From: Candidatus Amesbacteria bacterium RIFOXYB1_FULL_44_23
Lineage (GTDB): Bacteria; Patescibacteriota; Microgenomatia; CAZETR01; Amesbacteraceae
Length of the DNA: 64,000 nucleotides
NCBI GenBank assembly: GCA_001773775.1
Contig: MEXR01000032.1
Coordinates: 7,266 to 71,265 of the forward strand
Reading direction: 5' to 3'
This document shows, piece after piece, positions 1-64,000 of the stretch; position 1 is the stretch's first letter; each line of letters opens with the position of its first letter. The translations under genes and the position numbers were made by a program. The notes under the pieces were generated by a model. It saw only the letters and a list, made by a program, of their open reading frames with translations, was not told the origin of the DNA and did no database searches.

Positions 1-1800
1 GGCTTCGGGGTAGGTTTCGGATATTTTAAGGCTTCCGAAAAAAGCTGCGGCGCAAACCCCGGCAATTCTGGTGAGATACACGGCAGTTGTTTCAAGGTCA
101 CTAAGAAGCCGACCTTTATGTCTTCTCAGGCCAAAAGCTTCATAGGTAGTGGGTGTTTCGTGGGGCCAGAGTTTTTTGAGTTTCTGAACAATTTGTTCCA
201 GTGAGGCCGGTTGGGGACCGACTTTTAGATCGGCTTTTTCTAAAGCGGCGTCGATTATTTTAGGCACCAGAACCGAGTTGTCGTAGCAATCAATTTCTTG
301 GGATTTGGGTGTGGTTAGGGAGTAGAATTTGGCGAGCCGGTCGGAGGATGAGAAGGGCGGGTTGTCCGAGAAGGCGAAATCGGTGTTGCGATCGCTGACT
401 GAAAAGGCCGAAGTCAGAATATCCTGAGCGGCAAATTTCAGAAGATGCTGGAACGAGTTTGGGTTTTGACGAACAGCATCGAATAGGAGATCTCTGAATT
501 CATAGAAACGAAGATGGTTAATCCATCTTAAACTGGGCAGCTGAGCCAGTTGTAACAGATTAGTATCTGAAAGACGATTAAGGTATGCGTGGTTAGTCGT
601 CCGGGCTTTGGCAGGTAAATTCGGATCGGCAGAAAACAAGTCGATTAGCTTTTCAATGGTTGACCTGACGGTTTGGGGCGATGCCGGAAGATGGGGCGGA
701 AGATTTTCTGCAAATTGGTCAAAAACAGAACCCCACTTCTGGGTGAAATTACGAGCGGCTGATTCCTTTTGCCGGGACAGGTTTTCTCTGGCAGATCTGA
801 CAGCAATCGGATCGGGTGGCTCGAGCAGGCCGTGTTTGCCCAGAACTGCAATTCTGGGAGAACGGAGGCTTTTTTCCAGAGCGGAGACACTGCCTGCCAG
901 TCGATTGCAGGTTTCGATATGGTCACAGGAGGGCAGATTGAGAATCAGCGGTTGGTAAGAAAAGGGTTCCGGGGGTGAGAAAAGATCCGGGCGGGTGGAA
1001 AGTATTCTATACGGGGCGATGTCTTTATACGTTTCCTGAGGAAAATGTAAGTTTATGGTTGTGATAGTTGAGAGTTTTTTTACTAGGCGTGCAAGGTCAG
1101 GGTGGTCGACGAGCTGGTTATTGTTAATAATTTCCAGCAGTCCTATGGCAGTTGATTCAGGTTTAGGCCTAAAAAAATCAGAATTTAAGGTTTCATAAAT
1201 CATGCTGGGATACACTCTGTCAATTTCGGACAGGAAAAATATGCCCTTTTTGGCTATACCGGGAAAGCGGTCATATCCGGCAAGGGTGCGGTATTTTTGT
1301 TGGGGGTGGCCAGGATCCCAGCCTGTTTCGAGTGGTCTTTGGTAGATGGAATTTGCGTCGTTGGGATTTAGGAATTCCGGAGACGAGTGAGTTAAGAGGT
1401 TGTTAGAGACAAAGTTTTGAGCGATTTTGTCACCTTGAGCCAGGCGTCCATCCCCGGTGGTTGAATAGGATCTTTCCGCACCAGAAAACAACAACAAAGC
1501 GATGTCTGTAGCCGGGTTGGTGGATGGAGGATTTGGGAGGTCGTGGTTTAAACAAAGGATGCTAACGGCCCGCATCTGTTTGAAGAGAATTTCAGCAAGC
1601 AGACCTTCTTCTATAGTAAGATTTTGGGATTGTTGTACAGATACGTATTGAAGATTCTTTCTGATAAATTGTTCAATGCGGCGGGTTTGATTTGTGTTCA
1701 TCCATTTTTCCAGTTTTTCCAAAGTGTCGGTGTTTAAAAATTCAGGAGTCAGGGGTTTGGGGGCTATTTCTTTACCGGTTGAGGCAGACTCTGTATCCAT
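1..1800 (-). CDS. Large hypothetical protein, N-terminal 600 aa (C-terminus beyond window start). Possible alkaline-phosphatase-superfamily/PglZ-like metal-site motifs (GWDPGHP, GYDRFPG), unconfirmed.
   Basis: I translated the minus strand by hand. The frame is open from the ATG at 1800..1798 through position 1 (600 codons, no stops), with an in-frame stop immediately upstream. It is absent from the ORF track because it has no stop inside the window, and only short nested ORFs exist in other frames. Confidence 0.6.
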   Translation of the reverse strand, partial: MDTESASTGKEIAPKPLTPEFLNTDTLEKLEKWMNTNQTRRIEQFIRKNLQYVSVQQSQNLTIEEGLLAEILFKQMRAVSILCLNHDLPNPPSTNPATDIALLLFSGAERSYSTTGDGRLAQGDKIAQNFVSNNLLTHSSPEFLNPNDANSIYQRPLETGWDPGHPQQKYRTLAGYDRFPGIAKKGIFFLSEIDRVYPSMIYETLNSDFFRPKPESTAIGLLEIINNNQLVDHPDLARLVKKLSTITTINLHFPQETYKDIAPYRILSTRPDLFSPPEPFSYQPLILNLPSCDHIETCNRLAGSVSALEKSLRSPRIAVLGKHGLLEPPDPIAVRSARENLSRQKESAARNFTQKWGSVFDQFAENLPPHLPASPQTVRSTIEKLIDLFSADPNLPAKARTTNHAYLNRLSDTNLLQLAQLPSLRWINHLRFYEFRDLLFDAVRQNPNSFQHLLKFAAQDILTSAFSVSDRNTDFAFSDNPPFSSSDRLAKFYSLTTPKSQEIDCYDNSVLVPKIIDAALEKADLKVGPQPASLEQIVQKLKKLWPHETPTTYEAFGLRRHKGRLLSDLETTAVYLTRIAGVCAAAFFGSLKISETYPEA

Positions 1801-1836
1801 ACCGGGATTATTTTAGCTGATGTATGATGTGAAGAC

Positions 1837-2136
1837 ATGAGGCAGAACTCGATCGGTACCTGGATTCTGAAGTTTGTTTTTTGGACTCTGCATTTAGGAT
1901 TTGTAATTTGGGTATGGAAGGTGCCACAGATTTCCGGAGGGGTGTATATGGCAAACGGAAAATTGTATGACCCCAATTTGGCAAGCTGGGGATTTAAGTC
2001 GGGTGCGGCTTTTTTGGGGATGTTTGGAGCTTTTCAGGTGGCGAAATTCAGATGGATGTGGGGACTGGGCGTTTTGGGGGTAAACATTCTTTTGATGGTC
2101 TGTTATTGGATGTTTATGCTGTCCTGGGGAGAATGA
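1837..2136 (+). CDS. Small hydrophobic membrane protein, hypothetical
   Basis: 99-aa ORF with at least 3 predicted TM segments (WILKFVFWTLHLGFVIWVW, AAFLGMFGAF, LGVLGVNILLMVCYWMFML). The overlapping minus ORF 1894..2424 is low-complexity and looks spurious. Confidence 0.4.
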   Translation: MRQNSIGTWILKFVFWTLHLGFVIWVWKVPQISGGVYMANGKLYDPNLASWGFKSGAAFLGMFGAFQVAKFRWMWGLGVLGVNILLMVCYWMFMLSWGE

Positions 2137-2173
2137 CTGTGGTAAGGCTGGCGACTTTGGAAGGGCGGATATT

Positions 2174-2776
2174 GTGGGGTATGAATGTGGATTAGTAAAG
2201 ATGTTAGGATATAATATTGCGATGGCAAATTCCGAAAAAAGAGACAGAATAAGCAGAATCGAGGCGCTACAAGAGTTGTGGCAACATTCCCGGAGAGTAG
2301 GAAAGCTGGCGGTGACTTTGGGGGGCAAATTTAGTTTGAAAAAGGGCGAATTGGAAGTTTTGGAGAGAGCGGCAAAGTTGCACGATGTGGGAAAGTTATT
2401 GATGATTAGACTGGTGTCCGGCAATGGCAGTTTAACCGCAAAAGAGAGAGAAAAACTTAGATATCATCCGGCCCTGGGAGTGTTACTGGTAGGACTATGG
2501 TTAGGTTCGACCGGAAGAGAGGTTGTAATGCAGCACCATGAACAACCAAACGGTTTAGGTTACCCGCGCGGTTTACGAGAAGATCAAATACACCCACTTG
2601 CAGGAATACTTGCAGTGGCAGACCATTATGATGCATTGGCTAGCGACCGGTGTTATCGAAAGCGATTTAAGTTATCCAAGGTGATACAAATGTTAGAGGA
2701 CGAAGCGGCACTGGGAATTTTAAACCCAGGGGTGGTGGAAAAAGCGGTTAAGCTGTGGGGAAACGGAGTTAGATAA
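2174..2776 (+). CDS. HD-GYP domain protein (c-di-GMP phosphodiesterase family)
   Basis: Carries the HD motif (LHDVGK) and the HD-GYP signature HHEqpNGLGYP. The start is ambiguous among 2174, 2201 and 2222. Confidence 0.7.
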   Translation: MGYECGLVKMLGYNIAMANSEKRDRISRIEALQELWQHSRRVGKLAVTLGGKFSLKKGELEVLERAAKLHDVGKLLMIRLVSGNGSLTAKEREKLRYHPALGVLLVGLWLGSTGREVVMQHHEQPNGLGYPRGLREDQIHPLAGILAVADHYDALASDRCYRKRFKLSKVIQMLEDEAALGILNPGVVEKAVKLWGNGVR

Positions 2777-3194
2777 CCTTAACGCCCATTGATCTAGCGG
2801 TTCCGGATACGGATTTGATGGCGGCTTCCAGGGTGTCACAGTTCATATCTCCCAATTTCTTTTGGGCAATTTCTTTGATTTGTTCCTGGGTGATATTGCC
2901 GGCAGTTTCCCGACCCGGTTTTTTGGCGGCCAATTCAAGCCCTAAAGCCTTTTTGATCAAAGCGGAAACCGGTGGAAGTTTGGTGACAAAAGTGAAGCTG
3001 CGATCTTCATAGACGGTGATAACAGCCGGAATAATGTCACCTTTCTGATCCTTGGTTTTGTCATTGTATTGTTTGACAAAATCCATGATGGCAATACCGT
3101 GCTGACCTAAAGCCGGACCTACCGGAGGAGCAGGGGTAGCGGAACCTGCCGGAAGGTTTAACTTTAAAACGACTTTAACTTTTTTGGGTGCCAT
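2769..3194 (-). CDS. rplK: 50S ribosomal protein L11
   Basis: MAPKKVKVVLKLNLPAGSATPAPPVGPALGQHGIAIMDFVKQYN is the canonical L11 N-terminus. I trimmed the start to the MAPKK methionine inside the longer ORF 2769..3233. Confidence 0.9.
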   Translation of the reverse strand: MAPKKVKVVLKLNLPAGSATPAPPVGPALGQHGIAIMDFVKQYNDKTKDQKGDIIPAVITVYEDRSFTFVTKLPPVSALIKKALGLELAAKKPGRETAGNITQEQIKEIAQKKLGDMNCDTLEAAIKSVSGTARSMGVKVI

Positions 3195-3430
3195 AGTGTT
3201 TAAGGAAGGGTAATTGACGACATATAAGAGCAAGTTCCATTTTTGGTTACTTCAGTTTTCAGGGTTTGGGGCGAGAGAGGGTGTCCAGGTTGTTTGGAGG
3301 CACAAAAAAAATTATTTAGGACTTTTAGAGGGAGAGCTTCTAAATCATATTGATGTCCATTAAACATACATCCTTCACATTGAGCGGAGACGAATTTGGA
3401 TAGTTCGAGTAGGGTTGGCATGGGCTTAGA

Positions 3431-3649
3431 TTATATACTAAATCTATTCGTCTGATTACGATGGTCTTCTGTCGACGTCTGTGGGATCTGTCTTTTAAAA
3501 GCACATCGGTTACAATTTTGACTTAGGTGTTTCTTAAGTTGCTCTGGCGTTTGAGGCCTGTTTGATCTAGGAGAACCGCAGAACTCCGGGCGACCGGTGG
3601 TTTCTGGAGTGTAACTACAATCTGAGCAAACGGTTTCTGTGTAGGCCAT
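3431..3649 (-). CDS. Small zinc-ribbon-like protein (CxxC...CxxC), hypothetical
   Basis: 72-aa ORF between nusG and rplK with CSDC ... CNRC pairs. It loosely resembles an L33-like fold, but the true rpmG is elsewhere at 28882..29055. Confidence 0.3.
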   Translation of the reverse strand: MAYTETVCSDCSYTPETTGRPEFCGSPRSNRPQTPEQLKKHLSQNCNRCAFKRQIPQTSTEDHRNQTNRFSI

Positions 3650-3655
3650 AGTATT

Positions 3656-4342
3656 CTAGATCTTTTTAACTTGCAGGAAATCTAACTCTACCGGGGTTTC
3701 GCGGCCAAAGATGGAGACCAGGACGCGAAGCTTACCTGAGGCTTCATCAATGCTTTCGATTGAACCCAGGAAGTCGGCAAAGGGACCATCGGTAATTTTG
3801 ACGGCTTCACCAACACTGAAGTTGGCTTTGTACTTGGGAGCTCCGATGGAAGCAAATTGCATGATGGCTTCAACTTCGGTGGTGGAGAGGGGGGTGGGTT
3901 TGCTACCAACGCCGACAAATCCGGTAACACCGGCGGTGGTTCTGACTACCAGCCAGGAATCATCGTCCAACAGCATTTTGACCAGCAGATATCCGGGAAA
4001 GATTTTTTCCTTGACCGAAGATTTTTTGCCGTGCCTGATTTGGATCTTGTCCTGAGTGGGGATGAGAACTTCAAAAACTTTGTCGGTGTGACCCAGGGTA
4101 GAGACTCTTTGGCGCAGGGTTTCGGCAACCCGGGCCTCGTGGCCGGAGTAGGTATGGACGACATACCAATGAGCTTTCTTGCCTTCAGGAAGATTTTTTT
4201 CCTCACTGATGATGATATGTCCCGGGATGACTTTTGAACCTAAACCTCTTTCAGTGACACTGCTGGCCGGAGCCGGAGTGTTGGTGACAGGCGGGGTTTG
4301 AGCTGAAGTATCGGATTGAGGATCAAAAATTGAATCTGGCAT
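3656..4342 (-). CDS. nusG: Transcription termination/antitermination factor NusG (with ~55-aa N-terminal extension)
   Basis: NGN motif HWYVVHTYSGHE and KOW domain (GEAVKITDGPFADFLGSIESID); located in the conserved position secE-nusG-rplK. Confidence 0.85.
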   Translation of the reverse strand: MPDSIFDPQSDTSAQTPPVTNTPAPASSVTERGLGSKVIPGHIIISEEKNLPEGKKAHWYVVHTYSGHEARVAETLRQRVSTLGHTDKVFEVLIPTQDKIQIRHGKKSSVKEKIFPGYLLVKMLLDDDSWLVVRTTAGVTGFVGVGSKPTPLSTTEVEAIMQFASIGAPKYKANFSVGEAVKITDGPFADFLGSIESIDEASGKLRVLVSIFGRETPVELDFLQVKKI

Positions 4343-4343
4343 A

Positions 4344-4583
4344 TTATTGGGTGGTAACTAGTTTTAACAAGTTGGTAAAAACAAAATCTAAACCTCCGAC
4401 ATAGGCTCCTACAAAAAGAGAAATGCCGAGAACTATGATGGTCAGATTAATGGTTTGCTGGCGGGTGGGCCAGGTGACCAATTTTAGTTCAGAGACGGTA
4501 TCTTTAAAATAAGAGACAAGATTCATTGGATGATTGTACCAACAAAAAAGAGTCTTAGCGACTCGTGTCAAGGATTGTAGCAC
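4344..4583 (-). CDS. secE: Preprotein translocase subunit SecE
   Basis: Single C-terminal TM helix preceded by ...ELKLVTWPTRQQ, the SecE signature, sitting immediately upstream of nusG. The real start may be the internal Met (MNLVSYF..., about 4526). Confidence 0.75.
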   Translation of the reverse strand: MLQSLTRVAKTLFCWYNHPMNLVSYFKDTVSELKLVTWPTRQQTINLTIIVLGISLFVGAYVGGLDFVFTNLLKLVTTQ

Positions 4584-4605
4584 TTAAAACGGGGGGATTC
4601 AATAT

Positions 4606-5073
4606 TCAAACTGCTAGGGCTGGGGAGGGGGTAGTTTGTTCGGGGTGATCGGGTTGGGGCGGATCGGCAACTGCTTTTTGTGTGACCGGAAGTTCTTTTT
4701 TGATGCGGTTGGCCACTTCTTCAATGCTGAACGGAACAGCTCCCGTTTCGGAAGCTCGGTCTGGGCAATCGATAAATTTCCAGACTCCGGCTGCGGCACA
4801 GTACAGGGTGTCTTTTGAACCTTTTGATCTAAGATACGGACAAACTCTGATACAGGGACGTTCGTCAATTAAAACATCGGGATCGGCCTCAATAACCGGA
4901 ATTTGCGGAAATATAGGACAACTGGCTATTCTGAACAGACCGATCGCCCTCATAGCATCTGCGTTGCTGGTTTGAAGAGTTTTAAGGTAGGCTTCGGTAA
5001 TTTGGGCGGGTGGGAATTGGGCAATCATCTTTAATTCAAGATGCAAGTTGCGAAGTTGCTCTTCTGAGGCCAT
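4606..5073 (-). CDS. Hypothetical protein, Cys-containing
   Basis: 155-aa ORF co-directional with and immediately downstream of the 5107..6168 gene; no recognisable motif. Confidence 0.4.
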   Translation of the reverse strand: MASEEQLRNLHLELKMIAQFPPAQITEAYLKTLQTSNADAMRAIGLFRIASCPIFPQIPVIEADPDVLIDERPCIRVCPYLRSKGSKDTLYCAAAGVWKFIDCPDRASETGAVPFSIEEVANRIKKELPVTQKAVADPPQPDHPEQTTPSPALAV

Positions 5074-5106
5074 TTGATCGGATGATATTGCCTGATGATC
5101 ACAATG

Positions 5107-6168
5107 TCAATTGGGTTGCATTTGCAGCTGAGACCACCAGTTGGAGAGCCAAGCGAAGGCGGTGATTTCGGTAAGGGAAGACTGGGTGAATGTTTCCGTA
5201 AAGGTGACGGCGGGTGGAGCGCTGATGGTTTTTTCGACGTGGGGGCCGAAAGATTTACCACAGTGGGGACACGGGTCGTGGCCAAAAGTGAGAACGGTAC
5301 CAATTTCCCGGCAACAAAGCGGACATCCTATGCAAAATACTTCCTGACCGATATGGAAATCGTAGGAGGCGGAAGTGGAAACGTAGACTGAGTTTGATTC
5401 CCCGCATCCGGAACCGGAAAAATCCATTGATTGACCTGAGATACTTACCATCTGGGTTTCGGCCTGAGCCCCAACCCGGTGCGGGGAGACGTCTTTAGCT
5501 AAATCAGCCTGAATGGCGATGGCAACCGGAATCATGTCTTGAGTGAGCTTTTGGCAACGGTTTTTAATTTCTCCGGAGTTGATTTGGCCCCAGACTTCGT
5601 CTGGTAAGTCGATCCAACGTTGAGCCAGTTTGCAAAGGTCTGTTGGGGAAGATGACGTAACGGAAAGAGGGGTCATGGCGGCGTCCTGGTTATGCAGGGG
5701 GGGGAGGTTTTTGGTGTCTGAAATGAGGGCAAATTGGTTAAGTCTGGCTTCGGTTTTTTGGGGGGATTCGTGGCGAAGCGGAATTCCGTAGGCGTCAAAA
5801 GTAACGGCGCCGTTTTGGTTTTTGACAAAATACAAATCGAGCCGGCCTTCAGGAAAATTGCTGGCCGGGCTGACCAGAATTACCAGTCGGTGTCGGTTGT
5901 CAGGGGTGCTTTGAATATGTCTTTCCAGATCCAGGGCAGCCAGAGAAGCATCAAAATCCGGTTTTTTAGTACTCAGGTTTTGGGGCAGACGGTTAAACCA
6001 CCAGATGCGATTCGGATCAATGTCTTTGTTAGTAGAAGCGGCTTCTACATTGAGCGAGGCGACGTCTGAGCTAACTTCTTCAAGAGGGGACGATCGGTAT
6101 AGGGAAACGTCGAGAGCGACGCGGGATTCGTTTGACATAGATTTTCCTGCTCGGGAACAGTGAACCAT
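5107..6168 (-). CDS. Hypothetical protein with C-terminal zinc-ribbon-like Cys cluster (CIGCPLCC...CPHCGK)
   Basis: 353-aa ORF with no recognisable catalytic motif; C-terminal cysteine cluster. Confidence 0.45.
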   Translation of the reverse strand: MVHCSRAGKSMSNESRVALDVSLYRSSPLEEVSSDVASLNVEAASTNKDIDPNRIWWFNRLPQNLSTKKPDFDASLAALDLERHIQSTPDNRHRLVILVSPASNFPEGRLDLYFVKNQNGAVTFDAYGIPLRHESPQKTEARLNQFALISDTKNLPPLHNQDAAMTPLSVTSSSPTDLCKLAQRWIDLPDEVWGQINSGEIKNRCQKLTQDMIPVAIAIQADLAKDVSPHRVGAQAETQMVSISGQSMDFSGSGCGESNSVYVSTSASYDFHIGQEVFCIGCPLCCREIGTVLTFGHDPCPHCGKSFGPHVEKTISAPPAVTFTETFTQSSLTEITAFAWLSNWWSQLQMQPN

Positions 6169-6515
6169 TAGTTTTCTGACTTTACAGTTGCGGCACAGTG
6201 GAGGAATTTCACCTCACTTCCTGAAACATGGTTTGGGGACTATATTTGCGGATTCGGGGTAGAATGTCAAGAAGAAAATGAACGCAGAAAACAGCCGTTA
6301 TTTGCTATGTTGTTGCGGAAGTAAGCTGAAATGTCCGACTTCGGTTCTGATAACCAGCATCTGGAAAGATGACGGACTGTGTACAGCTAACTGTCAAAGA
6401 AAAATCGACCAGGGATGGGTAGGCGAAGTTGAGCCGGTGGAAATACTACCAAACAGTGAAGGGAAGGAAGTGGCGGTGTGTGTTTTTGGAAGAATGTATG
6501 TTTTGGAGTGGAAAA

Positions 6516-7547
6516 CTATTGGGTTTTGCGGTCTGCTGCCAGAAGAGGTTTTAGAACCCGGGCAAGTTTTGCCGGATCGTGACGGATGCGATACAGTGTC
6601 GGAGTGATGCTGAAGACGTCTGCTTTAACAGGGGTAATATCGGATTTGATAAGTTCCTGAAGCTGAGAGTCGGTCCAGCCCAGAAAGTGTGAATGTTCGG
6701 CGGCGTAAGTGTCGGCTACTTTGGGATACTTGGTATCAAATTGATTTTCGGTAAGATGGGGACAGATAAAATAATCAAACGGATGTTTGAGCTTAGTGTA
6801 TTTTTGGAAAAGTCGAAGAAAATCGGCAGGTGAGAAACGATGAGTCTGGTTGCGGTTGGAAACCAAATTACTAACAAAAATGGTGGTGGCCTTTGAGGAC
6901 TTTAAGGCCGAAGTGATGCCGGTGGGAAGAAGATTACTGATAACCGATCCGTAGATACTGCCGGGGCTGTAAATGATGTGAGTAGCCTCCTGGATGGCGG
7001 TGACGGCTTGTTTGGTTGCTTTAACCGGGCGATCCAGCCAAATGTGAGTGATGACATTGGTGGAGAGGGACTGTTTGTCCAATTCATGTTCGCCGCAGAA
7101 AGTGTTGCCCAGCGAAGTGCTAAAACACAAATTGGCTGGTTCTGAGGTAATGGGAATGGCAGTACCCTGGAAGTGGATACCCAACAGTTGTTCTAAGTGG
7201 GATTGAACTTTTATAAAATCACCGTGGTATTTTTCCAGGAGAGCGTAGTAGATGGTGTAGCCGAGGTTACGGTTGCGGCCGTCGGTAAAGCTGACCAGGT
7301 CAATAAAAGATGAGACCTGTTCCAGATGATTTTGCTTGTCAGAAACCAAAGCCAGCAGGTTTCTAAGTAAGTCGGAAATGGCAATTACCCGGTCTCGTTC
7401 ATCGCTTCTGATAACACCGGTTTTACCGCCGCTGTCAGTGGAGGCTGAGACGGCTGAAATGTCAGTAAATCCAGCCATGGCCAGGGATTTGAGGATGGTA
7501 GGGGATCCGGTGCCGCCGCCTATAGTGACAATTTTAGTAGTTTTCAT
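6516..7547 (-). CDS. YvcK/CofD-family (UPF0052) protein
   Basis: N-terminal IVTIGGGTGSPTILKSL matches the GGGTG motif of the gluconeogenesis factor / 2-phospho-L-lactate transferase family. Confidence 0.5.
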   Translation of the reverse strand: MKTTKIVTIGGGTGSPTILKSLAMAGFTDISAVSASTDSGGKTGVIRSDERDRVIAISDLLRNLLALVSDKQNHLEQVSSFIDLVSFTDGRNRNLGYTIYYALLEKYHGDFIKVQSHLEQLLGIHFQGTAIPITSEPANLCFSTSLGNTFCGEHELDKQSLSTNVITHIWLDRPVKATKQAVTAIQEATHIIYSPGSIYGSVISNLLPTGITSALKSSKATTIFVSNLVSNRNQTHRFSPADFLRLFQKYTKLKHPFDYFICPHLTENQFDTKYPKVADTYAAEHSHFLGWTDSQLQELIKSDITPVKADVFSITPTLYRIRHDPAKLARVLKPLLAADRKTQ

Positions 7548-7553
7548 TCAAAA

Positions 7554-7784
7554 TCAGGGTTTGTTGCCTAAGACAAATCTAAGCGTTTCTTTCTTTTCTG
7601 CTTGGAATTCTGGCTTCTTCATAATTCTGAGCGCATTTTGGCGATGCCTTTCGGCGCTTTTTTCGTCACCTCTCAACTCCGCTTCCAGAGCCATACCAAG
7701 CTCTAACTGAGCTTTTTCTTCTGCCGTGGAGGGAGGCGCTAAGAATTCGCTTCTCATAATGGTGATGATACTACTTGGAATCAA
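7554..7784 (-). CDS. Small hypothetical protein
   Basis: 76-aa ORF, charged and helical; no motif. Confidence 0.25.
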   Translation of the reverse strand: MIPSSIITIMRSEFLAPPSTAEEKAQLELGMALEAELRGDEKSAERHRQNALRIMKKPEFQAEKKETLRFVLGNKP

Positions 7785-7992
7785 CTTTGGGGGTGGTTGA
7801 GTGGGAGTCGGTGGTAGTAGTACCCAGGACTTTTAAGTTTTGACGACGATTGTTTAGAGTTAGGGCGGTGTATGAGATGACGATAGTTAAGGCCAGAAGT
7901 GAAACCATGGCCAGGCTAAAAGAGGCGCGGTGAATCAGCCGCCAGTCAGATGAGCGCATATAGAATTTAGGCTGAGGGAAATCTTCGTACAT
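7771..7992 (-). CDS. Small membrane protein, hypothetical
   Basis: 73-aa ORF with one TM segment (ASFSLAMVSLLALTIVISYTAL). Confidence 0.3.
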   Translation of the reverse strand: MYEDFPQPKFYMRSSDWRLIHRASFSLAMVSLLALTIVISYTALTLNNRRQNLKVLGTTTTDSHSTTPKVDSK

Positions 7993-8021
7993 GCGGTGAT
8001 ATTATATACCCAGGGTGAAAT

Positions 8022-8867
8022 ATGTTAGGAAAAAGAATAAAACTGGCGGTTGAACATGAGTGGGACTTTTTAGGATCAAAACAAAGCTATCGAAAGCTGG
8101 GGCAAGGTCTGCCGGTAGTTTTGTTGCACGGATCGATGGTGGCTGACCCCTGGGACGGATTTGAAAAACGGCTGGCGGAGCATTTTGAAGTGTATGTGCC
8201 GGATTTGCCAGGTTTCGGGGCTTCGGATGCGATTGAAGGCCGGGTGCATGACACACAATTTTTTTCTGAGGCTTTAGCTGAGTTTTTGAAACACAGTAAA
8301 TTGGAGCAGGCGCCAATAATCGCTTTTTCTCTGGGGGCGGTGGTAGCAGTGAAGACGGCATCGGGCGGAGGGACTTTGGGAAAGCTAATACTGGTGGGGC
8401 TACCCATCAGACTTGAAAGTAAACTATTGGATCAAATTTGCCGGATGCCGCTTATTGCCAGACGGGTACTGGCAACTGATGAACTAACCCGAGGAGGCGT
8501 ACTTCTGGCAATACTAAAAGACGTAATCGGGATTACGGAAGCTAAATTTTTGCCGAAATATTTAAATTTGCTGCGCACAACCGACGTGCGGGCGATGGTG
8601 GACACGGATCTGATTTCAGAAGTGGAGAAAGAGTTGCCGTGGTATTTAAACCGGATAACTAATCCGGTTTGGTTTGTCTACGGAGAACATGACAAGCTGA
8701 AAAACGGAGCCGAGAAGTGGCTACAACGGCGGATAATGGTGGTTAAGGGAGCCGGGCATGATGTATTTATCGGGCGGCCCGAGGCCACTCTGACACTAAT
8801 TAGAAGGATTTTGGAAAAACAACAAAGTCTTTGGGACAAAATCAGGAGGTGGTGGAATGGGGCGTAA
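8022..8867 (+). CDS. Alpha/beta-fold hydrolase
   Basis: VVLLHGSMV (oxyanion HG), nucleophile elbow AFSLGAVVA (GxSxG-like), and His in GAGHDVF near the C-terminus. Confidence 0.6.
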   Translation: MLGKRIKLAVEHEWDFLGSKQSYRKLGQGLPVVLLHGSMVADPWDGFEKRLAEHFEVYVPDLPGFGASDAIEGRVHDTQFFSEALAEFLKHSKLEQAPIIAFSLGAVVAVKTASGGGTLGKLILVGLPIRLESKLLDQICRMPLIARRVLATDELTRGGVLLAILKDVIGITEAKFLPKYLNLLRTTDVRAMVDTDLISEVEKELPWYLNRITNPVWFVYGEHDKLKNGAEKWLQRRIMVVKGAGHDVFIGRPEATLTLIRRILEKQQSLWDKIRRWWNGA

Positions 8868-10179
8868 AGTTTTTATTGCAATATTGATTTTGGGATTTTT
8901 GGTGTGGGTGCATACCCGGGGGTTTGTAGTCGGGGATGAGGGATATTTATTAAATGCCGGAGCCCGGATGATGGATGGTCAATGGCCGTATCGGGATTTT
9001 CAATTTGTGTATCAGCCATTAACGGCTTATTTAAATTTTTTGGCGTTTAAGTTTTGGGGAGTAAGTATTTTGTCGTCGCGGGTAATGGCGATTTTAGTCA
9101 GCGGTCTGGGAGTCGTGGCAATTTTTAAAATATTTGGACAAACCAAGTGGGGGATAGCGGTAGTGGTGAGTTACTTACTGTGGGGTCCGGGACAAATTAA
9201 TTTTTTGGCCCCGACAATGATTTGTTTGGCGTTGGGACTATGGCATGTGTGGGGGCTTAAAAATGGAAAATGGATGCTGGTTGGAGTAACAGCCGGACTG
9301 GTAATTCTGACTAAACAAAATTTCGGACTGGCCATTTTGTTACTTGATTTGTTCTATATAAAAAGGTTTGTAACAGGCTATTTCTACGGTTTATTGGGTA
9401 TTATTCTTGCGCATAGTGTAATTCTTTTTTTGACCGGTTCAATGATGATGTACCTGGTTGAATTGTATGAAACGACAGTAGTTAAAATCGGACTGAAAGG
9501 AATCTTTACCACCGCCTGGCCATGGGAGTATCCGCAACCATTAATTATCAAATTGGTTAAGACAGCAATCTATGCAGTTCCGGCTATTTTGGCGGTTAAG
9601 GAACTTAGAAACGACAAAGTATTGGCATTGTTGGTATTGGCATTTTACGGACTGAGCATTAGACCGACCACTGACTGGATCCATCTGACCCCCTTACTGG
9701 CAATCAGCGGCCTTTTAATTTCTGGGAAATACAGAACGTGGTTTATGGCTGGTTGGATTGCTGCTGGAGTATTGGTTTTGGGGTACGGAGGATATTACAA
9801 GTGGGGGAAACCGATTGTTGAGCAAACGGTGGTTTGGAAAATCGGGTTAGAAGTTCCGGAGCTGGCCAGTGAGAAATATGTTTTTATTTATAGCTACAGC
9901 CCGGGATGGTATGTAGTGTTGGGGAAACAAAATCCAACCCCTTACGACTATCTGCATTCAGGAATATTGGACACCAAAATTGAGAGGAGAGTAATCGGTG
10001 AATTGCTGGTTAATAAAGTTCAATACGTACTGGCTGACGGGCAATTGGAGGCTGATAGATCAAGGATTGCCGAGTTTGTGGTAGCCAATTACAGTAAAGT
10101 AGCGGTGGTTGAGAATCTGACACTATGGAAATCAAATTCAGTTTTGTATGCACTGGAAACGGGGACTAATAGTAGGTGA
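8857..10179 (+). CDS. Polytopic membrane protein, probable GT-C-fold glycosyltransferase-like
   Basis: At least 10 TM helices. A DE motif (VVGDEGYLLNAG) sits in the first extracytoplasmic loop, as in ArnT/PMT-type glycosyltransferases. The start overlaps the upstream gene by 11 nt. Confidence 0.4.
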   Translation: MGRKVFIAILILGFLVWVHTRGFVVGDEGYLLNAGARMMDGQWPYRDFQFVYQPLTAYLNFLAFKFWGVSILSSRVMAILVSGLGVVAIFKIFGQTKWGIAVVVSYLLWGPGQINFLAPTMICLALGLWHVWGLKNGKWMLVGVTAGLVILTKQNFGLAILLLDLFYIKRFVTGYFYGLLGIILAHSVILFLTGSMMMYLVELYETTVVKIGLKGIFTTAWPWEYPQPLIIKLVKTAIYAVPAILAVKELRNDKVLALLVLAFYGLSIRPTTDWIHLTPLLAISGLLISGKYRTWFMAGWIAAGVLVLGYGGYYKWGKPIVEQTVVWKIGLEVPELASEKYVFIYSYSPGWYVVLGKQNPTPYDYLHSGILDTKIERRVIGELLVNKVQYVLADGQLEADRSRIAEFVVANYSKVAVVENLTLWKSNSVLYALETGTNSR

Positions 10180-10227
10180 GTAGGGAGTAAGCCTTGCGGG
10201 AATCTTGCGTTAATTATGCGGGAAAAG

Positions 10228-10563
10228 TTATTTTTGAGCAACAAGAAAAGCGATGATACTGAGAATGTAGACGCTAAGCCAGAGAGTAGTAAAAATGACC
10301 AGTTTTACGGCTTTTTTTGGTTGCTTGCTGTCCCAAAAAAGTAAAAATGCCTGACCTAAAAACATCAAAGAAGTGATGACAGCCGAAACGATGAATAACG
10401 ACAAAAATAAGGCCGGTCCGAGAATGCTGGGTGAAGATCCAAACCAATGGTTACCGTTTAGCATGATCGATCCGATTAAAAGACAGTAGACAAAGATTCC
10501 GGTTGCCTGCAGGAAAGCGGTAAATTCCAAAGAAAGTTTACTTAGCACTAGATTATTATACAC
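10228..10563 (-). CDS. Membrane protein, hypothetical
   Basis: 111-aa ORF with 3-4 TM segments. Confidence 0.4.
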   Translation of the reverse strand: MYNNLVLSKLSLEFTAFLQATGIFVYCLLIGSIMLNGNHWFGSSPSILGPALFLSLFIVSAVITSLMFLGQAFLLFWDSKQPKKAVKLVIFTTLWLSVYILSIIAFLVAQK

Positions 10564-10581
10564 GCCTTGGGAAGGTGGAGT

Positions 10582-10980
10582 TTAGAATGAGGGTTGGAAT
10601 TCAATTTCGGGTTTAATCTGTTGGAATTTAATGGTGGGTTGGGGTGTGGGAGTGGGAGTAATGATTAGTGGTTTTATGGGAAGTTTCGGATTAACTAATT
10701 TCCAGGTTGGTTTGGGAGTGGGTTGGGGTGTGGTGGTGGGGGTAGCAGAAGGGGCAATGGTAGAAGATGGGGTGGCTGGAGCAGGAGTTTCGCTGGGTGA
10801 AGGAGTGACAGTAGGAGTAGTTTCGGTCTGGGCGGAAAGAACTTGTTTTTGACGGGTGCCAAAGTAGTATGCGGCGGCAACGACTCCGACCAAGAGTAAG
10901 GTAATGGCGATGCCGGAGATAAAAAACTTAGCAGATCCAGAGGAGGTTTTGGGAGTCGGAGTGAGGGTATTGTCTTCCAC
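10582..10980 (-). CDS. Membrane-anchored Pro/Thr-rich protein
   Basis: N-terminal TM segment (FISGIAITLLLVGVVAAAYYF) followed by a TPTVTPSPSETPAPATP low-complexity linker. Confidence 0.45.
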   Translation of the reverse strand: MEDNTLTPTPKTSSGSAKFFISGIAITLLLVGVVAAAYYFGTRQKQVLSAQTETTPTVTPSPSETPAPATPSSTIAPSATPTTTPQPTPKPTWKLVNPKLPIKPLIITPTPTPQPTIKFQQIKPEIEFQPSF

Positions 10981-11061
10981 TAGTTTCGGATAATAGTCTC
11001 AAATAAATCGCATGTCAATCCTGGTTTAATTGTCACCATCTCCTTCCTATGTCCTATAGGA

Positions 11062-11070
11062 TGGTATAAT
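11062..11070 (+). promoter_or_regulatory. Extended -10 element (TGGTATAAT) 10 nt upstream of the ATG of the 11080 gene; probably a leaderless transcript
   Basis: tggTATAATgctcaaatcATG; no room for a Shine-Dalgarno sequence. Confidence 0.4.
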
Positions 11071-11079
11071 GCTCAAATC

Positions 11080-11928
11080 ATGTTTGATAAAGAAATTGGT
11101 GATAAGTATGGTCCGAAGAATGAGCCATATTTGGGGGCTAGAGTATTGGCTTTGCTACCCAGGTTGATCGGTAAAAGAGGCGAGTTTGTAGTTGGATTAT
11201 TTTCATATCTGAGGTGGGTGGATGACTTGATGGATGAGGGGAAGCAACCTACCAAGTCTAAGCTCGAATTTATGGAGCGGCAAATGGTGCTGGCAACCGG
11301 GATTGATGAAATTAAGCCAGCAAACCCCGAACCAGAAGAAGAATTTTTTTCCAATCTTCCGTGGAACGTAGTGCCCAGGGAAACTCGTCACAGAGTTCAG
11401 ATGATTTTGGGGTCTGTGATTGATGACGTAAATAATCAAGGATTCAAGGTTAGAACAGATCGAGAAATAAGGCATTACAACTGGAGGACAATGTGGCCAA
11501 TTATGGACGGGTTATTTCTGGTTTTAAATGGAAAACCTGCAAAGCCAGGAGTTCAGGTTATGAGGTTTTTGGATGCTTGTGTCAGGATAGGGAGCCTGGA
11601 GGGTTTGGGTGACGATTTGTCCCAGGAGGTAATAAAGCTGCCTGTGGAGTTTGAGAGAGAGACTGCAGTAACAAAGCAATCGGTGCTAGAAAAATTAGAT
11701 GAGAAGTGGTTTTCCGCAGAGAAAAAAAGAAACCTGAATGAGATTGCGGTCAATGCGTTGGGATTTTTGAAATTAGATATTCCGGCGTGGCAGAAATTGT
11801 TGTGTCTTGGCTATGCTGCTGAAATTTTGGTAACTAAGAGCTTGGGAGTTAGTCTAAAAAAAGCAATCCAAGGAGCTGTATCCGAAACGGTAGATGTTGG
11901 AAATTTGAATGAGACAGAAGCCATATAG
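11080..11928 (+). CDS. Squalene/phytoene synthase-like (head-to-head isoprenoid synthase fold) protein
   Basis: YLRWVDDLMDE matches the (Y/F)xxCRxxDDxxD first Asp-rich motif. The size (282 aa) fits the family; the second motif is weak. Confidence 0.35.
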   Translation: MFDKEIGDKYGPKNEPYLGARVLALLPRLIGKRGEFVVGLFSYLRWVDDLMDEGKQPTKSKLEFMERQMVLATGIDEIKPANPEPEEEFFSNLPWNVVPRETRHRVQMILGSVIDDVNNQGFKVRTDREIRHYNWRTMWPIMDGLFLVLNGKPAKPGVQVMRFLDACVRIGSLEGLGDDLSQEVIKLPVEFERETAVTKQSVLEKLDEKWFSAEKKRNLNEIAVNALGFLKLDIPAWQKLLCLGYAAEILVTKSLGVSLKKAIQGAVSETVDVGNLNETEAI

Positions 11929-12026
11929 ACGAGATCGAAAAAGTAATGCTGAGGCGGTTTTAGGAATAGAGATTTGGCCAAGATTTGAGTGAGGATTTAC
12001 TGCGCTGTTAGCTCATGTCCTATAGT

Positions 12027-12055
12027 TTGACTTTATAAGGAAAAATGCTTATAAT
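12027..12055 (+). promoter_or_regulatory. Consensus sigma70-type promoter TTGACT-N17-TATAAT
   Basis: ttgact (12027..12032), 17-nt spacer, tataat (12050..12055), 26 nt upstream of the ATG at 12082. Confidence 0.55.
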
Positions 12056-12081
12056 GCCGCCATATTTGTTGCGGGAAGCCT

Positions 12082-13176
12082 ATGAAAATACCGGCGGATT
12101 TATCGAGAGCTTTGACGGGATTTAGGCGGGTTTTTACAGGCGTTAATAAACAAAGCAAAACCAGGATAAATGACAGGGAAAAGATAACGGTAATTTTGAC
12201 CGGGTTCGGGGGAAAGGATGTTTTGGGAAATTGGTCCGGGGAAACGGCCCCTTTCTTAAAGGAAATGAAAGATCTTTTGGACGTAAGAAATAAAGTGCGA
12301 TTGTGCAATTTGGCATATGAAGGAGAACTGTACGGAAGCCGGGTTTTGGTAGCGGCAACCGGAATGGCTAAAGTGAAGACCACGGCCTGTTTATCAGAGA
12401 TTCTGCATGTTTATGATAAGAAAATAAGAGAGGTTATTTTGGTCGGGATTGCCGGCATAACCCCAATGAAGGGCGGGATTTTAGATAGTTTGGGAAAGGT
12501 GCGAAAGTCGGAGCCGGCCATGTTGGGTGATGTTTGCGTCAGCTTTCTGGCAGTGGATTACGATTTGCAGCATTATGGTGCCGATTGCGGCAGATCGAGT
12601 TTGCCGGAACCTAAATTTTGGGATCAAAAAAGCACATTTCAGGCTAAGTTCATAAAGGGAGATAAGAAGTTGGCAGATGAGCTTCTTTCTGCCTGCAAAA
12701 AAGTGCGCTGGCCGGCTGTACCTAAGGGGGTGGAAAAAATTAACACCTTATATCACTCCGGAAGCCGATTTCCTAAAGTGTGGGAACCTTGGGAATGTCT
12801 GGAAGTGACCAGTGACTTATATTGGCACGATTTAAGATCTGATTGCAGAGCCCGGGAGCTGGCCGGAGGACTGTTGAGGAGGGAATACGGCAGGAAAATT
12901 TCCCCAGATTCGGTGCTGGTAGTTTCTTCCATGGAAGCGGTGGCCTGCGGGGCAGTTGTGGAATGGTGGAACAGGGATCACAAACGGGCAATTGGGTTTT
13001 CTTACGTCAGGGGGGCTAGTAACTTTAGTCACCCATATGTAGACACTGACGGAAAGCCGGTTTTAGGGGCCCTGGAGAGCCTGAAAATGTCGGCAAAATC
13101 GGGAGGGGCCTCGTATGCAATGCAGACTGAAGCGTTACCGGTATTAAAAATGCTTGAATTGAGATCATATGTTTAA
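12082..13176 (+). CDS. Nucleoside phosphorylase superfamily protein (PNP_UDP_1; MTA/SAH-nucleosidase-like)
   Basis: ...SRVLVAATGMAKVKTTACLSEILHVYDKKIREVILVGIAGI parallels the MTAN/PNP SGIGKV...A..T and V(I/L)N.G.AGG core. Confidence 0.5.
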   Translation: MKIPADLSRALTGFRRVFTGVNKQSKTRINDREKITVILTGFGGKDVLGNWSGETAPFLKEMKDLLDVRNKVRLCNLAYEGELYGSRVLVAATGMAKVKTTACLSEILHVYDKKIREVILVGIAGITPMKGGILDSLGKVRKSEPAMLGDVCVSFLAVDYDLQHYGADCGRSSLPEPKFWDQKSTFQAKFIKGDKKLADELLSACKKVRWPAVPKGVEKINTLYHSGSRFPKVWEPWECLEVTSDLYWHDLRSDCRARELAGGLLRREYGRKISPDSVLVVSSMEAVACGAVVEWWNRDHKRAIGFSYVRGASNFSHPYVDTDGKPVLGALESLKMSAKSGGASYAMQTEALPVLKMLELRSYV

Positions 13177-13720
13177 TAGTTTGAAAACAAATGTCGCATT
13201 ACTAATGCAGAGCCCGAAGGACTACTTGTATTCCTTTGTATATTCGGATAACTCGAAAGTGGAAATACGCCGGTTTGATCCCAGATCGGTAGCGGCGGCT
13301 GAAAAACTAATTAAGAAACTTAAGAGGCTTTGTCCTAAGATAACAGTTGTTTTAATCGGATCGGTAGGCTTGGGAATTGACGGCCGGGGAGACATTGATT
13401 TGTGTGCCTGTGCTGCGAAGACTAAACTGCCGGTTTATTACCGGAGGATAACAAAAAATTTCGGTAAACCGGTAAAAATCAGAAGTGAATTTCGGCAGTG
13501 GGAGTTTGAGAGAAATGGTTTTCCGGTAGAGCTGTACTTGTCTAATACAAAAGACCAAAGATTTAAAGAGCAAGTTAGATTGTTTAACTTGCTGAAAAAT
13601 AATCCAGCTTACCTACGGGAGTATCAGAGCATTAAAAGATTAATGAACCATGGATCTGAGAGAGAGTATGTATTAAGAAGAATGGAGTTTTTTAACAGGA
13701 TTTCGGGCCAAAGACAATAA
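13169..13720 (+). CDS. GrpB-like nucleotidyltransferase-fold protein
   Basis: IGSVGLGIDGRGDIDL matches the GS...DxD nucleotidyltransferase motif; the size and C-terminal region fit GrpB/UPF0157. Confidence 0.5.
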   Translation: MFNSLKTNVALLMQSPKDYLYSFVYSDNSKVEIRRFDPRSVAAAEKLIKKLKRLCPKITVVLIGSVGLGIDGRGDIDLCACAAKTKLPVYYRRITKNFGKPVKIRSEFRQWEFERNGFPVELYLSNTKDQRFKEQVRLFNLLKNNPAYLREYQSIKRLMNHGSEREYVLRRMEFFNRISGQRQ

Positions 13721-13766
13721 ATGTTGACTGGAAATTTATGGGCGGGAAGCTATACTTATTTAAGAG

Positions 13767-14171
13767 ATGAAACCTGAAAAGGTGATGCTAGTTGTGAGCG
13801 CAGTAGTAATTGCGTTGGGAGTGGGGATTTACGCGGTAAAAGCGACTGGATTCTTCAAAAGAGTCGGTGGTAGAGTTGTTACCAATCTGTTTGAAGTTAA
13901 GTGTAAAGAAAATGAAGAATATGTAGTGACCCAGGCAGGCGGAAAGAAACTTTGTGTCAAAAGACCAAAAGACGGAGGTAAAAGTTGCACTAAAAGCAGC
14001 GAGTGTGAAACGGGTAAATGCGTGAGTAAAGAATATTATGGAGCTACTAGCGGAACCTGTTTTAATTCAAACTACCACCAGCCTTGTATATTTTGGTTGT
14101 GGACGGTTGAAGAATCTCAAGCCCGGGAAAAACCAGCAGCTAATGTTATTCAGGGTCCTTGTGTTTATTAG
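13767..14171 (+). CDS. Secreted/anchored small cysteine-rich protein
   Basis: N-terminal signal/anchor (VMLVVSAVVIALGVGIYAV) followed by a Cys-rich region (CVKRPKDGGKSCTKSSECETGKCVSK...TCF...PCVY). Confidence 0.5.
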   Translation: MKPEKVMLVVSAVVIALGVGIYAVKATGFFKRVGGRVVTNLFEVKCKENEEYVVTQAGGKKLCVKRPKDGGKSCTKSSECETGKCVSKEYYGATSGTCFNSNYHQPCIFWLWTVEESQAREKPAANVIQGPCVY

Positions 14172-14269
14172 GTGTTAATAGAGAAGGTATTAATAGTCGT
14201 TTTGTAACCGCAAGTGGTTAGTGGTCCGAAAGGAGATTTGAAAAACGAATCTTGTTATAATTCCGGATT

Positions 14270-14839
14270 ATGGTTTTGCAGAAAGGTGAAGTTGTAGGTT
14301 TGTATATTGCGGCTCAGGGTCAAAGACCTAAAGAGGGACTGCGAAGAGCGGCGATGAATCCGGTAGATTATGTGTTAGCCGTAGCGGGATTTGGATTGAT
14401 GGGTGACAGATATTACCTAAACAGGTTACTGGGTTCTTATTCTAAAACGGCCCGAATTCCTGACATTTTTCGTCAAGTTACGTTTATGGGAATGGAAGAT
14501 TTTGAGGCCGGGGTTTTGGAGATGAGTGGTCGGATGGATATACGTGAAACGCGGAGAAACATCATAACCAGGGGAATCGATTACCGGGAATTGAAGAAAA
14601 AAACTATTCGGATAGTCAGTGATTCAAGAACCAGGAGGTTTGCCGGATTTTTAACCGAGGAAGAGTGTACTCCTTGTAACATCCCCGATGACGGAAAGTT
14701 GGGATTTAAGGAGGCTTTCGGTTCTGAGTGGAGAGGAGGAGTAAGAGCTCAAGTTACGAAAACCGGGTTGGTGGAGATGGGATATCAGGTGTTGGTGATG
14801 GACCGAAAACCAGGGATAATTACAGACGCACAGCAGTAG
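14270..14839 (+). CDS. MOSC-domain-like protein (tentative)
   Basis: Pattern of Gly and conserved Arg (RRNIITRGID, GFKEAFGSEWRGGVRAQV) resembles a YiiM/MOSC beta-barrel; weak. Confidence 0.35.
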   Translation: MVLQKGEVVGLYIAAQGQRPKEGLRRAAMNPVDYVLAVAGFGLMGDRYYLNRLLGSYSKTARIPDIFRQVTFMGMEDFEAGVLEMSGRMDIRETRRNIITRGIDYRELKKKTIRIVSDSRTRRFAGFLTEEECTPCNIPDDGKLGFKEAFGSEWRGGVRAQVTKTGLVEMGYQVLVMDRKPGIITDAQQ

Positions 14840-14854
14840 CAGTAACTATGATGT

Positions 14855-15139
14855 TTAAGGCAGAAAATAGGCGACTAGCCACAGCGGAATAGCAGTCAGG
14901 GACAGTTTTCCCAGAAGTCCGATATAACCTCTTTTTAAGACGACAAATCCACCAGCAATGCCTGTGACATCAAGGGGAAAGGTAACCAGGTTGCAATAGG
15001 GTTTGCACCAATTGTGAGGCCGGTGCAGTATGTCCGTTAAGCCGTTATTTAAGTTCAGGGTTTGCAGAATATCTCTACCCAGATGGTATAGGGAGAAGGC
15101 AAGAAGGCAGATGAAACACAATCTGGCTAATTTAGTCAC
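14855..15139 (-). CDS. Small membrane protein, hypothetical
   Basis: 94-aa ORF with two hydrophobic segments and Cys pairs. Confidence 0.35.
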   Translation of the reverse strand: MTKLARLCFICLLAFSLYHLGRDILQTLNLNNGLTDILHRPHNWCKPYCNLVTFPLDVTGIAGGFVVLKRGYIGLLGKLSLTAIPLWLVAYFLP

Positions 15140-15261
15140 GAATAAAAGTATAACAACTGAGATGAGTATTCATCTCAAATACTGACTTAATAGTTTGCAA
15201 CCAGAACAAGATCAGTTTATGCGATCTGATTGGGGTGAAGTCTGATAGACCCAAAAGCCAG

Positions 15262-15672
15262 TTACTTACAATCCTTTGGACAATTGCAGTAATCTTCGTA
15301 TTGCGAGTCACAGACTCCGTTTCCACACGGGCTGCAAATAGCATTGGGTCCACCCATAATCATGCCGCAGGTTCCTCGACCTTTGTTTGTTGGGGGTTGT
15401 TTTTTCTGGATAGATACCAGTCCGGGACAACATTTTTTAATCTTGATGTCGGGATTTATTTTTCCGGTTCGGAAGTCAAAGTTGCTGATGGGGATTTCAC
15501 CTGCGTTTGAACAGTATGTTTCGGAAGTATTGGTGGCAGGAGTCGTTGAGGGGGAGATTTGATTTGTGTCTGCCTTTTTGGGCAAGACATTTTGATATAG
15601 GAGATATCCTGAGCTTGCAACAAAGATTGCAAGCATGATTAAGGGGAGCAACCCAGAGCCCTTTTGGTTCAC
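15262..15672 (-). CDS. Secreted small cysteine-rich protein
   Basis: Signal/anchor (LLPLIMLAIFVASSGYLLY), Thr-rich linker, then 10 Cys in 60 aa (KCCPGLV...GTCGMIMGGPNAICSPCGNGVCDSQYEDYCNCPKDCK). Confidence 0.5.
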   Translation of the reverse strand: MNQKGSGLLPLIMLAIFVASSGYLLYQNVLPKKADTNQISPSTTPATNTSETYCSNAGEIPISNFDFRTGKINPDIKIKKCCPGLVSIQKKQPPTNKGRGTCGMIMGGPNAICSPCGNGVCDSQYEDYCNCPKDCK

Positions 15673-15807
15673 AATTCAGTATCTTTTAATGTGGGGGAGA
15701 TGTCAATAATTGTGTTTGCAAAACCAGCGAGCAATGCCAAAACCTACTTTTTGATGTTTGTTTGATCGCGTTTTGAATGGCAATGAATATTCAAATAATT
15801 TGTTAGC

Positions 15808-16011
15808 TTAGCCTTGTAATAATGGGCAGTTTGGGTCGCAGTTGCCGTTGCAACTTATGTCGAGGGGCAAGCCATTTTCAGGTATCAAGATGGGAACTCT
15901 CTGATTGCACCATTTTCCATCCTTTCCAGCTTTTAAAACTCCAGCTGCGACTAACTTATCAACGTCGGGATTAATACCGGGATTTGCGAGCTCTCTGCAT
16001 TCTTTTGGCAT
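15808..16011 (-). CDS. Small cysteine-rich protein, hypothetical
   Basis: 67-aa ORF (CNQRVPILIPENGLPLDISCNGNCDPNCP). Confidence 0.3.
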   Translation of the reverse strand: MPKECRELANPGINPDVDKLVAAGVLKAGKDGKWCNQRVPILIPENGLPLDISCNGNCDPNCPLLQG

Positions 16012-16079
16012 GCTTGCATTATATCCCGGGACCCTAGTGAGTAAATTGATGACGATTCAGCCGAAGAATGCGGGCTTTG

Positions 16080-16814
16080 TTAGAGCCTACTTTTAGGATT
16101 TTGGAAATTCACTTGCAAAAGGAGTTGGGGAATTGAAGCGGTGTCGCTTATAAAATAGCGGAATTCTTCCGTGTACGGGTAAATGTATTTCAGCTGCATA
16201 CCACTGCCTGAGGTGCTGCTTTTTGATACTATCCGGGTAAGACAAGCGACTTTTATCTGATCGTTTCTAACCCCGTATATACACTCTGGCTGATAAGTAG
16301 CGCTTTGAGCTCCCTGGGCCGGGGAAAAACTATAACCCGGTTTAACATAATATTTCTGTCCTGACCAGGCGTTTTGTTTGGCCCACTCTAAAGTAGAAAA
16401 TCCCAAAATATCCCTATGATAAGTTGCCTGATCCGGTTGGGTTACTTGATGGTAGTAAACCCATTCCTTTCCGGGGAGATCAGATGAGCCGGTTTTAAAC
16501 AAATTTAAATCTTCTGGGCATGCACCTTTGGGAGGACATTTGCGGAGATCCATTAACCAGTTCAAAACATCCTGATTGGTTATTACTTGAGATTCTGATA
16601 CGGGCGCCCATTTGACTTTGGAAGGTAAAGAGGGAGGAGTAAGACTGGTAGATGTGGGCATGGGGGTAACGTTTGGCGTGGTTGGGGAGGGGTTATCCGG
16701 GTATGGAAGGTTGGTGATGGTTGAAACCTGCGGTGATCTTAAAAATATGATTATAAATACCGAAAAGGTGACAACGGCAACTAACAAGAGGGGGAGAAAA
16801 GACGATTTGGGCAT
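16080..16814 (-). CDS. Secreted/membrane-anchored hypothetical protein
   Basis: N-terminal TM/signal (FLPLLLVAVVTFSVFIIIFL), a Pro/Thr-rich linker, then a C-terminal domain with conserved Cys. Confidence 0.45.
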   Translation of the reverse strand: MPKSSFLPLLLVAVVTFSVFIIIFLRSPQVSTITNLPYPDNPSPTTPNVTPMPTSTSLTPPSLPSKVKWAPVSESQVITNQDVLNWLMDLRKCPPKGACPEDLNLFKTGSSDLPGKEWVYYHQVTQPDQATYHRDILGFSTLEWAKQNAWSGQKYYVKPGYSFSPAQGAQSATYQPECIYGVRNDQIKVACLTRIVSKSSTSGSGMQLKYIYPYTEEFRYFISDTASIPQLLLQVNFQNPKSRL

Positions 16815-16904
16815 GTCCTTTTATATTATTATCCGATCAAACTTTAAATTCAATGTGGTAAGCATGGACAGAGCATTCGAAGCTATGATGTTCTGATTTG
16901 ACAA

Positions 16905-17171
16905 AACGTTGAGCCGGATGGTACCATTCGTCTACAATTTGCAAAAGCGTTTAAGTTTGGTTTCCCGCCAAACAAGCTGCTTGCGATGAGCAAGACGGAA
17001 GTCAACCGTAAGAATGAGACAAAGCGTGTCGGTAACGGAGCGCTACAAGCGTAAGCTTTTAGTTCCACCGAAAGGTGGTTTTTTTGTAGCTTACGAAAGC
17101 AGGGTGGTACCACGAGAAACCTCGTCCTTGCTCTTCAAGAAATATCTTGGAGGGTGAAGGCGAGGTTTTTT
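16905..17171 (+). promoter_or_regulatory. T-box leader (tRNA-sensing riboswitch), presumably proline-specific, ending in an intrinsic terminator
   Basis: The conserved T-box sequence AGGGTGGTACCACGAG lies at 17101..17116. A terminator hairpin (acctcgtcctt 17119..17129 pairing with aaggcgaggt 17157..17166, one bulge) is followed by T6 at 17166..17171, right before the ATG at 17172. The downstream operon ends in proS. Confidence 0.6.
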
Positions 17172-18566
17172 ATGTTTACAAATGCAAAACTTATACAAAA
17201 GAACTGGCGAAATACCCTGAAACAAGGGCAGGTGTCTTTGGTGGTCGTGAGGGAGGGAGAGGTTTTGTATGCCAATAAGGTGTCCGGAGTTTCTGGTCTG
17301 GTTGATTGTTTTAAGCAGGATTTATTGTCAGGAAGTGAGGTCTATGACACCAAGATTGGGTTGGCGGCGGCGAAACTTTTAGTGTGGGGGAAGGCAAGAT
17401 CAGTGTTTGCACTTACGGCGAGTCAGTCCGCTGTAAACTTTTGCAAAGCAAATAATCTGGCAGTTGAGAGTGTGAAGCAGGTGGACCGGTTGTACTTTTC
17501 TAATGATTTAGGTGGATGCCTATTTGAGAAGACAGCCTTCGGAGCGCAGAGAGCGGAAGATTTAATCAGGGGTTTGGAAGGACTAGGGGAGGTAAGAGTT
17601 GAGAGGTGTACAAAAGACGGTGTCTTTCCCCTGAATTATTATTCCACGTCAAATAGAAAAACATGGGTCAATCTGCAAGGGAAATGGACTGCGGTCAGGC
17701 ATCCTGAAATGGATAAGGCGATCAGAGTTGGGAGAAAGAAAGCCCGGACTGTGGCGACCTGCGAAGTTAAAAGAGGAGATATGGTAGTGGTCGGAGACGG
17801 GTTGGGGGTGTATGAGGAGAAAGTCGAGTTGAAAAAGGGCCAGGATTTTGGCTTTATGAGTAGTGAGGTTAGTGCAGAGAGGCCCAAAGAAGCACTGATT
17901 GGCAGGGTGGCTGAAATAATGCGGGAAAGCAGGCGAGAGGGTAAGCGAACGCTTTTAGTAGGGGGTCCGGCGATAGTTCATACCGGTTCGGGAAAATATT
18001 TGTCCGGACTAATCCGGTCCGGATGGATAGACGTACTGTTTGGAGGAAACGCCATAGCTGCTCATGACTTAGAAGAAAATTATCTGGGGACGTCTTTGGG
18101 GACAGAGGTGACTTCCGGAAACAGGATTGAGGGGGGTCATCATCATCACCTGAGGACTATCAATACGATTCGGTTTTACGGGGGAATTAAAAATGCCGTG
18201 GTCGCCAAAGTGATTAAATCCGGAATTTTTTATGAGTGTGTCCGAAGCGGAACGAAGTTTGTTTTAGCCGGGTCCATCAGGGACGACGGTCCGTTAACAG
18301 ACGTGATCACAGATTCGGTAAGGGCACAAATGGAGATGAGAAAAGAAACCAGAAATGGTTTCGGCGTAGCCCTGATGGTGGCTACGACTTTACACTCAGT
18401 TGCTACGGGCAATTTGTTGTCTTTTGATACCACCAAAATCATCGTTGATGACAATCTGGCTTCAGTGACTAAGTTAGCTGATCGGGGGACTAATGCCTTA
18501 GGAATTGTGACCGATTGCGCTTATTTTTTGAGCCAATTATGTAATAAGCTGGAGGTGGAGATATGA
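17172..18566 (+). CDS. Conserved hypothetical protein (465 aa) under T-box control, coupled to proS; possibly ornithine-cyclodeaminase/LOR-SDH-like (speculative)
   Basis: The ORF track starts at a GTG at 17154, but that sits inside the terminator and T-run. The first ATG at 17172 is more plausible. The stop overlaps the proS start (ATGA). The C-terminal half has Gly-rich motifs (LLVGGPAIVHTGSG, GGHHHH) and no clear family. Confidence 0.55.
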   Translation: MFTNAKLIQKNWRNTLKQGQVSLVVVREGEVLYANKVSGVSGLVDCFKQDLLSGSEVYDTKIGLAAAKLLVWGKARSVFALTASQSAVNFCKANNLAVESVKQVDRLYFSNDLGGCLFEKTAFGAQRAEDLIRGLEGLGEVRVERCTKDGVFPLNYYSTSNRKTWVNLQGKWTAVRHPEMDKAIRVGRKKARTVATCEVKRGDMVVVGDGLGVYEEKVELKKGQDFGFMSSEVSAERPKEALIGRVAEIMRESRREGKRTLLVGGPAIVHTGSGKYLSGLIRSGWIDVLFGGNAIAAHDLEENYLGTSLGTEVTSGNRIEGGHHHHLRTINTIRFYGGIKNAVVAKVIKSGIFYECVRSGTKFVLAGSIRDDGPLTDVITDSVRAQMEMRKETRNGFGVALMVATTLHSVATGNLLSFDTTKIIVDDNLASVTKLADRGTNALGIVTDCAYFLSQLCNKLEVEI

Positions 18567-19993
18567 AAGATTTTATTAAAAAGAATTTACCCAAAAAGAG
18601 TCAAAGCTTGTCTGAATGGTATAACCGGGTGGTAATGCTGGCTGAACTGGCTGATTATGGACCCGCCAGAGGGACTATGATTTTTCGGCCTTACGGATAT
18701 GCGATTTGGGAAACGGTGCAGAAATACATGGATGAGAAAATCAAGGCCAGCGGGGTGGAGAATGCATATTTTCCGCTTTTTATCCCCGAGTCTTTATTGG
18801 CTAAAGAGAAAGATCATATCAAGGGGTTTGCTCCTGAGTTGGCGGTAGTAACGATCGGAGGCGGAGAAGAATTGAAGGAGAGGCTGGTAGTAAGACCGAC
18901 CAGTGAAACGATAATGTACCAGGCGTATGCCAATTGGATAAAGTCATGGCGGGACTTGCCGGTTTTGGTTAACCAATGGAATAACGTAGTCCGCTGGGAA
19001 AAACGTACTTATCTGTTTCTTCGGACTCTGGAATTTCTGTGGCAGGAAGGACATTGTGCTCATGCGACCTGGGAAGAGTCGTGGGAGAGGGTGCTGTGGG
19101 GAATTAAATTGTACGAGCAAACATATCGTGAAATATTTGCATTGCCAACGGTGGTGGGAAGGAAATCGGAATCTGAGAAGTTTGCCGGGGGTGTGGCGAC
19201 TTTGACTTGTGAAGTTTTGATGCCGGAAGGCAAGGCTTTGCAGGGTTGCACATCGCATGATTTGGGGCAAAATTTTTCCAGAGCACAGAACATCAAGTTT
19301 CAGGATAAAGACAGAAGTGCCAAATATGTCTGGCAAAACAGCTGGGGTTTTACCACCAGATCTATAGGAGGAATGCTAATGGCACATGGGGATGATGCGG
19401 GAGCGGTACTGCCCCCAAGAGCTGCTCCTGTTCAAGTAGTAATCATATTGGCAAAAAGCGAAACCGACGTAACGGAGTATGCCAAAAAAGTTGAGTTGGA
19501 GTTGGTTCAACTGGGTTTAAGAGTGAAATTGGACGATCGGGAAGAGGAGTCAATGGGGTACAAAATCAATAAATGGGAACTGAGAGGGGTGCCCTTACGG
19601 ATTGAAATTGGCATTAAAGAGGTGAGGAGTCAGAATTTGACGATTGTTAGAAGGGACAACCAGACCAGACTTCTGATTTCAAATAACAACTTGGGAACAG
19701 TCAAGACGTTGCTGGACACTATTCAGTCTGATATGTTGGCTAGGCAGGAAAGATTTCTAGCTGAGAATACTTTTGAGGCTATTACGTATAATAGATTTAG
19801 CGAAATAATGAAAACAACGAAAGGTTTTATTAAGGCGTTTTGGTGCGAGCGAGCGGAATGCGAAATGACAATTAAAGAAGAGACCAAAGCTTCGACTAGA
19901 TGCCTTCCTTTGGATGCGCCGAAAGAAAACGGAGTCTGTGTTAAATGCGGTGAACCGGCAATTCACCGCTGGTTATTTGCTCAGGCCTATTGA
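18563..19993 (+). CDS. proS: Prolyl-tRNA synthetase, archaeal/eukaryotic type (no INS editing domain)
   Basis: Class II motifs (FRPYGYAIWE, RPTSETIMY, WNNVVRWE, TRSIGG) and a C-terminal zinc-binding extension. Confidence 0.9.
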   Translation: MKDFIKKNLPKKSQSLSEWYNRVVMLAELADYGPARGTMIFRPYGYAIWETVQKYMDEKIKASGVENAYFPLFIPESLLAKEKDHIKGFAPELAVVTIGGGEELKERLVVRPTSETIMYQAYANWIKSWRDLPVLVNQWNNVVRWEKRTYLFLRTLEFLWQEGHCAHATWEESWERVLWGIKLYEQTYREIFALPTVVGRKSESEKFAGGVATLTCEVLMPEGKALQGCTSHDLGQNFSRAQNIKFQDKDRSAKYVWQNSWGFTTRSIGGMLMAHGDDAGAVLPPRAAPVQVVIILAKSETDVTEYAKKVELELVQLGLRVKLDDREEESMGYKINKWELRGVPLRIEIGIKEVRSQNLTIVRRDNQTRLLISNNNLGTVKTLLDTIQSDMLARQERFLAENTFEAITYNRFSEIMKTTKGFIKAFWCERAECEMTIKEETKASTRCLPLDAPKENGVCVKCGEPAIHRWLFAQAY

Positions 19994-20007
19994 GGAGGTG
20001 ATGATGC

Positions 20008-20343
20008 ATGGCAACTATTGATGATTTTAACGCACTAGATATCAGAGTGGGAAAAATTGTGGAAGTTGAGGATTTCCCCGAGGCAAGGAAACCTTCATAT
20101 AAGCTAACAATTGATTTTGGACCAGAAATCGGGATAAAGCACTCAAGCGCTCAATTGGTTAAGCACTACACAAAAGAAGAGCTAAAAAACAAGCTGGTGT
20201 TGGGTGTGGTCAATTTTCCCCCGCGCCAAATCGGTCCTTTTATATCCGAATCACTTACTCTGGGAGTTCCGGATGAAAACCATGATTGCATTCTAATTGC
20301 ACCCGATAAAGCCACGGCAGTGGTAGGAGGAAAACTATATTAG
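20008..20343 (+). CDS. tRNA-binding domain protein (CsaA/Trbp111/EMAP-like OB fold)
   Basis: LDIRVGKIVEVEDFPEARKPSYKLTIDFGPE is the classic tRNA-binding OB-fold signature. Confidence 0.7.
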   Translation: MATIDDFNALDIRVGKIVEVEDFPEARKPSYKLTIDFGPEIGIKHSSAQLVKHYTKEELKNKLVLGVVNFPPRQIGPFISESLTLGVPDENHDCILIAPDKATAVVGGKLY

Positions 20344-20555
20344 GATTGATTCCAGAATTCGAATTTCGATCTAGCGTCGATACTATTAGACGAGTTCTGA
20401 TCAGGGTTTGGGTGGGTATGGGCGGAAATCCGTTCGAACCTGTTTAGCCATTAAGTTATTATTGGGTTATGTTCAAAATCGTGGCCTGCCCGGTTGATAA
20501 AAGAGAAGTGGGGGAGTTGGCTCGTGAGATCGGGGGCTTTTATATTTGAAAATGT

Positions 20556-20786
20556 ATGACTAAACGACAGGTTTGGCAAACGATAGCCTTGGATTTGAAG
20601 AGAGCGGCTAATTATTTGCATGCTAAGAGATACCGGCAGGCAGAATTTTATTTAGATGAGGCCAAACAACTGTACAAGACCGCTTCTTTTGACGACAAGA
20701 TGCGCTCTGTTGAGAAGTTTATAAGCTTTAGCGGTGATCCGGAAGGGATTTTGTTGGGGAGCAGTATTATTTCAGGGAGACTGTAA
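20556..20786 (+). CDS. Small hypothetical protein
   Basis: 76-aa ORF in an AT-rich stretch. Confidence 0.25.
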   Translation: MTKRQVWQTIALDLKRAANYLHAKRYRQAEFYLDEAKQLYKTASFDDKMRSVEKFISFSGDPEGILLGSSIISGRL

Positions 20787-20875
20787 AACCCGGCTGGCCT
20801 GATGGAAAGTATTCTAGCCTGTTCCTCTCAAATTTAGTATTTACTATCTTTGTAAAATATGTTAGAAGTTCTTAA

Positions 20876-21109
20876 ATGTCAGATGAACGTTTAGGTCCGG
20901 CAGAAACAAGGGTAGATATTAGAAGATATATCGAAGAACACCCCGAAGGTGTAAATATTTCTCCAACTGTTCTTGCGGCCATTGCTAGGCAGAGAAAATG
21001 GTCGGATCTTGTAGATCCTGTAAGAAGAATAACTTCAGGTCTAAAAACTTTAGGAGTTGTACGTATAGAGGGTTTAATTGCTAAACCCGTTCCTCGAAGG
21101 AAGCATTAA
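20876..21109 (+). CDS. Small hypothetical protein
   Basis: 77-aa ORF in an AT-rich stretch. Confidence 0.25.
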   Translation: MSDERLGPAETRVDIRRYIEEHPEGVNISPTVLAAIARQRKWSDLVDPVRRITSGLKTLGVVRIEGLIAKPVPRRKH

Positions 21110-21264
21110 AATTTGTTCAGAGGGCTTTGATGGAAGACGTCTGCGGTAAACCACTACCCCCTTTGATACAGAACGAAGCTGTTACGCACAAAATTTAACA
21201 TAACAGACTAGATAGAATGGCCTCACGCGGTTATAATCTCACTTAGTAAAACAACTAAATAGCC

Positions 21265-22074
21265 ATGAATATGCCTGATTTCGATGAGTCTCGAGTTATA
21301 TTTGAAAAGAGATGGCAGGAGTATGTTAATAATTTTCTTGCCTCACCATCTAATTCCAAGGTATTTAAAGCGTACGAGTCCGGGGGAATCTTATCTCCTG
21401 AAAATAGGAATGTGGTAGAGCATCAAATCATGGCAAGATTCGTAGTTGAGGTGTTGTGTGATTTGTGTGGTGTAGACGGAAATGAAAAGGAAGACGGCTT
21501 AACAGCAGCAAGTCTGCACGATTTCAATGTGCTCGAAGAAAAATTCGGCAGAAGAAACGGGAAATATAAACATTACCGGGATATAGAATCGCTGAAAGAA
21601 AAAGATCGTAATACACTCAGAGAGTTGGGGTTTTCAGAGGAAGCAATTAGTCTGACGGATGCTAACATAACGCACGAAGAGGGGGGTCCAAAATCACTAA
21701 CCGCGATGTTTTTGTTCTTGGCTGACGCCTGCATCTCCGGAACAAAAATCGTAGATATCAGAAAAAGATTTGCGGATACAAGGATGGGGTGGCGCAGCGA
21801 CAAGAAGCGAATAGATGATAAAACAGCGCAGGAGAATGCATATTATTATGATCATTTTTGGAAAGGGGCTCCGGGGCACGGAGACAGGCCGCATGATGAA
21901 GTACAACTGGAAACTGCCGCAAGAATATGTAGTGATTTGGTAGGAATATTAAGAGAGAAGCAGGCAGATACTAAAAATCCCAAATACGCACGCATATTTG
22001 GCCCAAATGGAGATTCAAACCTACTTCCAGAGTATATACGGGATAAAGTGAACGAAAAAGTTGCAAACGTCTAA
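21265..22074 (+). CDS. Hypothetical protein, possible HD-domain phosphohydrolase
   Basis: H...HD pattern (VVEHQIMARF ... AASLHDFNVLEE); weak. Confidence 0.35.
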   Translation: MNMPDFDESRVIFEKRWQEYVNNFLASPSNSKVFKAYESGGILSPENRNVVEHQIMARFVVEVLCDLCGVDGNEKEDGLTAASLHDFNVLEEKFGRRNGKYKHYRDIESLKEKDRNTLRELGFSEEAISLTDANITHEEGGPKSLTAMFLFLADACISGTKIVDIRKRFADTRMGWRSDKKRIDDKTAQENAYYYDHFWKGAPGHGDRPHDEVQLETAARICSDLVGILREKQADTKNPKYARIFGPNGDSNLLPEYIRDKVNEKVANV

Positions 22075-22149
22075 GGGGAGATTTGTAATATTCATTGGGA
22101 TTAGTTCTCGATATTTGCAGGGACTGGCGGACTGTCTGGGAACCTGGTT

Positions 22150-23220
22150 TTGGGTATAATCAGTCTTATGGATGAAATTAAAGTAGCTTCACTAGAAGAT
22201 TTGGGTTGGGGTGGGTATTTTAAAAATGAACACTCTATAGCCAGAGTGGTTGCCGAATATAGAGAAGCGTATAGGGTCAGAAGCATAAATGGAGAATTTT
22301 TAGCAAAAATTACCGGTAAACAACTGTTTTTGGCGACCAAACGGGAAGATTATCCGGCGGTAGGTGATTTCGTGGTGATAGATGAAATGTCCGGGAAAAA
22401 AGCAGTAATTCGTGAGGTGTTGCCCAGAAAGACCTGGCTTAAGAAGAAGTACAGCGATAAAGAAGAAAACCAGCTGATAGCAACTAACATAGACGCGGCA
22501 TTTATAGTGGGATCTCCGGATAAGGATTACAGTTTGAATCGTTTTGAGAGATATTTAGTTATTGCTAAGGACGGGGGAATTAAGCCGGTCTTAATTATTA
22601 ACAAAACCGACTTACTTTCTGAGGCGGAATTGCGCGCCAAAATATCGGAGATTAAGGAAAGATTTGGGGAGGTTGATATTCTTCTGACTAGTACAGTGAC
22701 TGAGCTGGGATTAGGAGAGCTGGAAAAGTATATTCTAAGGGGTAAGACATATTGCTTTTTGGGTTCTTCCGGAGTAGGCAAATCGACACTTATAAATAAA
22801 TTACTGGGTAAAAATGAAATTAAAACGATGGAAATTAGTGAAACATCCGGCAGGGGAAAACACACCACCTCAACCAGGGAGATGTATTTTTTAAAAAACG
22901 GGGGAATAGTCATTGATAACCCAGGAACCAGGGAGGTGGGTACGGGAGATTCAGTTAGGGGTATGGAAAATGTGTTTGATGAAATAAGATTACTGTCTCA
23001 AAACTGCAGATTTTCTGATTGCACGCATACAAACGAACCTAATTGTGCGATTATCACAGCCGTGGAGTCTGGAAGTTTGGATAAAGATAAATATGCGAAT
23101 TTTCTAAAGTTACGAAAAGAATCGGAATTTTATAAAATGAGTGAGCTGGATAGAAGAGCTAAAGATCGGAAGTTTGGAAAATTTGTTAAGAAGGCAAAAA
23201 ATGAGCTTGAGATGTATTGA
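22150..23220 (+). CDS. rsgA: Ribosome small-subunit-dependent GTPase A (RsgA/YjeQ)
   Basis: Circularly permuted GTPase motifs (NKTDL, GSSGVGKSTLIN, DTPG-like DNPGTRE) and the RsgA zinc finger CRFSDCTHTNEPNC. Confidence 0.85.
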   Translation: MGIISLMDEIKVASLEDLGWGGYFKNEHSIARVVAEYREAYRVRSINGEFLAKITGKQLFLATKREDYPAVGDFVVIDEMSGKKAVIREVLPRKTWLKKKYSDKEENQLIATNIDAAFIVGSPDKDYSLNRFERYLVIAKDGGIKPVLIINKTDLLSEAELRAKISEIKERFGEVDILLTSTVTELGLGELEKYILRGKTYCFLGSSGVGKSTLINKLLGKNEIKTMEISETSGRGKHTTSTREMYFLKNGGIVIDNPGTREVGTGDSVRGMENVFDEIRLLSQNCRFSDCTHTNEPNCAIITAVESGSLDKDKYANFLKLRKESEFYKMSELDRRAKDRKFGKFVKKAKNELEMY

Positions 23221-23300
23221 ATTTTTTACTTAAAGCTATTTTGCAGGTTTGGACGCCATAGCCCTGAGCGGAGTCGAAGGGGAAGATACTCGAATTTTGT

Positions 23301-23936
23301 ATGGGCAACTTGCCTCTTTTGGAACTAAGCAATAAAATCCGGCAAATGGCTCGTGAACGCGGGTTTGAATGTCTGTTTAGCAGTAATCCAAAGGTTTATT
23401 TTATCGAGCAAGTTATTGAACAGCTCGATGTACTCGAGGCTCTCTTTTTGTGGGAACAGGGATTGGAACATATCTCTGGCTTAGTGACTGGATGTTTCGA
23501 TATACTACACCCTGATCAAGTTGAGTTTTTACAAGCAGGAAAAAGAAAGGTTCAGACGTTAATTGTGGGGGTTGATAGGGATGAAACGGTGAGACTAAAA
23601 GGTCCAGGAAGACCAATTTTTAATCTTAGACAAAGGTGCGAAATGCTGGCGGCTCTTGATTGTGTAGACTTAGTTTTTCCAATTCCCTTTGCTTTGGGAA
23701 GGTATGAGGAGTCACCCGAAAACGCTACCTTGTTCGAAGCCTTAACTGATAGATTATTCAACTCTACTTTGCCGAGGCAAGGTATACATTGTCTAATAAC
23801 AAATGAAGCTGCAGATCCGTTTTGGCGGGAAAAGAAAGAGCGGGCTGAAAAACTGGGAGTTGGCTATATTGGTTTGAATATGGAGAGATCTACTAGCTCG
23901 AGTCAGGTGGCAACTAAAATTCAAACAGGGGGTTAG
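23301..23936 (+). CDS. Cytidylyltransferase-like nucleotidyltransferase (HxGH family; RfaE domain II / TagD-like)
   Basis: GCFDILHPDQVEFLQ is an H-x-G-H-type motif in the right position, followed by VGVDRDETV... Confidence 0.5.
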   Translation: MGNLPLLELSNKIRQMARERGFECLFSSNPKVYFIEQVIEQLDVLEALFLWEQGLEHISGLVTGCFDILHPDQVEFLQAGKRKVQTLIVGVDRDETVRLKGPGRPIFNLRQRCEMLAALDCVDLVFPIPFALGRYEESPENATLFEALTDRLFNSTLPRQGIHCLITNEAADPFWREKKERAEKLGVGYIGLNMERSTSSSQVATKIQTGG

Positions 23937-23951
23937 GCATTCTTTATGGTT

Positions 23952-23978
23952 GCAGCCCTGGATGGAAGACATCCGAAC
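23952..23978 (+). repeat. 27-nt direct repeat copy 1 (GCAGCCCTGGATGGAAGACATCCGAAC)
   Basis: 25/27 identical to 24782..24808; contains a small hairpin ggatg-gaaga-catcc. Confidence 0.6.
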
Positions 23979-24008
23979 CTATTACTCTCAAAACCGATAA
24001 TAGAGTAT

Positions 24009-24698
24009 CTATTTTAATATTTCTCTTACAGTAGCCTGGACAAGGATTTCCATTGTATCGATAATTTCAGAGTTCTGTATATGGGGGGTGATTAATTGTA
24101 AATCTGTGCACGCAAGCAGAATTGTTTTTGGACCCTGGTCTAGTAGTCCTTTGGTTATTTTTAACAATTTTTCCCTGTCTTCACCATCCTGTCTACTGTG
24201 AACCAGGTGGTTGATGATTTCGCCCATTTGGTTCTGATCCTCCTCAACTGGACTTTTTACTTTTATACCATTTGAGGTAAGAACCTCTTCATATAACCTT
24301 TTTCTGATGGTGGAGGAGGTGGCTAAAAGACCAACTTCGGTGACTTTGTTACTATTGAGGCGACTTAATGTTTCATCCACTATGCTCAAAACAGGGACTT
24401 TCACTGATTCTCGGATTTGGTTAATAAAAATATGAACTGAGTTACATGGGATGACGATAAAATCTGCTCCGCCCTTCTCCAGTCTTTTAGCGGCATCTAA
24501 CAGATAAGGCAGATATTTTTCTTCTCCCTGAGAATTCTTGATGAATTCCTCTTCTATCTGATAGGGGAGGGGGACGTTCCAAATCAGCATTGGCGGACGG
24601 TTTATCCGATCCTTTTCAAAACAGGAGAAAATTACCTCCAGATAAAATTTGGAAGTTGTTTCCGGACCCAGTCCGCCAATTATGCCTGCAGTTTTCAT
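24009..24698 (-). CDS. Asp/Glu/hydantoin racemase family protein (aspartate racemase-like)
   Basis: MKTAGIIGGLGPETT ... two catalytic Cys regions (IVIPCNSVH, LLACTDL). Confidence 0.75.
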   Translation of the reverse strand: MKTAGIIGGLGPETTSKFYLEVIFSCFEKDRINRPPMLIWNVPLPYQIEEEFIKNSQGEEKYLPYLLDAAKRLEKGGADFIVIPCNSVHIFINQIRESVKVPVLSIVDETLSRLNSNKVTEVGLLATSSTIRKRLYEEVLTSNGIKVKSPVEEDQNQMGEIINHLVHSRQDGEDREKLLKITKGLLDQGPKTILLACTDLQLITPHIQNSEIIDTMEILVQATVREILK

Positions 24699-24781
24699 TC
24701 TCGGACTTAATTATATAGCAGGTTCGATTCCAATTAGCCGTTGATATAGTTTGATATGTTTTTTAGCTTCAAATTGAGTTA

Positions 24782-24808
24782 GCTGCCCTGGATGGAAGAC
24801 ATTCGAAC
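24782..24808 (+). repeat. 27-nt direct repeat copy 2 (GCTGCCCTGGATGGAAGACATTCGAAC)
   Basis: Flanks the racemase gene together with copy 1; sits at the left edge of the AT-rich island. Confidence 0.6.
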
Positions 24809-24864
24809 TTTTTACGTTCAGTTATCTTGTTAGTTGGAATAAACAGACTTATACTTTTTCCGTA

Positions 24865-25230
24865 ATGATAATAAATCGTAATAATTCGCGTTTTTGGGAG
24901 GCTTTGGAAGATATATTGAATAATTCTTCAGTAGTAATAGACCGGCCAGGGGGCAGTGCTCATCCAAGATTTCCGAAGTTTATTTATCCTCTGGATTATG
25001 GTTTCCTCGAAGGGACTTCTTCTATGGATGGTGGGGGAATTGACGTGTGGAAGGGGACCGGTACTAACGGTTTTGATGCGATACTTTGTGTTGTTGACAC
25101 AATCAAAAAAGATTCAGAAATAAAAATATTACTTAACTGCACCCCAGAAGAAAAAAGAAAGGTGCTGGAGTGTCAGAATACAAAAAAGATGAAGGCTATG
25201 ATGATAAATCGCGACGGGACACTTTCGTGA
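24865..25230 (+). CDS. Minimal inorganic-pyrophosphatase-like protein (family I core motif only)
   Basis: DRPGGSAHPRFPKFIYPLDYGFLEGTSSMDGGGIDVW parallels the family I PPase core DR......YP.NYGYI..T...DGDP.DV. At 121 aa it lacks the usual N-terminal strands. Confidence 0.35.
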   Translation: MIINRNNSRFWEALEDILNNSSVVIDRPGGSAHPRFPKFIYPLDYGFLEGTSSMDGGGIDVWKGTGTNGFDAILCVVDTIKKDSEIKILLNCTPEEKRKVLECQNTKKMKAMMINRDGTLS

Positions 25231-25404
25231 AAAGCTAGACGTCGTCTGGTGAAGCTAAACGAAAGATTGTTACAAAGCTCTGTTGTGGCAGGACTAGTGG
25301 ACTATGTTGGAACCTGGTTTAGGGAAAATAGGTTTGGTTTTGCTGTGTAAATGGTGGGGGGCGGGTAAACCCGTTAGCTTTATTGTCGTAAAATTACTGA
25401 GGTA

Positions 25405-25986
25405 TTGGAAAGACAGCCTTTTTGGGTTAATATCGCCCCAGGAACGAGTATGAGTGACGATATTAAATGGGTGGTAGATAATGCAGTGAAGTTATCTATT
25501 TTGGCGATAGCCTTATCAGTGGCATATTACTTTGTATTTTTTTTGCCAAATAAACAGAACCAGGAATTGGAATTAAAAAGGCAACAGTATCAGGACCAGA
25601 TAGTTGCCCAGCAAAAGGAAGACGAACGGGAACAACAAAAGATTTTAGATGTACAGAAACAGGCTGCAGAGAATAGGTCATTATTGGATAAGTGTTTGGA
25701 AAACGCTGAAGATTCGTATCACCTGAATTGGAGAAATAGTTGTAGGACAAGAGGATTAATGCCAAGTGGGTGTGAGGAGGAGTCAATTAACCTGGAGTTT
25801 TCTGATTATCAGAAACAACATAATTTGCCAACTTCTACCATTGAGGGATGGGATGATTATTGGAAAGTTTACAGTGCAAAAAAGGATAAATGTACCTGCA
25901 GCTTGCCTACATATAATGCAGACGACATAACTGAGACTGAAAAAAACTCAAAGGACGAATGCTTTAAAAGATATCCACAGAATTAG
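25405..25986 (+). CDS. Membrane-anchored hypothetical protein (coiled-coil, C-terminal Cys-rich)
   Basis: TM segment (LSILAIALSVAYYFVFFL), a Q/E-rich coiled coil, and C-terminal Cys residues. AT-rich context; alternative start about 25450. Confidence 0.4.
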   Translation: MERQPFWVNIAPGTSMSDDIKWVVDNAVKLSILAIALSVAYYFVFFLPNKQNQELELKRQQYQDQIVAQQKEDEREQQKILDVQKQAAENRSLLDKCLENAEDSYHLNWRNSCRTRGLMPSGCEEESINLEFSDYQKQHNLPTSTIEGWDDYWKVYSAKKDKCTCSLPTYNADDITETEKNSKDECFKRYPQN

Positions 25987-26085
25987 GGGTATATTACGGT
26001 TGGTGTTGTCGCTGGAACCTGGTTTAGCCTGAATTGGTGGAGAGAAAGGGGGATTAGCCTTTGCTGGGTGGTTTAGGAGGAGTGG

Positions 26086-26436
26086 ATGTTTGTACTGCGC
26101 AGGACTAAGATTACCCAGGACATGGACGAGGAAAATAATGCTCTTTCTTATTTATTTTGGGGTGGGGTAATAGTCTTCATTATTTGGGCATTCATTTTTA
26201 ACAATAAGCCCGATACTGAATACATTAGGGAAGAATTCGACAATGGTAAGGCTATCGAAATGGAGGTTGACGACTCGATCACTAGAGACAATTGGGAGTG
26301 TACAGGTGATTGCTCTGGTCATGATGCTGGATATGAATGGGCAGAAGAGAAGGGGATAACTGATCCAAGTGACTGTGGTGGCAAATCAGAGTCTTTTATA
26401 GAGGGGTGTGAGGCTTATGCGAACGAAAATTATTAA
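26086..26436 (+). CDS. Small membrane protein with Cys-rich C-terminus, hypothetical
   Basis: TM segment (LFWGGVIVFIIWAFIF) and CTGDCSGHDAG...CGGKSESFIEGC. Confidence 0.35.
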   Translation: MFVLRRTKITQDMDEENNALSYLFWGGVIVFIIWAFIFNNKPDTEYIREEFDNGKAIEMEVDDSITRDNWECTGDCSGHDAGYEWAEEKGITDPSDCGGKSESFIEGCEAYANENY

Positions 26437-26537
26437 GGTAGGTGGGCATTGATGGGGTGGGGGACTACGTGGGAACCTTTTTTGTTTGTATTGATAGAAG
26501 GTATGGGGAAGTAAACCTTGTCAGGAATTTTTGTGCC

Positions 26538-27032
26538 CTAGGGTCCTTTTTTTAGGTTAGATCGGAAATTTATCCAACTTATAAAAATTTTTACTCTGTC
26601 AATGAGGCTCAGATTTGAAAGTAAGGTGTCTGCTCTGTCTCCAATGTGTTCAATGTAGTCCTTAAAATAATTTATTTCAGATTGCTTTGGTTCAAAGATT
26701 GATTCCCCGCCGGTGAAGCTGGGAATTTTTTTCCAATCCTGTACAAATGCTCTAATCATGGTTGAGAGTGATGGGTTGTACATTTTGACATTTCTAGCGA
26801 TGTGTATCAGGCGTTGTGATATGTTTTCAGAGAATTTGAGCGATGGTAAACATTGTTCTTCGAATTCGGCCAACCGATCTTGAATTTTATTTCTAAGCTT
26901 GCGTTTTTCGGTCTCATCTTCACCCAAGGATTTAAGCTTATTAGACAAGTTGTAGTTGTAAAATATTCCGATCAAACTGATTACTGCGGGTACTGAGGCT
27001 AAGACCAAAGCAAATTTTTCTGAAAGTGTCAT
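26538..27032 (-). CDS. Membrane-anchored hypothetical protein (second gene of the LexA-divergent cassette)
   Basis: 164-aa ORF with an N-terminal TM helix (FALVLASVPAVISLIGIFY). It lies 9 nt downstream of the 308-aa ORF on the same strand. Confidence 0.5.
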   Translation of the reverse strand: MTLSEKFALVLASVPAVISLIGIFYNYNLSNKLKSLGEDETEKRKLRNKIQDRLAEFEEQCLPSLKFSENISQRLIHIARNVKMYNPSLSTMIRAFVQDWKKIPSFTGGESIFEPKQSEINYFKDYIEHIGDRADTLLSNLSLIDRVKIFISWINFRSNLKKGP

Positions 27033-27041
27033 ATATTACGT

Positions 27042-27968
27042 TTATGCAAAAAGTTTTGTTATTTCCGAATCCCATGATTCAGTATGGATAACTCTTTTGA
27101 TCGATAAATTGCCTTGTATTATCTGTGCTTTGGTGAGTTTGGAAAGGGTTTCCCAGTTGTTCCCAAATACGTAAGTGGCGTTGCCATACTTGATGCACTC
27201 GAGTAGGTAAAAGCCTCTTTGCCCAAAGCCAAAAACTACATACCCCTGAAAACCGCCAAAACCAATGGCGTGTAGGGTGGGTTTGTAACTTCGAATTTTG
27301 TCTACCCTATGTGTAGCCCATGGCTGGTTACCTTTGGGTAGCTGATTTATGACCGTTTTTAATCTATCGGACACCCTTTCCCAGGGGTATTCACCTGGTG
27401 GGAGTATTTCCCAGTTGAGTCTTACTTCTTTAGGTGAAAAGTAACCTTCGAGATTATTGGAGACAATGTCGAATTCACCAAAAATTTCAAGCATCAAGTT
27501 TGCGAGGTGGAGAACTTCCTTTTCGTTTTCTGGTTTGCTTTGAACTACCCGGCTGGAAAACATGAGTTCGCCTGTTGGAGTTTGAAGTATTTCGAGTTCT
27601 TCTGAGGGTGGTAGCACTTTTTCTCTGGGATATCTTTGGTAAGGAACATCAACAAATTTGCTCATTGGAACTGTGTTGTAACGGCCGTCCCATTGTTTCC
27701 AATGCCACTTGACTGTGCGGTAAGCAGTTTCCATTGGTAGATCAGTTCTTTTTATTTCCTTGCCCAGGGCATTGAATCTGGTAGTTGGGCCAAATGTGGG
27801 TGGGGGGAGTATTTTGTGACCTACTGAAATGGGTAAGTTGAAACCAATTCTAATGGCTATCTGGTCAGTGGTGGAGTTGGTGGTGGCAATGAGTCGAAAT
27901 TGTTCACCTGGTTTTAAGAATCCAAAATAAGACTTGTAATCGTGGATTGACGTCTTTTTAATCTTCAT
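27042..27968 (-). CDS. Hypothetical 308-aa protein (first gene of the LexA-divergent cassette); no recognisable family
   Basis: Long clean ORF, AT-rich, with Gly/aromatic-rich C-terminal motifs (GFGGFQGYVVFGFGQRGFYLLE). Transcribed divergently from the LexA-like repressor across an 83-nt region containing palindromes. Confidence 0.55.
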   Translation of the reverse strand: MKIKKTSIHDYKSYFGFLKPGEQFRLIATTNSTTDQIAIRIGFNLPISVGHKILPPPTFGPTTRFNALGKEIKRTDLPMETAYRTVKWHWKQWDGRYNTVPMSKFVDVPYQRYPREKVLPPSEELEILQTPTGELMFSSRVVQSKPENEKEVLHLANLMLEIFGEFDIVSNNLEGYFSPKEVRLNWEILPPGEYPWERVSDRLKTVINQLPKGNQPWATHRVDKIRSYKPTLHAIGFGGFQGYVVFGFGQRGFYLLECIKYGNATYVFGNNWETLSKLTKAQIIQGNLSIKRVIHTESWDSEITKLFA

Positions 27969-27979
27969 GAGGCTGATTG

Positions 27980-27996
27980 TACCACAATTTCTGGTA
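27980..27996. promoter_or_regulatory. Candidate LexA operator palindrome TACCA-N7-TGGTA (second palindrome CAAGA-N4-TCTTG at 28001..28014)
   Basis: Perfect inverted repeats in the divergent intergenic region between the cassette and the lexA-like gene. Confidence 0.3.
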
Positions 27997-28051
27997 AATG
28001 CAAGATTGTTCTTGTATAGTGTGTTATGATTTAATACGATTGAAAGGCATT

Positions 28052-28669
28052 ATGGTAGGATTACATCCAAGGCAAATAAAAATTCTGGAGCTGCTGAAAG
28101 GTGGTGATGGCCAGGGTTTAAGCGTGAGGGAGATTCAGAACTTACTTGGGATTTCCTCACCAAGTGTTGTTCAGCACCACATTGTTCAATTGGAGCGGAA
28201 GGGTTATCTTCGCAGAAATCCTAATAACCCTCAGGATTTTCAGGTTTTGGCTGATAGCCCTGATAGGGAAGTGACCTATTTGAACGTTTATGGGTTGGCT
28301 CAGTGTGGTCCAGGAGGGAGAATTCTTGATGGCAATCCCATTGAGAGAGTTCCCATCAGCTCAAAATTGCTTGGATTCTCCTCCTCGGAAGCATTTATGG
28401 TTAAGGCGAAAGGAGATTCGATGGTGCCACTTATTGCTGAGAACGACTATGTGGTTGCTAGGGTAACGAATGACAAACCACCTGGGGGTGAAATTGTTGT
28501 TGCTGTCAATGATGGTAATGCGACAATAAAAAAAATAAATTATTCAGGAGGTGAGGTTGTCTTGTCGTCTATTAACAGGGATTATTCGCCAATGATTGTA
28601 TCGCCAGATTTCAGGGTGGAGGGTGTAGTTAGAGGTGTATATAAATATGCCAATCCCACGGTAAAATAA
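28052..28669 (+). CDS. lexA: LexA-type transcriptional repressor (wHTH + S24 peptidase)
   Basis: N-terminal LexA DNA-binding domain (RQIKILELL...GLSVREIQNLLGISSPSVVQHHIVQLERKGYLRR). S24 catalytic Ser in GDSM and Lys in ...NATIKK. Start trimmed to MVGLHP; the upstream in-frame extension from 27998 would overlap the promoter palindromes. Confidence 0.8.
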   Translation: MVGLHPRQIKILELLKGGDGQGLSVREIQNLLGISSPSVVQHHIVQLERKGYLRRNPNNPQDFQVLADSPDREVTYLNVYGLAQCGPGGRILDGNPIERVPISSKLLGFSSSEAFMVKAKGDSMVPLIAENDYVVARVTNDKPPGGEIVVAVNDGNATIKKINYSGGEVVLSSINRDYSPMIVSPDFRVEGVVRGVYKYANPTVK

Positions 28670-28769
28670 TTTATGGCGAAAATATCATGGTCGGAGGCAT
28701 TGGCTGATTATTTGGGGGGATGAGACGTCGAGTTACCAATCCTTGGTGGGGAAATTTGGGGTATCGAAG

Positions 28770-28840
28770 CAGGGACGGGAGGAATCGAACCTCCACTAGA
28801 GCTTTTGGAGAGCCCAGGTCTACCATTAACCTACGTCCCT
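28770..28840 (-). tRNA. tRNA-Trp (anticodon CCA)
   Basis: Hand-folded cloverleaf: acceptor AGGGACG/CGTCCCT, D-arm, anticodon stem GGGCT/AGCTC with loop CUCCAAA, T-arm GGAGG-TTCGATT-CCTCC. CCA not encoded. Confidence 0.75.
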
Positions 28841-28881
28841 AGACAGTTTAATTTTACAGGAGTTGCTGAAGAAAGAGAAGC

Positions 28882-29055
28882 TTACTTGAGTTTGGCGTTT
28901 TCCTTGTGGGTGGTGTGCTTTCGGCACTTCTTACAGAATTTATCCAACTGGATTTTTTCGGGGACGTTAACCTTGTTACGTTCTCCGATATAGTTTTGGG
29001 TTTTGCAGACGCTGCAAACAAAACCAAAGATCTGACGGGCACCTTTTTTGGCCAT
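28882..29055 (-). CDS. rpmG: 50S ribosomal protein L33
   Basis: Hand translation gives MAKKGARQIFGFVCSVCKTQNYIGERNKVNVPEKIQLDKFCKKCRKHTTHKENAKLK (57 aa), the canonical L33 zinc ribbon. It was missed by the ORF track (<60 aa); the track ORFs 28854..29042(-) and 28805..28993(+) are wrong-frame artefacts. Confidence 0.85.
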   Translation of the reverse strand: MAKKGARQIFGFVCSVCKTQNYIGERNKVNVPEKIQLDKFCKKCRKHTTHKENAKLK

Positions 29056-29090
29056 AGTTTTGTGATTTTACTCGAAACTGCCTCCCATGT

Positions 29091-29501
29091 CTATTGGGTG
29101 ACTGGCGGAACTGGGGTAGCAGCCGCTGGTTGGGTTGGCATGTTCCAGGCCGGAGAAACTGGAGCCGGAGCACTTGAGAGCGGTGCTTGTGGCATTGTTG
29201 CCGGAGCCATGGGAACTACGGGTTCTGGGGCTACTGGAGCTATGACAACCGGTTCCGGAGCCATTACCGGTGGTGGGGTCACGACAGGGGTCGGACTGAA
29301 AACCGGAGTGGGGGGAACGCTGACTGTGGCTGCTGCCTGGTCAATACTGGCCTGAGCCTGACTGACGTCTGGGGCGACTGAGGCTGCTGTGGTTGCGGTA
29401 GAGTTTTCTACGCCACAACGTTCGCATACCCAAACAGTGCGGCCATCGTTGGTGGTAACAGCTTGACAGTTGACGCAGTTAATTGGTTGTTGAGGATCCA
29501 A
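29091..29501 (-). CDS. Zinc-ribbon (CxxC...CxxC) protein with long Pro/Ala/Val-rich tail, hypothetical
   Basis: N-terminal CVNCQAVTTNDGRTVWVCERCG followed by a PTPVVTPPPVMAPEPVV low-complexity region; immediately upstream of rpmG on the same strand. Confidence 0.45.
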   Translation of the reverse strand: MDPQQPINCVNCQAVTTNDGRTVWVCERCGVENSTATTAASVAPDVSQAQASIDQAAATVSVPPTPVFSPTPVVTPPPVMAPEPVVIAPVAPEPVVPMAPATMPQAPLSSAPAPVSPAWNMPTQPAAATPVPPVTQ

Positions 29502-29604
29502 AAAAATTCACCCCCTGATAAATTGCGCGAAAATAAATTGCGCAATAGCCTGTTAACTATATGTGATAATTGACACCCCGGTCAAGACACAACACAATGG
29601 ATAG

Positions 29605-30816
29605 GTGGACTACGCAAGTAAGTTGGGGGGAATGCAAAGCTTTTCATTGTCGGGAATGTCTTCCCCGGTTGAGATTGTGGACCAGGTGATCGGTCAGGCG
29701 GTAAAAGATTCGGCTTCGGATATTTTGTTTGAGCCTCAGGAGAAAGATGTGGCGGTCAGACTGAGAGTAGATGGAGTGCTGCAGGTGGTGGGAGTAATGC
29801 CGCACGGAGCTTACGATCAGGTGCTGTCAAGAATCAAGGTGTTGGGAAATATGGACGTAACTGAAAGCAGGAAACCTCAGGAATCAAAGATAAGATTTGA
29901 AGTGGACGGGCATCCGTATGTGCTAAGGGCTGCTATTGTATCTACCAATTTCGGACAAATGGTGGCTTTAAGAGTTCTTGACGCCCCTAAATTCACTGAA
30001 TTTACGGATTTGGGAATGTCGGCTGACCTGTCAGATAAAATCAAAAAGAACATTTCCGGGAGATACGGATTGTTTTTGGTCTGCGGACCGACGGGATCCG
30101 GAAAAACTACAACGGTGCATGCCTGTTTGAAGCATTTAAATGATGGGGAAGTAAATATCATGACCTTGGAAGACCCGATTGAATACATCATGGGCGGAAT
30201 TAATCAGATGCAGATTGGGGAAGAGGTGGGATTGGACTTTGTTTCCGGACTGAAACTTATTTTGCGACTGAATCCGGACATTGTTTTTGTGGGAGAAATC
30301 CGGGATGCGGAAACGGCCCGGATTGCGGTTCAGGCATCACTGACCGGGCATTTGGTTATTTCAACAATTCACGCCCGAAACAGTGTGGGAGCGTTGTACA
30401 GATTGATAGATTTGGGAGTGGACCGATACATGATCAATTACGCCCTGCGGGCAATTGTGTCACAAAGGCTGATGCGGCGGGTGTGTGACCACTGTAAGGA
30501 AGAGTATGCACCGGAACAAACTGAGGTGAAGGCATATGTCACCGAAAAAGGAGCACCGCCTTCAAGGCTTGTGCATGGAAGGGGATGTGATTTGTGTAAT
30601 CAGACCAAGTATCGGGGCAGGGTGGGAATTTACGAGCTGTTAGAAATGGACGATGGTGTAAGGCAAATGGTGACTTCAGTGGCATCAGAATCAGAATTCA
30701 GGGCTGGTTTAAACAGTAAAGGTTGGGTGGGAATGAACCACGAGGGGATTAGACTGGTGGATGAAGGAGTAACTTCACTGCGGGAGTTTGTGAGAACAAT
30801 GTACGATGCGAGGTAA
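29605..30816 (+). CDS. Type II/IV secretion ATPase (PilB/GspE family)
   Basis: Walker A LVCGPTGSGKTTT, Asp box TLEDPIE, Walker B VGEIRD, His box, C-terminal tetracysteine (CDHC...CDLC). At 403 aa it is short. Confidence 0.8.
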   Translation: MDYASKLGGMQSFSLSGMSSPVEIVDQVIGQAVKDSASDILFEPQEKDVAVRLRVDGVLQVVGVMPHGAYDQVLSRIKVLGNMDVTESRKPQESKIRFEVDGHPYVLRAAIVSTNFGQMVALRVLDAPKFTEFTDLGMSADLSDKIKKNISGRYGLFLVCGPTGSGKTTTVHACLKHLNDGEVNIMTLEDPIEYIMGGINQMQIGEEVGLDFVSGLKLILRLNPDIVFVGEIRDAETARIAVQASLTGHLVISTIHARNSVGALYRLIDLGVDRYMINYALRAIVSQRLMRRVCDHCKEEYAPEQTEVKAYVTEKGAPPSRLVHGRGCDLCNQTKYRGRVGIYELLEMDDGVRQMVTSVASESEFRAGLNSKGWVGMNHEGIRLVDEGVTSLREFVRTMYDAR

Positions 30817-30827
30817 TAGAAGTGAGC

Positions 30828-30902
30828 TGGAGCCTGGAGTGAGAATCGGACTCACGACTTCATTCTTACCAAGAATGCGTTCTGCCACTGAACTACCCAG
30901 GC
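30828..30902 (-). tRNA. tRNA-Thr (anticodon GGU), CCA encoded
   Basis: Hand-folded: acceptor GCCTGGG/TCCAGGC, D-arm GTTC-AGTGGCA-GAAC, anticodon stem CATTC/GAATG with loop UUGGUAA, T-arm GTGAG-TCCGATT-CTCAC, 3' CCA. Confidence 0.75.
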
Positions 30903-30958
30903 GACGTAATTATTATATCTGACTAAATGCTGATGTGAAGAGTTAAAGACCCTTTAGA

Positions 30959-31312
30959 CTACTTACTTTCTTTTCGGGTGTCGTAAAGTCGGCGGGTAAG
31001 ATCCTCGCTGGCCAGAATCCACTTGTGATGAGTGGTTTGGTTGACGTATTTTAGTTGAAAGCTTAGATCGAGAAGAGCGGTAATTTTAGCTATGGATAAA
31101 ATGCATTTTTCCAAAGTTTTGGGCACATCTGATTCTGAGAATCGGGTTGAACTTTCGGCAAAGTCTTCCAAAAGTGAAGTACCCAGGTTGCGAATTTGGG
31201 GAATCAAGCCTGAGCTTTCATAGCTGGGGAAACTACCGGTGAGGACAAACAGGTCTTTGGTATATTGACGGAGTTGTTCGTAAAGAACTTGATTTAGAAA
31301 TTTAAAGGACAT
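30959..31312 (-). CDS. Four-helix-bundle protein (TIGR02436-like)
   Basis: FPSYESSGLIPQIRNLGTSLLEDFAES...SESD...LSIAKITALLDL fits the FP..E..GL..Q.RRAA.S...NIAEG pattern of this family. Confidence 0.5.
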   Translation of the reverse strand: MSFKFLNQVLYEQLRQYTKDLFVLTGSFPSYESSGLIPQIRNLGTSLLEDFAESSTRFSESDVPKTLEKCILSIAKITALLDLSFQLKYVNQTTHHKWILASEDLTRRLYDTRKESK

Positions 31313-31332
31313 GATAAATTTATATCACAATT

Positions 31333-32100
31333 TTATCTGAAAGTTAGAAGAGAAGTCTCTAAAAGATCCTTGTGTTTGTCCCAGGCGGATTCGAGTGAGG
31401 TGGCGGTGACAATATACGCCCGGCTATCTTCAATGAGAATGAGTTGGATATTTTTGATGTGAAAGACACCCTGAACAAAAGTGCCGCCAATGATTCTGGC
31501 CTGGGATCCGGCTGTTGTTGTAACCGGCCGATCTTCGGTTGAGCGATAGTTTTGCAAAAGCTTGGGCAGCATCTCTTTGGTGGCGGCTACATAGGTATCC
31601 AAATCTAGACCGGGAACCGATTCTGAGGTGACGTTGATATTGGTGGTGAACTGGTTTTCGCCTTCTTTGTCCGTTTGGTTGTTAAAGAAAAAAACCAGGG
31701 TGCCAAATTGTCCGCTTTCGTCCGTTCGCCAACCTTTGGGGGCATTGATTTTGAAACCAAATTTAGAGTTGGTGTACGCAGTCTGTTCGAGAGAACTTGA
31801 AACTGATTGCTGGGTGGGAGCGGGTTTGGGATCGATAAGGAGTTCGGTTGATGGTTTTTTGGTGTTAACAAAGAAATAAATACCGATTGAAGCCAGGCTG
31901 ACTAGTAAAATAGCGATAAAGCCGGTTAAGAGGTGGTTTTTAGGACGGGGTGGGGCAATGGTGGTAGTGGCCTGAGATAGAGCTTCGTCGATGTCGTGCT
32001 GCTGCCATCCTTGTTGGATCAGGGTTTGGATGATTGATGAGGGCGATATCCCAGACTGGATTTGTTGCCTGATGTAGTCGAGCAGTTGCTGATTTGCCAT
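31333..32100 (-). CDS. Membrane-anchored hypothetical protein (256 aa)
   Basis: Start trimmed to MANQQLL... (ATG 32100..32098), because the longer track ORF (to 32235) runs through tRNA-Tyr. One TM (LLTGFIAILLVSLASIGIYFFV) and an extracytoplasmic domain. Confidence 0.5.
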   Translation of the reverse strand: MANQQLLDYIRQQIQSGISPSSIIQTLIQQGWQQHDIDEALSQATTTIAPPRPKNHLLTGFIAILLVSLASIGIYFFVNTKKPSTELLIDPKPAPTQQSVSSSLEQTAYTNSKFGFKINAPKGWRTDESGQFGTLVFFFNNQTDKEGENQFTTNINVTSESVPGLDLDTYVAATKEMLPKLLQNYRSTEDRPVTTTAGSQARIIGGTFVQGVFHIKNIQLILIEDSRAYIVTATSLESAWDKHKDLLETSLLTFR

Positions 32101-32184
32101 GGTGCCGGGAGCAGGATTCGAACCTACGTAGCCTAAGGCGCCTGATTTACAGTCAGGTGTGATTGACCGCTCCACCATCCCGGC
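32100..32184 (-). tRNA. tRNA-Tyr (anticodon GUA), long variable arm, CCA encoded
   Basis: Hand-folded: acceptor GCCGGGA/TCCCGGC, anticodon stem CCTGA/TCAGG with loop CUGUAAA, long variable arm CGCCTTAGGCTACG, T-arm with GGTTCGAATCC, 3' ACCA. Confidence 0.8.
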
Positions 32185-32274
32185 GATAATTATGATTTTA
32201 ACAAAATTCAGACGCTTCGTGTTGCTGACGGTCAAATCTTTAAGTACTTGAACTCTTGTTACTGACGAAATATA

Positions 32275-33054
32275 TCATTCCCAATCTTCGATTAGGGGTC
32301 GATATTCTCTTTGAATTTCTAAATATGATTTTTTGAGAATGACTTCAAGTTTTATCTGGGGGAATAGATGTCTAAATAAAGCATCTCTTTCTTGTGAATA
32401 TAAATTCATGTAGTTTTTAACTTCGATATAAGTTTTAACTTTAGGCAAATAGAAGTCTGGACGGTAGGTGTGGATTCCTAGATTAAAACGTCTGGGGGCA
32501 TATTGCCATTTAATCCCGACTAAATTGAACGTTCTGGCAAGATTGGCTTCCCATGTACTATAAAAACAAATTTTGGGATCAATATCGATTCTTACTCCAG
32601 ATTTGCCTTTTGAGGCCTTAGGCGACGTGGTTTGATGGCCAATCGTGGTTATGGCACAAAGAGAGCTACAGTATTTTCGTGACTTTGTTAAGTACCTGGC
32701 GACTTTAAATATTTGTTTACAATCAGGGTTTTGGCAGGTCAGGGTGACAAGTGGCAATTTTACTTGTTTAGGAGGTCTGATCCCGGCAAGTTTGAGACAT
32801 TTCGAAATTTTATTTCTGATTATTTCTGGCATGTGTTTTCCCGTGTTGTGAAACTGAGCCGAACATCTTCTTGAACAGAATATTTGCCTAGCGTACGGCT
32901 TTGTCTCAAAAATACTTGAACATTTTGGGTTGGGACAAACCTTGGTAATAGTGGGGCTAGTTAACTTTGTATATTTTCCAGCTAGCCAATTGGCTTTAGT
33001 AATGCGGGATTGTTTGGATCGATACGTAGGGGTTTGGTAGAACTGGGGTGCCAC
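32275..33054 (-). CDS. Zinc-finger + PD-(D/E)xK nuclease-like protein (homing-endonuclease-like), inserted within the tRNA cluster
   Basis: Duplicated C4 fingers (CPNPKCSSIF..C.RRCS and CQNPDCKQIF..CSSLC). The C-terminal TYRPDFYLP...YIEVK fits the PD...(D/E)xK nuclease core. AT-rich. Confidence 0.5.
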   Translation of the reverse strand: MAPQFYQTPTYRSKQSRITKANWLAGKYTKLTSPTITKVCPNPKCSSIFETKPYARQIFCSRRCSAQFHNTGKHMPEIIRNKISKCLKLAGIRPPKQVKLPLVTLTCQNPDCKQIFKVARYLTKSRKYCSSLCAITTIGHQTTSPKASKGKSGVRIDIDPKICFYSTWEANLARTFNLVGIKWQYAPRRFNLGIHTYRPDFYLPKVKTYIEVKNYMNLYSQERDALFRHLFPQIKLEVILKKSYLEIQREYRPLIEDWE

Positions 33055-33103
33055 ACTTTAATTATTCCGAAATTTACCCGAATGTCAAGAGAAATAGATT
33101 ATG

Positions 33104-33174
33104 AGCCGATGGGCAGAATTGAACTGCCGTCTGAGGGTTACAAAACCTCGGCTCTGCCATTGAGCTACATCGGC
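33104..33174 (-). tRNA. tRNA-Thr (anticodon UGU), tentative
   Basis: Hand-folded: acceptor GCCGATG/CATCGGC, D-arm GCTC-AATGGCA-GAGC, anticodon loop UUUGUAA, T-arm GGCAG-TTCAATT-CTGCC. There is a U-C mismatch at the 31-39 closing pair, so the anticodon call needs tRNAscan. Confidence 0.6.
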
Positions 33175-33418
33175 TTAACTAAGATGATTTTACAATAAAA
33201 AGTCCTGCCAATAGGGATGAAAGGTTTCTCCCTGAGGGAACTCAGGTGGGCGAGCTGTTCTGACAACTAATGGAGTCAGAAACGATTTCAAAAGTACTAG
33301 GACGTTTGAAATATTAAGCAAGCCCTGAGAAATTTAAATAGTCAAGGAAAACATCCTTTGCTATCCCATTTTGACAGGACCCTTTAATTATATAGGAAGA
33401 GCGCAATAGGGGAAATGG

Positions 33419-34057
33419 CTAAGGAAACAGAAAACCGAGAAGAAAATTGGCGATGGGGGAAACAAGGAGTGAGGCGATTGACGCCCCACCAATAATAGGC
33501 AGAATCAGGAGTAACAAAATAAGAGGCCGGTTTTGGTTTTGATAGCGAAGGGCGGATTCGTTGGACATGAGAAGGCCAATAATTTTAGAGCCATCCAGTG
33601 GGGGAACTGGGATTAAATTAAACAGGGCCAAGAAAATATTCAGGCGGACTAAAGAATAAACAACTGCACCTACTAGCATGGGCGGGCTGGTGAAATTTAA
33701 AACAACAGCCAATAAGACAGCCATGATTAAATTACTGGCCGGTCCGGCCAGGGCGATTAAGGCGGTATCCTTTTTGGGATTTTTTAAATTGAAGGGGTCA
33801 AAAGGGGCAGGTTTTCCCCAACCAAAAAAACCGGTGACTAAAATAACCAAAGTTCCCATGGGGTCTAAATGGGCCAGGGGATTTAAGGTAGTCCGGCCCA
33901 GGGAACGGGGAGTGGGGTCTCCCAGATAATCGGCCATGTAGGCGTGGGCTGCCTCATGAATACCGATGGCCATAATTAATCCACCGAAAATAAGCGCAAA
34001 AGCAGCCGGTGAGGAAACCAGGAGATCAAGCATTAGGGTTGGTAGTGATTTAGCCAA
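33419..34057 (-). CDS. Site-2 protease family zinc metalloprotease (peptidase M50-like)
   Basis: HExxH within a TM segment (IGIHEAAHAYMADYLG) plus a multi-TM topology. Confidence 0.6.
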   Translation of the reverse strand: MAKSLPTLMLDLLVSSPAAFALIFGGLIMAIGIHEAAHAYMADYLGDPTPRSLGRTTLNPLAHLDPMGTLVILVTGFFGWGKPAPFDPFNLKNPKKDTALIALAGPASNLIMAVLLAVVLNFTSPPMLVGAVVYSLVRLNIFLALFNLIPVPPLDGSKIIGLLMSNESALRYQNQNRPLILLLLILPIIGGASIASLLVSPIANFLLGFLFP

Positions 34058-37000
34058 GTAACGTAATCGGCACCGTCTACTTTACCATCATTATTGAAAT
34101 CACCGACACTGGCTCCACCGGCAACTGCTTGTTCATAGTGATTTAGCCAAATGATGTAATCGAGTCCGTCAATTTTTAAATCACTGTTGGCATCACCAGG
34201 AATCGGAGTGGGGATGGCACTGGGCGTTTGGGTGGGGGACTGAGTTGAAGTGGGAACAGAAATAGTCGGCTGGAGAGTGGGTACGGGAGTAATAAGAGAG
34301 GTGCCGGGAGCGGAGATGGTTTTGGTCAGTCCCTGGATGTAGAAAAGATCGCCGGTTTTTAGCGCGGGGACATCTACGTACGGCTCTAATTGACTGCGGG
34401 TGGCATTAAGAACGTAGCGTTTGGCGTTTAGAAGACCGGTTCTGTCCTGCCAGGGCTGAACACTAACTTCTCCGGCTGCTTCCGGGGCGTTAACCATAAA
34501 CCAGTAGGGAGCCATACGTTCATAGGCTGTCACCTGATTGGTGACTTCCGGTAGGGCATGCTGGCTCATGAAAGAGCCGACTTCGGGGACCAGGTCGAGA
34601 AAATCAACCGTGAAGGTGTAAGCGCCGCCGGTAAGGGCGCCGCTTCTGAAGTAGAGCAGATCGTAGATCAGGCCGTAGGTCGAATATTGGGACCACTGAG
34701 TGCCGATTTGCTGGGTGTGGAAAGTAATTTCTCCCACATCGGGCCGGTATGCCTGGACCGTCCACAAGTGGCCACCATTTTCAAACCCGGTTTGGGAGAG
34801 GCTTTCGGGGTTTTTACTTAAGGCCAGGCGCATCAAAAGCAGTTTAGTGAAGACCTGTTTTTGGGTATCGGTGTTGGCTGCGGCCTGATTGCCTAATTTA
34901 ATATAGCCCAGATATCCGGCCAGGTAGTTATTAAGAGTGTAGGGAGTGCTAATTCTGAAGCGGTTCCCGGTAAAGGGATTTTGGAGCTTGTTGGAAACTG
35001 CGGAAAAGAGAGTTTGGGCATTGCCGAATTCCTGAGCATATTTGGCCAGGGTATATAAACTTTTGGGTGAGTAAGACCAGCCTTGAGTATCGATAGACCA
35101 GTTTACAGAGGTGTTTTGGTTTATAACCCGATTGGCCCGGTTGAACTCATATTCAAAATCCGGAAGAGGGAGATGGTCTTCCCGGCGGGTTCCACTGCCA
35201 AAGCCGGTGTGGACGATCGAAGTGATTGGATCGTGACTGTATTCACTCTGAATGTAAGTGCGAAGGGCCAATTGCTGATCTGACGGAAGTAGCGGTAGTG
35301 CATCAAGCAGAGTAAGAATTGTTTCTGAGGGGTTGTGGTAATACTGGAACAGCCATTCTCCGGCTGAGTTGTCTAAGTTATTGAGAATGCCGTAGTAAAT
35401 GCGGTAGGGGCGTAAATGTCCGGCAGTTTCCATAGCTGAAATCTCCCGGCTTAAGCGAGAAACCAGCGGATCTGAAGCTGAAGCTGCAGTGGATGAAGCC
35501 GGGGATTGGGTCCACAAAGAGGAAACTCCGGGAATGGTCACGCTAAGTTGACCGGTGTTGGCAACGGCAGCCCATCTGCCTAAAGGAAGAGGGTAATTAA
35601 GATCCAGGTGGTTTGCCAGGGGCTGGGAGTTGAAAGTGATTTGAGTGTTATTCCAGGCAGCCAGCGCGGTAGTGGGAGGAATAAAGGCGACATCTGAAGG
35701 AGTACTGCCACCGGCAAATCCGAATTTAGTAAAAGCGGAATAACTGTAAGTTTGGGTGGCACTAGCGGTGGTAAAGGAGGAGTTTTCGGTCCAGGAGGTG
35801 GGGAAAACTCTGGCCAGCTGATCGATTTGATCGGCTTTGGATACTTCAGCTGTGTTCGGCCCTGCTACCTGCCAGCGATCTAAGATTGAGTTCAGGCGAT
35901 CGTCGGCATAATAGGTGGGGCCTTTGCCGGGTAAGGGACTGCTTAAACCATTAAAAGGAGTAAGGCTGATGTGTCCGGTTGATGAGGCAAAGTTTAAGAT
36001 GATTCCGGTTGAACGGACGCTGATTGAGGAAGGACGATTTTCCAAGGAAACGACAACCGGAAACCAGCGATGGTTGTCGGAAGTGTCCCAGACTATAAAC
36101 CAGCCGTCGGTCAGGCTGCTGCCGGCAACGTCGCCTGCGCCGATAACCCGGGTGATTCCGGATGCGGATGGATAGGCAATTCCGGCAACCGGCCCGGAGA
36201 GTTTGAGATATGAGCCGGTGTTATGTAATAGCAGGGTAGGAGTAACAGGCGAGGTGCGGATAGTCAGAGTGCCGTTGTCATAAGTAGAAGTGAGGGTAGG
36301 AGCAAATGTCGAAGCTGTGACTGTGGTTTGGGTGGGCATAAGTGAGGGGTGGGCAATAACAGAAAATGGATTAAACACATACATGGGATACGAATTCAAA
36401 GCGGCGTTTGGCCTAAGGTCTAAATACGATTCCTGTTGGTGCCATGTAGGCCAGATGTTGGTATTGGAGGTGACATTGGAAAAGATTCCGGTAATTTTTA
36501 GAGGACCTTCGGTGGCTGTTACCTGGACGCCGGTATTTTTGTTTCGAATTGAAGCAATGGCGGCGGTTTGATTCCAAAGGTATTGTTTGGCAGTTCCCTG
36601 GGAACTGAATTCAACCAGGGCGTTATTGGTGATGGAGTAGACCTTCCCGCGAAAAGGAATCATGGGCGCCTGATCACCGGATTTCCAATAGCCATATGGC
36701 CAACCCCGGCGGAACAATTCGGGAACGAGGTAACTTAAGAAGCTGTCGCCGCCCTGATCCCAATAATTGCTGGACTGGGTAGGGCTGGATGAATAACGAA
36801 AGACTCTGGCTGCCCGTTCGGCCATCAGTTTATGGTGAATAAAGTTGGGGCCGGCCGCATAGGCTGAGGGTTCGTCGATGGCCCAGTTACCTTCAGGTAA
36901 ACTGAAATATCTACTGCCGGGAACCCAACCTACCAGTCCCCCCCGGCCGATGGCACTATTGGTGATGTAGTTGTTGCGGGCGTAAAGTACGTTATCAGAT

Positions 37001-38229
37001 CCGATAAGCGGAGGATAAGCGGTGCCGGCTTTTCCGCCAACATAAGCAAATGGCATATGGTCGTCAACCTGGCCATTGCCTTCCAAATCGGCTAGATATT
37101 CATTTCCGTTGGCAGCGTAGACCATGAAATAAGTCCGGCGGTAAGCACGATTGGCAGATTCAGTGACCCGGGTGGCCGGATCGCAGGTGGTGGTGTTTTC
37201 CGAGAGAATATAAGTTTCGTTTTGGTTGTCTAAATAGGTGATGTGTTTAGCAGCGCTAAGCATGGAAAATCCGTGCATCCAGGGCTGATTTCCGGCTTCA
37301 ATGGGCACAATGGGCAGAAAGGAGGTAAAGGAGTTACGGTCGCATGTGCTGCCCTGCGAATACAAATCGGTTGATTCCAGGTGGGTTTGAGTGATGTCAA
37401 ACAAACGAACGAAGATGACATATTTGGTGCCGTTGTACGAATAAACGACCGGCCAGTAGGACTGAAACATGGGACCGGGAAATTTGTCTTTTTGCGGGGT
37501 GGATGGGTCGGCGTCTGATTTCCAAATGATGGCTCCGGTGTCGGCACTGATGGCATAAGCATGCATGTCGTTACTGGCGACATACAGAACTCCGGCATCG
37601 TAGGCAGGGGATTGGTAAATGGTTCCACCGGTTTGCTGACGCCACTTAAGCGATCCGGTATTGAGATCAAAGGCATAAACTGATCCATCTCTGTTGGCGG
37701 CATAAACGGTATTGTTTATGACAATCGGATTGCTTTGAAACCCGGCTTCAGCTTCTGGACTGCGCCATAGAAGCTGATACGAATTACCATTATCCTTGAT
37801 GGCGTGAATCCGCTTGTCCATTCCGGGAAGGTAAGCTACCCCGGCTACGACGGTAGGGGAGTTTCCTGAAGGAAGCGAAGTAGGATAATGCCATTTCAGT
37901 CCGGAGGTAGCTTGTCTTGATGGAGTGTCGAATCGGACGGCCGAAGGGTCAACGGCATACAATCCATCGGAAGCGGCCACATAAATAGTGTCACGACCCT
38001 GGGAATCTTTTGTAGCTATGGGGTGAATACGTTGGGAAACATAAGAACCGATGGGCAAAAACCAGTCGGGAGTTAATGTACCGGGAACATCTTCTGAAAC
38101 TGTACTGGTGCGGTTATAGTTGCCGGCTACGGTAAACCAGTCAGTGGAGGGAGGCAGGGTTTGGGCGCGAGCAAGCTGAGGGGAACCGAGTAAACATACT
38201 AAAAGTATTAATAGATTGACGACTGTCAT
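34033..38229 (-). CDS. Giant secreted protein (1398 aa): signal peptide, PQQ-like beta-propeller repeats, C-terminal tandem dockerin-type Ca-binding repeats
   Basis: Signal peptide MTVVNLLILLVCLLGSPQLARAQT. Repeated ...DG.VYA.D..TG...W motifs (YAVDPSA, VYAFDLNTGSLKWRQ, YAISADTGAIIWK). C-terminus GDANSDLKIDGLDYIIWLNHY ... GDFNNDGKVDGADYVTWLNHY (dockerin-like DxNxDGxxD). Confidence 0.7.
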   Translation of the reverse strand: MTVVNLLILLVCLLGSPQLARAQTLPPSTDWFTVAGNYNRTSTVSEDVPGTLTPDWFLPIGSYVSQRIHPIATKDSQGRDTIYVAASDGLYAVDPSAVRFDTPSRQATSGLKWHYPTSLPSGNSPTVVAGVAYLPGMDKRIHAIKDNGNSYQLLWRSPEAEAGFQSNPIVINNTVYAANRDGSVYAFDLNTGSLKWRQQTGGTIYQSPAYDAGVLYVASNDMHAYAISADTGAIIWKSDADPSTPQKDKFPGPMFQSYWPVVYSYNGTKYVIFVRLFDITQTHLESTDLYSQGSTCDRNSFTSFLPIVPIEAGNQPWMHGFSMLSAAKHITYLDNQNETYILSENTTTCDPATRVTESANRAYRRTYFMVYAANGNEYLADLEGNGQVDDHMPFAYVGGKAGTAYPPLIGSDNVLYARNNYITNSAIGRGGLVGWVPGSRYFSLPEGNWAIDEPSAYAAGPNFIHHKLMAERAARVFRYSSSPTQSSNYWDQGGDSFLSYLVPELFRRGWPYGYWKSGDQAPMIPFRGKVYSITNNALVEFSSQGTAKQYLWNQTAAIASIRNKNTGVQVTATEGPLKITGIFSNVTSNTNIWPTWHQQESYLDLRPNAALNSYPMYVFNPFSVIAHPSLMPTQTTVTASTFAPTLTSTYDNGTLTIRTSPVTPTLLLHNTGSYLKLSGPVAGIAYPSASGITRVIGAGDVAGSSLTDGWFIVWDTSDNHRWFPVVVSLENRPSSISVRSTGIILNFASSTGHISLTPFNGLSSPLPGKGPTYYADDRLNSILDRWQVAGPNTAEVSKADQIDQLARVFPTSWTENSSFTTASATQTYSYSAFTKFGFAGGSTPSDVAFIPPTTALAAWNNTQITFNSQPLANHLDLNYPLPLGRWAAVANTGQLSVTIPGVSSLWTQSPASSTAASASDPLVSRLSREISAMETAGHLRPYRIYYGILNNLDNSAGEWLFQYYHNPSETILTLLDALPLLPSDQQLALRTYIQSEYSHDPITSIVHTGFGSGTRREDHLPLPDFEYEFNRANRVINQNTSVNWSIDTQGWSYSPKSLYTLAKYAQEFGNAQTLFSAVSNKLQNPFTGNRFRISTPYTLNNYLAGYLGYIKLGNQAAANTDTQKQVFTKLLLMRLALSKNPESLSQTGFENGGHLWTVQAYRPDVGEITFHTQQIGTQWSQYSTYGLIYDLLYFRSGALTGGAYTFTVDFLDLVPEVGSFMSQHALPEVTNQVTAYERMAPYWFMVNAPEAAGEVSVQPWQDRTGLLNAKRYVLNATRSQLEPYVDVPALKTGDLFYIQGLTKTISAPGTSLITPVPTLQPTISVPTSTQSPTQTPSAIPTPIPGDANSDLKIDGLDYIIWLNHYEQAVAGGASVGDFNNDGKVDGADYVTWLNHYQP

Positions 38230-38346
38230 AACTGATATTTAACTATAGCTAATCATAATAGTATATTTGCGAACGGATGTGAACAGGTATTTGGATTGCA
38301 GTGATTTGCTGATTGCAAGGATTAGGGGGTATGCTAAAATTTGCGC

Positions 38347-38547
38347 ATGGCTTACGTGTGTGATAATTGTGGAAAAGGCGTGCAATATGGAGAGTCGCAT
38401 ACTCATGGACGGGGTGTGGCAGGAGGCAGGTGGAAGAAAAGAGCACCCAGAACCAGAAAAGTGTTTAAACCTAATTTGCACAAATGGGAAGGATTGAGAT
38501 TGTGTACCAAGTGTCTAAGAAAACTTAAGGGGAGTAAGGGAAAGTAA
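38347..38547 (+). CDS. rpmB: 50S ribosomal protein L28 (Zn-ribbon type)
   Basis: MAYVCDNCGKGVQYGESHTHGRGVAGGRWKKRAPRTRKVFKPNLH matches L28 (RVCQVTGKRP..GNNRSHA.N.TKRRF.PNLH). Confidence 0.75.
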   Translation: MAYVCDNCGKGVQYGESHTHGRGVAGGRWKKRAPRTRKVFKPNLHKWEGLRLCTKCLRKLKGSKGK

Positions 38548-39315
38548 TTTGAGACGTTTGCCTTCAGGATTTATAGTCCACAAGCCAGGCCATGGCCAAT
38601 AGGCTCTGAATTTGGAATCAAGAAGGGGAGATTTTGCGGCCAGCTGGGATTTCAATTCAGGATACGGGACAAAGCCGTCCTGGCGGGTAAGCTTTCTGGT
38701 GTAGGTAGATTGGGAATCGTCCTGGGCAACAGGGTGAATGGACTTTGGAAGTGAGTTGTTTTGAAGCAAATCAAGAAACAAATCGGTACCTTTTTCAAAT
38801 AATCTCTTTCCCAATATTGGGGGAGTGTCGGTGTCTAAAATGACGTCTTTTTTTTGGGCGACAACCGGTCCGTGATCCATCTGAGCATCCAGTTGAATAA
38901 CGGTTACACCGGTATCTTTTTCTCCATCAAGTATTTGCTGTTGCAGGGGTGAAGGACCCCTATATTTAGGAAGCATTGATGGGTGAATATTGTATATTTG
39001 ATTATTAAATATACTCAGTATGTTTTGCGGAATAATCTGGCCGAATGCCGCCACCAGACCCAGTGTTTGGTTGTGGGAATCAATAAAATTTTCAGGTAGT
39101 TTTTTAAGCGATTCTATAACATGGATTTGATACTTTTGGGCCAGTACTTTTACGGGATTGGGGGTAAGTTTTAGATGGCGACCTACCGGTTTGTCAGGCG
39201 AGGTGACTACGTAACGCAGCTGAATGTCGTTGGAGGTGAGTTGGTGGTGGATTAATTTGTCTAAAACCGGAAGGGAGTACTCAGAGGAGCCAAAAAAAAT
39301 GAGATTTATGCTCAT
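38515..39315 (-). CDS. fmt: Methionyl-tRNA formyltransferase
   Basis: N-terminal IFFGSSEYSLPVL and HPSMLPKYRGPSPLQQQIL (the HPS/SLLP...RG formyltransferase motif); downstream of def. Confidence 0.8.
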   Translation of the reverse strand: MSINLIFFGSSEYSLPVLDKLIHHQLTSNDIQLRYVVTSPDKPVGRHLKLTPNPVKVLAQKYQIHVIESLKKLPENFIDSHNQTLGLVAAFGQIIPQNILSIFNNQIYNIHPSMLPKYRGPSPLQQQILDGEKDTGVTVIQLDAQMDHGPVVAQKKDVILDTDTPPILGKRLFEKGTDLFLDLLQNNSLPKSIHPVAQDDSQSTYTRKLTRQDGFVPYPELKSQLAAKSPLLDSKFRAYWPWPGLWTINPEGKRLKLLSLTPLKFS

Positions 39316-39334
39316 GATTTGATTCTATACTAAT

Positions 39335-39598
39335 TTGGTTGATTTGAAATATATTCTGTCTATAATGTGCAGTATGTCTAACTCAGAAGCTAGAGAACAG
39401 AGGGGTGACGATAAGCAGCCTCCTCAGGAGCCTTCTGACATGCAAAAGCTTTATGATGCAGCGGTGGAAGGTAATAATGCAATGGCTGATGGCGATAGAA
39501 AAAAAGCCAGGTTAGCTCTTCATCGGGTAACATGGTTGACAGAAAAAATGAAAGATGTTGACAGAAATACTGAGAGCAAGCAAGAAGAAGTAACCTAG
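39335..39598 (+). CDS. Small acidic hypothetical protein (uncertain)
   Basis: 87-aa ORF filling the gap between def and fmt on the opposite strand. Confidence 0.2.
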   Translation: MVDLKYILSIMCSMSNSEAREQRGDDKQPPQEPSDMQKLYDAAVEGNNAMADGDRKKARLALHRVTWLTEKMKDVDRNTESKQEEVT

Positions 39599-40140
39599 AT
39601 CGTCACTTCTTCGTAAACTTCACCCTTGATCAGATACAATTTTGAATGTTGAGTGAGAACGTGGTCGACAAAAAGAATTCCGTTTAAGTGATCGGTTTCG
39701 TGTTGGATGATGTGAGCTAAAAACCCGGTGAACACACCTGTTTTTTCAACTAATTGAGGCTCGGGCTGGGTCATATCGATGTCTTGGTATTTGACGGTAA
39801 CTGATTGGGATCTTTTAATGGGGGAATAGTGGTTGGGGATTGAGAGGCAGCCTTCATAGACGCCGTTTTTGGCGTTCGGCTGTTGCAGGCGCTGGCTGTA
39901 TTGAGTGATTTCGGGATTGATAAACAAAAGCGGTGGTTTTTTGAGGTCGGGTCTGGCTAAGAATAACTTAAGCGGTTCTCCTACCTGAGGAGCTGCCAGG
40001 CCTACTCCTTCAGGATCTTTGGCAGACAGCAAAGTTTGGGTCATATCCTCAATCAGATCCAGAAGTTTTTTGTCGACTCTTTCTACCGGTTTGGTTATCT
40101 GACGCAGGACAGGATGGGGAACGCAAACTATTCTGGCCAT
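39595..40140 (-). CDS. def: Peptide deformylase
   Basis: Three PDF motifs: GVGLAAPQVG, EGCLSIP, HETDHLNG. Confidence 0.9.
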   Translation of the reverse strand: MARIVCVPHPVLRQITKPVERVDKKLLDLIEDMTQTLLSAKDPEGVGLAAPQVGEPLKLFLARPDLKKPPLLFINPEITQYSQRLQQPNAKNGVYEGCLSIPNHYSPIKRSQSVTVKYQDIDMTQPEPQLVEKTGVFTGFLAHIIQHETDHLNGILFVDHVLTQHSKLYLIKGEVYEEVTI

Positions 40141-42140
40141 GAGTCGATTTTAGCAGACTGGGAGGCAATTTCTTCAAGTTGTAGTTTGGGGTCGGCAAAA
40201 TCAGGCTTAAGTTTTAATGAGTTTTCGAACTCCGCTTTGGCTTTGGGGAACTGCTCTTGGTACTTGTAGATCACGCCCAGATTGTAGGGAATCCGGGGAT
40301 CGGTGGGAGAAATTTCGGAAGCCGTAAGTAAATACTTAGCGGCAGAATCTAACATCTCCGGGTTGACTGTAGAGAGAATGATGGCGGCTTTTGAAGCTGA
40401 TTTGTAGTAGTTGGGGTGGTGGGGATTGGCAGAAATGGATTTATTGATGAGAAACTCAGTGATTTTTTTCAGTCCGGCCGAGGTGGAGGCATCCGAATCC
40501 GAAGTAAGAACTGACATATATGCGGTGGCCAGGGCCAGTTCTGAGGAGATGGCCGGCTCGCTAGAGTTGAGTTCGTAGGCCTGATTGAGTTTTTGGTAGG
40601 CAGAAACAATGTAGGAAACTTCCTGGGTCAGAGCAAAAGCGCGCAGATCGGTTTGACCGCCGGAGTATTTGGTGTCGGCTAACCAGTAACGGGCAAGCAT
40701 TAATTGAACGTATCCGGCCGCACAAAGGGCAATTAAAAACAGAAATACATTTCTGAAACTGTTTTCGGAAGGAGGCAGAGGGACTGGGGGGTCACGTTGA
40801 AAAGAGAGACTAATTGCAGGGAGTAAAAACATGAGTATTTGTACCGGAACTACTGAAAAGCCCCAAAAGTTTGTAAAGGGGATGGTTAACCAGCCAGCCA
40901 AAAGGGCGAGACTTAGATTTGAGTAGGTCGGGTCTATTTTTTTAGCATGGTCGGATTTTGAGGCCAGTGGGGCTGGGGGAGGAATCAAGACCGACCTAAT
41001 CAGTACGTACCCCATGACTACCAGCAAAACCAGGTATGACCCCAGGCCGAGAATGCCGGTGGTAGTTAAGTAGTTTAAGAATTCATTGTGGGCTTTGTTG
41101 TATAAAAGTTCCCATTCGGAAGTCGCGTTGTGTTCCGGGGGACGATTTTGATAGTAGGCCATGGTAAAGGTTTCCGGACCGGTGCCTATCAGGATAGTTT
41201 GATTTGATGACAGCCAGGCTCTGACAGCTCCGGTCCAGACTATTTTTCTGATGGCTTCGGAGTTAGTGCCGCCTGATTCCAAAACCGTGCCGGTGGGAGT
41301 TTTTACGGGTGGGGAGGTGTTAGTGGGCGGAAAAAGATAGTCGCGAAAAGGGTTTGAGATAAGAAGCGGGAAAACAATCACCGAAAGCCAGGCGATAACG
41401 GCCAGGTAATTTTTTACGGTTTTAATACCGGACTGTTTAATAGTTAAACCCCAGAAGACCAGCCACGAGAGGCCAAAAGCCAACATGCCGGACCGGCTTT
41501 TAGTGTAGATGAGACAGACAAAAAGAAGTGCAAAAAGAAACAAATGAAAATAACCACCCTTTTTTGAAGTCAGCCAGGAGAGGGGAATAAAGACCAAAGC
41601 AATTAGATATGAAGCCAGCCAATTGGGCTGGCCGAGAGTACTAAAGACCCGGTTTTGAACGTCCTGAACCCAGATATGGGCGTCGATCCCCATGTGCTGG
41701 GCTGCGCCGTAAAGCGAGACCAGGAAAGCTGCTAATAAAGCGAATTTTAGATTTGTCAGAGTTGATTTACGGTCCATGTAGGTGACAAAGCTCCAATACA
41801 AAAGGCTGTAGCTGACCAAAGAAAGAAGACCGCCGTTGAAGCGGGAATAATACCCTAAAAGAGAGATTTGCTGATTGATGGAAAAAAAGAAACTCAGTAG
41901 TTGACTGGCCAGAAACAGCAGGATGGGCCAGTCTAAAAGAGAACGGCGAAAAATAATTTTACGCTGAAAAATCATATCCGAGACCCAGGCAAAGACGATT
42001 ACGGAAGTGAGGCTGTAGGTGGCGACGATTTTGTTAAATTCAAAAAGCTCGGAGTTGTTAGGAAGAAAAATGAGGGGAACCAGGACTAACAGTAAGTGGA
42101 AACAAATGCGGATGACTTTCGCCGGCCAGGACATAGACAT
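40128..42140 (-). CDS. O-antigen ligase (Wzy_C)-like polytopic membrane protein fused to C-terminal TPR repeats
   Basis: About 12 TM helices with the ligase-loop motif YTKSRSGMLAF, then a TPR-like helical region (YAIYKYQEQFPKAKAEFENSLKLKPDFADP). Confidence 0.55.
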   Translation of the reverse strand: MSMSWPAKVIRICFHLLLVLVPLIFLPNNSELFEFNKIVATYSLTSVIVFAWVSDMIFQRKIIFRRSLLDWPILLFLASQLLSFFFSINQQISLLGYYSRFNGGLLSLVSYSLLYWSFVTYMDRKSTLTNLKFALLAAFLVSLYGAAQHMGIDAHIWVQDVQNRVFSTLGQPNWLASYLIALVFIPLSWLTSKKGGYFHLFLFALLFVCLIYTKSRSGMLAFGLSWLVFWGLTIKQSGIKTVKNYLAVIAWLSVIVFPLLISNPFRDYLFPPTNTSPPVKTPTGTVLESGGTNSEAIRKIVWTGAVRAWLSSNQTILIGTGPETFTMAYYQNRPPEHNATSEWELLYNKAHNEFLNYLTTTGILGLGSYLVLLVVMGYVLIRSVLIPPPAPLASKSDHAKKIDPTYSNLSLALLAGWLTIPFTNFWGFSVVPVQILMFLLPAISLSFQRDPPVPLPPSENSFRNVFLFLIALCAAGYVQLMLARYWLADTKYSGGQTDLRAFALTQEVSYIVSAYQKLNQAYELNSSEPAISSELALATAYMSVLTSDSDASTSAGLKKITEFLINKSISANPHHPNYYKSASKAAIILSTVNPEMLDSAAKYLLTASEISPTDPRIPYNLGVIYKYQEQFPKAKAEFENSLKLKPDFADPKLQLEEIASQSAKIDSWPE

Positions 42141-42182
42141 GATTCTACATTAAAAATTGGATTGGGGTAAAATTGTGAATGC

Positions 42183-43166
42183 ATGGAAAAAACAGTTACC
42201 CGGCGAATGATTTTATCGGTGGCAGAAACTGTGGGGATGACTTCAAAAAAGGTTTTGGAAGTATTATTTCTTTTAAGACACGGACAAGCGGTTGAAAATA
42301 ATGAATTGGTTAAACGGACAGGAGTGTCGCGAAACGTGCTTAATTTGTTAAAAAAAGAGTGGTCTGAACTGTTACTTCCGGGTACCGACAAAACCCAGAT
42401 GAAGCCAGAAGTGGTAGGGGAGTTGGATTTACTGTTCGGAGAAGGTTGGCAGCCTGATGATAGCCTGTGGAGGGTATTAGACGGAGAGCTGGGAAGAAGA
42501 ATGATGAATCTTTTAGACAAATATGCTCATTTAAGACCGGAGCCAAACAGGGCGTACGATCAGTTTTATGCCACAAAAGAAACGGTGGCCAAAAGAGCTG
42601 AGCTATTAAATTTTATGGATGACGTGGCCGGCAAAAGATTGTTGTTTTTAGGAGATGATGATTGGGGATCGGTGGGGGTTGGGTTACAAAAGCAGGCAGA
42701 AAAAGTAGTGGCTTTGGACGTAGACAAACGGATGCTGGGAAGTATCAGACAGCTGGCTGAACTGGAGAAGTTGGAGATTGAAACCGAAATGTACGATGCC
42801 AGAGACCCGCTTTTCAACAAGTGGGCCGGGAAGTTTGATGTGGTGTTTACGGATCCGCCATACACCCCACAGGGAGTGGAGTTATTCCTGTCCAGAGCCG
42901 TGTCTGGTTTGGACCTGTCCAAACAGACAGCAAGAATATACTTGTGCTTTGGTAACAGTGATCGGGCCAAAGAACGGTTTTTGCCAATTTACGAACTATT
43001 TGTGAAGTCGGGGTTGATGATTCGGTGGGTGTGGGATAAATTTAACAGATATCAGGGGGCGGAATCGATCGGGAGCGCCAGCAGCTTGTTTATATTAGAA
43101 ACTACATCTAAAACAAAACCGTTAATTTCAGGTAAAAACCATGGAGCAATCTACACCAATAATTAA
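42183..43166 (+). CDS. BpsA-like branched-chain polyamine aminopropyltransferase (DUF43 family), tentative
   Basis: GDDD motif (LLFLGDDDWGSVG) and DPPY (VVFTDPPYTP) in a Rossmann-like C-terminal domain. It sits immediately upstream of, and overlapping, the SAM decarboxylase gene. Confidence 0.5.
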   Translation: MEKTVTRRMILSVAETVGMTSKKVLEVLFLLRHGQAVENNELVKRTGVSRNVLNLLKKEWSELLLPGTDKTQMKPEVVGELDLLFGEGWQPDDSLWRVLDGELGRRMMNLLDKYAHLRPEPNRAYDQFYATKETVAKRAELLNFMDDVAGKRLLFLGDDDWGSVGVGLQKQAEKVVALDVDKRMLGSIRQLAELEKLEIETEMYDARDPLFNKWAGKFDVVFTDPPYTPQGVELFLSRAVSGLDLSKQTARIYLCFGNSDRAKERFLPIYELFVKSGLMIRWVWDKFNRYQGAESIGSASSLFILETTSKTKPLISGKNHGAIYTNN

Positions 43167-43482
43167 TCATTTTGTGGCCTTAATTCGATTAGCAGGAGTG
43201 GACGATTGGGGAAACCTAGCCAGTAATTTGGCCGAGAGCCTAATCCAAAAGCTGAACTTAACGGTGATTAAATCTGACAGTCACAACTTTTCTCCCCACG
43301 GAGAAACAAGAGTGTATTTATTGTCACAGTCGCATCTGGCAATTCATACCTGGCCGGAAGACGGGGTGATGCATGTGGACCTAGTCACCTGCAGCGAAGC
43401 CAATTTAGGTCAGTTTGAGGAGGGGGTACGACCGGACTTCCTCAGGGAGAAAATAATTGATTTGCAGGCGAGAAAAGTATAG
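43141..43482 (+). CDS. speH: S-adenosylmethionine decarboxylase proenzyme (class 1a, SpeH-type)
   Basis: Self-cleavage/pyruvoyl motif region LSQSHLAIHTWPE (ESH.S.HTWPE consensus); size 113 aa. Confidence 0.8.
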   Translation: MEQSTPIINHFVALIRLAGVDDWGNLASNLAESLIQKLNLTVIKSDSHNFSPHGETRVYLLSQSHLAIHTWPEDGVMHVDLVTCSEANLGQFEEGVRPDFLREKIIDLQARKV

Positions 43483-43517
43483 AAGAGAAGATCGAAAAAG
43501 ACGGAGCGATATGGGAA

Positions 43518-43862
43518 ATGGTAAAATGGGTGATGACAGAAAAAGGCAGCTGGCATAAATTTAGAAGGACAAGTCCCAGTTGGAGAGAAGTTGATGATAC
43601 AGAGAGTAGGGCCATTCAGGAAGCGTTAAGGATAGCGGATGAGGTCGTCAGATTGAGAGACGCAGCTATTTCGAAGGTGGATCCGCAAGTGGGGGAGATG
43701 CAAAAGTTGGTTAAGCAAAAAGCAAGGAGGGGGGAACTGGATATGGGCTTGGTGTTAAAAATTGCCGAAAGAATGGCTGACTTAGAGCAATCGGGTAAGA
43801 TACCCAGCACAGAGGCTTTAGAGAATCAGGCGAGAACAAAATTGGGTCTTTTAAAGCATTAG
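43518..43862 (+). CDS. Hypothetical helical protein
   Basis: 114-aa ORF; no motif. Confidence 0.3.
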   Translation: MVKWVMTEKGSWHKFRRTSPSWREVDDTESRAIQEALRIADEVVRLRDAAISKVDPQVGEMQKLVKQKARRGELDMGLVLKIAERMADLEQSGKIPSTEALENQARTKLGLLKH

Positions 43863-44776
43863 CCAATAGTTTCTGGCTCGAGAACGGATTTTAAACGTTG
43901 AGCAAACTGGGTTGGGTTTTGATAGCGATCTTTAGATTCTTTGGCTAAAGCTTTTTGAAAGATAGTAACTAATTCAGAAGGTGCGTTTGGAATTGAATTG
44001 GGATCTAGGCTAGCTCCGTTTTGGAAATCGTTGTAGTCTGGTAAACGGCCACCTAAGGCTTGGTAAGCTACTGCTGCTAAGCTGTAGACCTGGGCTTGGG
44101 GATTGGCGACTTCAATTTGACCTGCCTGAGTCCAGGTAAAGGTATTTAATTCTGGAGGGGAATAGACTTCGTTGGTACCGACTAGTCCGTGTTGGGTGAC
44201 CGTGGAAACAGTCATACCCAGATCTGAGAGGGCGTATGATCCATCGTCCCTGCGCCAGATTTGGGCGGGGCTAATGTCTGTATTTATGACCTGTTCAGTT
44301 TCTCTCAGATAATCGAGAGCTGAGGCTATCTGAGTGACCATGGCAGCGACTTGTGGCAACCGGTCAGAAGAAGGAAGGGTGGCTATGTGTTCTGTGGCGG
44401 TTACGGGAAGAAATTCCCGAACCAAGGCTGGGAATTTCTTGGTTGAGGTTAGAGGTATCTCAGTTGTAGCGTATGCCAAAGCCAGATTCGGGTGTGTATT
44501 TTTCATTAGTATTTCAGCCTCAATTTTGAATTGATCGGCTATTAAATTATCCCCATAAGCCAGGACAGTATTTCCCCGGGGAAACAGCATTTTTACTACT
44601 ACTTTCTTACCTTTTAGCTTGCCTTGGTAAGTAATGGCAAAGTCACCTGCTCCCAGGGGTGAATTAAGGTCGATAGTCAGGCCAGAAGGAGTTTGGGGAG
44701 CCCACTCTTTTTTTGAGGATAAGGCCCGAACGACGGCTGCCGGACGGTCTTGGCTGATTTCAGGATTGGAATCCAT
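43859..44776 (-). CDS. Eukaryotic-like protein kinase domain protein with atypical catalytic loop (possible pseudokinase)
   Basis: Gly-loop LGAGDFAITYQGKL, VVVK lysine, DFG-like SDLG, APE-like YSPPE; but HRD is replaced by INTDISPAQI. Confidence 0.5.
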   Translation of the reverse strand: MDSNPEISQDRPAAVVRALSSKKEWAPQTPSGLTIDLNSPLGAGDFAITYQGKLKGKKVVVKMLFPRGNTVLAYGDNLIADQFKIEAEILMKNTHPNLALAYATTEIPLTSTKKFPALVREFLPVTATEHIATLPSSDRLPQVAAMVTQIASALDYLRETEQVINTDISPAQIWRRDDGSYALSDLGMTVSTVTQHGLVGTNEVYSPPELNTFTWTQAGQIEVANPQAQVYSLAAVAYQALGGRLPDYNDFQNGASLDPNSIPNAPSELVTIFQKALAKESKDRYQNPTQFAQRLKSVLEPETIG

Positions 44777-44820
44777 AGATTAGTTAGATTATATGTTAAG
44801 TAATATAAATTTAAAGCGAG

Positions 44821-44905
44821 GGGCCCGCGCTCGAAGACTAGTTGCGTTTTTAAACTTTACGTAGAACGTAAAGAACACAATTTTGTCTTATGTGAGCGCG
44901 GGCCC
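44821..44905. repeat. Perfect 12-bp GC-rich inverted repeat (GGGCCCGCGCTC / GAGCGCGGGCCC) with 61-nt loop
   Basis: Read directly; lies between two same-strand genes (downstream of 44922..46268, upstream of the kinase-like gene). Confidence 0.6.
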
Positions 44906-44921
44906 AGGCAGTGATGAGTTT

Positions 44922-46268
44922 CTATCGTTTGAACAGGTTTTCAGGTCTTAGGTCTGGCAAAGGGATTTCTGTAATTTCATAGAGTGGACTATATTTCGCT
45001 CTGGTGGCCTCCCACCATTGCCAGCCTTGTCCTACCTCTAGCCACGTTGATTCAGGAGAAGCCCCGTGCCCGTTCCAATCCTTGTTTGAAAGGATCCACG
45101 CACAATTCCAAAGGAGGTCCTTTGGGTTGAAAAAACTTTGTGAATCGATTCGAATGCACCCGCCTGGTGGGCACAAATAACCTAGTGGGCGAACGGGTGC
45201 CGACAGAACAGTGAACCAAACATATTTGTTCACTATCAGTAGCACCGCTACGTGCGCCTGTTGTCTGTTCGTAGCGTCTACTCCTGCGTAGATACGGACA
45301 CTTCCATTTGAGTGGCCATCTCCTTTTTTATGCAGACAGTAGCCGGCTGAACAGACTGTAGCAGCGGTTAAGGCTGCTTTTATAACTTGCTCCGATTCAT
45401 TTCCTAACTGATCACCCCATCCAGGTAGGGGCGATCCATGCCGTGTTGACATCCAAACGGCTTCCGAAAGCGAGGCCGCAGTGAGGGGTGGTCCTAAAAG
45501 TTCAGGACCCGCGTCGCTAGATAGCAGTGTGGCGATTGAGGCTAGTACAAATACTCTGGACAACACTACTACTGCGCCGTCCGTTATGAATTCGTACCCG
45601 ACCGTTTTATACGCCAGTGATGCGATAGTCGCAACACTGGTGTCATTGGCCTCAAAAGCTATAACCTCTTCATTTTCTGGGAATGAATCACACCAGAATA
45701 TTGAAGTCTCGCTATCATCAGTCGTAGGCTGCCAAGGGCTTGAGGTCAATGTCCCATTGCATGTAAGAGCTTGCCACATTAATGTAGCAGAGTTTCCAAC
45801 AACAACCCCATCATCTCTGGCAAAAACTATGCTTCCACTTTCCCTGGACACGGCGGTACTCCAGGTATAGTAGTGGTGAATTTCCCCAGATTGGGGAGGG
45901 GCGACAAAAAAGTCATAAATTCCCCCGTTGGGGTTTATTTCCCAACCAAAATTCATCCGGAGAACTTGCTCTAGTGTTACGTCTACCCCACACAGTGTGC
46001 GGATAGAATCGGTTGCGAATTGCCAAGGGTTTGTTACTCCGGCTGGTATTTCAACCCTGCATATAGGGGTTTTGAGATCGAGAACTGGTTCTGGGTTTAC
46101 ATTTTCGATAGCTGGCTGAGAAGCCGGCTGAACTGAATCCGACGAGGCATTGATTAAGTCTGTTGGGGCTTTGTCGGGAATGGCGGTGGCAGTTGGTCCG
46201 CCACATTTTGCGGCCATTATAAAAACTGAACTGGCCAGCATCAATCGAACAAGCTTATTAAGCTTCAT
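44922..46268 (-). CDS. Secreted hypothetical protein (448 aa), Cys-containing C-terminal domain
   Basis: Signal peptide (LVRLMLASSVFIMAAKCG); no confident family. Preceded by a ~95-nt purine-rich leader. Confidence 0.5.
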   Translation of the reverse strand: MKLNKLVRLMLASSVFIMAAKCGGPTATAIPDKAPTDLINASSDSVQPASQPAIENVNPEPVLDLKTPICRVEIPAGVTNPWQFATDSIRTLCGVDVTLEQVLRMNFGWEINPNGGIYDFFVAPPQSGEIHHYYTWSTAVSRESGSIVFARDDGVVVGNSATLMWQALTCNGTLTSSPWQPTTDDSETSIFWCDSFPENEEVIAFEANDTSVATIASLAYKTVGYEFITDGAVVVLSRVFVLASIATLLSSDAGPELLGPPLTAASLSEAVWMSTRHGSPLPGWGDQLGNESEQVIKAALTAATVCSAGYCLHKKGDGHSNGSVRIYAGVDATNRQQAHVAVLLIVNKYVWFTVLSAPVRPLGYLCPPGGCIRIDSQSFFNPKDLLWNCAWILSNKDWNGHGASPESTWLEVGQGWQWWEATRAKYSPLYEITEIPLPDLRPENLFKR

Positions 46269-46678
46269 TGTGATCTCCTTTTCTTTTTCTTTTGGTCGTT
46301 TTTTTTGGCCCTTTTTCTTCCTATGCTTCTTCCTTTTTCCTTTTTTTATCCTTTCTTAGCCTCTCTGAACCGGTGGGCTGGAAAACCGAGATTGCTTTTA
46401 GGTCCCATGGATGCAATCCGCAAAAGGGGATACCAATTTGAGTTATCCCGCTTAACGGATTGCACCGTAGACCTATAGCTTTATAGAACTACATCACTAC
46501 CATTTTAATGTGCTAGATTGCAAAAAAGGCGCAAATAGTTCCTTGGAATTCAAGAAACCTGCGCCTGATTTACATGGATATATCCTATAATAAATATAGT
46601 CGAAAGTCAAGTATTATAGGGTATTTGCCGGTAAGGGTGGATTTTGGAGCCTGTGTGGGAGTATGATGGGGAGGCTTT

Positions 46679-47575
46679 ATGGCTAAAAAAGTAACCAAGG
46701 CGGTGATTCCGGCGGCTGGGTTTGGGACCCGGTTTTTGCCTCAAACCAAGGCTATGCCAAAGCAAATGTTACCAATCGTAGACAAGCCTATTATTCAGTA
46801 CGTGGTAGAGGGGCTGGTGAAGTCGGGAATTGAGGATATTATCGTGGTCACCAACTACCACGAACGGGCGATTGAGGATCATTTTGACCGACCACATGCC
46901 GATCTGACTGAGAACATCTTGATGGGTGGTGAGAAGAAACGACCACTTCTTGATATCCTAAACGAGATTTCAGACATGGCTAATTTTGTATATGTCAGAC
47001 AGAAGGGGCCGTATGGTAACGGAACCCCATTATTAAACGTCAGGAACCTGGTCGGAGATGAACCGTTTATATATACCTGGAGCGATGAGTTTATTGATAC
47101 CAATGGAGGCAAGTCGGTATTTGAGCAGCTGATCGAGGTGTACAACGAATACGGCTGTTCGGTGATGGGCTCGATAAGAGCCAGATCTGATGAAGACTAC
47201 AAGCGGTTTGGGTTTGCAGCCGGCAAGGAATTAAGACCGGGTTTAATTGACGCTGACGCAATTATTGAAAAGCCGGGAAAGGAGAAGGCTCCTTCAAACC
47301 TAGCTCAGGTGACGGCTTATTTGTTTACTCCGGAAATCTTTGCCAAAATTTCTGAGGCCAAGGACAGGCTAAAAGAAGGGGAAGAGCTATGGTATAACGA
47401 TGCGCTCAAATTGATGCTGGCTGATGGTCAAAGGGTTCTGGCTAAAGAAATTGAGGGGGGAATTTATCGTGACGCGGGAACAAAAATTGAATATCTGAAG
47501 ACGGTGGTTTCAATGGCAATGAAACACCCTGAAGTGGGGGAAGAATTTTCAAAGTGGCTTAGGGAATTGAAGTAA
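46679..47575 (+). CDS. galU: UTP--glucose-1-phosphate uridylyltransferase
   Basis: KAVIPAAGFGTRFLPQTKAMPKQMLPIVDKPIIQY is the canonical GalU N-terminus. Confidence 0.85.
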   Translation: MAKKVTKAVIPAAGFGTRFLPQTKAMPKQMLPIVDKPIIQYVVEGLVKSGIEDIIVVTNYHERAIEDHFDRPHADLTENILMGGEKKRPLLDILNEISDMANFVYVRQKGPYGNGTPLLNVRNLVGDEPFIYTWSDEFIDTNGGKSVFEQLIEVYNEYGCSVMGSIRARSDEDYKRFGFAAGKELRPGLIDADAIIEKPGKEKAPSNLAQVTAYLFTPEIFAKISEAKDRLKEGEELWYNDALKLMLADGQRVLAKEIEGGIYRDAGTKIEYLKTVVSMAMKHPEVGEEFSKWLRELK

Positions 47576-47622
47576 GTTAATAATCAAGAACTTTGCAGGT
47601 TGAATAGTTTCAGGAAACAAGT

Positions 47623-47904
47623 CTAGCGTTCGGATGAAAACCCGCGTCTTTCTGATCCTCTTTCACGCCGGTATCTGTACACTTCTGCCTTTAATTCATT
47701 TCCCGATTGACCGGTTGCAAGGTTAGTAAGGTATGGACATCCGGCGTGAACGCACTTAGCAAAGACCCCTCCAGCAGTTTGACAATTAGAGTCTTTTTTA
47801 GAGGGATGGTTGCAAACGTATTCAGGATGGTTTGGCATATGGCGGAAAAGAAGCATTGTACTAACTGGATAGTAAGATTTTAAGTGGGAGATTTGGATGA
47901 CCAA
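47623..47904 (-). CDS. Small Cys/His-rich protein, hypothetical
   Basis: HPEYVCNHPSKKDSNCQTAGGVFAKCVHAGCPY; the start is possibly the internal Met. Confidence 0.3.
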   Translation of the reverse strand: MVIQISHLKSYYPVSTMLLFRHMPNHPEYVCNHPSKKDSNCQTAGGVFAKCVHAGCPYLTNLATGQSGNELKAEVYRYRRERGSERRGFSSER

Positions 47905-48378
47905 AAAGGCCTTAAATATGATAAAATACAGTTATGTCTAGTAGAATTAATAAGATAAAACCGAGAGTGTCAGATGCGGTTGACGGGGGAGAGGGAACAG
48001 AGATTCACCGAGATAGGTCAGAAGAACATCTGGACCATCGATTTGGATATGGAAGGGAGCTATCTCAGGGAGATACTTCTGACTTTTATCAGCCCGGACG
48101 GAGGGTTTCGGTGGAAGAGGCGCGGCTTCGTCAATTGAGCTTGCAGGAAGGGATGGATCAGCAGGTGGTGGATGAGAATCGGTTTCCGGAAGATCCGGAG
48201 CATGTGACTCGACGCGGGTTGCCTCCATGTCAAAGAGTGAATGATGAGGGTACACGTCGTGGTGACACTCCGGGAAGAAGGAGATAAACCAAGGCTTCTT
48301 TATTGGGAAATCGATTGATGGGTTTTTGGCTTGGGTCTTGAGGAAAAGAGAGGTTAGTGTATATTGCGAGGTAGAGCT

Positions 48379-49440
48379 ATGTTTGATTATATTTTTGGAC
48401 TGTTGTCACATGACGTCGGTATTGATTTAGGGACGGCAAATACCCTGGTACATGTTAAGGGGAAGGGGATAGTGATCCGGGAGCCGTCAGTAGTAGCCAG
48501 ACACAAAAAAACCAAACAGGTACTAGCTATCGGGGAGGAAGCCAAAAAAATGCTGGGGAGAACACCGGCGACCATTGAGGCTATCAGGCCGTTGAAAGAC
48601 GGAGTGATTTCCGACTTTGATGCGACCGAAGCCATGCTGAAAAAATACATCCTGATGGTGCACGAGTCAGGACAAATAATCCCTAAAGTTCCCCGACCGC
48701 GGGTAGTGGTGGGAATTCCTTCAGGGGTGACAGAAGTTGAAAGGCGGGCGGTACAGGAAGCGGCATTGTCGGCAGGAGCTCGGAAATGTTATCTGATTGA
48801 AGAGCCGATGGCAGCAGCCATAGGAGCGGAATTACCAATATCTGATGCCGGAGGGGTGATGGTAATTGATATCGGCGGAGGAACCAGCGAAATGGCAGTA
48901 ATTTCTCTGGGGGGGATTGTTCTTAACAGGTCAATCCGGGTGGCCGGAGATGAGATGGATGAGGCCATCATCCATTTTATGAGGTTAAAATACAATTTAC
49001 TGTTAGGTGAAAGAACGGCTGAGGAACTTAAATTTGCCCTGGGAAATGCCCACGTAACTGCATACGGCGATAAAGACCAAATAAAGTATATGGTGGTTAG
49101 AGGCAGGGATTTGGGTACCGGCTTGCCCAGAACTATTAAAGTAACTTCTACCGAAGTGAGAGAAGCGTTGATGCCGGTTTTAAAACAGATTACGGCCGCT
49201 GCGGCAGAACTGATTGAAGAGACCCCGCCGGAACTGGTGTCGGATATTTTGGAACGGGGGATTGTTCTGGCCGGAGGCGGATCTCAAATTGTGGGGATTG
49301 AGAAGCTTTTGAGTGAAGACACCAAAATGCCGGTGTTTATCACCGAAGACCCGATGACGGCAGTGGTTCGCGGTTGCGGCAGAGTTTTAGAAGATGATGA
49401 ATTACTCAGGAAAGTAAAAGTGGTGGGGGGACTGAGATAG
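48379..49440 (+). CDS. mreB: Rod shape-determining protein MreB
   Basis: MFDYIFGLLSHDVGIDLGTANTLVHVKGKGIV..., plus the actin-fold phosphate motifs. Confidence 0.9.
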   Translation: MFDYIFGLLSHDVGIDLGTANTLVHVKGKGIVIREPSVVARHKKTKQVLAIGEEAKKMLGRTPATIEAIRPLKDGVISDFDATEAMLKKYILMVHESGQIIPKVPRPRVVVGIPSGVTEVERRAVQEAALSAGARKCYLIEEPMAAAIGAELPISDAGGVMVIDIGGGTSEMAVISLGGIVLNRSIRVAGDEMDEAIIHFMRLKYNLLLGERTAEELKFALGNAHVTAYGDKDQIKYMVVRGRDLGTGLPRTIKVTSTEVREALMPVLKQITAAAAELIEETPPELVSDILERGIVLAGGGSQIVGIEKLLSEDTKMPVFITEDPMTAVVRGCGRVLEDDELLRKVKVVGGLR

Positions 49441-49444
49441 ACAG

Positions 49445-51169
49445 GTGGCGGTAAGAAATTATAATGGGACCATGAGAAAGTTTAAGCCGGGGATAGGATT
49501 TTCGGACTTTGTGGTGACGGACCAGATGGAGAAAAGAATAAGAATCGGCGATGATCAGGAAAGGAATTTCCGGATGGGGTGGCTGGTGTGGATTTTGGTA
49601 CTGGTGGGGTTTTCCGTTTTAGGAGTCAGGCTTTTGACACTGCAGGTTTTTTTCGGAGAAAGATACCGACTGTTGTCTGATGAAAACAGAGTCAGGACAA
49701 TTAAGTTAGTGGCTCCCCGGGGGGTGATAGCTGATCGAAACGGAGTTGAACTGGCGGCAAACCGGTTGGTGGGTGAAAAGTGGAGACGGGTGTATTTGGC
49801 CGGAGAGGCGTTTTCTCACATGCTGGGTTATGTAGGAGAAGTGACGGAAGATGAAGTGGGGCTTATGAAAGAGCGGGGATTAAAGTTTCAGGTGGGGGAT
49901 TTTATCGGCAGAAGCGGAGTTGAGGAATATTATGAGGAGGCGTTAAGAGGAATTGACGGGGGAATTCTGGTGGAAGTGGATAACCAGGGTATTGCTGCCA
50001 GGCAGTTGGGTCGAAGACAGCCGGTAGGAGGGGAACGACTGATATTGGGGATTGATGCCGACTTGCAAAAGACGGGGTTTGAGGCTATGGGCAACAAGAA
50101 AGGAGCGGTAGTGGCGTCTGACCCCAAAACGGGGGAACTATTGGTGCTGACCAGTTCGCCAAGTTTTGATGCCAATAGCTTAACGGCTAATTATTCGGAT
50201 TTAATTACCAATGCCGACATGCCGTTTTTGAACAGAACGGTAGGCGGGGTGTATCCACCGGGGTCGATTTTTAAAATGATCACCACATCAGCGGCCATCG
50301 AATCAGGAGAAGTGTTGCCGGGTTTTACTTTTGAGGATGCCGGAGTGATTAAGGTAAATGAATATTCGTACTACAACTGGCTGTTTACCAAAAGGGGAGG
50401 TGTGGAGGGGACGATCGGATTTACCAGGGCGATCACCAGATCGACCGATACTTTTTTTTACAAAGTGGGTGAAAAAACCGGTCCGGAGAATATCGCTGAT
50501 TGGGCGACAAAGTTCGGATTGTCGCAAAAAACGGGAATTGATCTTCCGGGAGAAGTGACGGGGTTAATACCGGATCCAGATTGGAAGATGGAGGTTAAAA
50601 ATGAGCGGTGGTATCTGGGTGACACTTACATCATGTCAATCGGCCAGGGTGACATTCTGGTGACCCCGTTACAAATGAATGTAATGACTAATGTACTGGC
50701 CACAGGCGGAAGTAAATGCGTTCCGCATTTACTAAAGAATCCAAGCGGTAAATGTCAGACACTGCCGATGGCAAAATCGACACTGGATATCATCGAAAAG
50801 GGAATGGTGGGGGCTTGCAGCAGCGGGGGAACGGCTTACGTATTTTTTGATTGGAATGATGCGGCCAAAGCCGGACTATCCCAGGCAGCTTATACCAAAG
50901 CCCCGCCTGAGACCAAGCTGCCACTGGTAGCCTGCAAGACAGGGACGGCGGAGTACTGGGATGTGGCAAGTGGCAAAATGAAAACCCATGGCTGGCTGAC
51001 GGCTTATGCGCCGGCTGATAACCCGCAAATTTCGGTGACGGTGTTGATGGAGGGAGGCGGCGAAGGGTCGGATGTGGCTGCTCCGGTTGTTCGTAAAGTG
51101 CTGGCCAAGTACTTCGGAATAACCGACACATATCCGTATCAAAGTATCAGAAAAGGAGAAGGGGAATAA
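49445..51169 (+). CDS. mrdA: Penicillin-binding protein 2 (class B transpeptidase)
   Basis: N-terminal TM, SxxK (GSIFKMIT), SxN, KTG (CKTGTAE). Confidence 0.8.
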   Translation: MAVRNYNGTMRKFKPGIGFSDFVVTDQMEKRIRIGDDQERNFRMGWLVWILVLVGFSVLGVRLLTLQVFFGERYRLLSDENRVRTIKLVAPRGVIADRNGVELAANRLVGEKWRRVYLAGEAFSHMLGYVGEVTEDEVGLMKERGLKFQVGDFIGRSGVEEYYEEALRGIDGGILVEVDNQGIAARQLGRRQPVGGERLILGIDADLQKTGFEAMGNKKGAVVASDPKTGELLVLTSSPSFDANSLTANYSDLITNADMPFLNRTVGGVYPPGSIFKMITTSAAIESGEVLPGFTFEDAGVIKVNEYSYYNWLFTKRGGVEGTIGFTRAITRSTDTFFYKVGEKTGPENIADWATKFGLSQKTGIDLPGEVTGLIPDPDWKMEVKNERWYLGDTYIMSIGQGDILVTPLQMNVMTNVLATGGSKCVPHLLKNPSGKCQTLPMAKSTLDIIEKGMVGACSSGGTAYVFFDWNDAAKAGLSQAAYTKAPPETKLPLVACKTGTAEYWDVASGKMKTHGWLTAYAPADNPQISVTVLMEGGGEGSDVAAPVVRKVLAKYFGITDTYPYQSIRKGEGE

Positions 51170-51209
51170 TTGACTGGTTACCTAACGACATGTAAAATAT
51201 CTCACTGAT

Positions 51210-51458
51210 ATGGCAAAAACCGGAAATGGAATAGAAGGGGGACCGGGCAAACTCAGAGAAGTTTTAGTGACCGGGTCGATATTAGCAATAATGGGAATTG
51301 GCTTGATTGTTTTACTTGAACAGGGCAAGTTGGATTTGGGTCAGAGATTTTTGGAGGCAGTAGCAATATTAGGAGTGGGGGCGGGAGCTTTATCGAAGAT
51401 TAAGGATTGGATGGGAGCATTAGGTTGGACTAGTACAGATAAGGACAAGAAGAGTTGA
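51210..51458 (+). CDS. Small membrane protein, hypothetical
   Basis: 82-aa ORF with two hydrophobic segments. Confidence 0.3.
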   Translation: MAKTGNGIEGGPGKLREVLVTGSILAIMGIGLIVLLEQGKLDLGQRFLEAVAILGVGAGALSKIKDWMGALGWTSTDKDKKS

Positions 51459-51555
51459 TTGTTTGCTAATAGTGATTTGTGTTTATGCTAAGGTAGCAGA
51501 AGAGAAAAGGACACCCTTTGACACGGTGATTAAACCGCAGTAGGATGCGAAGGCC

Positions 51556-52140
51556 ATGAGTTCAAGGTCGGAATTAATTCAAAAGGCTCGGTTGCCGCAA
51601 GAGTTGGTGGAACAAACTGCATTTGAAGCATTTCGCAATGTAGTAGTTACTTATCTACCACAAACTTCTACTGATTTGTATGATTTTAATGCAGTTGCTG
51701 AACAAGATATGGGCGCATTGAGAATGGCACTTAGAGTTGATTTAATGCCGAAAGATGAACAGAAGATTTTTGATGATTTAACTACCGGGAGCTTGTTGGG
51801 CGACAGCCGGGAGCAAACTCCGTTTGAGCATTTTGCCGAGCAGATAACGGAGGACGATGTGGATAAAATGATTCCGAAAGAATTAAAGGGGCTGGCGTTA
51901 AGGTGGGTAGTGTTGGGAATAGCAGCGAGGGTGCATTTGGCTCGGCGCATGGTAGCAAATATTGCTCAAGATTCGATCCGACCAGTAGACGATATTGGTT
52001 TTAAGAGTTGGTGTGAAATTGGAGCCAATACCAGCACTATGTTTAAAATTGCAAATGGGAGAAAAGTGATTGATGGTAGGTTTGTTTTTTACCGGATATT
52101 AACCAATTCGGGAGTTAAGGCCTATTTAGGCAGTCGGTAA
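51556..52140 (+). CDS. Hypothetical protein
   Basis: 194-aa ORF; no motif. Confidence 0.4.
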   Translation: MSSRSELIQKARLPQELVEQTAFEAFRNVVVTYLPQTSTDLYDFNAVAEQDMGALRMALRVDLMPKDEQKIFDDLTTGSLLGDSREQTPFEHFAEQITEDDVDKMIPKELKGLALRWVVLGIAARVHLARRMVANIAQDSIRPVDDIGFKSWCEIGANTSTMFKIANGRKVIDGRFVFYRILTNSGVKAYLGSR

Positions 52141-52199
52141 AATTAGTGAAGGGGGATTGACGGGAAGGGTAAACTTGTGGGAACGTGTAGGGAGCATTT

Positions 52200-54248
52200 A
52201 TGAACTTGATTATTGTTGAGTCGCCAACTAAAGCCAGGACACTGGCTCGTTTTTTGGGGGCTGGATTTGAAATCCGAGCCAGTTACGGCCATGTCAGAGA
52301 TTTGCCACAAAGAAAGATGGGGGTAAAGATCATTTCTCCTAAGGCTAAAGATTCAGACGGATCGGGTGAATACAAATTCGTGCCCGAATATGTGATGGTG
52401 GATAAGCAAAAGGAGAGAGTAGATGAGATTAAGAAGTTGAGCGAACAGGCTGAGAAAGTATACCTGGCAACAGACCCTGACCGAGAAGGAGAAGCAATTG
52501 CCTGGCACGTGGGACAAGTGCTGGACGTCAAAGGGCTCACCCGGCGAATTGAGTTTCATGAAATTACCGAGAAAGCGATTAAGCTAGCTTTGGAAGATCC
52601 GCGGGAGATTGATACTAAGCTCGTAGACGCCCAACAGGCCAGAAGAATTCTGGACCGGTTGGTGGGATACAAGTTGTCACCTCTTTTGTGGAGAAAAATC
52701 AGAAAAGGACTGTCGGCCGGAAGAGTGCAGAGTGTGGCCGTTCGGCTAATTGTTGATAGGGAACGGGAGATTGAAGCGTTTAAGCCGGAGGAGTATTGGA
52801 ACATCTCAGTTCTGGTTAAGGATGGCCAAAATTCAAAATTTGCGGTAACGCTGGTAGAAAAAAACGGGGAGAAAATAAAAGTTGTCAACGGTGATCAGGC
52901 ACATCAGGTAGAGGAAGATTTGCGACAGGCGATGTATGAAGTTGAGAAGGTGGAGGAGAAGGAAATTAAAAAGTCGCCCCCGGCTCCGTTTACTACTTCC
53001 AGTTTGCAGCAAACAGCGGCAAACAAACTTGGATGGACAGCCAAAAGAACCATGCAGGTGGCTCAAATGCTGTACGAGGAAGGCTACATAACGTATCACA
53101 GGACCGATTCAACCAATGTTGCTACGGAGGCAGCTGAGGGAGTGGCGGTATTTATCACCAACGGCTTCGGGAAGGAATATGCTTTGGATAAACCAAGGTT
53201 TTATAAGACAAAATCAAAAGTGGCCCAAGAGGCACATGAGGCAATCAGGCCTACAGATTTTAGCTCTCAGCACACTGAACATTCGGCACAATTAAACAGG
53301 GATCAGGCCAGATTGTATGAGTTGATATGGAAAAGATTTGTAGGCTGCCAGATGGCGGAAGCGACCGGGGTAAGTGTCAAAGTAAGCGTGAGTGGTAAAA
53401 CCAGCGGAGCAAGTTATGGACTGGAAGCAAAAGGGGAAACGATTAAGTTTGATGGCTGGTTGAAGCTGTATGAAACCGGCGGCCGAAAGGTGCAAGCGGC
53501 AACCGAGGAGTTGGACGAGAAAGAAAATGAAGTGCTGACTTTGCCGGAGATAAAAACAGGTGAGAAATTGGAGTTTGTAGATTTTTCTGGCGAGCAGAAA
53601 TTCACCCAACCTCCGGCTAGGTACAATGACGCCTCTTTAATCAAGGCGCTGGAGGAAAGAGGTATCGGCAGGCCGAGTACGTATGCTCCGATACTGACTA
53701 CGATTCAGGAGCGCCAGTATGTGGAAAGACTGGAAAAAAGACTGAAACCGACCAGTCTGGGAATTGCGGTAAGCGATTTTCTGGTAGCAAACTTTACCGG
53801 GATCGTGGATTACGGATTTACGGCCAGAATGGAGGATGAACTGGACGAAATTGCTAACGGGGACAGACTGTGGCAGCCGACTATTTCTGAGTTCTACGGT
53901 CCATTTGAAGCAGAACTATTAAAAGTCTCGGAAACGGCTCAAAGAGTCAAAGTAGAAGTGGAAATTACCGGGGACAAATGTCCGACATGCGGGCAGGGAG
54001 ATGTGGTGGTCAGGATAGGCAAGTTCGGCAAGTTTTTGGCCTGCAGTAGGTATCCGGAATGCACTTACAAAGCTAATTGGCAGGAAAAAATCGGAGTGGC
54101 TTGTCCCAAATGCGGCGGAGATGTAATTATGAGGAAAACAAAGTCGCACAAGAATTTTTACGGCTGCAGCAATTATCCGAACTGTGATTTTGCCAGTTGG
54201 ACTAAGCCTAAAGCAGAGGCTACGGAAACAGGAGGAAAAAATGAGTGA
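52200..54248 (+). CDS. topA: DNA topoisomerase I
   Basis: TOPRIM (LIIVESPTKARTLARFLG, YGHVRDLP), catalytic Tyr region, C-terminal zinc ribbons (CPTCGQGD..., CPKCGGD...). Confidence 0.9.
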   Translation: MNLIIVESPTKARTLARFLGAGFEIRASYGHVRDLPQRKMGVKIISPKAKDSDGSGEYKFVPEYVMVDKQKERVDEIKKLSEQAEKVYLATDPDREGEAIAWHVGQVLDVKGLTRRIEFHEITEKAIKLALEDPREIDTKLVDAQQARRILDRLVGYKLSPLLWRKIRKGLSAGRVQSVAVRLIVDREREIEAFKPEEYWNISVLVKDGQNSKFAVTLVEKNGEKIKVVNGDQAHQVEEDLRQAMYEVEKVEEKEIKKSPPAPFTTSSLQQTAANKLGWTAKRTMQVAQMLYEEGYITYHRTDSTNVATEAAEGVAVFITNGFGKEYALDKPRFYKTKSKVAQEAHEAIRPTDFSSQHTEHSAQLNRDQARLYELIWKRFVGCQMAEATGVSVKVSVSGKTSGASYGLEAKGETIKFDGWLKLYETGGRKVQAATEELDEKENEVLTLPEIKTGEKLEFVDFSGEQKFTQPPARYNDASLIKALEERGIGRPSTYAPILTTIQERQYVERLEKRLKPTSLGIAVSDFLVANFTGIVDYGFTARMEDELDEIANGDRLWQPTISEFYGPFEAELLKVSETAQRVKVEVEITGDKCPTCGQGDVVVRIGKFGKFLACSRYPECTYKANWQEKIGVACPKCGGDVIMRKTKSHKNFYGCSNYPNCDFASWTKPKAEATETGGKNE

Positions 54249-54618
54249 TCAGTCCAGTCGGGAAGATGAGCCAAGGGTGCATAGCGCCGCCGCCAGAACG
54301 GTTAGAGACGGAACGGCAGTAACAGTGGTAACACTCCTAGCTTCCGCTATTTCCGAAAAGTTTGGGGGAGGGGGGTTTGCGGTTGGACTGTTAGCTATGA
54401 CAATTCTGGCTGGAGTGCAAGCGGTGTCTAAAGTCGAGGCGCATCAGGAGTTGAACGGAGCAAAGATAGAAGAGGTTCCGGGGGCGGGTTTAGTACGTGA
54501 AGTGAGGGCGCAGACTGAAGCTTTTCTGGCTGTACTTAAAAATCTGAGAAGGGAGCCGAAATCAGAAGAGCGGGAGAAAGTAAGCGGGGGGATACAGGAG
54601 TTATCAAACGGAGATTAA
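54241..54618 (+). CDS. Hypothetical protein with hydrophobic core segment
   Basis: ATG overlaps the topA stop (ATGAGTGA); 126 aa. Confidence 0.35.
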   Translation: MSDQSSREDEPRVHSAAARTVRDGTAVTVVTLLASAISEKFGGGGFAVGLLAMTILAGVQAVSKVEAHQELNGAKIEEVPGAGLVREVRAQTEAFLAVLKNLRREPKSEEREKVSGGIQELSNGD

Positions 54619-54675
54619 ATCGGTTTGGATCGTACAACACATTGCAAATAGTGTTGGTTTGAGTAAAATAAGCCA

Positions 54676-55281
54676 ATGAGTGCAAGGAAAGGTTTGTTTG
54701 TGGTGCTTTACGGTCCATCCGGAGTAGGTAAGACCAAACAACTGGATTTGTTGGAAGAAAGATTGAGACGGGAGGGAATAGTAAATAAAAGAGTGGAGTA
54801 TCCGATTTACGATTTGGCGGAAGCAGGACCAACGTTAAAAAAGATTTTATGGAGGCAAAAAGCAGCCCCAGCCGAAGAACAAATGCAGGAACTGTTCGCC
54901 CAGAACAGACGGGATTTCGAGCCCACCCTGAGAACGTGGCTTGATTCAGGAGTGACTGTTCTGGCTGAAGACTACAAAGGTACGGGAATTGTGTGGGGGT
55001 CAGTAAGAGGAGTGGATCCAAAGAGAGTGGAAGAGATCAATGATGGATTTGAAGATCCGGATGTGTCGATACTGATTGACGGACCAAGAAGACTGGATTT
55101 ACGACCCGGGGAGGGTCACATCTACCAACAGAACGAGGATGAGTGGTATCGGGCCAGAAAGATGTACCTGGGAATGGCTGACAAATACGGCTGGATAAGA
55201 GTCGGAGCGGATGCTCCGATTTTGACTGTGGCCGGTAGGATTTGGACTGTGGTTAGACTAGCACTGGCGATGAAGAAGTAA
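54676..55281 (+). CDS. P-loop nucleotide kinase, thymidylate-kinase-like (second copy)
   Basis: Walker A VVLYGPSGVGKT in the N-terminal position; NMP-kinase-like layout; low similarity to the bona fide tmk at 57002. Confidence 0.45.
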   Translation: MSARKGLFVVLYGPSGVGKTKQLDLLEERLRREGIVNKRVEYPIYDLAEAGPTLKKILWRQKAAPAEEQMQELFAQNRRDFEPTLRTWLDSGVTVLAEDYKGTGIVWGSVRGVDPKRVEEINDGFEDPDVSILIDGPRRLDLRPGEGHIYQQNEDEWYRARKMYLGMADKYGWIRVGADAPILTVAGRIWTVVRLALAMKK

Positions 55282-55712
55282 TGCGAGTCAAGATTAAGAG
55301 GTTCGATTTGAGTTTGCCCTTGCCTGAATATAAAACAGCTAAGGCTACTTCTGCAGATCTAAATGCCAGAGAACGCGTGGAAATAAAACCAGGTGAAGTA
55401 AAACTGATCGGTTTAAATATTGCCATAAAAATACCCAACGGATATGTGGGGATTTTGGCAGCTAGAAGTTCAACTCATAAGTTAGGATTAATGGCGGCAA
55501 ACGGTGTGGGAATAATCGATCCGGATTATTGCGGAGATGAAGATGAATGGAAGCTGGCGGCTTTCAATTTTACAAAGAAAAAAGTGGTGGTGGAGAAGGG
55601 GACTCGAATTGCTCAGGTGTTGTTTTTGCCTTGTAAAAGGGCGAAGTGGACGGAGGTTAAAAAAATGGGAATCAGGAACAGAGGAGGATTTGGAACAACG
55701 GGAGTTAAGTAG
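55281..55712 (+). CDS. dut: dUTP diphosphatase
   Basis: dUTPase motifs: ATSADLNA, AARSSTHKLG, GVGIIDPDYCGDE, RIAQVLF, NRGGFGTTG. Confidence 0.9.
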   Translation: MRVKIKRFDLSLPLPEYKTAKATSADLNARERVEIKPGEVKLIGLNIAIKIPNGYVGILAARSSTHKLGLMAANGVGIIDPDYCGDEDEWKLAAFNFTKKKVVVEKGTRIAQVLFLPCKRAKWTEVKKMGIRNRGGFGTTGVK

Positions 55713-55772
55713 TGTGGAAATTTGTAATAAAACCGTTGGTAATTTAAATAGAAGTGTGATAGAAATTTGTGA

Positions 55773-56636
55773 ATGAAATTGGAAGACGGAAGCTATGCGC
55801 CGGCGGAATTTGCACAGGAGTTTGTGGCCAACAGGACTGATTTGACGTATCACGCACTACTACATCGGGTTTTAACTGAAGGGGAAAGGCGGCCAGACAG
55901 GACAGGAGTGGGTACAATCGGAGTATTTGGACATTTTATGGAGTTTGATTTAAGAACACACTTTCCTCTTGGTACCACCAAGAGGTTAAGTTTTAAATCT
56001 ATAGCGGAAGAGCTGTTATGGTTTTTGAGAGGTGAGCAGAATATCCGTTCTTTGCAGGAGCGGGGGGTCAGCATTTGGGATGAGTGGGCTGATGCTGATG
56101 GTAATTTGGGACCGGTATATGGAGTGCAATGGCGAGGTTGGATGACAGCAGGTGGGCAGCGGGTTGATCAAATCGCTAATGTGATTAATGATTTGAGACA
56201 TAATCCACATAGCCGGAGACACATTGTGAGCGCATGGAACGTGGGTGAGATACAGAAGATGGCACTACCTCCGTGCCATTTGTTAGTTCAATTTTACGTG
56301 GATGCCCAAAAAAAATTGTCTGGTCAAATGTATCAACGTTCGGCTGATATTTTTTTGGGGGTGCCGTTTAATATAGCTTCATATGCATTGTTAACCCGGA
56401 TGGTGGCCCAGGTGGTCGGACTTGAACCCGGTTGGCTTAAAATGATTTTAGGGGACGCTCATTTGTATTTGAATCACCTGGAACAGGCAAGGGAACAGTT
56501 AAGCCGGACGCCATTTCCTTCACCAAGGTTGGAGCTGGATCCGGGAGTGACCGAGATTGATGATTTTAGATTTGAACATATTAAGTTGGTTGGCTACCAA
56601 TCTCATCCTTCAATAAAAGCTCAGATTGCGGTGTAG
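55773..56636 (+). CDS. thyA: Thymidylate synthase (ThyA)
   Basis: [29 protein letters not shown] (catalytic Cys), folate-binding region. Confidence 0.9.
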
Positions 56637-56997
56637 GGGGGGTGTGATATATTGGGCGGAAATGATGGTAGAGCAGGAAGTGATGAAAATCAGACCCAGG
56701 TTGCGAATCGGAGCAGCAGGACAAATGACTTTTTTGGCAGGGACCAGAGCTCAGGTAGAACGATCCCACAGGCGGGCGATAGGAATAGGACCAAAAGAGG
56801 AGGAGGCCAAACGAGAAGAAATGTTGGAAAGTTTGGATTATCATCCACGTTACTTGGCACTTGGCTGTCCGCAGTTTTTTGAATTTAGATTCGGAGCAGA
56901 TCTGACAGAATGGATATGCCGCTTGGACGAACCGGGTGATCCTAGGTGTATGAGTAGAAATATGTCACTCGCATTAAAGTTACTTAAGAAGTTGTGA
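56626..56997 (+). CDS. Hypothetical protein in the thyA-tmk gap (position usually occupied by folA)
   Basis: 123 aa (111 from the internal Met); no DHFR motifs. Confidence 0.35.
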
Positions 56998-57001
56998 TAT
57001 A

Positions 57002-57667
57002 TTGTGCGAAATGGGGACTGAAAAAGGGGCATTTATTACTTTTGAGGGTGATGACGGGTGTGGAAAAACGAGCACAATTGGTGAGATCGCTCCAACATTG
57101 ATGAAGATGGGGGTATCTGTATTGTCTGTCCATGAACCAGGTGGGACACAAATAAGCGAACAGATAAGGGGTGTGTTGAGTGCTCATGGAAATCACATGA
57201 TCAGTCCTAGAACTGAGGCATTATTATTTCAAGGAGCCAGGGCTCAGTTGGTGGATGAAAAAATTTTGCCATGGTTGAAAGCAGGGGGAGTGGTATTATC
57301 TGACAGGTTTTACGATAGCACTTTGGCGTATCAGGGTTATGCCAGGGGATTGGACATGGGGGAGTTGAGGCAATTGATAAAATTTGCAACTGGCGGTCTG
57401 AAGCCAGATTTAACTCTTTTTTTTGATGTGCAACCAGAGATTGGGTTGGCTCGGGCTAGTGGGAGAGGTGAAATGGATCGGCTAGATTTGGAAAAATTGC
57501 CTTTCCACAAGAAAGTCTACGAAGGATATCAGGCGTTGATGAAAGAGGAGCCACAGAGATGGAGAAGGGTTGATGCTGGGAAGGATTTGGTCAGTGTTCA
57601 GGCGGAGGCGACAGGCTTGGTGTTGGAATTTTTACGATTAAGAGGAATAGGGCTTTTAGGGTTATAA
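57002..57667 (+). CDS. tmk: Thymidylate kinase
   Basis: FITFEGDDGCGKTS (P-loop), HEPGGT, DRFYDSTLAYQG (DRF.DS..AYQG). Confidence 0.9.
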   Translation: MCEMGTEKGAFITFEGDDGCGKTSTIGEIAPTLMKMGVSVLSVHEPGGTQISEQIRGVLSAHGNHMISPRTEALLFQGARAQLVDEKILPWLKAGGVVLSDRFYDSTLAYQGYARGLDMGELRQLIKFATGGLKPDLTLFFDVQPEIGLARASGRGEMDRLDLEKLPFHKKVYEGYQALMKEEPQRWRRVDAGKDLVSVQAEATGLVLEFLRLRGIGLLGL

Positions 57668-57668
57668 T

Positions 57669-59003
57669 TTGGGGATGGATAAACAAGTGGGGGAGTTGAT
57701 TTACCAGGAGGAAGAAAGACAGCAAAAAACTCTGGCGCTTATTCCTTCAGAGAATTATGCCAGCCCGGCAGTTCGTGAAGCGATGGCCAGCTGCTTTGCC
57801 AACAAGTATGCAGAAGGGTATCCCCAAAAAAGATACTACCAAGGAAACGAAGTGGTCGATAAGTTAGAACGGTTGTGTCAGGAAAGGGCACAAAAGTTGT
57901 TTGGTGTACCCCATGTAAACGTTCAACCATTGTCCGGAGCGCCGGCAAATCTGGCAATAATTAAAGCATTATGGTCGGATAAAAATGATGTTCAATTATC
58001 TCAATTATTGTCTTCAGGGGGCCATTTATCTATGGGCCAGGAAGTGTCAGTTACTAACATGGTGATGCCGGCTGTTTTTTACACTTTGGACAAATCAGGC
58101 GAGATTAACTGGGAGGAACTTTTTGCCAAAGCCAGAGAGCACAAGCCAAGAATCATCTGGTCCGGGGGAACCGGTTACACCAGGATATTTCATTGGGAGA
58201 AGTACAGACTGATTGCTGACGAAGTGGGGGCCTATTTTGTGGCCGACATTTCGCATATCGGAGGACTGGTGGCAGGGGGAGCTCATCCGACACCTGTGCC
58301 TTATGCAGATGTAGTGATGACGACGACCCATAAATCACTGCGAGGCCCTCGGGGAGCTATGATTATGGTGACTGATCGGGGACTGAAAAAGGATCCTGAC
58401 TTGGGTCAAAAAATTGATAAGGCAGTTTTTCCGGGAACTCAGGGTGGGCCTCACATGGAAAATGTAGCTGCCTTGGTGGTGGCTTTGGCAGAGGCGGGGA
58501 CAGAAGAGTTTAAAGAGTACTCCAGACAGATTGTAGCTAACGCCAACACTTTAGCTTCTGAACTGGCCATCCGGGGTTATGAACTGGTTGGGGGAGGAAC
58601 TGAGAATCATATGGTGTGGATTGATTTAAGCAACAAAGGGATTGACGGTTGGACTGCGGCCTGGGCGCTTGAATACGCCGGAATGATTGCCAACCGACAA
58701 ACCGTGCCTGATGATGCCAAGTCGGCTTATTATCCTTCGGGGCTACGGTTGGGAACTCCGGCTGTGACCACCAGGGGAATGAAAGAAGCCGAGATGAAAA
58801 CAATCGCCGGGTGGATTGATAAAGCGGTGGAGAGTTGCCGGGTTGCGGTTGGCAGCAAATACAAAGATATCGGAAATCCGGATAAAGTGAAAGACCAGGA
58901 GGCGAGAAAGAAATTCAAAGATGAGATGGCTTCAGATGCCGTTCTGGCTGGAATTAAAAAAGAAGTTGAAGAGTTGTGCGGGAGGTTTTTATGCCCGCGG
59001 TAA
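57669..59003 (+). CDS. glyA: Serine hydroxymethyltransferase
   Basis: LIPSENYASPAVREAMAS, TTHKSLRGPRGAMI (PLP lysine). Confidence 0.9.
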   Translation: MGMDKQVGELIYQEEERQQKTLALIPSENYASPAVREAMASCFANKYAEGYPQKRYYQGNEVVDKLERLCQERAQKLFGVPHVNVQPLSGAPANLAIIKALWSDKNDVQLSQLLSSGGHLSMGQEVSVTNMVMPAVFYTLDKSGEINWEELFAKAREHKPRIIWSGGTGYTRIFHWEKYRLIADEVGAYFVADISHIGGLVAGGAHPTPVPYADVVMTTTHKSLRGPRGAMIMVTDRGLKKDPDLGQKIDKAVFPGTQGGPHMENVAALVVALAEAGTEEFKEYSRQIVANANTLASELAIRGYELVGGGTENHMVWIDLSNKGIDGWTAAWALEYAGMIANRQTVPDDAKSAYYPSGLRLGTPAVTTRGMKEAEMKTIAGWIDKAVESCRVAVGSKYKDIGNPDKVKDQEARKKFKDEMASDAVLAGIKKEVEELCGRFLCPR

Positions 59004-59758
59004 TTTTTGACGGAAAAAAACTGGCTTTTGAAATTACAAAAGAACTGGAGATGAAAGTAGCCGGGTTGAATAAGAAAAAAGGCAGAAGATTGAAGCTGGT
59101 AACTATTTATAACCCGGATCATGAACCAAGCCGGGTGTACTCGAATATTAAGCAGAAAAAAGCAGAGGAAATCGGGGTGGAGTTTGAGAAGGTGCCGGTT
59201 GGGGGAATGACAGTGGAGCAAATAAGCCGAATAATTGGAAAGCTCAATTTGGATTTATCAGTGGACGGGGTGATGGTCCAATTGCCGTTGGGAACTGCAA
59301 ACGACAAAGAATTAATTGATCAAATTGATTTAAAAAAAGACGTTGACGGACTTAGGGCTAACTCGGTGATAGTGCCGGCAACGGTGAGGGCAGTTTTAAA
59401 AATTCTGGGAGAATTATCTGAACAAAATAATAGTAAGGTGCTGGTGGTCGGTAACCTGGGGTTGGTGGGGGCAAGGTTACAAAAGGAACTGGGGTGTGAA
59501 GGAATGGACAAACATAACTTCGATTCGGAGAAAATTAAAAGCTTCGATGTAGTGATTGGCTGTACGGGTGAAGCGGGGCTAATCAAAGCCGAGATGGTCA
59601 AACAGGGTGTGGTGGCAATTGATGTAGGGTATCCGGTGGGGGATTTTGAACCAGATGTGGCTGATTCAGCTTCATTTTTAACCCCGGTACCCGGCGGAGT
59701 GGGACCGGTGACGGTGGCGATGTTGTTTGCAAATTTGGTGGACCTGGTGTCGGATTGA
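58991..59758 (+). CDS. folD: Bifunctional methylenetetrahydrofolate dehydrogenase/cyclohydrolase
   Basis: IFDGKKLA start, ...YSNIKQKKAEEIGV..., C-terminal TPVPGGVGPVTVAML. Start trimmed to MPAVIF (overlaps the glyA end by 13 nt). Confidence 0.85.
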   Translation: MPAVIFDGKKLAFEITKELEMKVAGLNKKKGRRLKLVTIYNPDHEPSRVYSNIKQKKAEEIGVEFEKVPVGGMTVEQISRIIGKLNLDLSVDGVMVQLPLGTANDKELIDQIDLKKDVDGLRANSVIVPATVRAVLKILGELSEQNNSKVLVVGNLGLVGARLQKELGCEGMDKHNFDSEKIKSFDVVIGCTGEAGLIKAEMVKQGVVAIDVGYPVGDFEPDVADSASFLTPVPGGVGPVTVAMLFANLVDLVSD

Positions 59759-59784
59759 CTATCCTATAGTTTTATGGTTAAATT

Positions 59785-60627
59785 GTGGGTATGAGTTTGG
59801 CGGAGACATTACATTTAGGTGAGGCGGCGGCTGTCTGGAGTGGTAGGTTTAATAAGAGTGGGGTTGAGAGTAAAGCGAGCGCGCAGCGAGTTCCGGAAGA
59901 TAAGAAAGAGAGACGGAGTTTTATGGCCGACAAGTGGAGCAAGTATGAGTCCAGGCTGATGACAGGCGAAATGTCGGTTCAGGAGGCAGTTGATGAGGCC
60001 AGACTGCAAACACGAGACGAGAGACGCCGGCTGGCACAGTCATTGTCCGGACGAATGAAAACCCGGGAAATGCGGGCATGGGCCACTGAACTGGAAGACG
60101 AACGCAGTGTTTGGTATGGAGTGAATCAAAAATTTCGAGGACAGGGAGAGGCCAGGATGGCAGCGGCCAAAAAGATTTACAGAGAACGACAAATGGTATT
60201 GTCAGAAGTGCCGTTACCTAAATCCGAGTTGGCAGACCCTAATTTAACCAGAAGAGCCGGATTGGCACTGACTTTGATGCAGGCCAGAGCAGAAGAGATA
60301 GTTGGACAAAAACCGGCTGGGAAAGTTTCGGGACAAGACAATCAACTTTCTGAACAGCCAGTGCAGAAGATATATTTAGAGGGTCAAGGCGGGGAAATAG
60401 TTTTGTATCAGCTGCGAAAAGCGGCGATCAGGCTGGATCGGGCCAATCGGGCGGTTGAGAGGTTCTTGGACCAGGGAGGATGTGGCAGGCTGGTGGGTGT
60501 GGCATTATTGGGATTGGCAGGACTTCTTGTTTGGCAGCTAGTCGACAATTACTCCGTTGTGTCGGAGTTTATTACTTGCGGCCCGGGTGGATATAATGAT
60601 TGCGGTTGGTTAAAGCCTGAGCCTTAA
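59785..60627 (+). CDS. Hypothetical protein with C-terminal TM helix
   Basis: 280 aa, charged and helical, TM at the C-terminus (LVGVALLGLAGLLVWQL). Confidence 0.4.
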   Translation: MGMSLAETLHLGEAAAVWSGRFNKSGVESKASAQRVPEDKKERRSFMADKWSKYESRLMTGEMSVQEAVDEARLQTRDERRRLAQSLSGRMKTREMRAWATELEDERSVWYGVNQKFRGQGEARMAAAKKIYRERQMVLSEVPLPKSELADPNLTRRAGLALTLMQARAEEIVGQKPAGKVSGQDNQLSEQPVQKIYLEGQGGEIVLYQLRKAAIRLDRANRAVERFLDQGGCGRLVGVALLGLAGLLVWQLVDNYSVVSEFITCGPGGYNDCGWLKPEP

Positions 60628-60645
60628 TTAGCCTTTTTAATCTAA

Positions 60646-61719
60646 ATGATAGACACGTCTGAGCCAGTGCCTATAGGTGAACTGCTTTTTTTAGGAAGAA
60701 AGTTTGAGTGGAGTAAAAACTTGTTGGAGCCGGAAAAAGTCAGGAATCAATTTCAAGCCTTTACTAAAACCCACCCGGAAATTGCCATTTCGGCTCAGGA
60801 GACCGTAAACACCATCACTACCAGCAACAAGATGGCAGCAGAAATATATGAACGATTTTGCCCGGCGGAATACTTAAATTTGGTTTACCACAACGCGGAT
60901 CATGAAGCAGTTACCGGACTGACCGGTCTGAAACTGTTTTTGGGTGGATTGGTCAAACTAGCAGACAAGCCGGAGTATAAGGAGTATTTTGGTGACAGGC
61001 AGAAAGTGGGAAAGCTGATAACCACCGTGGCTTTTTGTCTGGCTAACCATGAAGTGGACGACTGGTTTGATAGGATGGATGAGAATTTTAATCAGGAACA
61101 GATAGAACAAAAGCAGGCGGTGATTGCTGACGGGAAAGCAAAAGTAAGAGAACTTTTAGAAGTGCAAAAAATTAACCCATGGGATTTTCAGGGCTTGGTT
61201 AGTTTGGATGCGTTTTCTGAACCGGTTGAGGTATCTCTTAAGAAGGCAACTGATACACCACAGGCGATTCGGGATTTTTTGGAAGTGGGCAGACAGTCAC
61301 AGTCGGAGGTATTGGCTGATTTGGTTTCGGATAAAGGCCTGAGACAAGAGATACTGCGGGTATATGCAAATTCGGTCAGAGCAGCTGATTTTATGCAGAT
61401 ATTTAATCCGGCCTACAGACAGGAAATTCAGGTCAGGGGAGAGGATGGCCAGGTGCTGCGCAAGACCGCGGGGACAATTGCTTTGGCAACCGAAGTGATC
61501 AAATTCAGACCGAAAATGATTTCCGGAGCGGGGTGGTCAAAAAACGGAGATGGGGTGCTTGATTGGGGGAAAGTAGGCATGGATGCCGGGTTTTACCTGA
61601 AACTGGCCAAACCAAATATTGAATTGGGGCTTAATTATATGAGAAATTTTGATGCGGGTGAGTACGACCGGGCGATGGCAGTGAAAGGGGAATACGATAA
61701 CCGATTTGGAGCGAGTTAA
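60646..61719 (+). CDS. Hypothetical protein, possible HD-like metal site (HNADHE)
   Basis: 357 aa; immediately upstream of the GGDEF gene. Confidence 0.4.
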   Translation: MIDTSEPVPIGELLFLGRKFEWSKNLLEPEKVRNQFQAFTKTHPEIAISAQETVNTITTSNKMAAEIYERFCPAEYLNLVYHNADHEAVTGLTGLKLFLGGLVKLADKPEYKEYFGDRQKVGKLITTVAFCLANHEVDDWFDRMDENFNQEQIEQKQAVIADGKAKVRELLEVQKINPWDFQGLVSLDAFSEPVEVSLKKATDTPQAIRDFLEVGRQSQSEVLADLVSDKGLRQEILRVYANSVRAADFMQIFNPAYRQEIQVRGEDGQVLRKTAGTIALATEVIKFRPKMISGAGWSKNGDGVLDWGKVGMDAGFYLKLAKPNIELGLNYMRNFDAGEYDRAMAVKGEYDNRFGAS

Positions 61720-61738
61720 TTTGGTATCATGAGGGGAT

Positions 61739-63163
61739 ATGGAAGGCCAAGAAGGGTGGGTGCAGAGAAATCCCAGAACCAGAGGAGAGTCCTCAGTCGA
61801 ATTCTGGAAACGGGAAATTAGGGGGGCAATTTTAGATCCCGATACCGAACCTGTCGGAATGCCGGAAGACATTAGGGATCAAACGGCTTTGGAACTGGCT
61901 GCTCAGCAGGGAAATCTAGAGCAACATTCAATGCGCGATTGGATGACCGGAGTTTTAAACAGAGAGGAAATTTTGGATAAGGCACACCGGCTGGTGGGGC
62001 TGGAGAGAGTTCACAAAGATCATAAAGTAGCATTGGCGATTCTGGATTTGGATGACTTTGGCAAGATTGCAAAGCGGGAAGCGACGGAAACGCTTTCCCG
62101 AGTTGATATTGAAAAACAGGCTGACGCTGTTTTAGTAAAAATGACCAGGTTAATAATGGAAAAGAAAAAAGAGGAGCAGACAAAGCCCGGGGGCGAAGTG
62201 TGGAAAAACTTTGATATCGGCCGGCTGGGGGGAGAGGAGTTTTTACTAGTGATTGACGAGAAGGATCCGCAAAAGATAGCCTTGGTGTTGGAGGAAGTGA
62301 GAAAGCTGGTGGAAGCGGAGTTGGCAACGCAGTCGGGAATTTTGGATGTGCGCCCGACACTGACTGCCAGCATGGGAGTAAATTTAGTAGAACCCGGAAG
62401 TGATGTTTCGCAGGGTTTGTTGAAAGCCGATGCGGCGTTGTATAAGGCTAAAGCCCAGGGCAAAAACCAGGTGATGTTTTTTGACGAGTCGATGACAACT
62501 TCAGAGCCAGAAAAACAGGATAATAGGTTGGAAAGGGAGCAGATAGAAAGGGATTCGGTTCTTAAAAGAAGGGAAGAGCTGAGGCTGCAATTTACTGAAG
62601 AATTAAAGGCGCTGACTGATAACCAGGCATATGAAGCCTGGGTGCAGAAAACGGCGGAGAAGTTTGACCTGCTGGAAGCCTCGTCAAGAATGGATAGCCT
62701 GACTAAAGTTGATCATCGGGGAGCAGCCGAGCTGGCACTAACCGATATGCTTGAGCATGCCCGGGAGAATAATGAAACATTACGGGTGGTGGCAGTGGAC
62801 ATTGCGAGATTTAAAAGTGTGAACGACAATTTAGGACACCCCGAAGGAGATGAGGCATTAAAAGCGGTGGCTGAAGTGATGACAGAGGCCAGTCAAACTA
62901 TCGGGGGAGGGGGAAATGAAGTGGCCAGATGGCGGCCGGGGGGGACGTTTATTCTGGCCAGCACACATCAGGAAGTTGACGCTCAAGATGAGCAGCTGGC
63001 CCTGGATCTCAAAGTAAAGCTGGACCAGGTATTAAGTAAATGGAAGGTTTCGGCAGATGTGGCAGTAGTCAAAGTTGATCCTAATAAGCTGACCGGGGTA
63101 AGAGAGCTGTCGCAGGCTTTAGATGTGGAACTGACCCGGGTAAAAAGCGAGAGAAAGGGATAG
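61739..63163 (+). CDS. Tandem GGDEF-domain protein (one canonical GGEEF, one degenerate)
   Basis: First domain: RLGGEEF and KADAALYKAKAQGKN. Second domain: DIARFKSVNDNLGHPEGDEALKAVA with RWRPGGTFIL in place of GG(D/E)EF. Confidence 0.7.
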   Translation: MEGQEGWVQRNPRTRGESSVEFWKREIRGAILDPDTEPVGMPEDIRDQTALELAAQQGNLEQHSMRDWMTGVLNREEILDKAHRLVGLERVHKDHKVALAILDLDDFGKIAKREATETLSRVDIEKQADAVLVKMTRLIMEKKKEEQTKPGGEVWKNFDIGRLGGEEFLLVIDEKDPQKIALVLEEVRKLVEAELATQSGILDVRPTLTASMGVNLVEPGSDVSQGLLKADAALYKAKAQGKNQVMFFDESMTTSEPEKQDNRLEREQIERDSVLKRREELRLQFTEELKALTDNQAYEAWVQKTAEKFDLLEASSRMDSLTKVDHRGAAELALTDMLEHARENNETLRVVAVDIARFKSVNDNLGHPEGDEALKAVAEVMTEASQTIGGGGNEVARWRPGGTFILASTHQEVDAQDEQLALDLKVKLDQVLSKWKVSADVAVVKVDPNKLTGVRELSQALDVELTRVKSERKG

Positions 63164-63275
63164 AAATTTTTACCGATTGAAGAGGAGGGTTTTTTTGATA
63201 TAATAACTTCTGTTAATTCGCACTCCGATGAGGTTCTCCTTGTCAAAAGCCGTCGGAGGAGGATAAGGAGAACTT

Positions 63276-64000
63276 ATGCAAGATATTTCTTTGAATGATC
63301 TACTAGAAGCGGGGTGTCACTTTGGACATCAGAAGCGACGTTGGAATCCGGCCATGACCAGGTTCATCTACGGGGAGAGAGACGGAGTGCATATTTTTGA
63401 TTTGGCCAAAACAAAATTAGGCTTAGAACAAGCCTGTGAGTTTGCCAAAAATACGGCTGCTTCGGGAGGAAAGATACTGTTTGTGGCCACCAAAAGACAG
63501 GCAGCTGATTTTGTAAAAAATGAAGCCATCAGAGTAGGAATGCCGTATATCACAGTGCGCTGGATGGGAGGGTTTTTAACCAACTACGGACATTTGTCAA
63601 AAAGCATGAAGAAGCTGGCTGATGACAAAACCAAAAGAGAAGCCGGGGATTTTAAGAAATACACCAAGAAAGAAAGACTACTTATTGACAGAGAAATTGC
63701 TAAGTTAGAGAAGTTTTTTTCGGGAGTAATGGATTTACCGGGAATGCCGGCAGCTTTGTTTGTGGTTGATACCCACAGAGAAGATGTGGCAGTTCGGGAG
63801 GGTTTTCGAATGGGAGTTCCGGTAATCGGAATTGTGGACACCAACTCGGATCCGACCATGGTCGAACACGTCATCCCAGCCAACGATGACGCCGTAAAAT
63901 CGATTGAATTGATTGTAAAAACTGTGGCTGATGCGATAGAAGAAGGCAAGAAACAAGGTGAAGCGGTCGAAGCCAAAGCAACGGAGAAGGTTAAATCTAA
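63276..64000 (+). CDS. rpsB: 30S ribosomal protein S2 (3' end beyond window)
   Basis: MQDISLNDLLEAGCHFGHQKRRWNPAMTRFIYGERDGVHIFDL is the canonical S2 N-terminus. RBS GGAGGAGGATAAGGAG upstream. Not in the ORF track because no stop lies within the window. Confidence 0.9.
   Translation, partial: MQDISLNDLLEAGCHFGHQKRRWNPAMTRFIYGERDGVHIFDLAKTKLGLEQACEFAKNTAASGGKILFVATKRQAADFVKNEAIRVGMPYITVRWMGGFLTNYGHLSKSMKKLADDKTKREAGDFKKYTKKERLLIDREIAKLEKFFSGVMDLPGMPAALFVVDTHREDVAVREGFRMGVPVIGIVDTNSDPTMVEHVIPANDDAVKSIELIVKTVADAIEEGKKQGEAVEAKATEKVKS

Follow-up and report, generated by a model that had tools for sequence, protein, structure and literature searches.

What do four small open reading frames (ORFs) with numerous cysteines, packed within 3 kb of a reduced genome, encode, and do they work as a unit? 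The ORFs, here termed A134, B136, C67 and D244 after their lengths of 134, 136, 67 and 244 aa, lie in a 64,000-nucleotide stretch of DNA (the window) from Candidatus Amesbacteria RIFOXYB1_FULL_44_23, a groundwater bacterium. A preliminary description of the locus read them as a functional cluster of secreted proteins reminiscent of disulfide-knotted toxins, defensin-like peptides or adhesins, through which an organism with a reduced genome might interact with a host or partner cell; it was right about the reduced genome, the organism being a CPR bacterium. Members of the CPR are regarded as episymbionts, living attached to other cells, and to our knowledge the molecules that mediate their cell contacts are almost unknown. 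Our results support, with moderate confidence, a picture in which the region consists of genes that are transcribed separately and encode small envelope proteins restricted to the lineage, namely disulfide-stabilised surface domains tethered to the membrane. These proteins reveal no new mechanism or system; they are uncharacterised envelope proteins and not recognisable toxins.

All four ORFs were recovered at their reported positions and lengths, and both peptides quoted in the preliminary description are found in them. Its characterisation of all four as cysteine-dense and equipped with an N-terminal signal or anchor holds in part. Against a mean Cys content of 1.17% over the 79 ORFs of the window, A134 (6.0%), B136 (7.4%) and C67 (7.5%) are indeed Cys-dense while D244 (1.6%) is not, and ORFs with at least 4% Cys make up four among five consecutive ones (permutation p about 0.007-0.012). 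A Sec-type N-terminus, with positive charge followed by at least 15 hydrophobic residues, is present in A134, B136 and D244 (KD19 2.0-3.0) and kept in their homologues, while C67 lacks one (best KD19 0.63). None of the four has a family match in Pfam, NCBIfam, PHROGs or PDB sequences; likewise, for the six proteins of the region, nothing reaches threshold in Pfam, NCBIfam or PHROGs, and searches of PDB sequences with single-sequence and profile queries gave no meaningful match. A word-index homology search retrieved three distant relatives of B136 only and none of A134 or of the interleaved membrane protein TM94; it was insufficient, and an exhaustive HMMER search of 1.8 billion representatives recovered the remaining homologues. 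Sampling is thin, at 4-10 sequences per family and a single sequence for C67. Nevertheless, homologues of all four keep the Cys spacing, loss of which, together with a lack of signal peptides, was to mark these ORFs as spurious, and we therefore regard A134, B136, C67 and D244 as real genes.

A134 (13767..14171, + strand) carries a hydrophobic anchor near its N-terminus (aa 6-24), followed by a ~90-aa ectodomain with eight cysteines (C46, 63, 74, 80, 85, 98, 107 and 132). Its ten homologues found with HMMER share 28-50% identity and conserve all eight: C74, C80, C85 and C98 are invariant in the family alignment (A2), C46, C63 and C107 are present in at least 90% and C132 in most members. The spacings are 16, 10, 5, 4, 12, 8 and 24 residues, with no CxxC pair. 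Structure prediction gave a confident fold in the AF2 model (mean pLDDT 80; block means 86-97 for residues 51-120), and a fold search against the PDB found no match to it, with colipase, Dickkopf and knottin structures not retrieved. One homologue is encoded 3-6 kb from genes for DsbA-like, thioredoxin-reductase-type (Pyr_redox) and thioredoxin proteins.

B136 (15262..15672, - strand) has its N-terminal anchor at aa 7-26, which a Pro/Thr/Ser linker connects to a 10-Cys domain ending in a CGNGVC-x7-CNCPKDC module; nine cysteines and not ten, as had been counted, fall in the last 60 aa, the tenth being C54. Nine of the ten are invariant over seven sequences, B136 and its six homologues (27-49% identity), and these homologues occur in varied settings. 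One (P0023) has the N-terminus MLNKALLVIMLIILVSGC, which includes the lipobox LVSGC. Another, stand-alone, lies on a contig (L009) that also encodes S27ae, S24e, Spt4 and Rpo7 and is therefore archaeal, making the B136-like family common to bacteria and archaea. In a third (L010), the domain sits right behind the N-terminal anchor of a protein of 660 aa, and this protein has three paralogous neighbours with CG[DN]GxC...C..DC modules at the same place, two of them with weak Glyco_hydro_cc matches. A weak Pilin_N match (E 0.044) occurs in the archaeal homologue only, and on direct reading the N-termini show no type IV prepilin motif (G/(F,M)xxxE) ahead of the hydrophobic helix. Judged from these contexts, the domain of B136 is a surface module that is reused, standing on its own in the archaeal contig, in a lipobox form and as part of a larger protein. 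The lipobox form and the membrane-proximal placement beside glycoside-hydrolase-like paralogues would point to a function in binding, or as a spacer, on the cell surface and away from a toxin.

D244 (16080..16814, - strand) is anchored through an N-terminal segment (aa 5-26), from which a stalk rich in Pro/Thr/Ser (aa 27-65) leads to a globular ectodomain of ~180 aa; this domain has four cysteines, three of them invariant in the four homologues of D244. C67 (15808..16011, - strand; five Cys) has no export signal and is probably a small protein that is not exported; its single homologue shares 29 identical columns, including C5, C35, C54 and C62, which are 30, 19 and 8 residues apart. Two further genes are interleaved with these ORFs. 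A 189-aa ORF (14270..14839, + strand), with two Cys and no N-terminal anchor, is predicted to be cytoplasmic and stands outside the Cys-rich set; the label "MOSC-like" that it had been given turns out to come from a UniRef name only, with no Pfam match to MOSC (PF03473) or any other family at E<=1, no NCBIfam match and no related PDB chain. TM94 (14855..15139, - strand; 94 aa) is a membrane protein with three hydrophobic segments and about 50 homologues at 50% clustering (HMMER), which conserve Y18-H19-x2-R22-D23-x2-Q26, H39 and W44-C45-x3-C49 (alignments A5 and A6); the W-C-x3-C motif is nearly invariant and is placed in a putatively extracytoplasmic loop. From its sequence, TM94 is a three-TM member of an undescribed, broad family of its own.

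Do these genes form a system? When the families were compared by hhalign, only the TM helix aligned, and the search for paralogues, which covered the window, found none of the four ORFs repeated there. A tblastn comparison of all window proteins with 13 non-identical loci, each carrying a homologue of one component (15 with L014 and L016 included), turned up no second component in any of them, and the longer contexts (L001, L009-L011 and L015-L021) have no neighbours in common; the homologue contigs L012 and L013 do not extend far enough for synteny comparison, and L002, being 100% identical to the window, is uninformative for it. Searching contigs with a single-protein anchor query found nothing, and a degenerate motif pattern made by hand matched once, by chance, in a stretch that contains stop codons. 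Neither mobile-element boundaries nor repeats were found around the cluster, and the B136 and A134 families have no relatives on viral contigs and no PHROGs link. Because the families are unrelated and are never neighbours on the other sampled contigs, we interpret the cluster as a local juxtaposition and not as an operon or a conserved system; a functional cluster is not supported. A134, B136 and D244 are, by sequence, three unrelated and undescribed families that adjoin one another in this lineage alone.

A promoter-like site precedes A134 (13729..13756, + strand), its -10 element TATACT ending 10 nt ahead of the ATG, and no Shine-Dalgarno sequence is present; a second (15678..15706, - strand; TTGACA-17-GATACT) ends 5 nt before the GTG start of B136, and in a third (16018-16045) the -10 element TATAAT ends 6 nt before the ATG of C67. 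For each ORF, such a -10-like hexamer lies 5-10 nt ahead of the start and a Shine-Dalgarno sequence is lacking, and four of the eight promoter-like sites in a 3.8-kb scan lie exactly at these ORF starts. The genes are probably transcribed separately, and their transcripts are probably leaderless. Near-identical strain variants (L003-L006) differ from A134 and D244 together by six synonymous and two nonsynonymous substitutions, which are few and clustered, too few for a real dN/dS estimate.

In our model, A134, B136 and D244 would share an architecture in which a short N-terminus with positive charge is followed by a single hydrophobic helix, a linker (rich in Pro/Thr/Ser in the case of B136 and D244) and, on the outer side of the membrane, a C-terminal domain. 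The single helix would be inserted via the Sec pathway, and the even numbers of cysteines (8, 10 and 4) would be oxidised to up to four, five and two disulfides, respectively, by MdbA/DsbA-type machinery as reported for CPR bacteria, yielding small rigid domains tethered at the cell surface. Export and orientation are deduced here from hydropathy and the positive-inside rule, and disulfide formation and any surface-binding function are likewise inferred; conservation of the cysteines across homologues is what disulfide-stabilised domains outside the cytoplasm would be expected to show. The hydrophobic segments span 19-22 residues, and no conserved AxA-type cleavage motif is seen by eye in the family alignments; membrane anchoring therefore fits better than the secretion that had been proposed, and one B136 homologue has the lipobox mentioned above. 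In agreement with this model, genes for MdbA-like thiol-disulfide oxidoreductases are common in CPR bacteria, often beside VKOR, and families enriched in Microgenomates are mostly non-cytoplasmic hypothetical proteins (bioRxiv 10.1101/335083). Beyond this, the literature on small Cys-rich proteins of CPR bacteria offered general background only.

A role in host interaction is possible. We speculate, with considerable reserve, that these are surface proteins by which an episymbiont contacts its host or partner and that their disulfide-rich folds are undescribed: A134 would have a new four-disulfide fold, the B136 domain would be a surface module that CPR bacteria and DPANN-type archaea of shared groundwater have exchanged, and TM94 would found a new minimal membrane family with a redox- or metal-active extracytoplasmic WCxxxC. 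What the analysis provides are four uncharacterised families defined without a Pfam or NCBIfam match (A134-like, B136-like, D244-like and TM94-like) and concrete small proteins whose structure, disulfide pattern and localisation could be determined.

The conserved cysteines might instead be ligands of a metal (Zn or Fe-S), especially in C67 and in the CxxC...CxC...C tail of B136. C67, with no hydrophobic segment, is probably cytoplasmic, where disulfides are unusual, and B136 contains CSPC and CNC motifs, its profile (A7) weakly matching an AN1-type zinc-finger protein (E 0.023). We consider this reading unlikely for the region, given that A134 is devoid of any CxxC pair, that the domains of A134, B136 and D244 come after an export anchor, that the Cys intervals of C67 are unlike those of known zinc ribbons, and that the CG[DN]GxC module recurs in clearly anchored, extracytoplasmic proteins.

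Release of disulfide-knotted toxins, defensin-like peptides or effectors against a host or competitor, as originally envisaged, appears less likely still. Such a function would suit small, Cys-dense proteins of a bacterium considered an episymbiont, and the A134 family provides a hint of it: four of its 11 members, A134 and three of the ten homologues, match positions 5-52 of Colipase-like (PF15083) in the same register, at 12-19 bits against a cut-off of 27, with the segment C63-C107 of A134 aligned (best E 0.0014, 19 bits), and other members give matches to Antifungal_pept, the Colipase N-terminal domain, the Dickkopf C-subdomain and Toxin_21, all of them sub-threshold. Yet no match reaches a curated cut-off; A134 scores 12.4 bits (E 0.2) against Toxin_3 (PF00537), for which the cut-off is 21.5, and is not a member, B136, C67 and D244 have no toxin or defensin profile matches, and a cystine-stabilised fold resembling solved toxins or defensins was not found. 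The length of the hydrophobic segments and the missing AxA-type site argue against release, as do the B136 relatives, one lipid-anchored and another a module in a larger anchored protein. Genes for immunity, transport or maturation were not found near the cluster, nor is there any viral or PHROGs link.

We regard as very improbable, and largely refuted, the idea that the region is an oxidative-folding module in which TM94 acts as a minimal VKOR/DsbB-like thiol oxidase beside its Cys-rich substrates. The idea draws on the UniRef name of TM94, "Vitamin K epoxide reductase domain-containing", on its location between Cys-rich genes and on the extracytoplasmic W-C-x3-C plus His, Arg and Asp that its family keeps. 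Small and polytopic, with a conserved Cys pair in a putatively extracytoplasmic loop, TM94 does resemble VKOR (PF07884) and DsbB, although a Cys pair on its own does not define VKOR; VKOR is a four-helix bundle with CxxC in the last helix, whereas TM94 has three segments and no conserved CxxC, its sole CxxC (C8xxC11, in the first helix) being unconserved in A5 and A6 and altered to C11F in strain variant L004. Profile tests failed as well: none of 47 family members has any Pfam match (PF07884 is absent at E<=0.1), the family profile retrieved no VKOR or DsbB among PDB sequences, and hhalign with human VKORC1 gave a probability of 0.08%. Moreover, TM94 homologues occur in a Kaiserbacteria genome and on a 70-kb contig without Cys-rich exported neighbours, and homologues of A134, B136, D244 and C67 never adjoin one of TM94. 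The misleading "VKOR domain" label of TM94 is thereby corrected. An inconsistency between gene callers was also exposed, in that JGI calls on the identical DNA of L002 omit B136 and TM94 while other small ORFs are called.

Least credible is that some or all ORFs are chance frames in intergenic DNA, as this gene-caller inconsistency and the lone homologue of C67 among 1.8 billion representatives might suggest, since length, anchor and Cys positions are kept in A134, B136, D244 and TM94 homologues at 27-57% identity, four Cys are among the columns that C67 shares with its homologue, and a promoter-like -10 box stands immediately before each start.

We return to membrane-tethered, disulfide-stabilised domains and to the systems that they most resemble. 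In Gram-positive bacteria, MdbA/VKOR oxidative folding has substrates such as the Actinomyces pilins (Reardon-Robinson & Ton-That, as cited in bioRxiv 10.1101/335083), which, like the proteins proposed here, are exported or anchored in a Gram-positive-type envelope with a stability that would depend on disulfides. A134, B136 and D244 differ in having no pilin signature or sequence relationship to these pilins and in that their disulfides are predicted, and in the window ORFs scanned we detected neither a DsbA/MdbA gene nor a true VKOR gene. Comparison with colipase, Dickkopf Cys-2 and knottin (PF15083, PF01114, PF21481 and PF11410) places A134 beside small beta-rich, many-Cys domains, and its centre (~C63-C107), with the motif G-K-x-C-T-K-S-S-E-C-E-S-G-x-C-V, aligns with the first half of the colipase-like profile; the differences are that A134-family scores all fall at 12-19 bits against cut-offs of 21-27, and that A134 is bacterial and membrane-anchored with its eight Cys in another overall pattern. 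PsbP/Mog1-like envelope lipoproteins (DcrB, LpqN and Mtc28) are also among the closest known systems. Finally, we take the tail of B136 to resemble, as a lead only, CG[DN]G-type Cys-rich repeats such as the Myxococcus repeat (TIGR02232) and the start of disintegrin. B136 gives no NCBIfam match at E<=10 and no TIGR02232/PF00200-type Pfam match at E<=1 (none of seven family members does), and its module is a single copy that ends a larger 10-Cys domain; even so, the tail of B136, CGNGVCDSQYEDYCNCPKDC, and the modules in L010, CGDGVCEEGENEENCAEDC, both have the form CG[DN]G-x-C...E...C..DC, and both would belong to extracytoplasmic proteins.

The most likely mechanism, and one that we consider reasonably probable, is that three of the four small ORFs of the cluster (A134, B136 and D244, named after their lengths in residues) encode tethered, disulfide-oxidised surface domains. 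The proteins would be inserted via the Sec pathway, their N-terminal helix would keep them tethered or be cleaved, and their conserved, even-numbered cysteines would be oxidised on the outer side of the membrane, yielding compact surface domains; the export, the disulfides and any binding function are all inferences. The window comes from a CPR/Microgenomates MAG (locus tags A2397_0194x-0197x), and the GC content of the region is unremarkable. All four ORFs are present exactly where the preliminary description placed them, i.e. A134 (13767-14171, + strand), B136 (15262-15672, - strand), C67 (15808-16011, - strand) and D244 (16080-16814, - strand), interleaved with a 189-aa ORF (14270-14839, + strand) and, as that description had it, a small membrane protein, the 94-aa TM94 (14855-15139, - strand). 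The dense cysteines ascribed to all four hold for A134, B136 and C67 (6.0, 7.4 and 7.5% Cys) and not for D244, which at 1.6%, against a mean of 1.17% for 79 window ORFs, is not cysteine-dense; the last 60 residues of B136 contain nine cysteines and not ten. Similarly, a signal or anchor is found on A134, B136 and D244 as a short basic stretch followed by a strongly hydrophobic segment of 19-22 residues, and C67 has no hydrophobic segment. Cys-rich ORFs (at least 4% Cys) make up four of five consecutive ORFs, which is above chance (permutation p ~0.01). The observation is partly confirmed, and the interpretation placed on it is partly supported.

Pfam, NCBIfam, PHROGs and PDB sequences gave no significant match to any of the six proteins, and word-index homology searches returned just three distant relatives of B136 and none of A134 or TM94. 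When 1.84 billion representatives were searched exhaustively with phmmer and a concatenated query, each component proved to have relatives, and the cysteine spacing is conserved in the homologues of all four Cys-bearing proteins. A134 has ten homologues (28-50% identity), none of which has lost the N-terminal anchor. Conservation extends to all eight cysteines: it is complete for C74, C80, C85 and C98 and at least 90% for C46, C63 and C107, and the majority of members have C132. Seven B136 sequences (27-49% identity), combining phmmer and word-index homologues with metagenome loci, share nine cysteines and the motifs CCxGL and CGN[GD]xC-x(6,7)-CNCPxDC, and the four D244 homologues share C93, C178 and C191. 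The single C67 homologue (44% identity) keeps four of the cysteines and likewise lacks an export signal. That the cysteines instead serve as metal ligands, chiefly in C67 and in the B136 tail, is rather unlikely.

A secreted toxin or defensin is a still less likely reading. Pfam searches gave no toxin signature in A134, and its Pfam matches are sub-threshold: four family members align positions 5-52 of the Colipase-like model with C63-C107 in the same register at 12-19 bits (cut-off 27), and others match Antifungal_pept, Colipase or a Dickkopf subdomain, also below threshold. These recurrent same-register matches imply that A134 is a small disulfide-rich domain, and its fold, which has no solved relative, is confidently predicted. 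The B136 domain is modular, and its occurrences suggest not a toxin but a module for binding or spacing close to the membrane: one homologue (P0023) has it together with a lipobox, a 660-aa protein has it as its first ~136 residues, immediately past the TM anchor, and an anchored protein consisting of this domain alone is encoded on a contig that must be archaeal because it encodes S27ae, S24e, Spt4, Rpo7 and diphthamide synthase. The domain is thus common to bacterial and archaeal contigs. The 660-aa protein is one of four TM-anchored proteins (506-660 aa) that form a tandem array on contig L010 (2851-9926), each with one or two CG[DN]GxC...C..DC mini-modules past the anchor. Two proteins of the array other than the 660-aa one have weak Glyco_hydro_cc matches, one matches DUF2334, and two have additional Cys-rich, knottin-like segments (Toxin_7 at E 2e-4 and 1.2e-3, both sub-threshold).

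A folding module centred on TM94, with an oxidase encoded beside its substrates, is very improbable. UniRef names TM94 'Vitamin K epoxide reductase domain-containing', and its family has ~50 representatives at 50% clustering (94-130 aa), one of them in a complete Kaiserbacteria genome; L020 7001-7285 and L021 7001-7393 are members. Conserved throughout are YHxxRDxxQ where helix 1 ends, H39, and W-C-x3-C ahead of helix 2, residues that by the positive-inside rule would face outward. None of 47 members matches Pfam VKOR, a PDB profile search gave no VKOR or DsbB match, and hhalign against human VKORC1 returned a probability of 0.08%; the hydrophobic segments number three, not four, and the sole CxxC is unconserved in the family and lost as C11F in a strain variant. 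Because TM94 fails these tests and its homologues elsewhere have no Cys-rich neighbours, we reject the module; TM94 represents an undescribed 3-TM family with no Pfam model, and the UniRef name is not reproducible. The 'MOSC-like' label of the 189-aa ORF was not recovered by Pfam, NCBIfam or PDB searches either.

The ORFs are real genes, C67 being the least certain, and it is hardly conceivable that they are spurious. Each has a -10-like hexamer 5-10 nt upstream of the start codon and lacks a Shine-Dalgarno sequence, and four of eight promoter-like sites in a 3.8-kb scan lie exactly at those starts. In many first-in-unit genes of the window, likewise, a TATAAT-like -10 box ends 5-11 nt ahead of the start codon and a Shine-Dalgarno sequence is lacking (e.g. 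at 11080, 14270, 15139, 16011, 24698, 27968, 38515-39315 and 42183), and operon-internal genes have GGAGG-type sites instead. Since many first genes look alike, this suggests leaderless transcription of these ORFs, and leaderless mRNAs appear common in this Amesbacteria genome. Near-identical strain variants differ by few, clustered substitutions (6 synonymous and 2 nonsynonymous in A134 and D244 combined; 5 and 5 in TM94, including C11F). In the 339-bp divergent intergenic region 16815-17153, which has no Rfam match, one variant (L006) has 14 substitutions and one 1-nt insertion within 16981-17025, and a terminator-like hairpin (17065-17078, + strand) followed by a T run lies ~75 nt upstream of an ArgZ-like/TM1506 gene. 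Annotation of small CPR ORFs is inconsistent: on L002, identical to window 8276-20839, the JGI gene caller omitted B136 and TM94, called 70-aa and 66-aa ORFs in other frames and shortened D244 to 157 aa. NCBI lists identical A134 and 189-aa proteins and a D244 fragment in two bins, Amesbacteria RIFOXYB1_FULL_44_23 and one of Ca. Moranbacteria, where a 7,967-bp contig encodes OGI26897, OGI26898 and OGI26900; this is probably a binning conflict.

The cluster is not a functional system: its genes are transcribed independently and have come to be adjacent in this lineage alone. There is no mutual relationship among the four Cys-bearing proteins, profile comparison aligning just the TM helix, and the window contains no paralogues of them, the kind of expansion that the preliminary description proposed looking for elsewhere in the genome. 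None of 13 non-identical contigs with a homologue of one component carries a second, and their neighbourhoods are entirely different; we found no viral relatives, and neither repeats nor mobile-element boundaries on either side of the region.

Elsewhere in the window, an unannotated 353-aa ORF with 10 cysteines (5107-6168) is immediately preceded by an AdoCbl-II (cobalamin) riboswitch (6162-6234, - strand) that scores above gathering threshold. An 82-nt tRNA match (32103-32184, - strand) falls within a mechanically listed 300-aa TTG-start ORF (31333-32235, - strand), which therefore starts further downstream or is not real. Two ORFs encode large envelope components of a kind typical of CPR bacteria: an anchored protein of 1,398 aa that combines a PQQ-type beta-propeller with a dockerin-like segment at its C-terminus (34033-38229, - strand), and a Wzy_C and TPR membrane protein (40128-42140, - strand). 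Every 2-kb bin of 1-64000 has a positive GC skew (+0.05 to +0.36, mostly 0.2-0.3) irrespective of gene strand, an unusually strong replication-strand asymmetry.

The proposed tethered, disulfide-oxidised domains also have a wider setting. MdbA-like thiol-disulfide oxidoreductases are widespread in CPR bacteria, often adjoining VKOR, and Microgenomates-enriched protein families are mostly non-cytoplasmic hypotheticals (bioRxiv 10.1101/335083). DsbA-like, thioredoxin-reductase-type (Pyr_redox) and thioredoxin genes are located 3-6 kb away from one A134 homologue. In the window, three other ORFs that are anchored or lipoprotein-like have even cysteine numbers in their putative extracytoplasmic parts (25405-25986, six; 26086-26436, four; 44922-46268, ten), the first two without a Pfam match, suggesting that exported proteins of the disulfide type are a general feature of this genome; together with the CPR background, the cluster thus fits a general trait of the proteome. 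The predicted A134 fold, the B136 domain in bacterial and archaeal contigs and the undescribed TM94 family are of some interest, and none is a new mechanism. A134 is possibly akin to the colipase/knottin class, membership of which is not demonstrable, and the proteins of the cluster are of a familiar kind, small disulfide-type extracytoplasmic CPR proteins from families without a curated model.

Follow-up and report, generated by a model that had tools for sequence, protein, structure and literature searches.

The operon that carries proS in the 64-kb stretch of DNA analysed here (the window) begins with a gene that does not encode the synthetase, and this gene is preceded by a leader originally predicted to be a T-box. 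The locus thus raises the question whether the leader is a genuine tRNA-sensing riboswitch and, if so, which amino acid it reports on, how it acts on the genes downstream and what the first of these contributes. Our reading is that positions 16941–17171 very probably represent a structurally minimised, proline-specific T-box that controls an operon of a TM1506-OCD (ornithine cyclodeaminase-like) fusion gene, proS and csaA in Candidatus Amesbacteria (Microgenomates, CPR).

Recognition of the leader as a T-box

The leader RNA (16941–17171; all features described here are on the + strand) is complete, comprising a decoding module, linker hairpins, a discriminator and a terminator, and it is supported by RF00230, by a class-specific model (R1) and by a fold z-score of -5.6. 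Inspection of the sequence places the T-box core AGGGTGGTACCACGAG at 17101–17116, where it had been predicted, including the UGGU of the bulge UGGUACC (17105–17111); the consensus AGGGUGGNACCGCG with its 7-nt UGGN bulge is satisfied by AGGGUGGUACCACGAG at 17101–17116.

The RF00230 match is significant by its E-value (3.7e-7 in a local scan, 5e-5 for the whole window), but its 38.6 bits miss the curated gathering cut-off of 93 bits, so that a default scan is silent on the leader, which counts against the T-box reading. The low score is explained by the reduction of stem I to a 6-bp hairpin and of stem II to a 5-bp hairpin, and the relatives of the leader described below all score between 30.9 and 43.1 bits. 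With R1 the leader reaches 111.8 bits, being itself one of the training sequences of that model. We therefore regard the element as established by comparative evidence, not by Rfam. A significant Rfam match and a canonical stem I had both been anticipated; this is borne out only by half, the match lying below the gathering score and stem I being ultrashort, with its codon in a terminal loop.

Promoter and decoding module

A sigma-70-type promoter (16898–16927) precedes the leader, with TTGACA at 16898–16903, an 18-nt spacer and a TG-extended -10 box, TACCAT, at 16922–16927 (10 of 12 matches, with the TG, in a promoter scan). The sequence GGATGGTACCA at 16916–16927 exists as described but is no second T-box-like element, as had been supposed, belonging instead to this TTGACA-18-TACCAT promoter as its extended -10 box (TGgTACCAT). 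In all relatives, a TATAAT is found equally far from the leader.

Stem I (16946–16978) consists of a basal helix (16946–16948 / 16976–16978) with a degenerate K-turn-like bulge and of a 6-bp helix (16955–16960 / 16968–16973) closed by the loop UUUCCCG (16961–16967); it was recovered de novo by RNAalifold and shows compensatory changes (GUUUGG/CCAAAC vs GCGG/CCGC). In the Rfam alignment, 86 model positions of stem I are represented by 20 nt. The long stem I with its distal interdigitated T-loop platform (AG bulge and distal loop) is absent from the leader, where the stem ends in the 7-nt loop. Within UUUCCCG, which is a terminal and not an internal loop, the specifier CCC (Pro, 16964–16966) is followed by a conserved purine, G (together 16964–16967), and is invariant in 11 leaders, in agreement with the CCN codon that had been forecast. 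Its register is fixed by a sister leader (L040) upstream of alaS, in which the loop CUUGCCA presents GCC followed by A.

The counterpart of the S-turn-bearing stem II of RF00230 T-boxes is here a miniature stem II (16980–16994) of only 5 bp, four of them doubly changed in a compensatory manner, with a conserved GAUGA pentaloop; it too was found de novo by RNAalifold. Stem IIA (16995–16998 / 17006–17009), an F-box-like CCGUAA and the IIB pseudoknot between GUC (17001–17003) and GAC (17018–17020) occupy 16995–17020. They are supported by covariation, as three of the four pseudoknot pairs covary (GUC/GAC, GGA(U)/(A)UCC, GCCU/AGGC) and sister leaders have CCC/GGG, GAGU/ACUC and CCUC/GAGG.

An extra hairpin, which we call H (GCGUGUCG-GUAA-CGGAGCGC, 17024–17043), is an insertion relative to the Rfam model. 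It has a GNRA loop, an invariant core with a U.G / G.A / U.G block and covarying outer pairs, and L001 and L120 have it as well, in Tyr T-boxes of the canonical type with a long stem I. The variable stem III (17051–17094) embeds a GC hairpin, CCACCGAAAGGTGG, which a scan for terminator-like structures detected together with the following U7 at 17065–17085; this short hairpin with its T7 had been noted correctly, and it resembles a pause site or a weak terminator. Analogous embedded hairpins with a U-run, of other sequence, occur in L071, L152, L155, L210 and L226, and in the L120 Tyr T-box. The idea that this feature specifically compensates for the absent stem I platform is weakened by its presence in L120, where stem I is long.

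Antiterminator, terminator and mode of output

The antiterminator (17101–17129) is formed by the helices AGGG/CCUU and ACGAG/CUCGU around UGGUACC; it is the best-aligned part of the Rfam match (PP '*' throughout) and folds in isolation with -13.0 kcal/mol. The UGGU of its bulge would pair with a tRNA 3' ACCA. It is followed by an intrinsic terminator (17120–17171; MFE -36.1 kcal/mol), a hairpin at 17120–17165 with U6 at 17166–17171. A strong terminator with T6 just before the ATG had indeed been predicted, although with a stem of 10 bp, where we count about 20 bp, interrupted by a single C/A mismatch. Antiterminator and terminator have the strand CUCGUCCUU (17121–17129) in common and are mutually exclusive, a relation kept in all 16 related leaders examined. 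The 3' arm of the terminator contains a Shine-Dalgarno-like GAGG, which is followed by the U6 as spacer and by the ATG at 17172–17174 (the whole at 17162–17174); the Shine-Dalgarno (SD) sequences at proS and csaA are of the GGAGG type.

This arrangement could also be read as a purely translational class II T-box, in which the hairpin would serve only as an SD sequestrator and the U-run as the spacer between SD and AUG. Such a reading would account for the ultrashort stem I, otherwise known from translational T-boxes (PMC7583486), and for the GAGG within the 3' arm with the ATG directly after U6, an arrangement shared with seven relatives (L001, L003, L058, L071, L152, L226 and L245). However, a hairpin directly followed by 5–8 U lies 3' of the T-box in each of the 16 related leaders examined (15 folded, plus L245), even where the SD is outside the hairpin, in the manner of a canonical intrinsic terminator. 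In L120, L155, L210 and L239 the start codon is 11–17 nt further downstream and has its own SD outside the hairpin, so that SD occlusion is impossible there, which points to transcription termination as the output of the family as a whole. Actinobacterial sequestrators, moreover, reportedly lack U-tracts. We thus consider a purely translational device unlikely; the leader looks transcriptional, with a short stem I, in a member of the Patescibacteria.

The operon and its proteins

As predicted, the first regulated gene is not the synthetase but is translationally coupled to proS: its stop codon TGA overlaps the proS start (ATGA, 18563–18566), with GGAGG just upstream. proS (18563–19993) encodes an archaeal/eukaryote-like type I prolyl-tRNA synthetase (TIGR00408, 533.9 bits, cut-off 437), and the last gene of the operon (20008–20343) a CsaA/Trbp111-like tRNA-binding protein (NF007495, 147.9 bits; PF01588).

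The first gene (17172–18566) codes for a protein of 464 aa, which has a counterpart of 100% identity in Candidatus Amesbacteria. Its function had been described as unknown, but Pfam, TIGR00300 and PDB matches assign it two parts. Residues 14–135 (nt 17211–17576) form a TM1506/DUF1893 domain (PF08973, 60 bits, cut-off 27; PDB 1vk9, which is TM1506, is also matched), an unexpected finding. Residues ~137–461 form an OCD core with the subdomains ArgZ-like_C_1st (nt 17658–17900) and ArgZ-like_C_2nd (nt 17904–18539), scoring 70.7 bits with PF21571 and 268.1 bits with PF21570 (ArgZ-like_C_2nd). Against the AgrE/ArgZ/3c2q structures (3c2q, 6lrf/6lrh, 6juy), residues 138–461 give E-values from 6.7e-82 to 2e-70. 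TIGR00300 matches with 348.9 bits, over model positions 77–405 only, and the equivalog cut-off of 410.8 bits is missed because the N-terminal PF04455 domain is replaced by PF08973. The earlier speculation about an ornithine-cyclodeaminase/LOR-SDH-like (TIGR00300) enzyme is borne out by these scores, with AgrE/ArgZ at E 1e-75, and judged by its domains the first gene product is a TM1506/DUF1893 domain fused to an ornithine cyclodeaminase of the AgrE/TIGR00300 type.

According to a passage in PMC8262935 (citing Burnat 2019 and Lee & Rhee 2020), AgrE, which has a homologous domain, leads from arginine via ornithine to proline, and a statement in PMC13524815, citing Desguin 2025, describes the TIGR00300 family as NPAD-dependent ornithine cyclodeaminase. 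LarB/C/E-like genes were not found among the 20 larger ORFs scanned in the 64-kb window. By homology, the fusion protein would convert ornithine to proline in one step, with either NAD+ or the nickel-pincer adenine dinucleotide (NPAD) as cofactor. It might instead have another substrate or role, for instance the cyclodeamination of lysine to pipecolate, an LOR/SDH-type reaction or an NAD/ADP-ribose-sensing regulation conferred by TM1506, as its TIGR00300 score is below the equivalog level and the fusion is rare (4 clusters among the best 120 matches). We think this improbable: over its full length the catalytic core can be aligned with AgrE/ArgZ and with 3c2q (E-values of 1e-70 to 1e-82), and under its Pro leader the fusion gene occupies the slot taken by proB-proA, OAT or proC in sister operons, as one would expect if it offered another way to proline.

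Relatives, regulon and covariation

Collections of genome and metagenome contigs were scanned with an exact pattern of 17 specified bases, and most of the matches, in unrelated phyla, were due to chance; a downstream T-box core and, at a later stage, the covariance model R1 served to select the true relatives. L149 and L170 were discarded as chance matches. The label ‘uncultured Gammaproteobacteria’ (L034, L058, L120) was not accepted, the ProRS of L058, the one of the three that was checked, sharing 88% identity with a protein of Candidatus Roizmanbacteria.

The same leader design was found in at least 11 independent contigs (metagenomic or MAG). The operons under CCC-loop leaders are OAT-proC-proS (OAT, ornithine aminotransferase), proB-proA-proC, proB-proC-proS, proC-like-csaA-proS, csaA-proS and OCD-fusion-proS, so that the specifier is that of proline (CCC plus purine) and these leaders constitute a coherent proline regulon. 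Under Pro leaders, csaA adjoins proS in L001, L042, L071, L080 and L155.

T-box control is patchy, as no such leader precedes proS in the loci L244, L246 and L247, which come from Levy-, Woese- and Roizmanbacteria. No T-box was found at L004, which encodes an OCD core without the TM1506 domain, and the window has no counterpart of the second T-box, a Tyr T-box, located downstream of csaA in L001. No tRNA-Pro gene was present in the window or in the 24 loci searched.

In stems I, II, IIA, IIB and H, 92.7% of the alignment cells are paired, compared to 24–37% for slid partners, and 11 pairs show double changes vs 4.0 +/- 1.2 in shuffles (0 of 500). The alignment used (A3) was fitted by hand, and the shuffles overstate the significance, as the sequences are related. 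From an unedited alignment, RNAalifold retrieved the same helices de novo, with compensatory changes in 8 of 27 pairs.

A chance match is excluded by the Rfam E-values together with the conservation and covariation of the leader in independent contigs. That the leader is a decayed, non-functional remnant or a chance match ahead of a constitutive operon, as its RF00230 score of less than half the gathering threshold and the loss of most of stem I might suggest, is effectively refuted by the comparative data: it is kept across lineages with only 47–65% protein identity, has compensatory changes in five helices including the pseudoknot, is consistently associated with proline genes and retains an intact terminator in every copy, and R1 finds held-out members but nothing below E 0.1 in ~35 control loci.

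Proposed mechanism

For the minimised proline T-box we propose the following course of events. Transcription would start at ~16935–16941 from the TTGACA/TGgTACCAT promoter, and the nascent leader would fold into a compact decoding module of the CCC+G stem I loop, the GAUGA stem II, the IIA/B pseudoknot and the lineage-specific hairpin H, which would capture the anticodon (perhaps GGG) of a tRNA-Pro that presumably has A73 as discriminator. If this tRNA is uncharged, its 3' ACCA would pair with UGGU (17105–17108) and stabilise the antiterminator at 17101–17129, resulting in read-through. With a charged tRNA, or with none, the ~20-bp terminator (17120–17165 plus U6) would instead take up the antiterminator's 3' strand, end transcription and also bury the GAGG site 6 nt before the ATG. 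When proline is limiting, more ProRS would thereby be made and more proline formed from ornithine in one step.

Implications

It is possible, and we put this forward tentatively, that the Patescibacteria use a distinct, uncatalogued class of T-box in which stems I and II are miniaturised, contact to the tRNA elbow is lacking and the read-out is co-transcriptional, sometimes doubled by SD occlusion. Judged from the loops, there would be no fewer than two specificities in the class, Pro with CCC and Ala with GCC. Its existence would contradict the rule that a transcriptional T-box needs the platform of a long stem I in order to capture its tRNA quickly, and would imply a compensating device, candidates being hairpin H as a new tRNA contact and the stem III hairpin with its U-run as a programmed pause. 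With about 100 nt plus a terminator, this natural minimal decoding module would also challenge the indispensability of the elbow platform in transcriptional T-boxes and may be a compact scaffold for engineering tRNA-responsive switches.

tRNA-sensing riboswitches would, on our reading, operate in reduced CPR genomes, and a limited literature search found no publication on a T-box in CPR/Patescibacteria, nor any on TIGR00300. The CPR host adds to the interest of a T-box outside Firmicutes and Actinobacteria. The class scores at roughly a third, and always at less than half, of the Rfam threshold, so that annotation and databases based on RF00230, or on a class II restricted to Actinobacteria, would miss it. 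The riboswitch also serves as a functional label: it places both the TM1506-OCD fusion, which is rare, and the CsaA/Trbp111-like protein, which recurs, in the supply of proline and the charging of tRNA-Pro. The testable picture that results is of an organism with almost no biosynthesis which obtains proline from ornithine in one step.

Comparison with known T-boxes and enzymes

Class I T-boxes (Firmicutes, RF00230; for example B. subtilis tyrS and glyQS) likewise have a T-box with UGGN bulge, antiterminator and terminator on a common strand, a IIA/B pseudoknot with F-box and a specifier followed by a purine, and they control genes for aminoacyl-tRNA synthetases or amino-acid biosynthesis. They include the Pro-specific proBA and proI leaders. 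The leader in the window differs from class I in lacking the distal stem I (the AG bulge/distal-loop platform for the tRNA elbow), which is why the specifier is in a terminal 7-nt loop, and also in its 5-bp stem II with GAUGA, its extra hairpin H, the SD inside the terminator and its patescibacterial host. The distal platform of stem I has been reported to be required by transcriptional T-boxes (PMC7583486), and its absence here counts against our main reading.

Among class II T-boxes, those of ileS in Actinobacteria (M. tuberculosis, M. smegmatis) likewise have a stem I that stops short of the platform for the elbow; their decoding depends on stem II and on the IIA/B pseudoknot beside the specifier, and the SD lies in a strand that alternates with an antiterminator-type helix. 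In the present leader, however, the alternative to the antiterminator is a canonical terminator hairpin with U-tract and not a sequestrator without terminator, stem II is miniaturised as well, Pro and Ala take the place of Ile as specificities, and the phylum is another one. In the ileS T-box of M. tuberculosis, shortening of stem II abolished tRNA binding (PMC11297988), so that the far shorter stem II in the window also weighs against our interpretation.

As to the enzyme, the N-terminal 120 residues of the fusion match TM1506 (PDB 1vk9, DUF1893) with 60 bits. The TM1506 proteins known so far stand alone or are joined to aldo/keto reductases or transport proteins, and both the fusion to an OCD core and the occurrence in CPR are outside the contexts and lineages listed in the survey of that family. 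With the C-terminal domain of AgrE/ArgZ and the TIGR00300 OCDs, the fusion has in common a core of ~320 residues with two subdomains (PF21571 and PF21570), for which the conversion of ornithine to proline and NH3 is expected. The N-terminal partner of this core differs, being TM1506/DUF1893 in the fusion, PF04455 in stand-alone TIGR00300 proteins and an arginine dihydrolase domain in AgrE/ArgZ.

Elements of the leader

We consider it highly likely, as regards both identity and regulatory logic, that the leader upstream of the fusion gene, proS and csaA (16941–17171, +) is a proline-specific, terminator-coupled T-box with a minimal decoding module in a CPR bacterium. The sequence features listed in the original prediction were all recovered, exactly or displaced by 1–2 bases. 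On the forward strand, a small GC hairpin with T7 (17065–17085) precedes the T-box core AGGGTGGTACCACGAG (17101–17116), a long hairpin (17120–17165) and a T6 run (17166–17171), directly followed by the ATG (17172) of an ORF (17172–18566, +) whose TGA overlaps the proS ATG (ATGA, 18563–18566). Two descriptions required correction: the terminator stem, given as 10 bp, comprises ~20 bp (MFE -36.1 kcal/mol), and the supposed second GGATGGTACCA-like element (16916–16927) belongs to a TTGACA-18-TACCAT promoter as its TG-extended -10 box. A comparison of related leaders placed a TATAAT at exactly the same distance from the leader in every relative.

A default Rfam scan of the window at gathering thresholds reported four tRNAs and one AdoCbl-II riboswitch, and no T-box. 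The riboswitch hit, a cobalamin aptamer at 6162–6234 (-; 39.5 bits, threshold 36.5), lies at the 5' end of an ORF (5107–6168, -) whose 353-aa product has no Pfam match. Under permissive filters the T-box model RF00230, proposed beforehand as a check, does match 16941–17132 with an E-value of 3.7e-7 locally (5e-5 over the whole window); the score of 38.6 bits lies below the curated cut-off of 93, so that the leader is a non-member by Rfam's own criterion and T-box identity had to be decided by comparative analysis. The discriminator aligns near-perfectly; in stem I, 20 nt stand in for 86 model positions, stem II is shorter than in the model, and ~25 nt are inserted 3' of stem IIA/B. All members of the class score 31–43 bits against this model.

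Comparative evidence

Comparison of relatives supports the T-box interpretation. In a hand-fitted alignment of 11 leaders, 92.7% of the pairs are standard, against 24–37% when partners are slid by 1–3 columns, and 11 pairs show double-sided changes; slid partners give 1–3 such pairs and shuffles 4.0 ± 1.2 (0 of 500 attained 11). Among the pairs that covary are four of the five in stem II and, in the IIA/B pseudoknot, three of four (GUC/GAC, GGA/UCC, GCCU/AGGC). Because this alignment was fitted by hand, RNAalifold was run on an unedited MAFFT alignment; its de novo prediction contains the same five helices, and 8 of the 27 pairs are compensatory. A class-specific covariance model (R1), built from the unedited alignment with the window leader among its training sequences, detected held-out members in the comparison contigs L034 (62.8 bits), L042 (34.7), L040 (31.1) and L080 (22.7) and a held-out Tyr T-box in L001/L163 (31.7); among ~35 unrelated control loci nothing fell under E = 0.1.

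The base of stem I is a 3-bp helix with a degenerate K-turn-like bulge; next comes a 6-bp helix, capped by the invariant loop UUUCCCG. Loop positions 4–6 form the codon and position 7 a conserved purine, giving the specifier CCC+G. This register is calibrated independently by L040 (Candidatus Saccharimonadales, DATIIC010000014.1), where a short-stem-I T-box with terminator (2161–2410) and loop CUUGCCA (GCC+A) precedes alanyl-tRNA synthetase (alaS; 599 bits, cut-off 529). The minimal architecture thus exists for alanine too, and in Saccharibacteria. From the UGGU bulge, discriminator A is expected on the tRNA. Neither the window nor the searched loci yielded a tRNA-Pro gene. The tRNA genes lying 100–160 nt 5' of Pro leaders in L001 (3607–3679), L226 (6378–6461) and L034 (1109–1185, -) are Glu-CUC, Tyr-GUA and Arg-CCG, none of them tRNA-Pro.

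All 16 related leaders examined re-pair the antiterminator's 3' strand in a long hairpin, with 5–8 U directly behind it. In the window and seven relatives, the 3' arm contains GAGG or GGAG and the AUG comes 0–2 nt past the U-run, so the terminator would also occlude the ribosome-binding site; GGAGG-type sites occur at proS and csaA in the window genome. The start codon lies 11–17 nt further downstream in L120, L155, L210 and L239, so that the hairpin there can act only as a terminator. We conclude from these arrangements that transcription attenuation is probably the family-wide output and translational occlusion a likely addition in a subset including the window.

Genes downstream of the leader

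The first gene's product matches a hypothetical protein of Candidatus Amesbacteria bacterium RIFOXYB1_FULL_44_23 (Microgenomates, within CPR/Patescibacteria) at 100% identity. It had been called a protein of unknown function, with an ornithine-cyclodeaminase type enzyme as a guess; domain matches now assign an ArgZ-like/TIGR00300 core and support that guess. Residues 137–461 match Pfam ArgZ-like_C_1st (70.7 bits) and ArgZ-like_C_2nd (268 bits), NCBIfam TIGR00300 (348.9 bits) and the solved AgrE/ArgZ and 3c2q structures (E 1e-70 to 1e-82). The TIGR00300 score is below the equivalog cut-off (410.8) because a TM1506/DUF1893 domain (60 bits; PDB 1vk9) replaces the usual N-terminal PF04455. AgrE converts arginine via ornithine to proline (PMC8262935), and for the stand-alone TIGR00300 family a nickel-pincer adenine dinucleotide cofactor is reported (Desguin 2025, cited in PMC13524815).

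Among the best hits, the fusion is common to just four 90%-identity clusters, and the leader recurs at each of the loci encoding the other three proteins (L001, L002, L003). Two short-pattern collection scans were dominated by noise; once filtered, they contributed L058, L071, L120, L152, L155, L210, L226 and L239, which share an identical stem I loop, GGUUUCCCGCC, together with sister leaders in L034, L042 and L110. The genes under CCC-loop leaders form a coherent proline regulon: ornithine aminotransferase–proC–proS (L058), proC-like–csaA–proS (L071), proB–proC–proS (L120), proB–proA–proC (L152, L239), csaA–proS (L042, L155), and the fusion followed by proS–csaA or acetyltransferase–proS. 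The fusion here occupies the slot of proBA or ornithine aminotransferase in other operons. Daviesbacteria proS (L245) has a further leader variant; the Levy-, Woese- and Roizmanbacteria proS loci examined have no such leader.

The "Gammaproteobacteria" MAG label of L058 is wrong, its ProRS being 88% identical to a Roizmanbacteria protein. L058 (CAZIYS010000001.1), L034 (CAZRYK010000003.1) and L120 (CAYHWU010000005.1) are all titled 'uncultured Gammaproteobacteria bacterium' and have Microgenomates-type content; the submitted bins probably carry the wrong taxonomy.

The window proS encodes a type I ProRS (533.9 bits). Type I, archaeal-like proS occurs under this leader class in the window (18563–19993), L001, L003 and L155, and bacterial type II, full-length or short (~420 aa), in L002 (3599–4306), L042, L058 (2649–4364), L071 (545–1828, -) and L120; the synthetase has thus been swapped beneath a conserved riboswitch. 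A gene for a CsaA/Trbp111-like tRNA-binding protein, also downstream of the fusion (20008–20343), repeatedly adjoins proS under the Pro leader (L001, 6835–7170; L071, 1812–2147, -; L155, 435–791, -) and is the first regulated gene in L042 (3070–3402) and L080 (~7740 onwards), which suggests an accessory factor for tRNA-Pro or ProRS that acts in trans. Between fusion and proS, L002 carries a GNAT acetyltransferase (3202–3594; PRK07757-like, 120 bits) resembling an amino-acid N-acetyltransferase, a possible link to ornithine supply. The proposed targets of the leader are the rare TM1506-ornithine cyclodeaminase fusion, proS and the tRNA-binding protein.

Additional hairpins and neighbouring T-boxes

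Between stem IIA/B and stem III lies a conserved extra hairpin (17024–17043; RYGUGUCG-loop-CGGAGCRY) with an invariant U.G/G.A/U.G block, present in Microgenomates T-boxes with short and long stem I and absent from the Rfam consensus. The GC-rich hairpin with 7–8 U in the stem III apex, 5' of the T-box sequence, occurs in 6 of 11 leaders with structure kept and sequence unrelated (elsewhere L071, L152, L155, L210, L226; also L120, ~6120–6147), and could be a programmed pause or early terminator. Both features might compensate for the minimal decoding stems; however, they recur in Tyr T-boxes of this lineage that have a canonical long stem I (extra hairpin at ~7380–7400 in L001 and ~6077–6100 in L120), which points to CPR-wide traits and weakens the idea of specific compensation.

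The Tyr T-box of L120 (5925–6303, +; 72 bits) has a canonical long stem I, UAC in the specifier region and a terminator; a tRNA-Tyr(GTA) gene follows within ~5 nt, then a 275-aa ORF without Pfam match. It would be unusual for a T-box to stand directly ahead of the gene for its own ligand. That of L001 (7216–7510, the L163 5331–5409 region; specifier region GAAUUACC, UAC) exceeds the Rfam threshold at 100 bits and stands directly after the Pro operon, upstream of chorismate mutase, DAHP synthase and prephenate dehydrogenase genes; no counterpart was found 3' of csaA in the window (20343–21265).

Comparison with known T-boxes

A literature search found no paper linking T-boxes to CPR/Patescibacteria in the collection searched, and the TBDB class II model covers Actinobacteria only (PMC7778990). 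Any kinetic and structural implications of the minimal module are inferences. Transcriptional T-boxes generally need a long stem I and an elbow-binding platform for fast tRNA capture, an ultrashort stem I being characteristic of the translational type in Actinobacteria (PMC7583486, section 6.2), and in M. tuberculosis ileS a shortened stem II abolishes tRNA binding (PMC11297988). The window leader shares the core mechanism of the T-box family and differs in its decoding module, in which both stems are minimal although the expression platform is a canonical terminator.

Follow-up and report, generated by a model that had tools for sequence, protein, structure and literature searches.

What is the DNA that lies beside the tRNA-Trp gene of a groundwater Amesbacteria strain, and what does the LexA-type repressor encoded in it control? 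CPR bacteria (Patescibacteria) are uncultured episymbionts with tiny genomes, and for this reason their mobile elements and defence systems are poorly charted. The locus was analysed within a window of 64,000 nucleotides, the whole stretch of DNA under study. The DNA adjoining tRNA-Trp is strain-specific accessory DNA, and we hold, with a probability of roughly 0.6, that its tRNA-proximal module is what remains of a small integrative element under the control of LexA.

The original prediction had described an AT-rich island that reaches from about 24.8 kb to the 3' end of tRNA-Trp. Accessory DNA is indeed present at this tRNA end, but its limits are different:

Positions 23221 to 28768 (no strand): whole strain-specific segment, 5,548 bp (5.5 kb) with eight genes, between rsgA and the tRNA-Trp 3' end.
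Positions 28769 to 28840 (minus strand): tRNA-Trp (CCA), intact, the integration landmark (ARAGORN; Rfam tRNA, 62.9 bits).
Positions 28670 to 28768 (no strand): junction of 99 bp from the LexA stop (28669) to the 3' end of tRNA-Trp (28769); a homologous element in another CPR contig, L111, has about 3.8 kb there.

Since tRNA-Trp is on the minus strand, the block lies on the side of its 3' end. In the closest relative (L086/L113; rsgA 77% and a pilB-like ATPase 83% identical), rsgA is followed by 355 bp and then by tRNA-Trp, and the segment is absent; the synteny to the right is retained (L33, Zn-ribbon gene, ATPase, tRNAs, M50, fmt, def, Wzy). This is the comparison of orthologous tRNA-Trp loci that had been proposed as a check, and it turned out in favour of an island. 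DNA homology with L086 stops at window position 23247 and, judged from this alignment, the left boundary of the island is at about 23.25 kb, just beyond rsgA, and not at 24.78 kb. A tblastn search with the eight genes of the segment against three relatives (L086-L088) gave no match within 10 kb of the locus. Downstream of tRNA-Trp, L088 has other accessory genes (HEPN/MNT, AbiEii, GrpB). A clean junction of rsgA and tRNA-Trp is found in L086/L113 only, the other two relatives being rearranged at this place; with an empty site in a single close relative, insertion is not fully separable from deletion.

Composition, which had been expected to fall at 24.8 kb, gives no boundary for the island. 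At this position the GC content shows no step: the block as first drawn has a GC content of 0.411, its left flank (20000-24781) 0.410 and the core gene rsgA 0.392, compared to 0.456 for the window, and 7% of the 4-kb windows have a GC content equal to or below that of the block. The low-GC tract extends from 20.0 to 28.7 kb, includes core rsgA and has a step on the tRNA side only. A search of the window for a further, degenerate copy of the 3' end of tRNA-Trp, proposed as another check, found none (24 nt, up to 3 mismatches), and the same kind of search did not find such a repeat in L111 either. Serine recombinases require just very short common cores, and the missing repeat is therefore weak evidence against an integrative element. 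Neither the block, as stated before, nor the window has an integrase or recombinase gene.

The following features lie to the left of the LexA module:

Positions 23301 to 23936 (plus strand): accessory cytidylyltransferase-like gene, 211 aa (Pfam CTP_transf_like, 1.4e-09), missing at the orthologous locus of L086-L088.
Positions 23952 to 23990 (plus strand): left copy of a 39-nt direct repeat, 33/39 identical to 24782-24820.
Positions 24009 to 24698 (minus strand): Asp/Glu racemase gene, 229 aa (Pfam Asp_Glu_race, 1.9e-38), with a repeat copy on either side.
Positions 24782 to 24820 (plus strand): right copy of the repeat, containing the 27 nt (24782-24808) noticed originally.
Positions 24865 to 25230 (plus strand): 121-aa ORF with a sub-threshold match to a pyrophosphatase motif (Pfam Pyrophosphatase, 17.7 bits versus a cut-off of 23.5).
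Positions 25405 to 25986 (plus strand): single-pass membrane protein of no family, 193 aa or possibly 178 aa (hydropathy 2.14, residues 30-48).
Positions 26086 to 26436 (plus strand): single-pass membrane protein of no family, 116 aa (hydropathy 2.23, residues 20-38).

The 27-nt direct repeat, noted before to coincide with the left boundary of the island, is real: 25 of 27 positions are identical, it extends to 33/39, and 4e-4 such pairs are expected by chance. Its partner is located 830 bp to the left and not at the tRNA, and the pair thus encloses only the racemase gene; the repeat was therefore rejected as an attachment (att) site for the island. The resemblance of the 121-aa ORF to a minimal pyrophosphatase stays below threshold in Pfam, and against pyrophosphatases in the PDB the E value is 0.38 across 25 residues. 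The membrane-anchored hypotheticals were confirmed by hydropathy, with one strong hydrophobic helix each in the 193-aa and 116-aa ORFs and also in a 164-aa ORF described below. On sister contigs, the 193-aa ORF is annotated as 178 aa. Apart from LexA, no significant match to Pfam, NCBIfam, PADLOC or PHROG was obtained in the block as first drawn, almost all of which had rightly been called unrecognisable. The 5.5 kb probably arose through more than one insertion, and the block is probably a mosaic, in which only the part from 26.5 to 28.77 kb can be linked to the element. This part consists of three genes:

Positions 28052 to 28669 (plus strand): LexA-type repressor, 205 aa, with wHTH, S24 autopeptidase (Pfam) and a Cys-Gly cleavage site.
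Positions 27042 to 27968 (minus strand): 308-aa protein of a large unnamed family (570 homologs), the conserved partner of LexA.
Positions 26538 to 27032 (minus strand): single-pass membrane protein, 164 aa (hydropathy 2.29, residues 7-25), second gene of the operon.

The repressor has the Peptidase_S24 (PF00717, 8.6e-20) and LexA_DNA_bind domains (PF01726, 2.9e-11, residues 19-78 of the long ORF). In the alignment the wHTH is intact and the dyad is kept, with the Ser in GDSM and the Lys in IKK; the scissile bond is Cys-Gly, like in UmuD, in place of Ala-Gly. LexA of T. maritima is the top PDB match (3k2z, 1.2e-11), and the score against the NCBIfam equivalog TIGR00498 is 104.1 bits, under the cut-off of 110.95. 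A start at 28052 (205 aa, as in the NCBI annotation) is more likely than one at 27998.

The pair of LexA and the 308-aa gene recurs in three other CPR contigs, always in divergent orientation, with identities (LexA/308-aa protein) of 65%/57% in L011, 62%/50% in L111 and 60%/54% in L112. In each of them a large serine recombinase is encoded 3-5 kb past LexA, and the three recombinases are unrelated to one another. In L111, the end of the recombinase gene (5439) overlaps the 3' end of tRNA-Trp (5499); the order is tRNA, recombinase and, further on, LexA, pointing toward the tRNA, and the 308-aa gene, pointing away from it. Gene order and orientation are those of the window, except for the missing 3.8 kb between LexA and the tRNA, which in L111 contain the serine recombinase, small ORFs and an HTH_3 gene. 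The window retains only LexA, the 308-aa gene and the small membrane protein and hence looks like a recombinase-less remnant. The intact relatives carry recombinase, repressor and variable defence-type cargo, one of them with a Toprim/AAA_25 primase-helicase; virion genes were not seen in the inspected stretches. The suggestion, made at the outset, of a decayed integrated element or defence island is supported by the homologous module of another CPR lineage, which resides at the 3' end of tRNA-Trp in a serine-recombinase element that is intact.

The four closest homologs of LexA are all on contigs with the four closest homologs of the 308-aa protein, and the three contigs inspected have serine recombinases. 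Because the nearest relatives of LexA are all accompanied by the 308-aa gene on elements that carry recombinases, it may be the repressor of the element instead of the SOS regulator of the cell. The assignment as a bona fide LexA is thus right with respect to domains and Ser/Lys dyad and has to be qualified with respect to its role. In Gracilibacteria, a LexA that is 63% identical lies opposite a CBASS operon and an R-M pair.

LexA and the 308-aa gene are separated by a divergent control region of 83 bp with the following predicted elements:

Positions 27976 to 28014 (minus strand): putative promoter/operator of the 308-aa operon; a footprint of the same length is present in L011, L111 and L112.
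Positions 28007 to 28012 (minus strand): putative first operator arm, AGAACA.
Positions 27998 to 28003 (minus strand): putative -35 box, TTGCAT.
Positions 27993 to 27998 (minus strand): putative, degenerate second operator arm, TTTACC.
Positions 27976 to 27986 (minus strand): putative extended -10 box, TGTGGTACAAT.

In the three contigs, the footprint is AGAACA-N8/9-TGTTCT around TTGACT, followed by GTAGTACAAT (which includes TACAAT); the inverted repeat is conserved in L011 and L112 and has one mismatch in L111. Among 116 loci and in the window, the footprint is confined to the LexA/308-aa intergenic region. The putative operator of the window has kept one arm, and there is in addition a different palindrome, TTTACCA-N7-TGGTACA. 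The second arm matches TGTTCT in only 3 of 6 positions (TTTACC), which makes control by LexA uncertain in the window.

An alternative, which we regard as unlikely, is that LexA is the cell's own SOS repressor and that the divergent operon belongs to the usual SOS-induced functions of the host, outside any mobile element. An example of such a function would be a membrane-anchored cell-division inhibitor, as in Bacillus yneA, Mycobacterium chiZ and Corynebacterium divS. The full LexA architecture, with cellular LexAs as best PDB matches, would agree with this, as would the single-pass membrane protein encoded by the second gene of the operon and the finding that IMG/VR viral contigs have no close relative of the window LexA. 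In addition, the repressor belongs to a broad CPR LexA clade, to which it is 55-63% identical and thus nearly as close as to the element-borne LexAs. However, the three Amesbacteria relatives have no LexA at the locus, the closest homologs share their contigs with the 308-aa gene and, where inspected, with serine recombinases, the 164-aa membrane protein matches neither LysM nor any other domain and is not kept beside other family members, and a GAAC-N4-GTTC box is nowhere present in the 64-kb window.

According to the reading that we favour, the 2.3 kb next to the tRNA (26538-28768) would be the leftover of a small integrative element, whose intact relatives carry a large serine recombinase and, in at least one case, are inserted at the tRNA-Trp 3' end. 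The end with the recombinase and the HTH gene would have been deleted, leaving the switch of the element: an autocleavable LexA-type repressor and a divergent operon for the 308-aa protein and the small single-pass membrane protein. LexA would occupy the inverted repeat that spans the -35 box of the promoter of the 308-aa gene and thereby silence the operon. RecA on single-stranded DNA, arising from DNA damage or phage replication, would then trigger self-cleavage of LexA at Cys-Gly and turn the operon on. Most likely, the 308-aa protein and its variable partner would act as an anti-phage or abortive-infection module to the benefit of both element and host.

What is known of the 308-aa protein? 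Its 570 homologs are about 308 aa long and 40-58% identical across phyla; at E<=1e-3 the family has 2,037 cluster representatives (about 2,000 clusters at 50% identity). The window protein retains all 38 columns that are invariant among 49 family sequences. It has no match in Pfam, NCBIfam, PADLOC or PHROG and nothing at E<=0.1 in PADLOC-DB 2.0.0, and its AF2 model (pLDDT 86.9) gave no whole-fold match among solved or viral predicted structures. The 164-aa gene starts 9 nt after the 308-aa gene and is a variable partner unique to the source organism, homologs of which were not found beside other family members; its best hits in PADLOC-DB 2.0.0, ZacA (0.0069) and PtuB (0.011), are below significance. 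Elsewhere the slot downstream of the 308-aa gene is filled by a TIR gene (L111; CAP12/Pycsar-type, PADLOC PDC-S35, 3e-16), a Schlafen/AlbA_2 gene (L112) or a KAP NTPase (L101), and the genes in this slot often overlap the 308-aa gene by 4-8 nt.

The family is found in prophages, plasmids and defence islands. On 22 IMG/VR contigs its members are beside AIPR, DUF4041-T5orf172, AAA_21, resolvases, a P2-type CI repressor and integrases, and plasmid-borne members have as neighbours BrnTA, DUF2971, an AAA+UvrD pair and a 1,560-aa helicase. R-M systems are also among the neighbours, the proximity to defence genes and hotspots being judged qualitatively and not by statistics. An S24- or CI-type neighbour is present at only about 8 of roughly 32 family loci inspected. 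From these neighbourhoods, and from the related Gracilibacteria LexA opposite a CBASS operon, the 308-aa protein may be a DNA-damage-triggered defence gene, and the function of the putatively LexA-gated operon is probably defensive. Whether LexA, the 308-aa protein and a variable effector (TIR, Schlafen/AlbA_2, KAP NTPase, membrane protein) form an undescribed anti-phage system, the expression of which is directly gated by LexA and which is carried by tRNA-Trp-targeting serine-recombinase elements of CPR bacteria, is doubtful, and we put it forward only tentatively. Several cultured bacteria also carry the family on plasmids (Lactococcus cremoris SK11, Leptospira interrogans, Acinetobacter johnsonii, Deinococcus, Bacillus thuringiensis), which makes its function directly testable at the bench.

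A role of the 308-aa protein in the life cycle of the element, as replication initiator, excision directionality factor or antirepressor, appears improbable to us. It would be expressed first upon cleavage of the repressor, and the variable genes behind it would be independent hotspot cargo. However, family members are also solitary, with no element machinery near (on an 8.6-kb Acinetobacter plasmid that has its own RepM, next to a FokI-like gene on a 1.4-Mb chromosome contig, and between metabolic genes), and in the window the 308-aa gene is intact despite the loss of the recombinase. Moreover, the recombinases paired with it are mutually unrelated, which argues against a recombinase-specific directionality factor. 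Least likely is that the block is ancestral Amesbacteria DNA, deleted in the sampled relatives rather than acquired: the single clean junction and a GC content like that of neighbouring rsgA would fit, but none of the eight genes turned up near the locus in three relatives, the LexA/308-aa pair is in recombinase-bearing elements at other chromosomal sites (L011, beside secA) and the 308-aa family spans phyla, plasmids and prophages at 40-46% identity.

The remnant would join a tRNA-Trp-targeting serine-recombinase element, a LexA-type switch and a large family named in no database. SOS cell-division inhibitors are encoded divergently from lexA in B. subtilis (yneA), M. tuberculosis (chiZ) and C. 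glutamicum (divS). Like these, the locus has a lexA-divergent operon with a small single-pass membrane protein; unlike these, the first and sole conserved gene encodes a 308-aa soluble protein, and the 164-aa membrane protein lacks a LysM domain and has no counterpart beside the other LexA/308-aa pairs. Islands and small integrative elements that target tRNA genes and have defence hotspots include P4-like satellites and PICI-type elements, for which the work of Rousset et al. from 2022 is reportedly an example. The block shares with them the position at a tRNA 3' end, the absence from the nearest relative and, in its intact relatives, the set of recombinase, repressor and variable defence-type cargo. 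It differs in that the recombinase of the relatives is a large serine recombinase, lost in the window copy, and not a tyrosine integrase, that no att repeat was found and that the host is a CPR bacterium.

Lambda CI and SXT SetR, repressors of the S24 type, link mobile elements to the SOS signal. Here, too, an autocleavable S24 repressor on an element faces the genes that it presumably controls, but it has a LexA-type winged helix and not a CI-type HTH, and its identity to the CPR LexA clade is 55-65%. S24 repressors with such a link to the SOS signal are discussed in PMC8565304. DNA-damage-responsive regulators of immune operons have been described with CapH/CapP (bioRxiv 10.1101/2022.04.27.489752), CapW/BrxR (PMC11662680) and CapK/CapS (PMC13373217, a paper that does not mention LexA or S24). 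As in these, a repressor lies beside a candidate immune operon, and DNA damage would be the signal that relieves the repression; unlike in these, the predicted regulator is a single polypeptide, a LexA with S24 self-cleavage. If this is true, LexA would join CapW, CapH/CapP and CapK/CapS as a DNA-damage-sensing regulator of immune operons, and if the operon is defensive, LexA would offer a simple one-protein route to switch such operons on upon DNA damage.

The segment between rsgA and the 3' end of tRNA-Trp is a real island, most plausibly a mosaic of pieces of accessory DNA. The host is a CPR/Microgenomates organism from groundwater, and contigs identical to that of the window are present in many Rifle-type samples. 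The relevant features are:

23248-26490: cytidylyltransferase, racemase, PPase-like ORF and two membrane proteins, outside the part tied to a recombinase element
23952-23990 and 24782-24820: copies of a 39-nt direct repeat
27042-27968, minus strand: gene of a 308-aa protein
28052-28669, plus strand: LexA gene, divergent from the 308-aa gene
28769-28840, minus strand: tRNA-Trp, 3' end towards the island
28882-29055: rpmG, next after tRNA-Trp

Three Amesbacteria contigs were compared via orthologs of the pilB-like ATPase (L086, L087 and L088; 83%, 81% and 75% identical). Relatives from an ATPase scan of genome contigs reached only 43% identity or less and were of no use for synteny, and the sole informative locus of the four from an rsgA scan of metagenomes (L113) comes from the organism of L086. 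Gene order is conserved to the right of tRNA-Trp: L33, Zn-ribbon protein, ATPase, tRNA-Thr, IVP protein, tRNA-Tyr, tRNA-Thr, M50 peptidase, fmt, def and Wzy. At the orthologous tRNA-Trp locus of L086/L113, rsgA (77% identical) is followed by 355 bp without a called gene and then by tRNA-Trp, whereas in the window the two are separated by 5,548 bp with eight genes. Since DNA homology to L086 ends 27 nt beyond the rsgA stop (window 23247), the variable segment begins at about 23.25 kb and not at 24.78 kb, where the original prediction had placed the left boundary. L088 has different accessory genes downstream of tRNA-Trp (HEPN/MNT, AbiEii, GrpB), and L087 is rearranged to its left. tRNA-Trp and rpmG are direct neighbours both in L088 and in the window but are split in L086, where a 382-aa glycosyltransferase gene (L086 8179-9327) lies between them; thus, both sides of tRNA-Trp are variable. 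The tRNA cluster itself has window-specific insertions (31333-33054 and 34033-38229), with a 300-aa ORF overlapping tRNA-Tyr and a low-GC 259-aa ORF between tRNA-Tyr and tRNA-Thr(TGT), which are spaced by only 27 nt in L086, L087 and L088. A third insertion, which separates the M50 peptidase gene from fmt, consists of a PQQ-repeat gene of 1,398 aa. None of these three ORFs had a match in the three relatives.

The predicted drop in GC exists as a step on the tRNA side only, and there is none at 24.8 kb. GC is 0.411 in the block originally proposed (24782-28840), 0.456 in the window and 0.410 in the left neighbour stretch (20000-24781), and 7% of all 4-kb windows have a GC equal to or below that of the block. 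Gene by gene, the tract of low GC and GC3 extends from 20008 to 28669 and takes in the core gene rsgA (GC 0.392), so composition is uninformative about an edge at 24.8 kb, and GC, GC3 and tetranucleotide profiles were rejected as boundary markers. The 27-nt direct repeat taken as the left end is real: the copies match at 25/27 positions, or at 33/39 over the full length, and by chance 4e-4 pairs as good are expected. The partner copy lies 830 bp to the left, and the two bracket the Asp racemase gene alone. The window contains no second, even degenerate, copy of the 3' end of tRNA-Trp. The repeat is therefore not the att site of the island; it may be the mark of a separate small insertion or duplication. 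A short ORF beginning 'MSSIQG' starts on the minus strand in both copies. An intergenic motif of about 45 nt, TTTGCAGG..GGACT..GGAACCTGGTTTAGGG, occurs at 22100-22154, 25280-25324, 26000-26038 and 26454-26487, on the plus strand only and within the window confined to that region. L086 has a copy (7626-7666) precisely at its synteny break with the window, which matches window 25297-25325 at 96.6%. A recombination site, a cassette junction and a shared regulatory element are the possible readings of the motif. An Rfam scan of the block gave tRNAs only, and in a promoter/terminator scan consensus sites were no commoner than chance.

As anticipated, the block is largely unrecognisable: in searches of its ORFs against Pfam, NCBIfam, PADLOC and PHROGs, LexA was the sole recognisable protein, with zero matches in PADLOC and PHROGs. 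Of the PPase likeness of the 121-aa ORF, only a match to a 25-30-residue motif is left, and this is under threshold. The 193-, 116- and 164-aa ORFs have one strong hydrophobic helix apiece. Imm11 was rejected as the identity of the 308-aa protein; the weak match, in 1 of 49 family members, is due to chance.

LexA has the winged HTH and S24 domains assigned to it (LexA_DNA_bind, 2.9e-11; Peptidase_S24, 8.6e-20), with Ser and Lys both present. Its score against TIGR00498 (104.1 bits) is slightly below the cut-off of 110.95, and the closest solved structure is LexA of T. maritima. Domain match, homologs and NCBI annotation agree on 28052 as the start, which gives 205 aa. The scissile bond (residues QCG) is Cys-Gly, as in UmuD, not Ala-Gly; it is also kept in the homologs from another CPR contig (L011) and from Omnitrophota. 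No relatives of this LexA were found in IMG/VR, and the canonical Gram-positive SOS box GAAC-N4-GTTC is absent from the whole window.

The nearest homologs of the 308-aa protein adjoin the nearest homologs of LexA, again divergently, in three other CPR contigs: L011 (LexA 65%, 308-aa protein 57% identical to those of the window), L111 (62% and 50%) and L112 (60% and 54%). In an Omnitrophota contig the pair is co-directional (31% and 43%). From contigs of matching length we infer that a fourth close pair exists. L011, L111 and L112 each carry a large serine recombinase 3-5 kb past LexA, with an HTH_3 gene between; the recombinases are mutually dissimilar, and the genes that the three elements have in common are LexA and the 308-aa gene alone. 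In L111, tRNA-Trp and the recombinase gene overlap at their ends (3' end of the tRNA, 5499; recombinase, 5439), with L33 upstream; no second copy of the tRNA 3' end was found there. Outward from it follow the recombinase, small genes, the HTH gene, LexA pointing towards the tRNA and the 308-aa gene pointing away. The window has the same arrangement, but 99 bp replaces the ~3.8 kb of L111. The hosts are only distantly related, with L33 at 51% identity and different tRNA-Trp sequences, so the common site and orientation are unlikely to be inherited or accidental. From the match in site, order and orientation we conclude that 26538-28768 is what remains of an L111-type serine-recombinase element, without the recombinase.

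The three elements also have a control region in common, AAATCAAGAACAT..TTGAC(T/C)GTTCT....GTAGTACAAT, in which an inverted repeat AGAACA-N8/9-TGTTCT surrounds the -35 box and TACAAT follows at normal spacing. This pattern was found neither elsewhere in 116 loci nor in the window. The counterpart in the window (27976-28014) is of equal length and keeps AGAACA, TTGCAT and TGTGGTACAAT; the second arm is TTTACC, matching at 3/6 positions. Judged from these sites, repression of the 308-aa promoter by LexA is a reasonable assumption across the family; for the window's own promoter it is uncertain, since the second arm is degenerate. The window has an additional, different palindrome, TTTACCA-N7-TGGTACA. 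It overlaps the promoter spacer (window 27980-28000; in L011, TGTTCTA-N7-TAGTACA at 9966-9986), and position 6 of the arms is changed on both sides, C:G versus T:A, a hint that this palindrome may be the real operator.

The 308-aa family comprises 570 homologs at 40-58% identity, from Omnitrophota, Balneolaceae, Desulfobacterales, Babeliaceae and CPR, and 2,037 cluster representatives at E<=1e-3, nearly all of 300-315 aa and with zero fusions; an alignment of 49 sequences has 38 invariant columns. The AF2 model of the window's protein is confident (pLDDT 86.9, pTM 0.77), and Foldseek against PDB and BFVD (E<=1e-3) gave no whole-fold match. A literature search by protein accession found nothing. 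The gene immediately downstream differs by locus, frequently with an overlap of a few nt: a CAP12/Pycsar-type TIR gene in L111 (PADLOC PDC-S35 match), Schlafen/AlbA_2 in L112, a KAP NTPase behind a P2-type CI repressor in L101, a further locus of the family (its module had no match in E. coli genomes), and a unique 164-aa membrane protein in the window. Among the neighbours of family members on 22 IMG/VR contigs are AIPR, DUF4041-T5orf172, AAA_21, resolvases, an integrase and a UmuD-like S24 protein. Plasmids of cultured hosts also carry members, always annotated 'hypothetical protein': after DUF2971 in Leptospira, next to an AAA+UvrD pair in Deinococcus and next to BrnTA in Acinetobacter. On the 14-kb mobilizable dairy plasmid 5 of Lactococcus cremoris SK11 (NC_008507.1, 1-4912), a member (WP_011669131) follows a 1,560-aa DEAD/DEAH helicase after 17 nt; the two genes possibly form a system, here in a host that is cultured and rich in phages. 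A Gracilibacteria locus (L117, GCA_030632415.1, 6022-11081) has a LexA 63% identical to that of the window and divergent from a CBASS operon with a 1TM effector (2e-74) and an SMODS/AGS_C cyclase, with genes of an N6 methylase and a BsuBI/PstI-type restriction enzyme immediately after. The locus suggests frequent placement of CPR LexA proteins in defence loci.

The variable defence-type partners, the plasmids, the IMG/VR contigs and the CBASS locus favour a DNA-damage-gated role of the module in defence or abortive infection. The main rivals are that the 308-aa gene would serve the life cycle of the element, or that the operon would have a host SOS function. As an island, the locus is of an ordinary kind. 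Its interest lies in the LexA/308-aa module, a widespread unnamed family, with no counterpart among solved or viral predicted folds, that is coupled to an SOS-type switch and can be tested in cultured hosts. Such a defence module would follow a logic of immune-operon control like that of CapH/CapP, CapW and CapK/CapS (bioRxiv 10.1101/2022.04.27.489752; PMC11662680; PMC13373217), from which it differs in that the repressor is of the LexA type.
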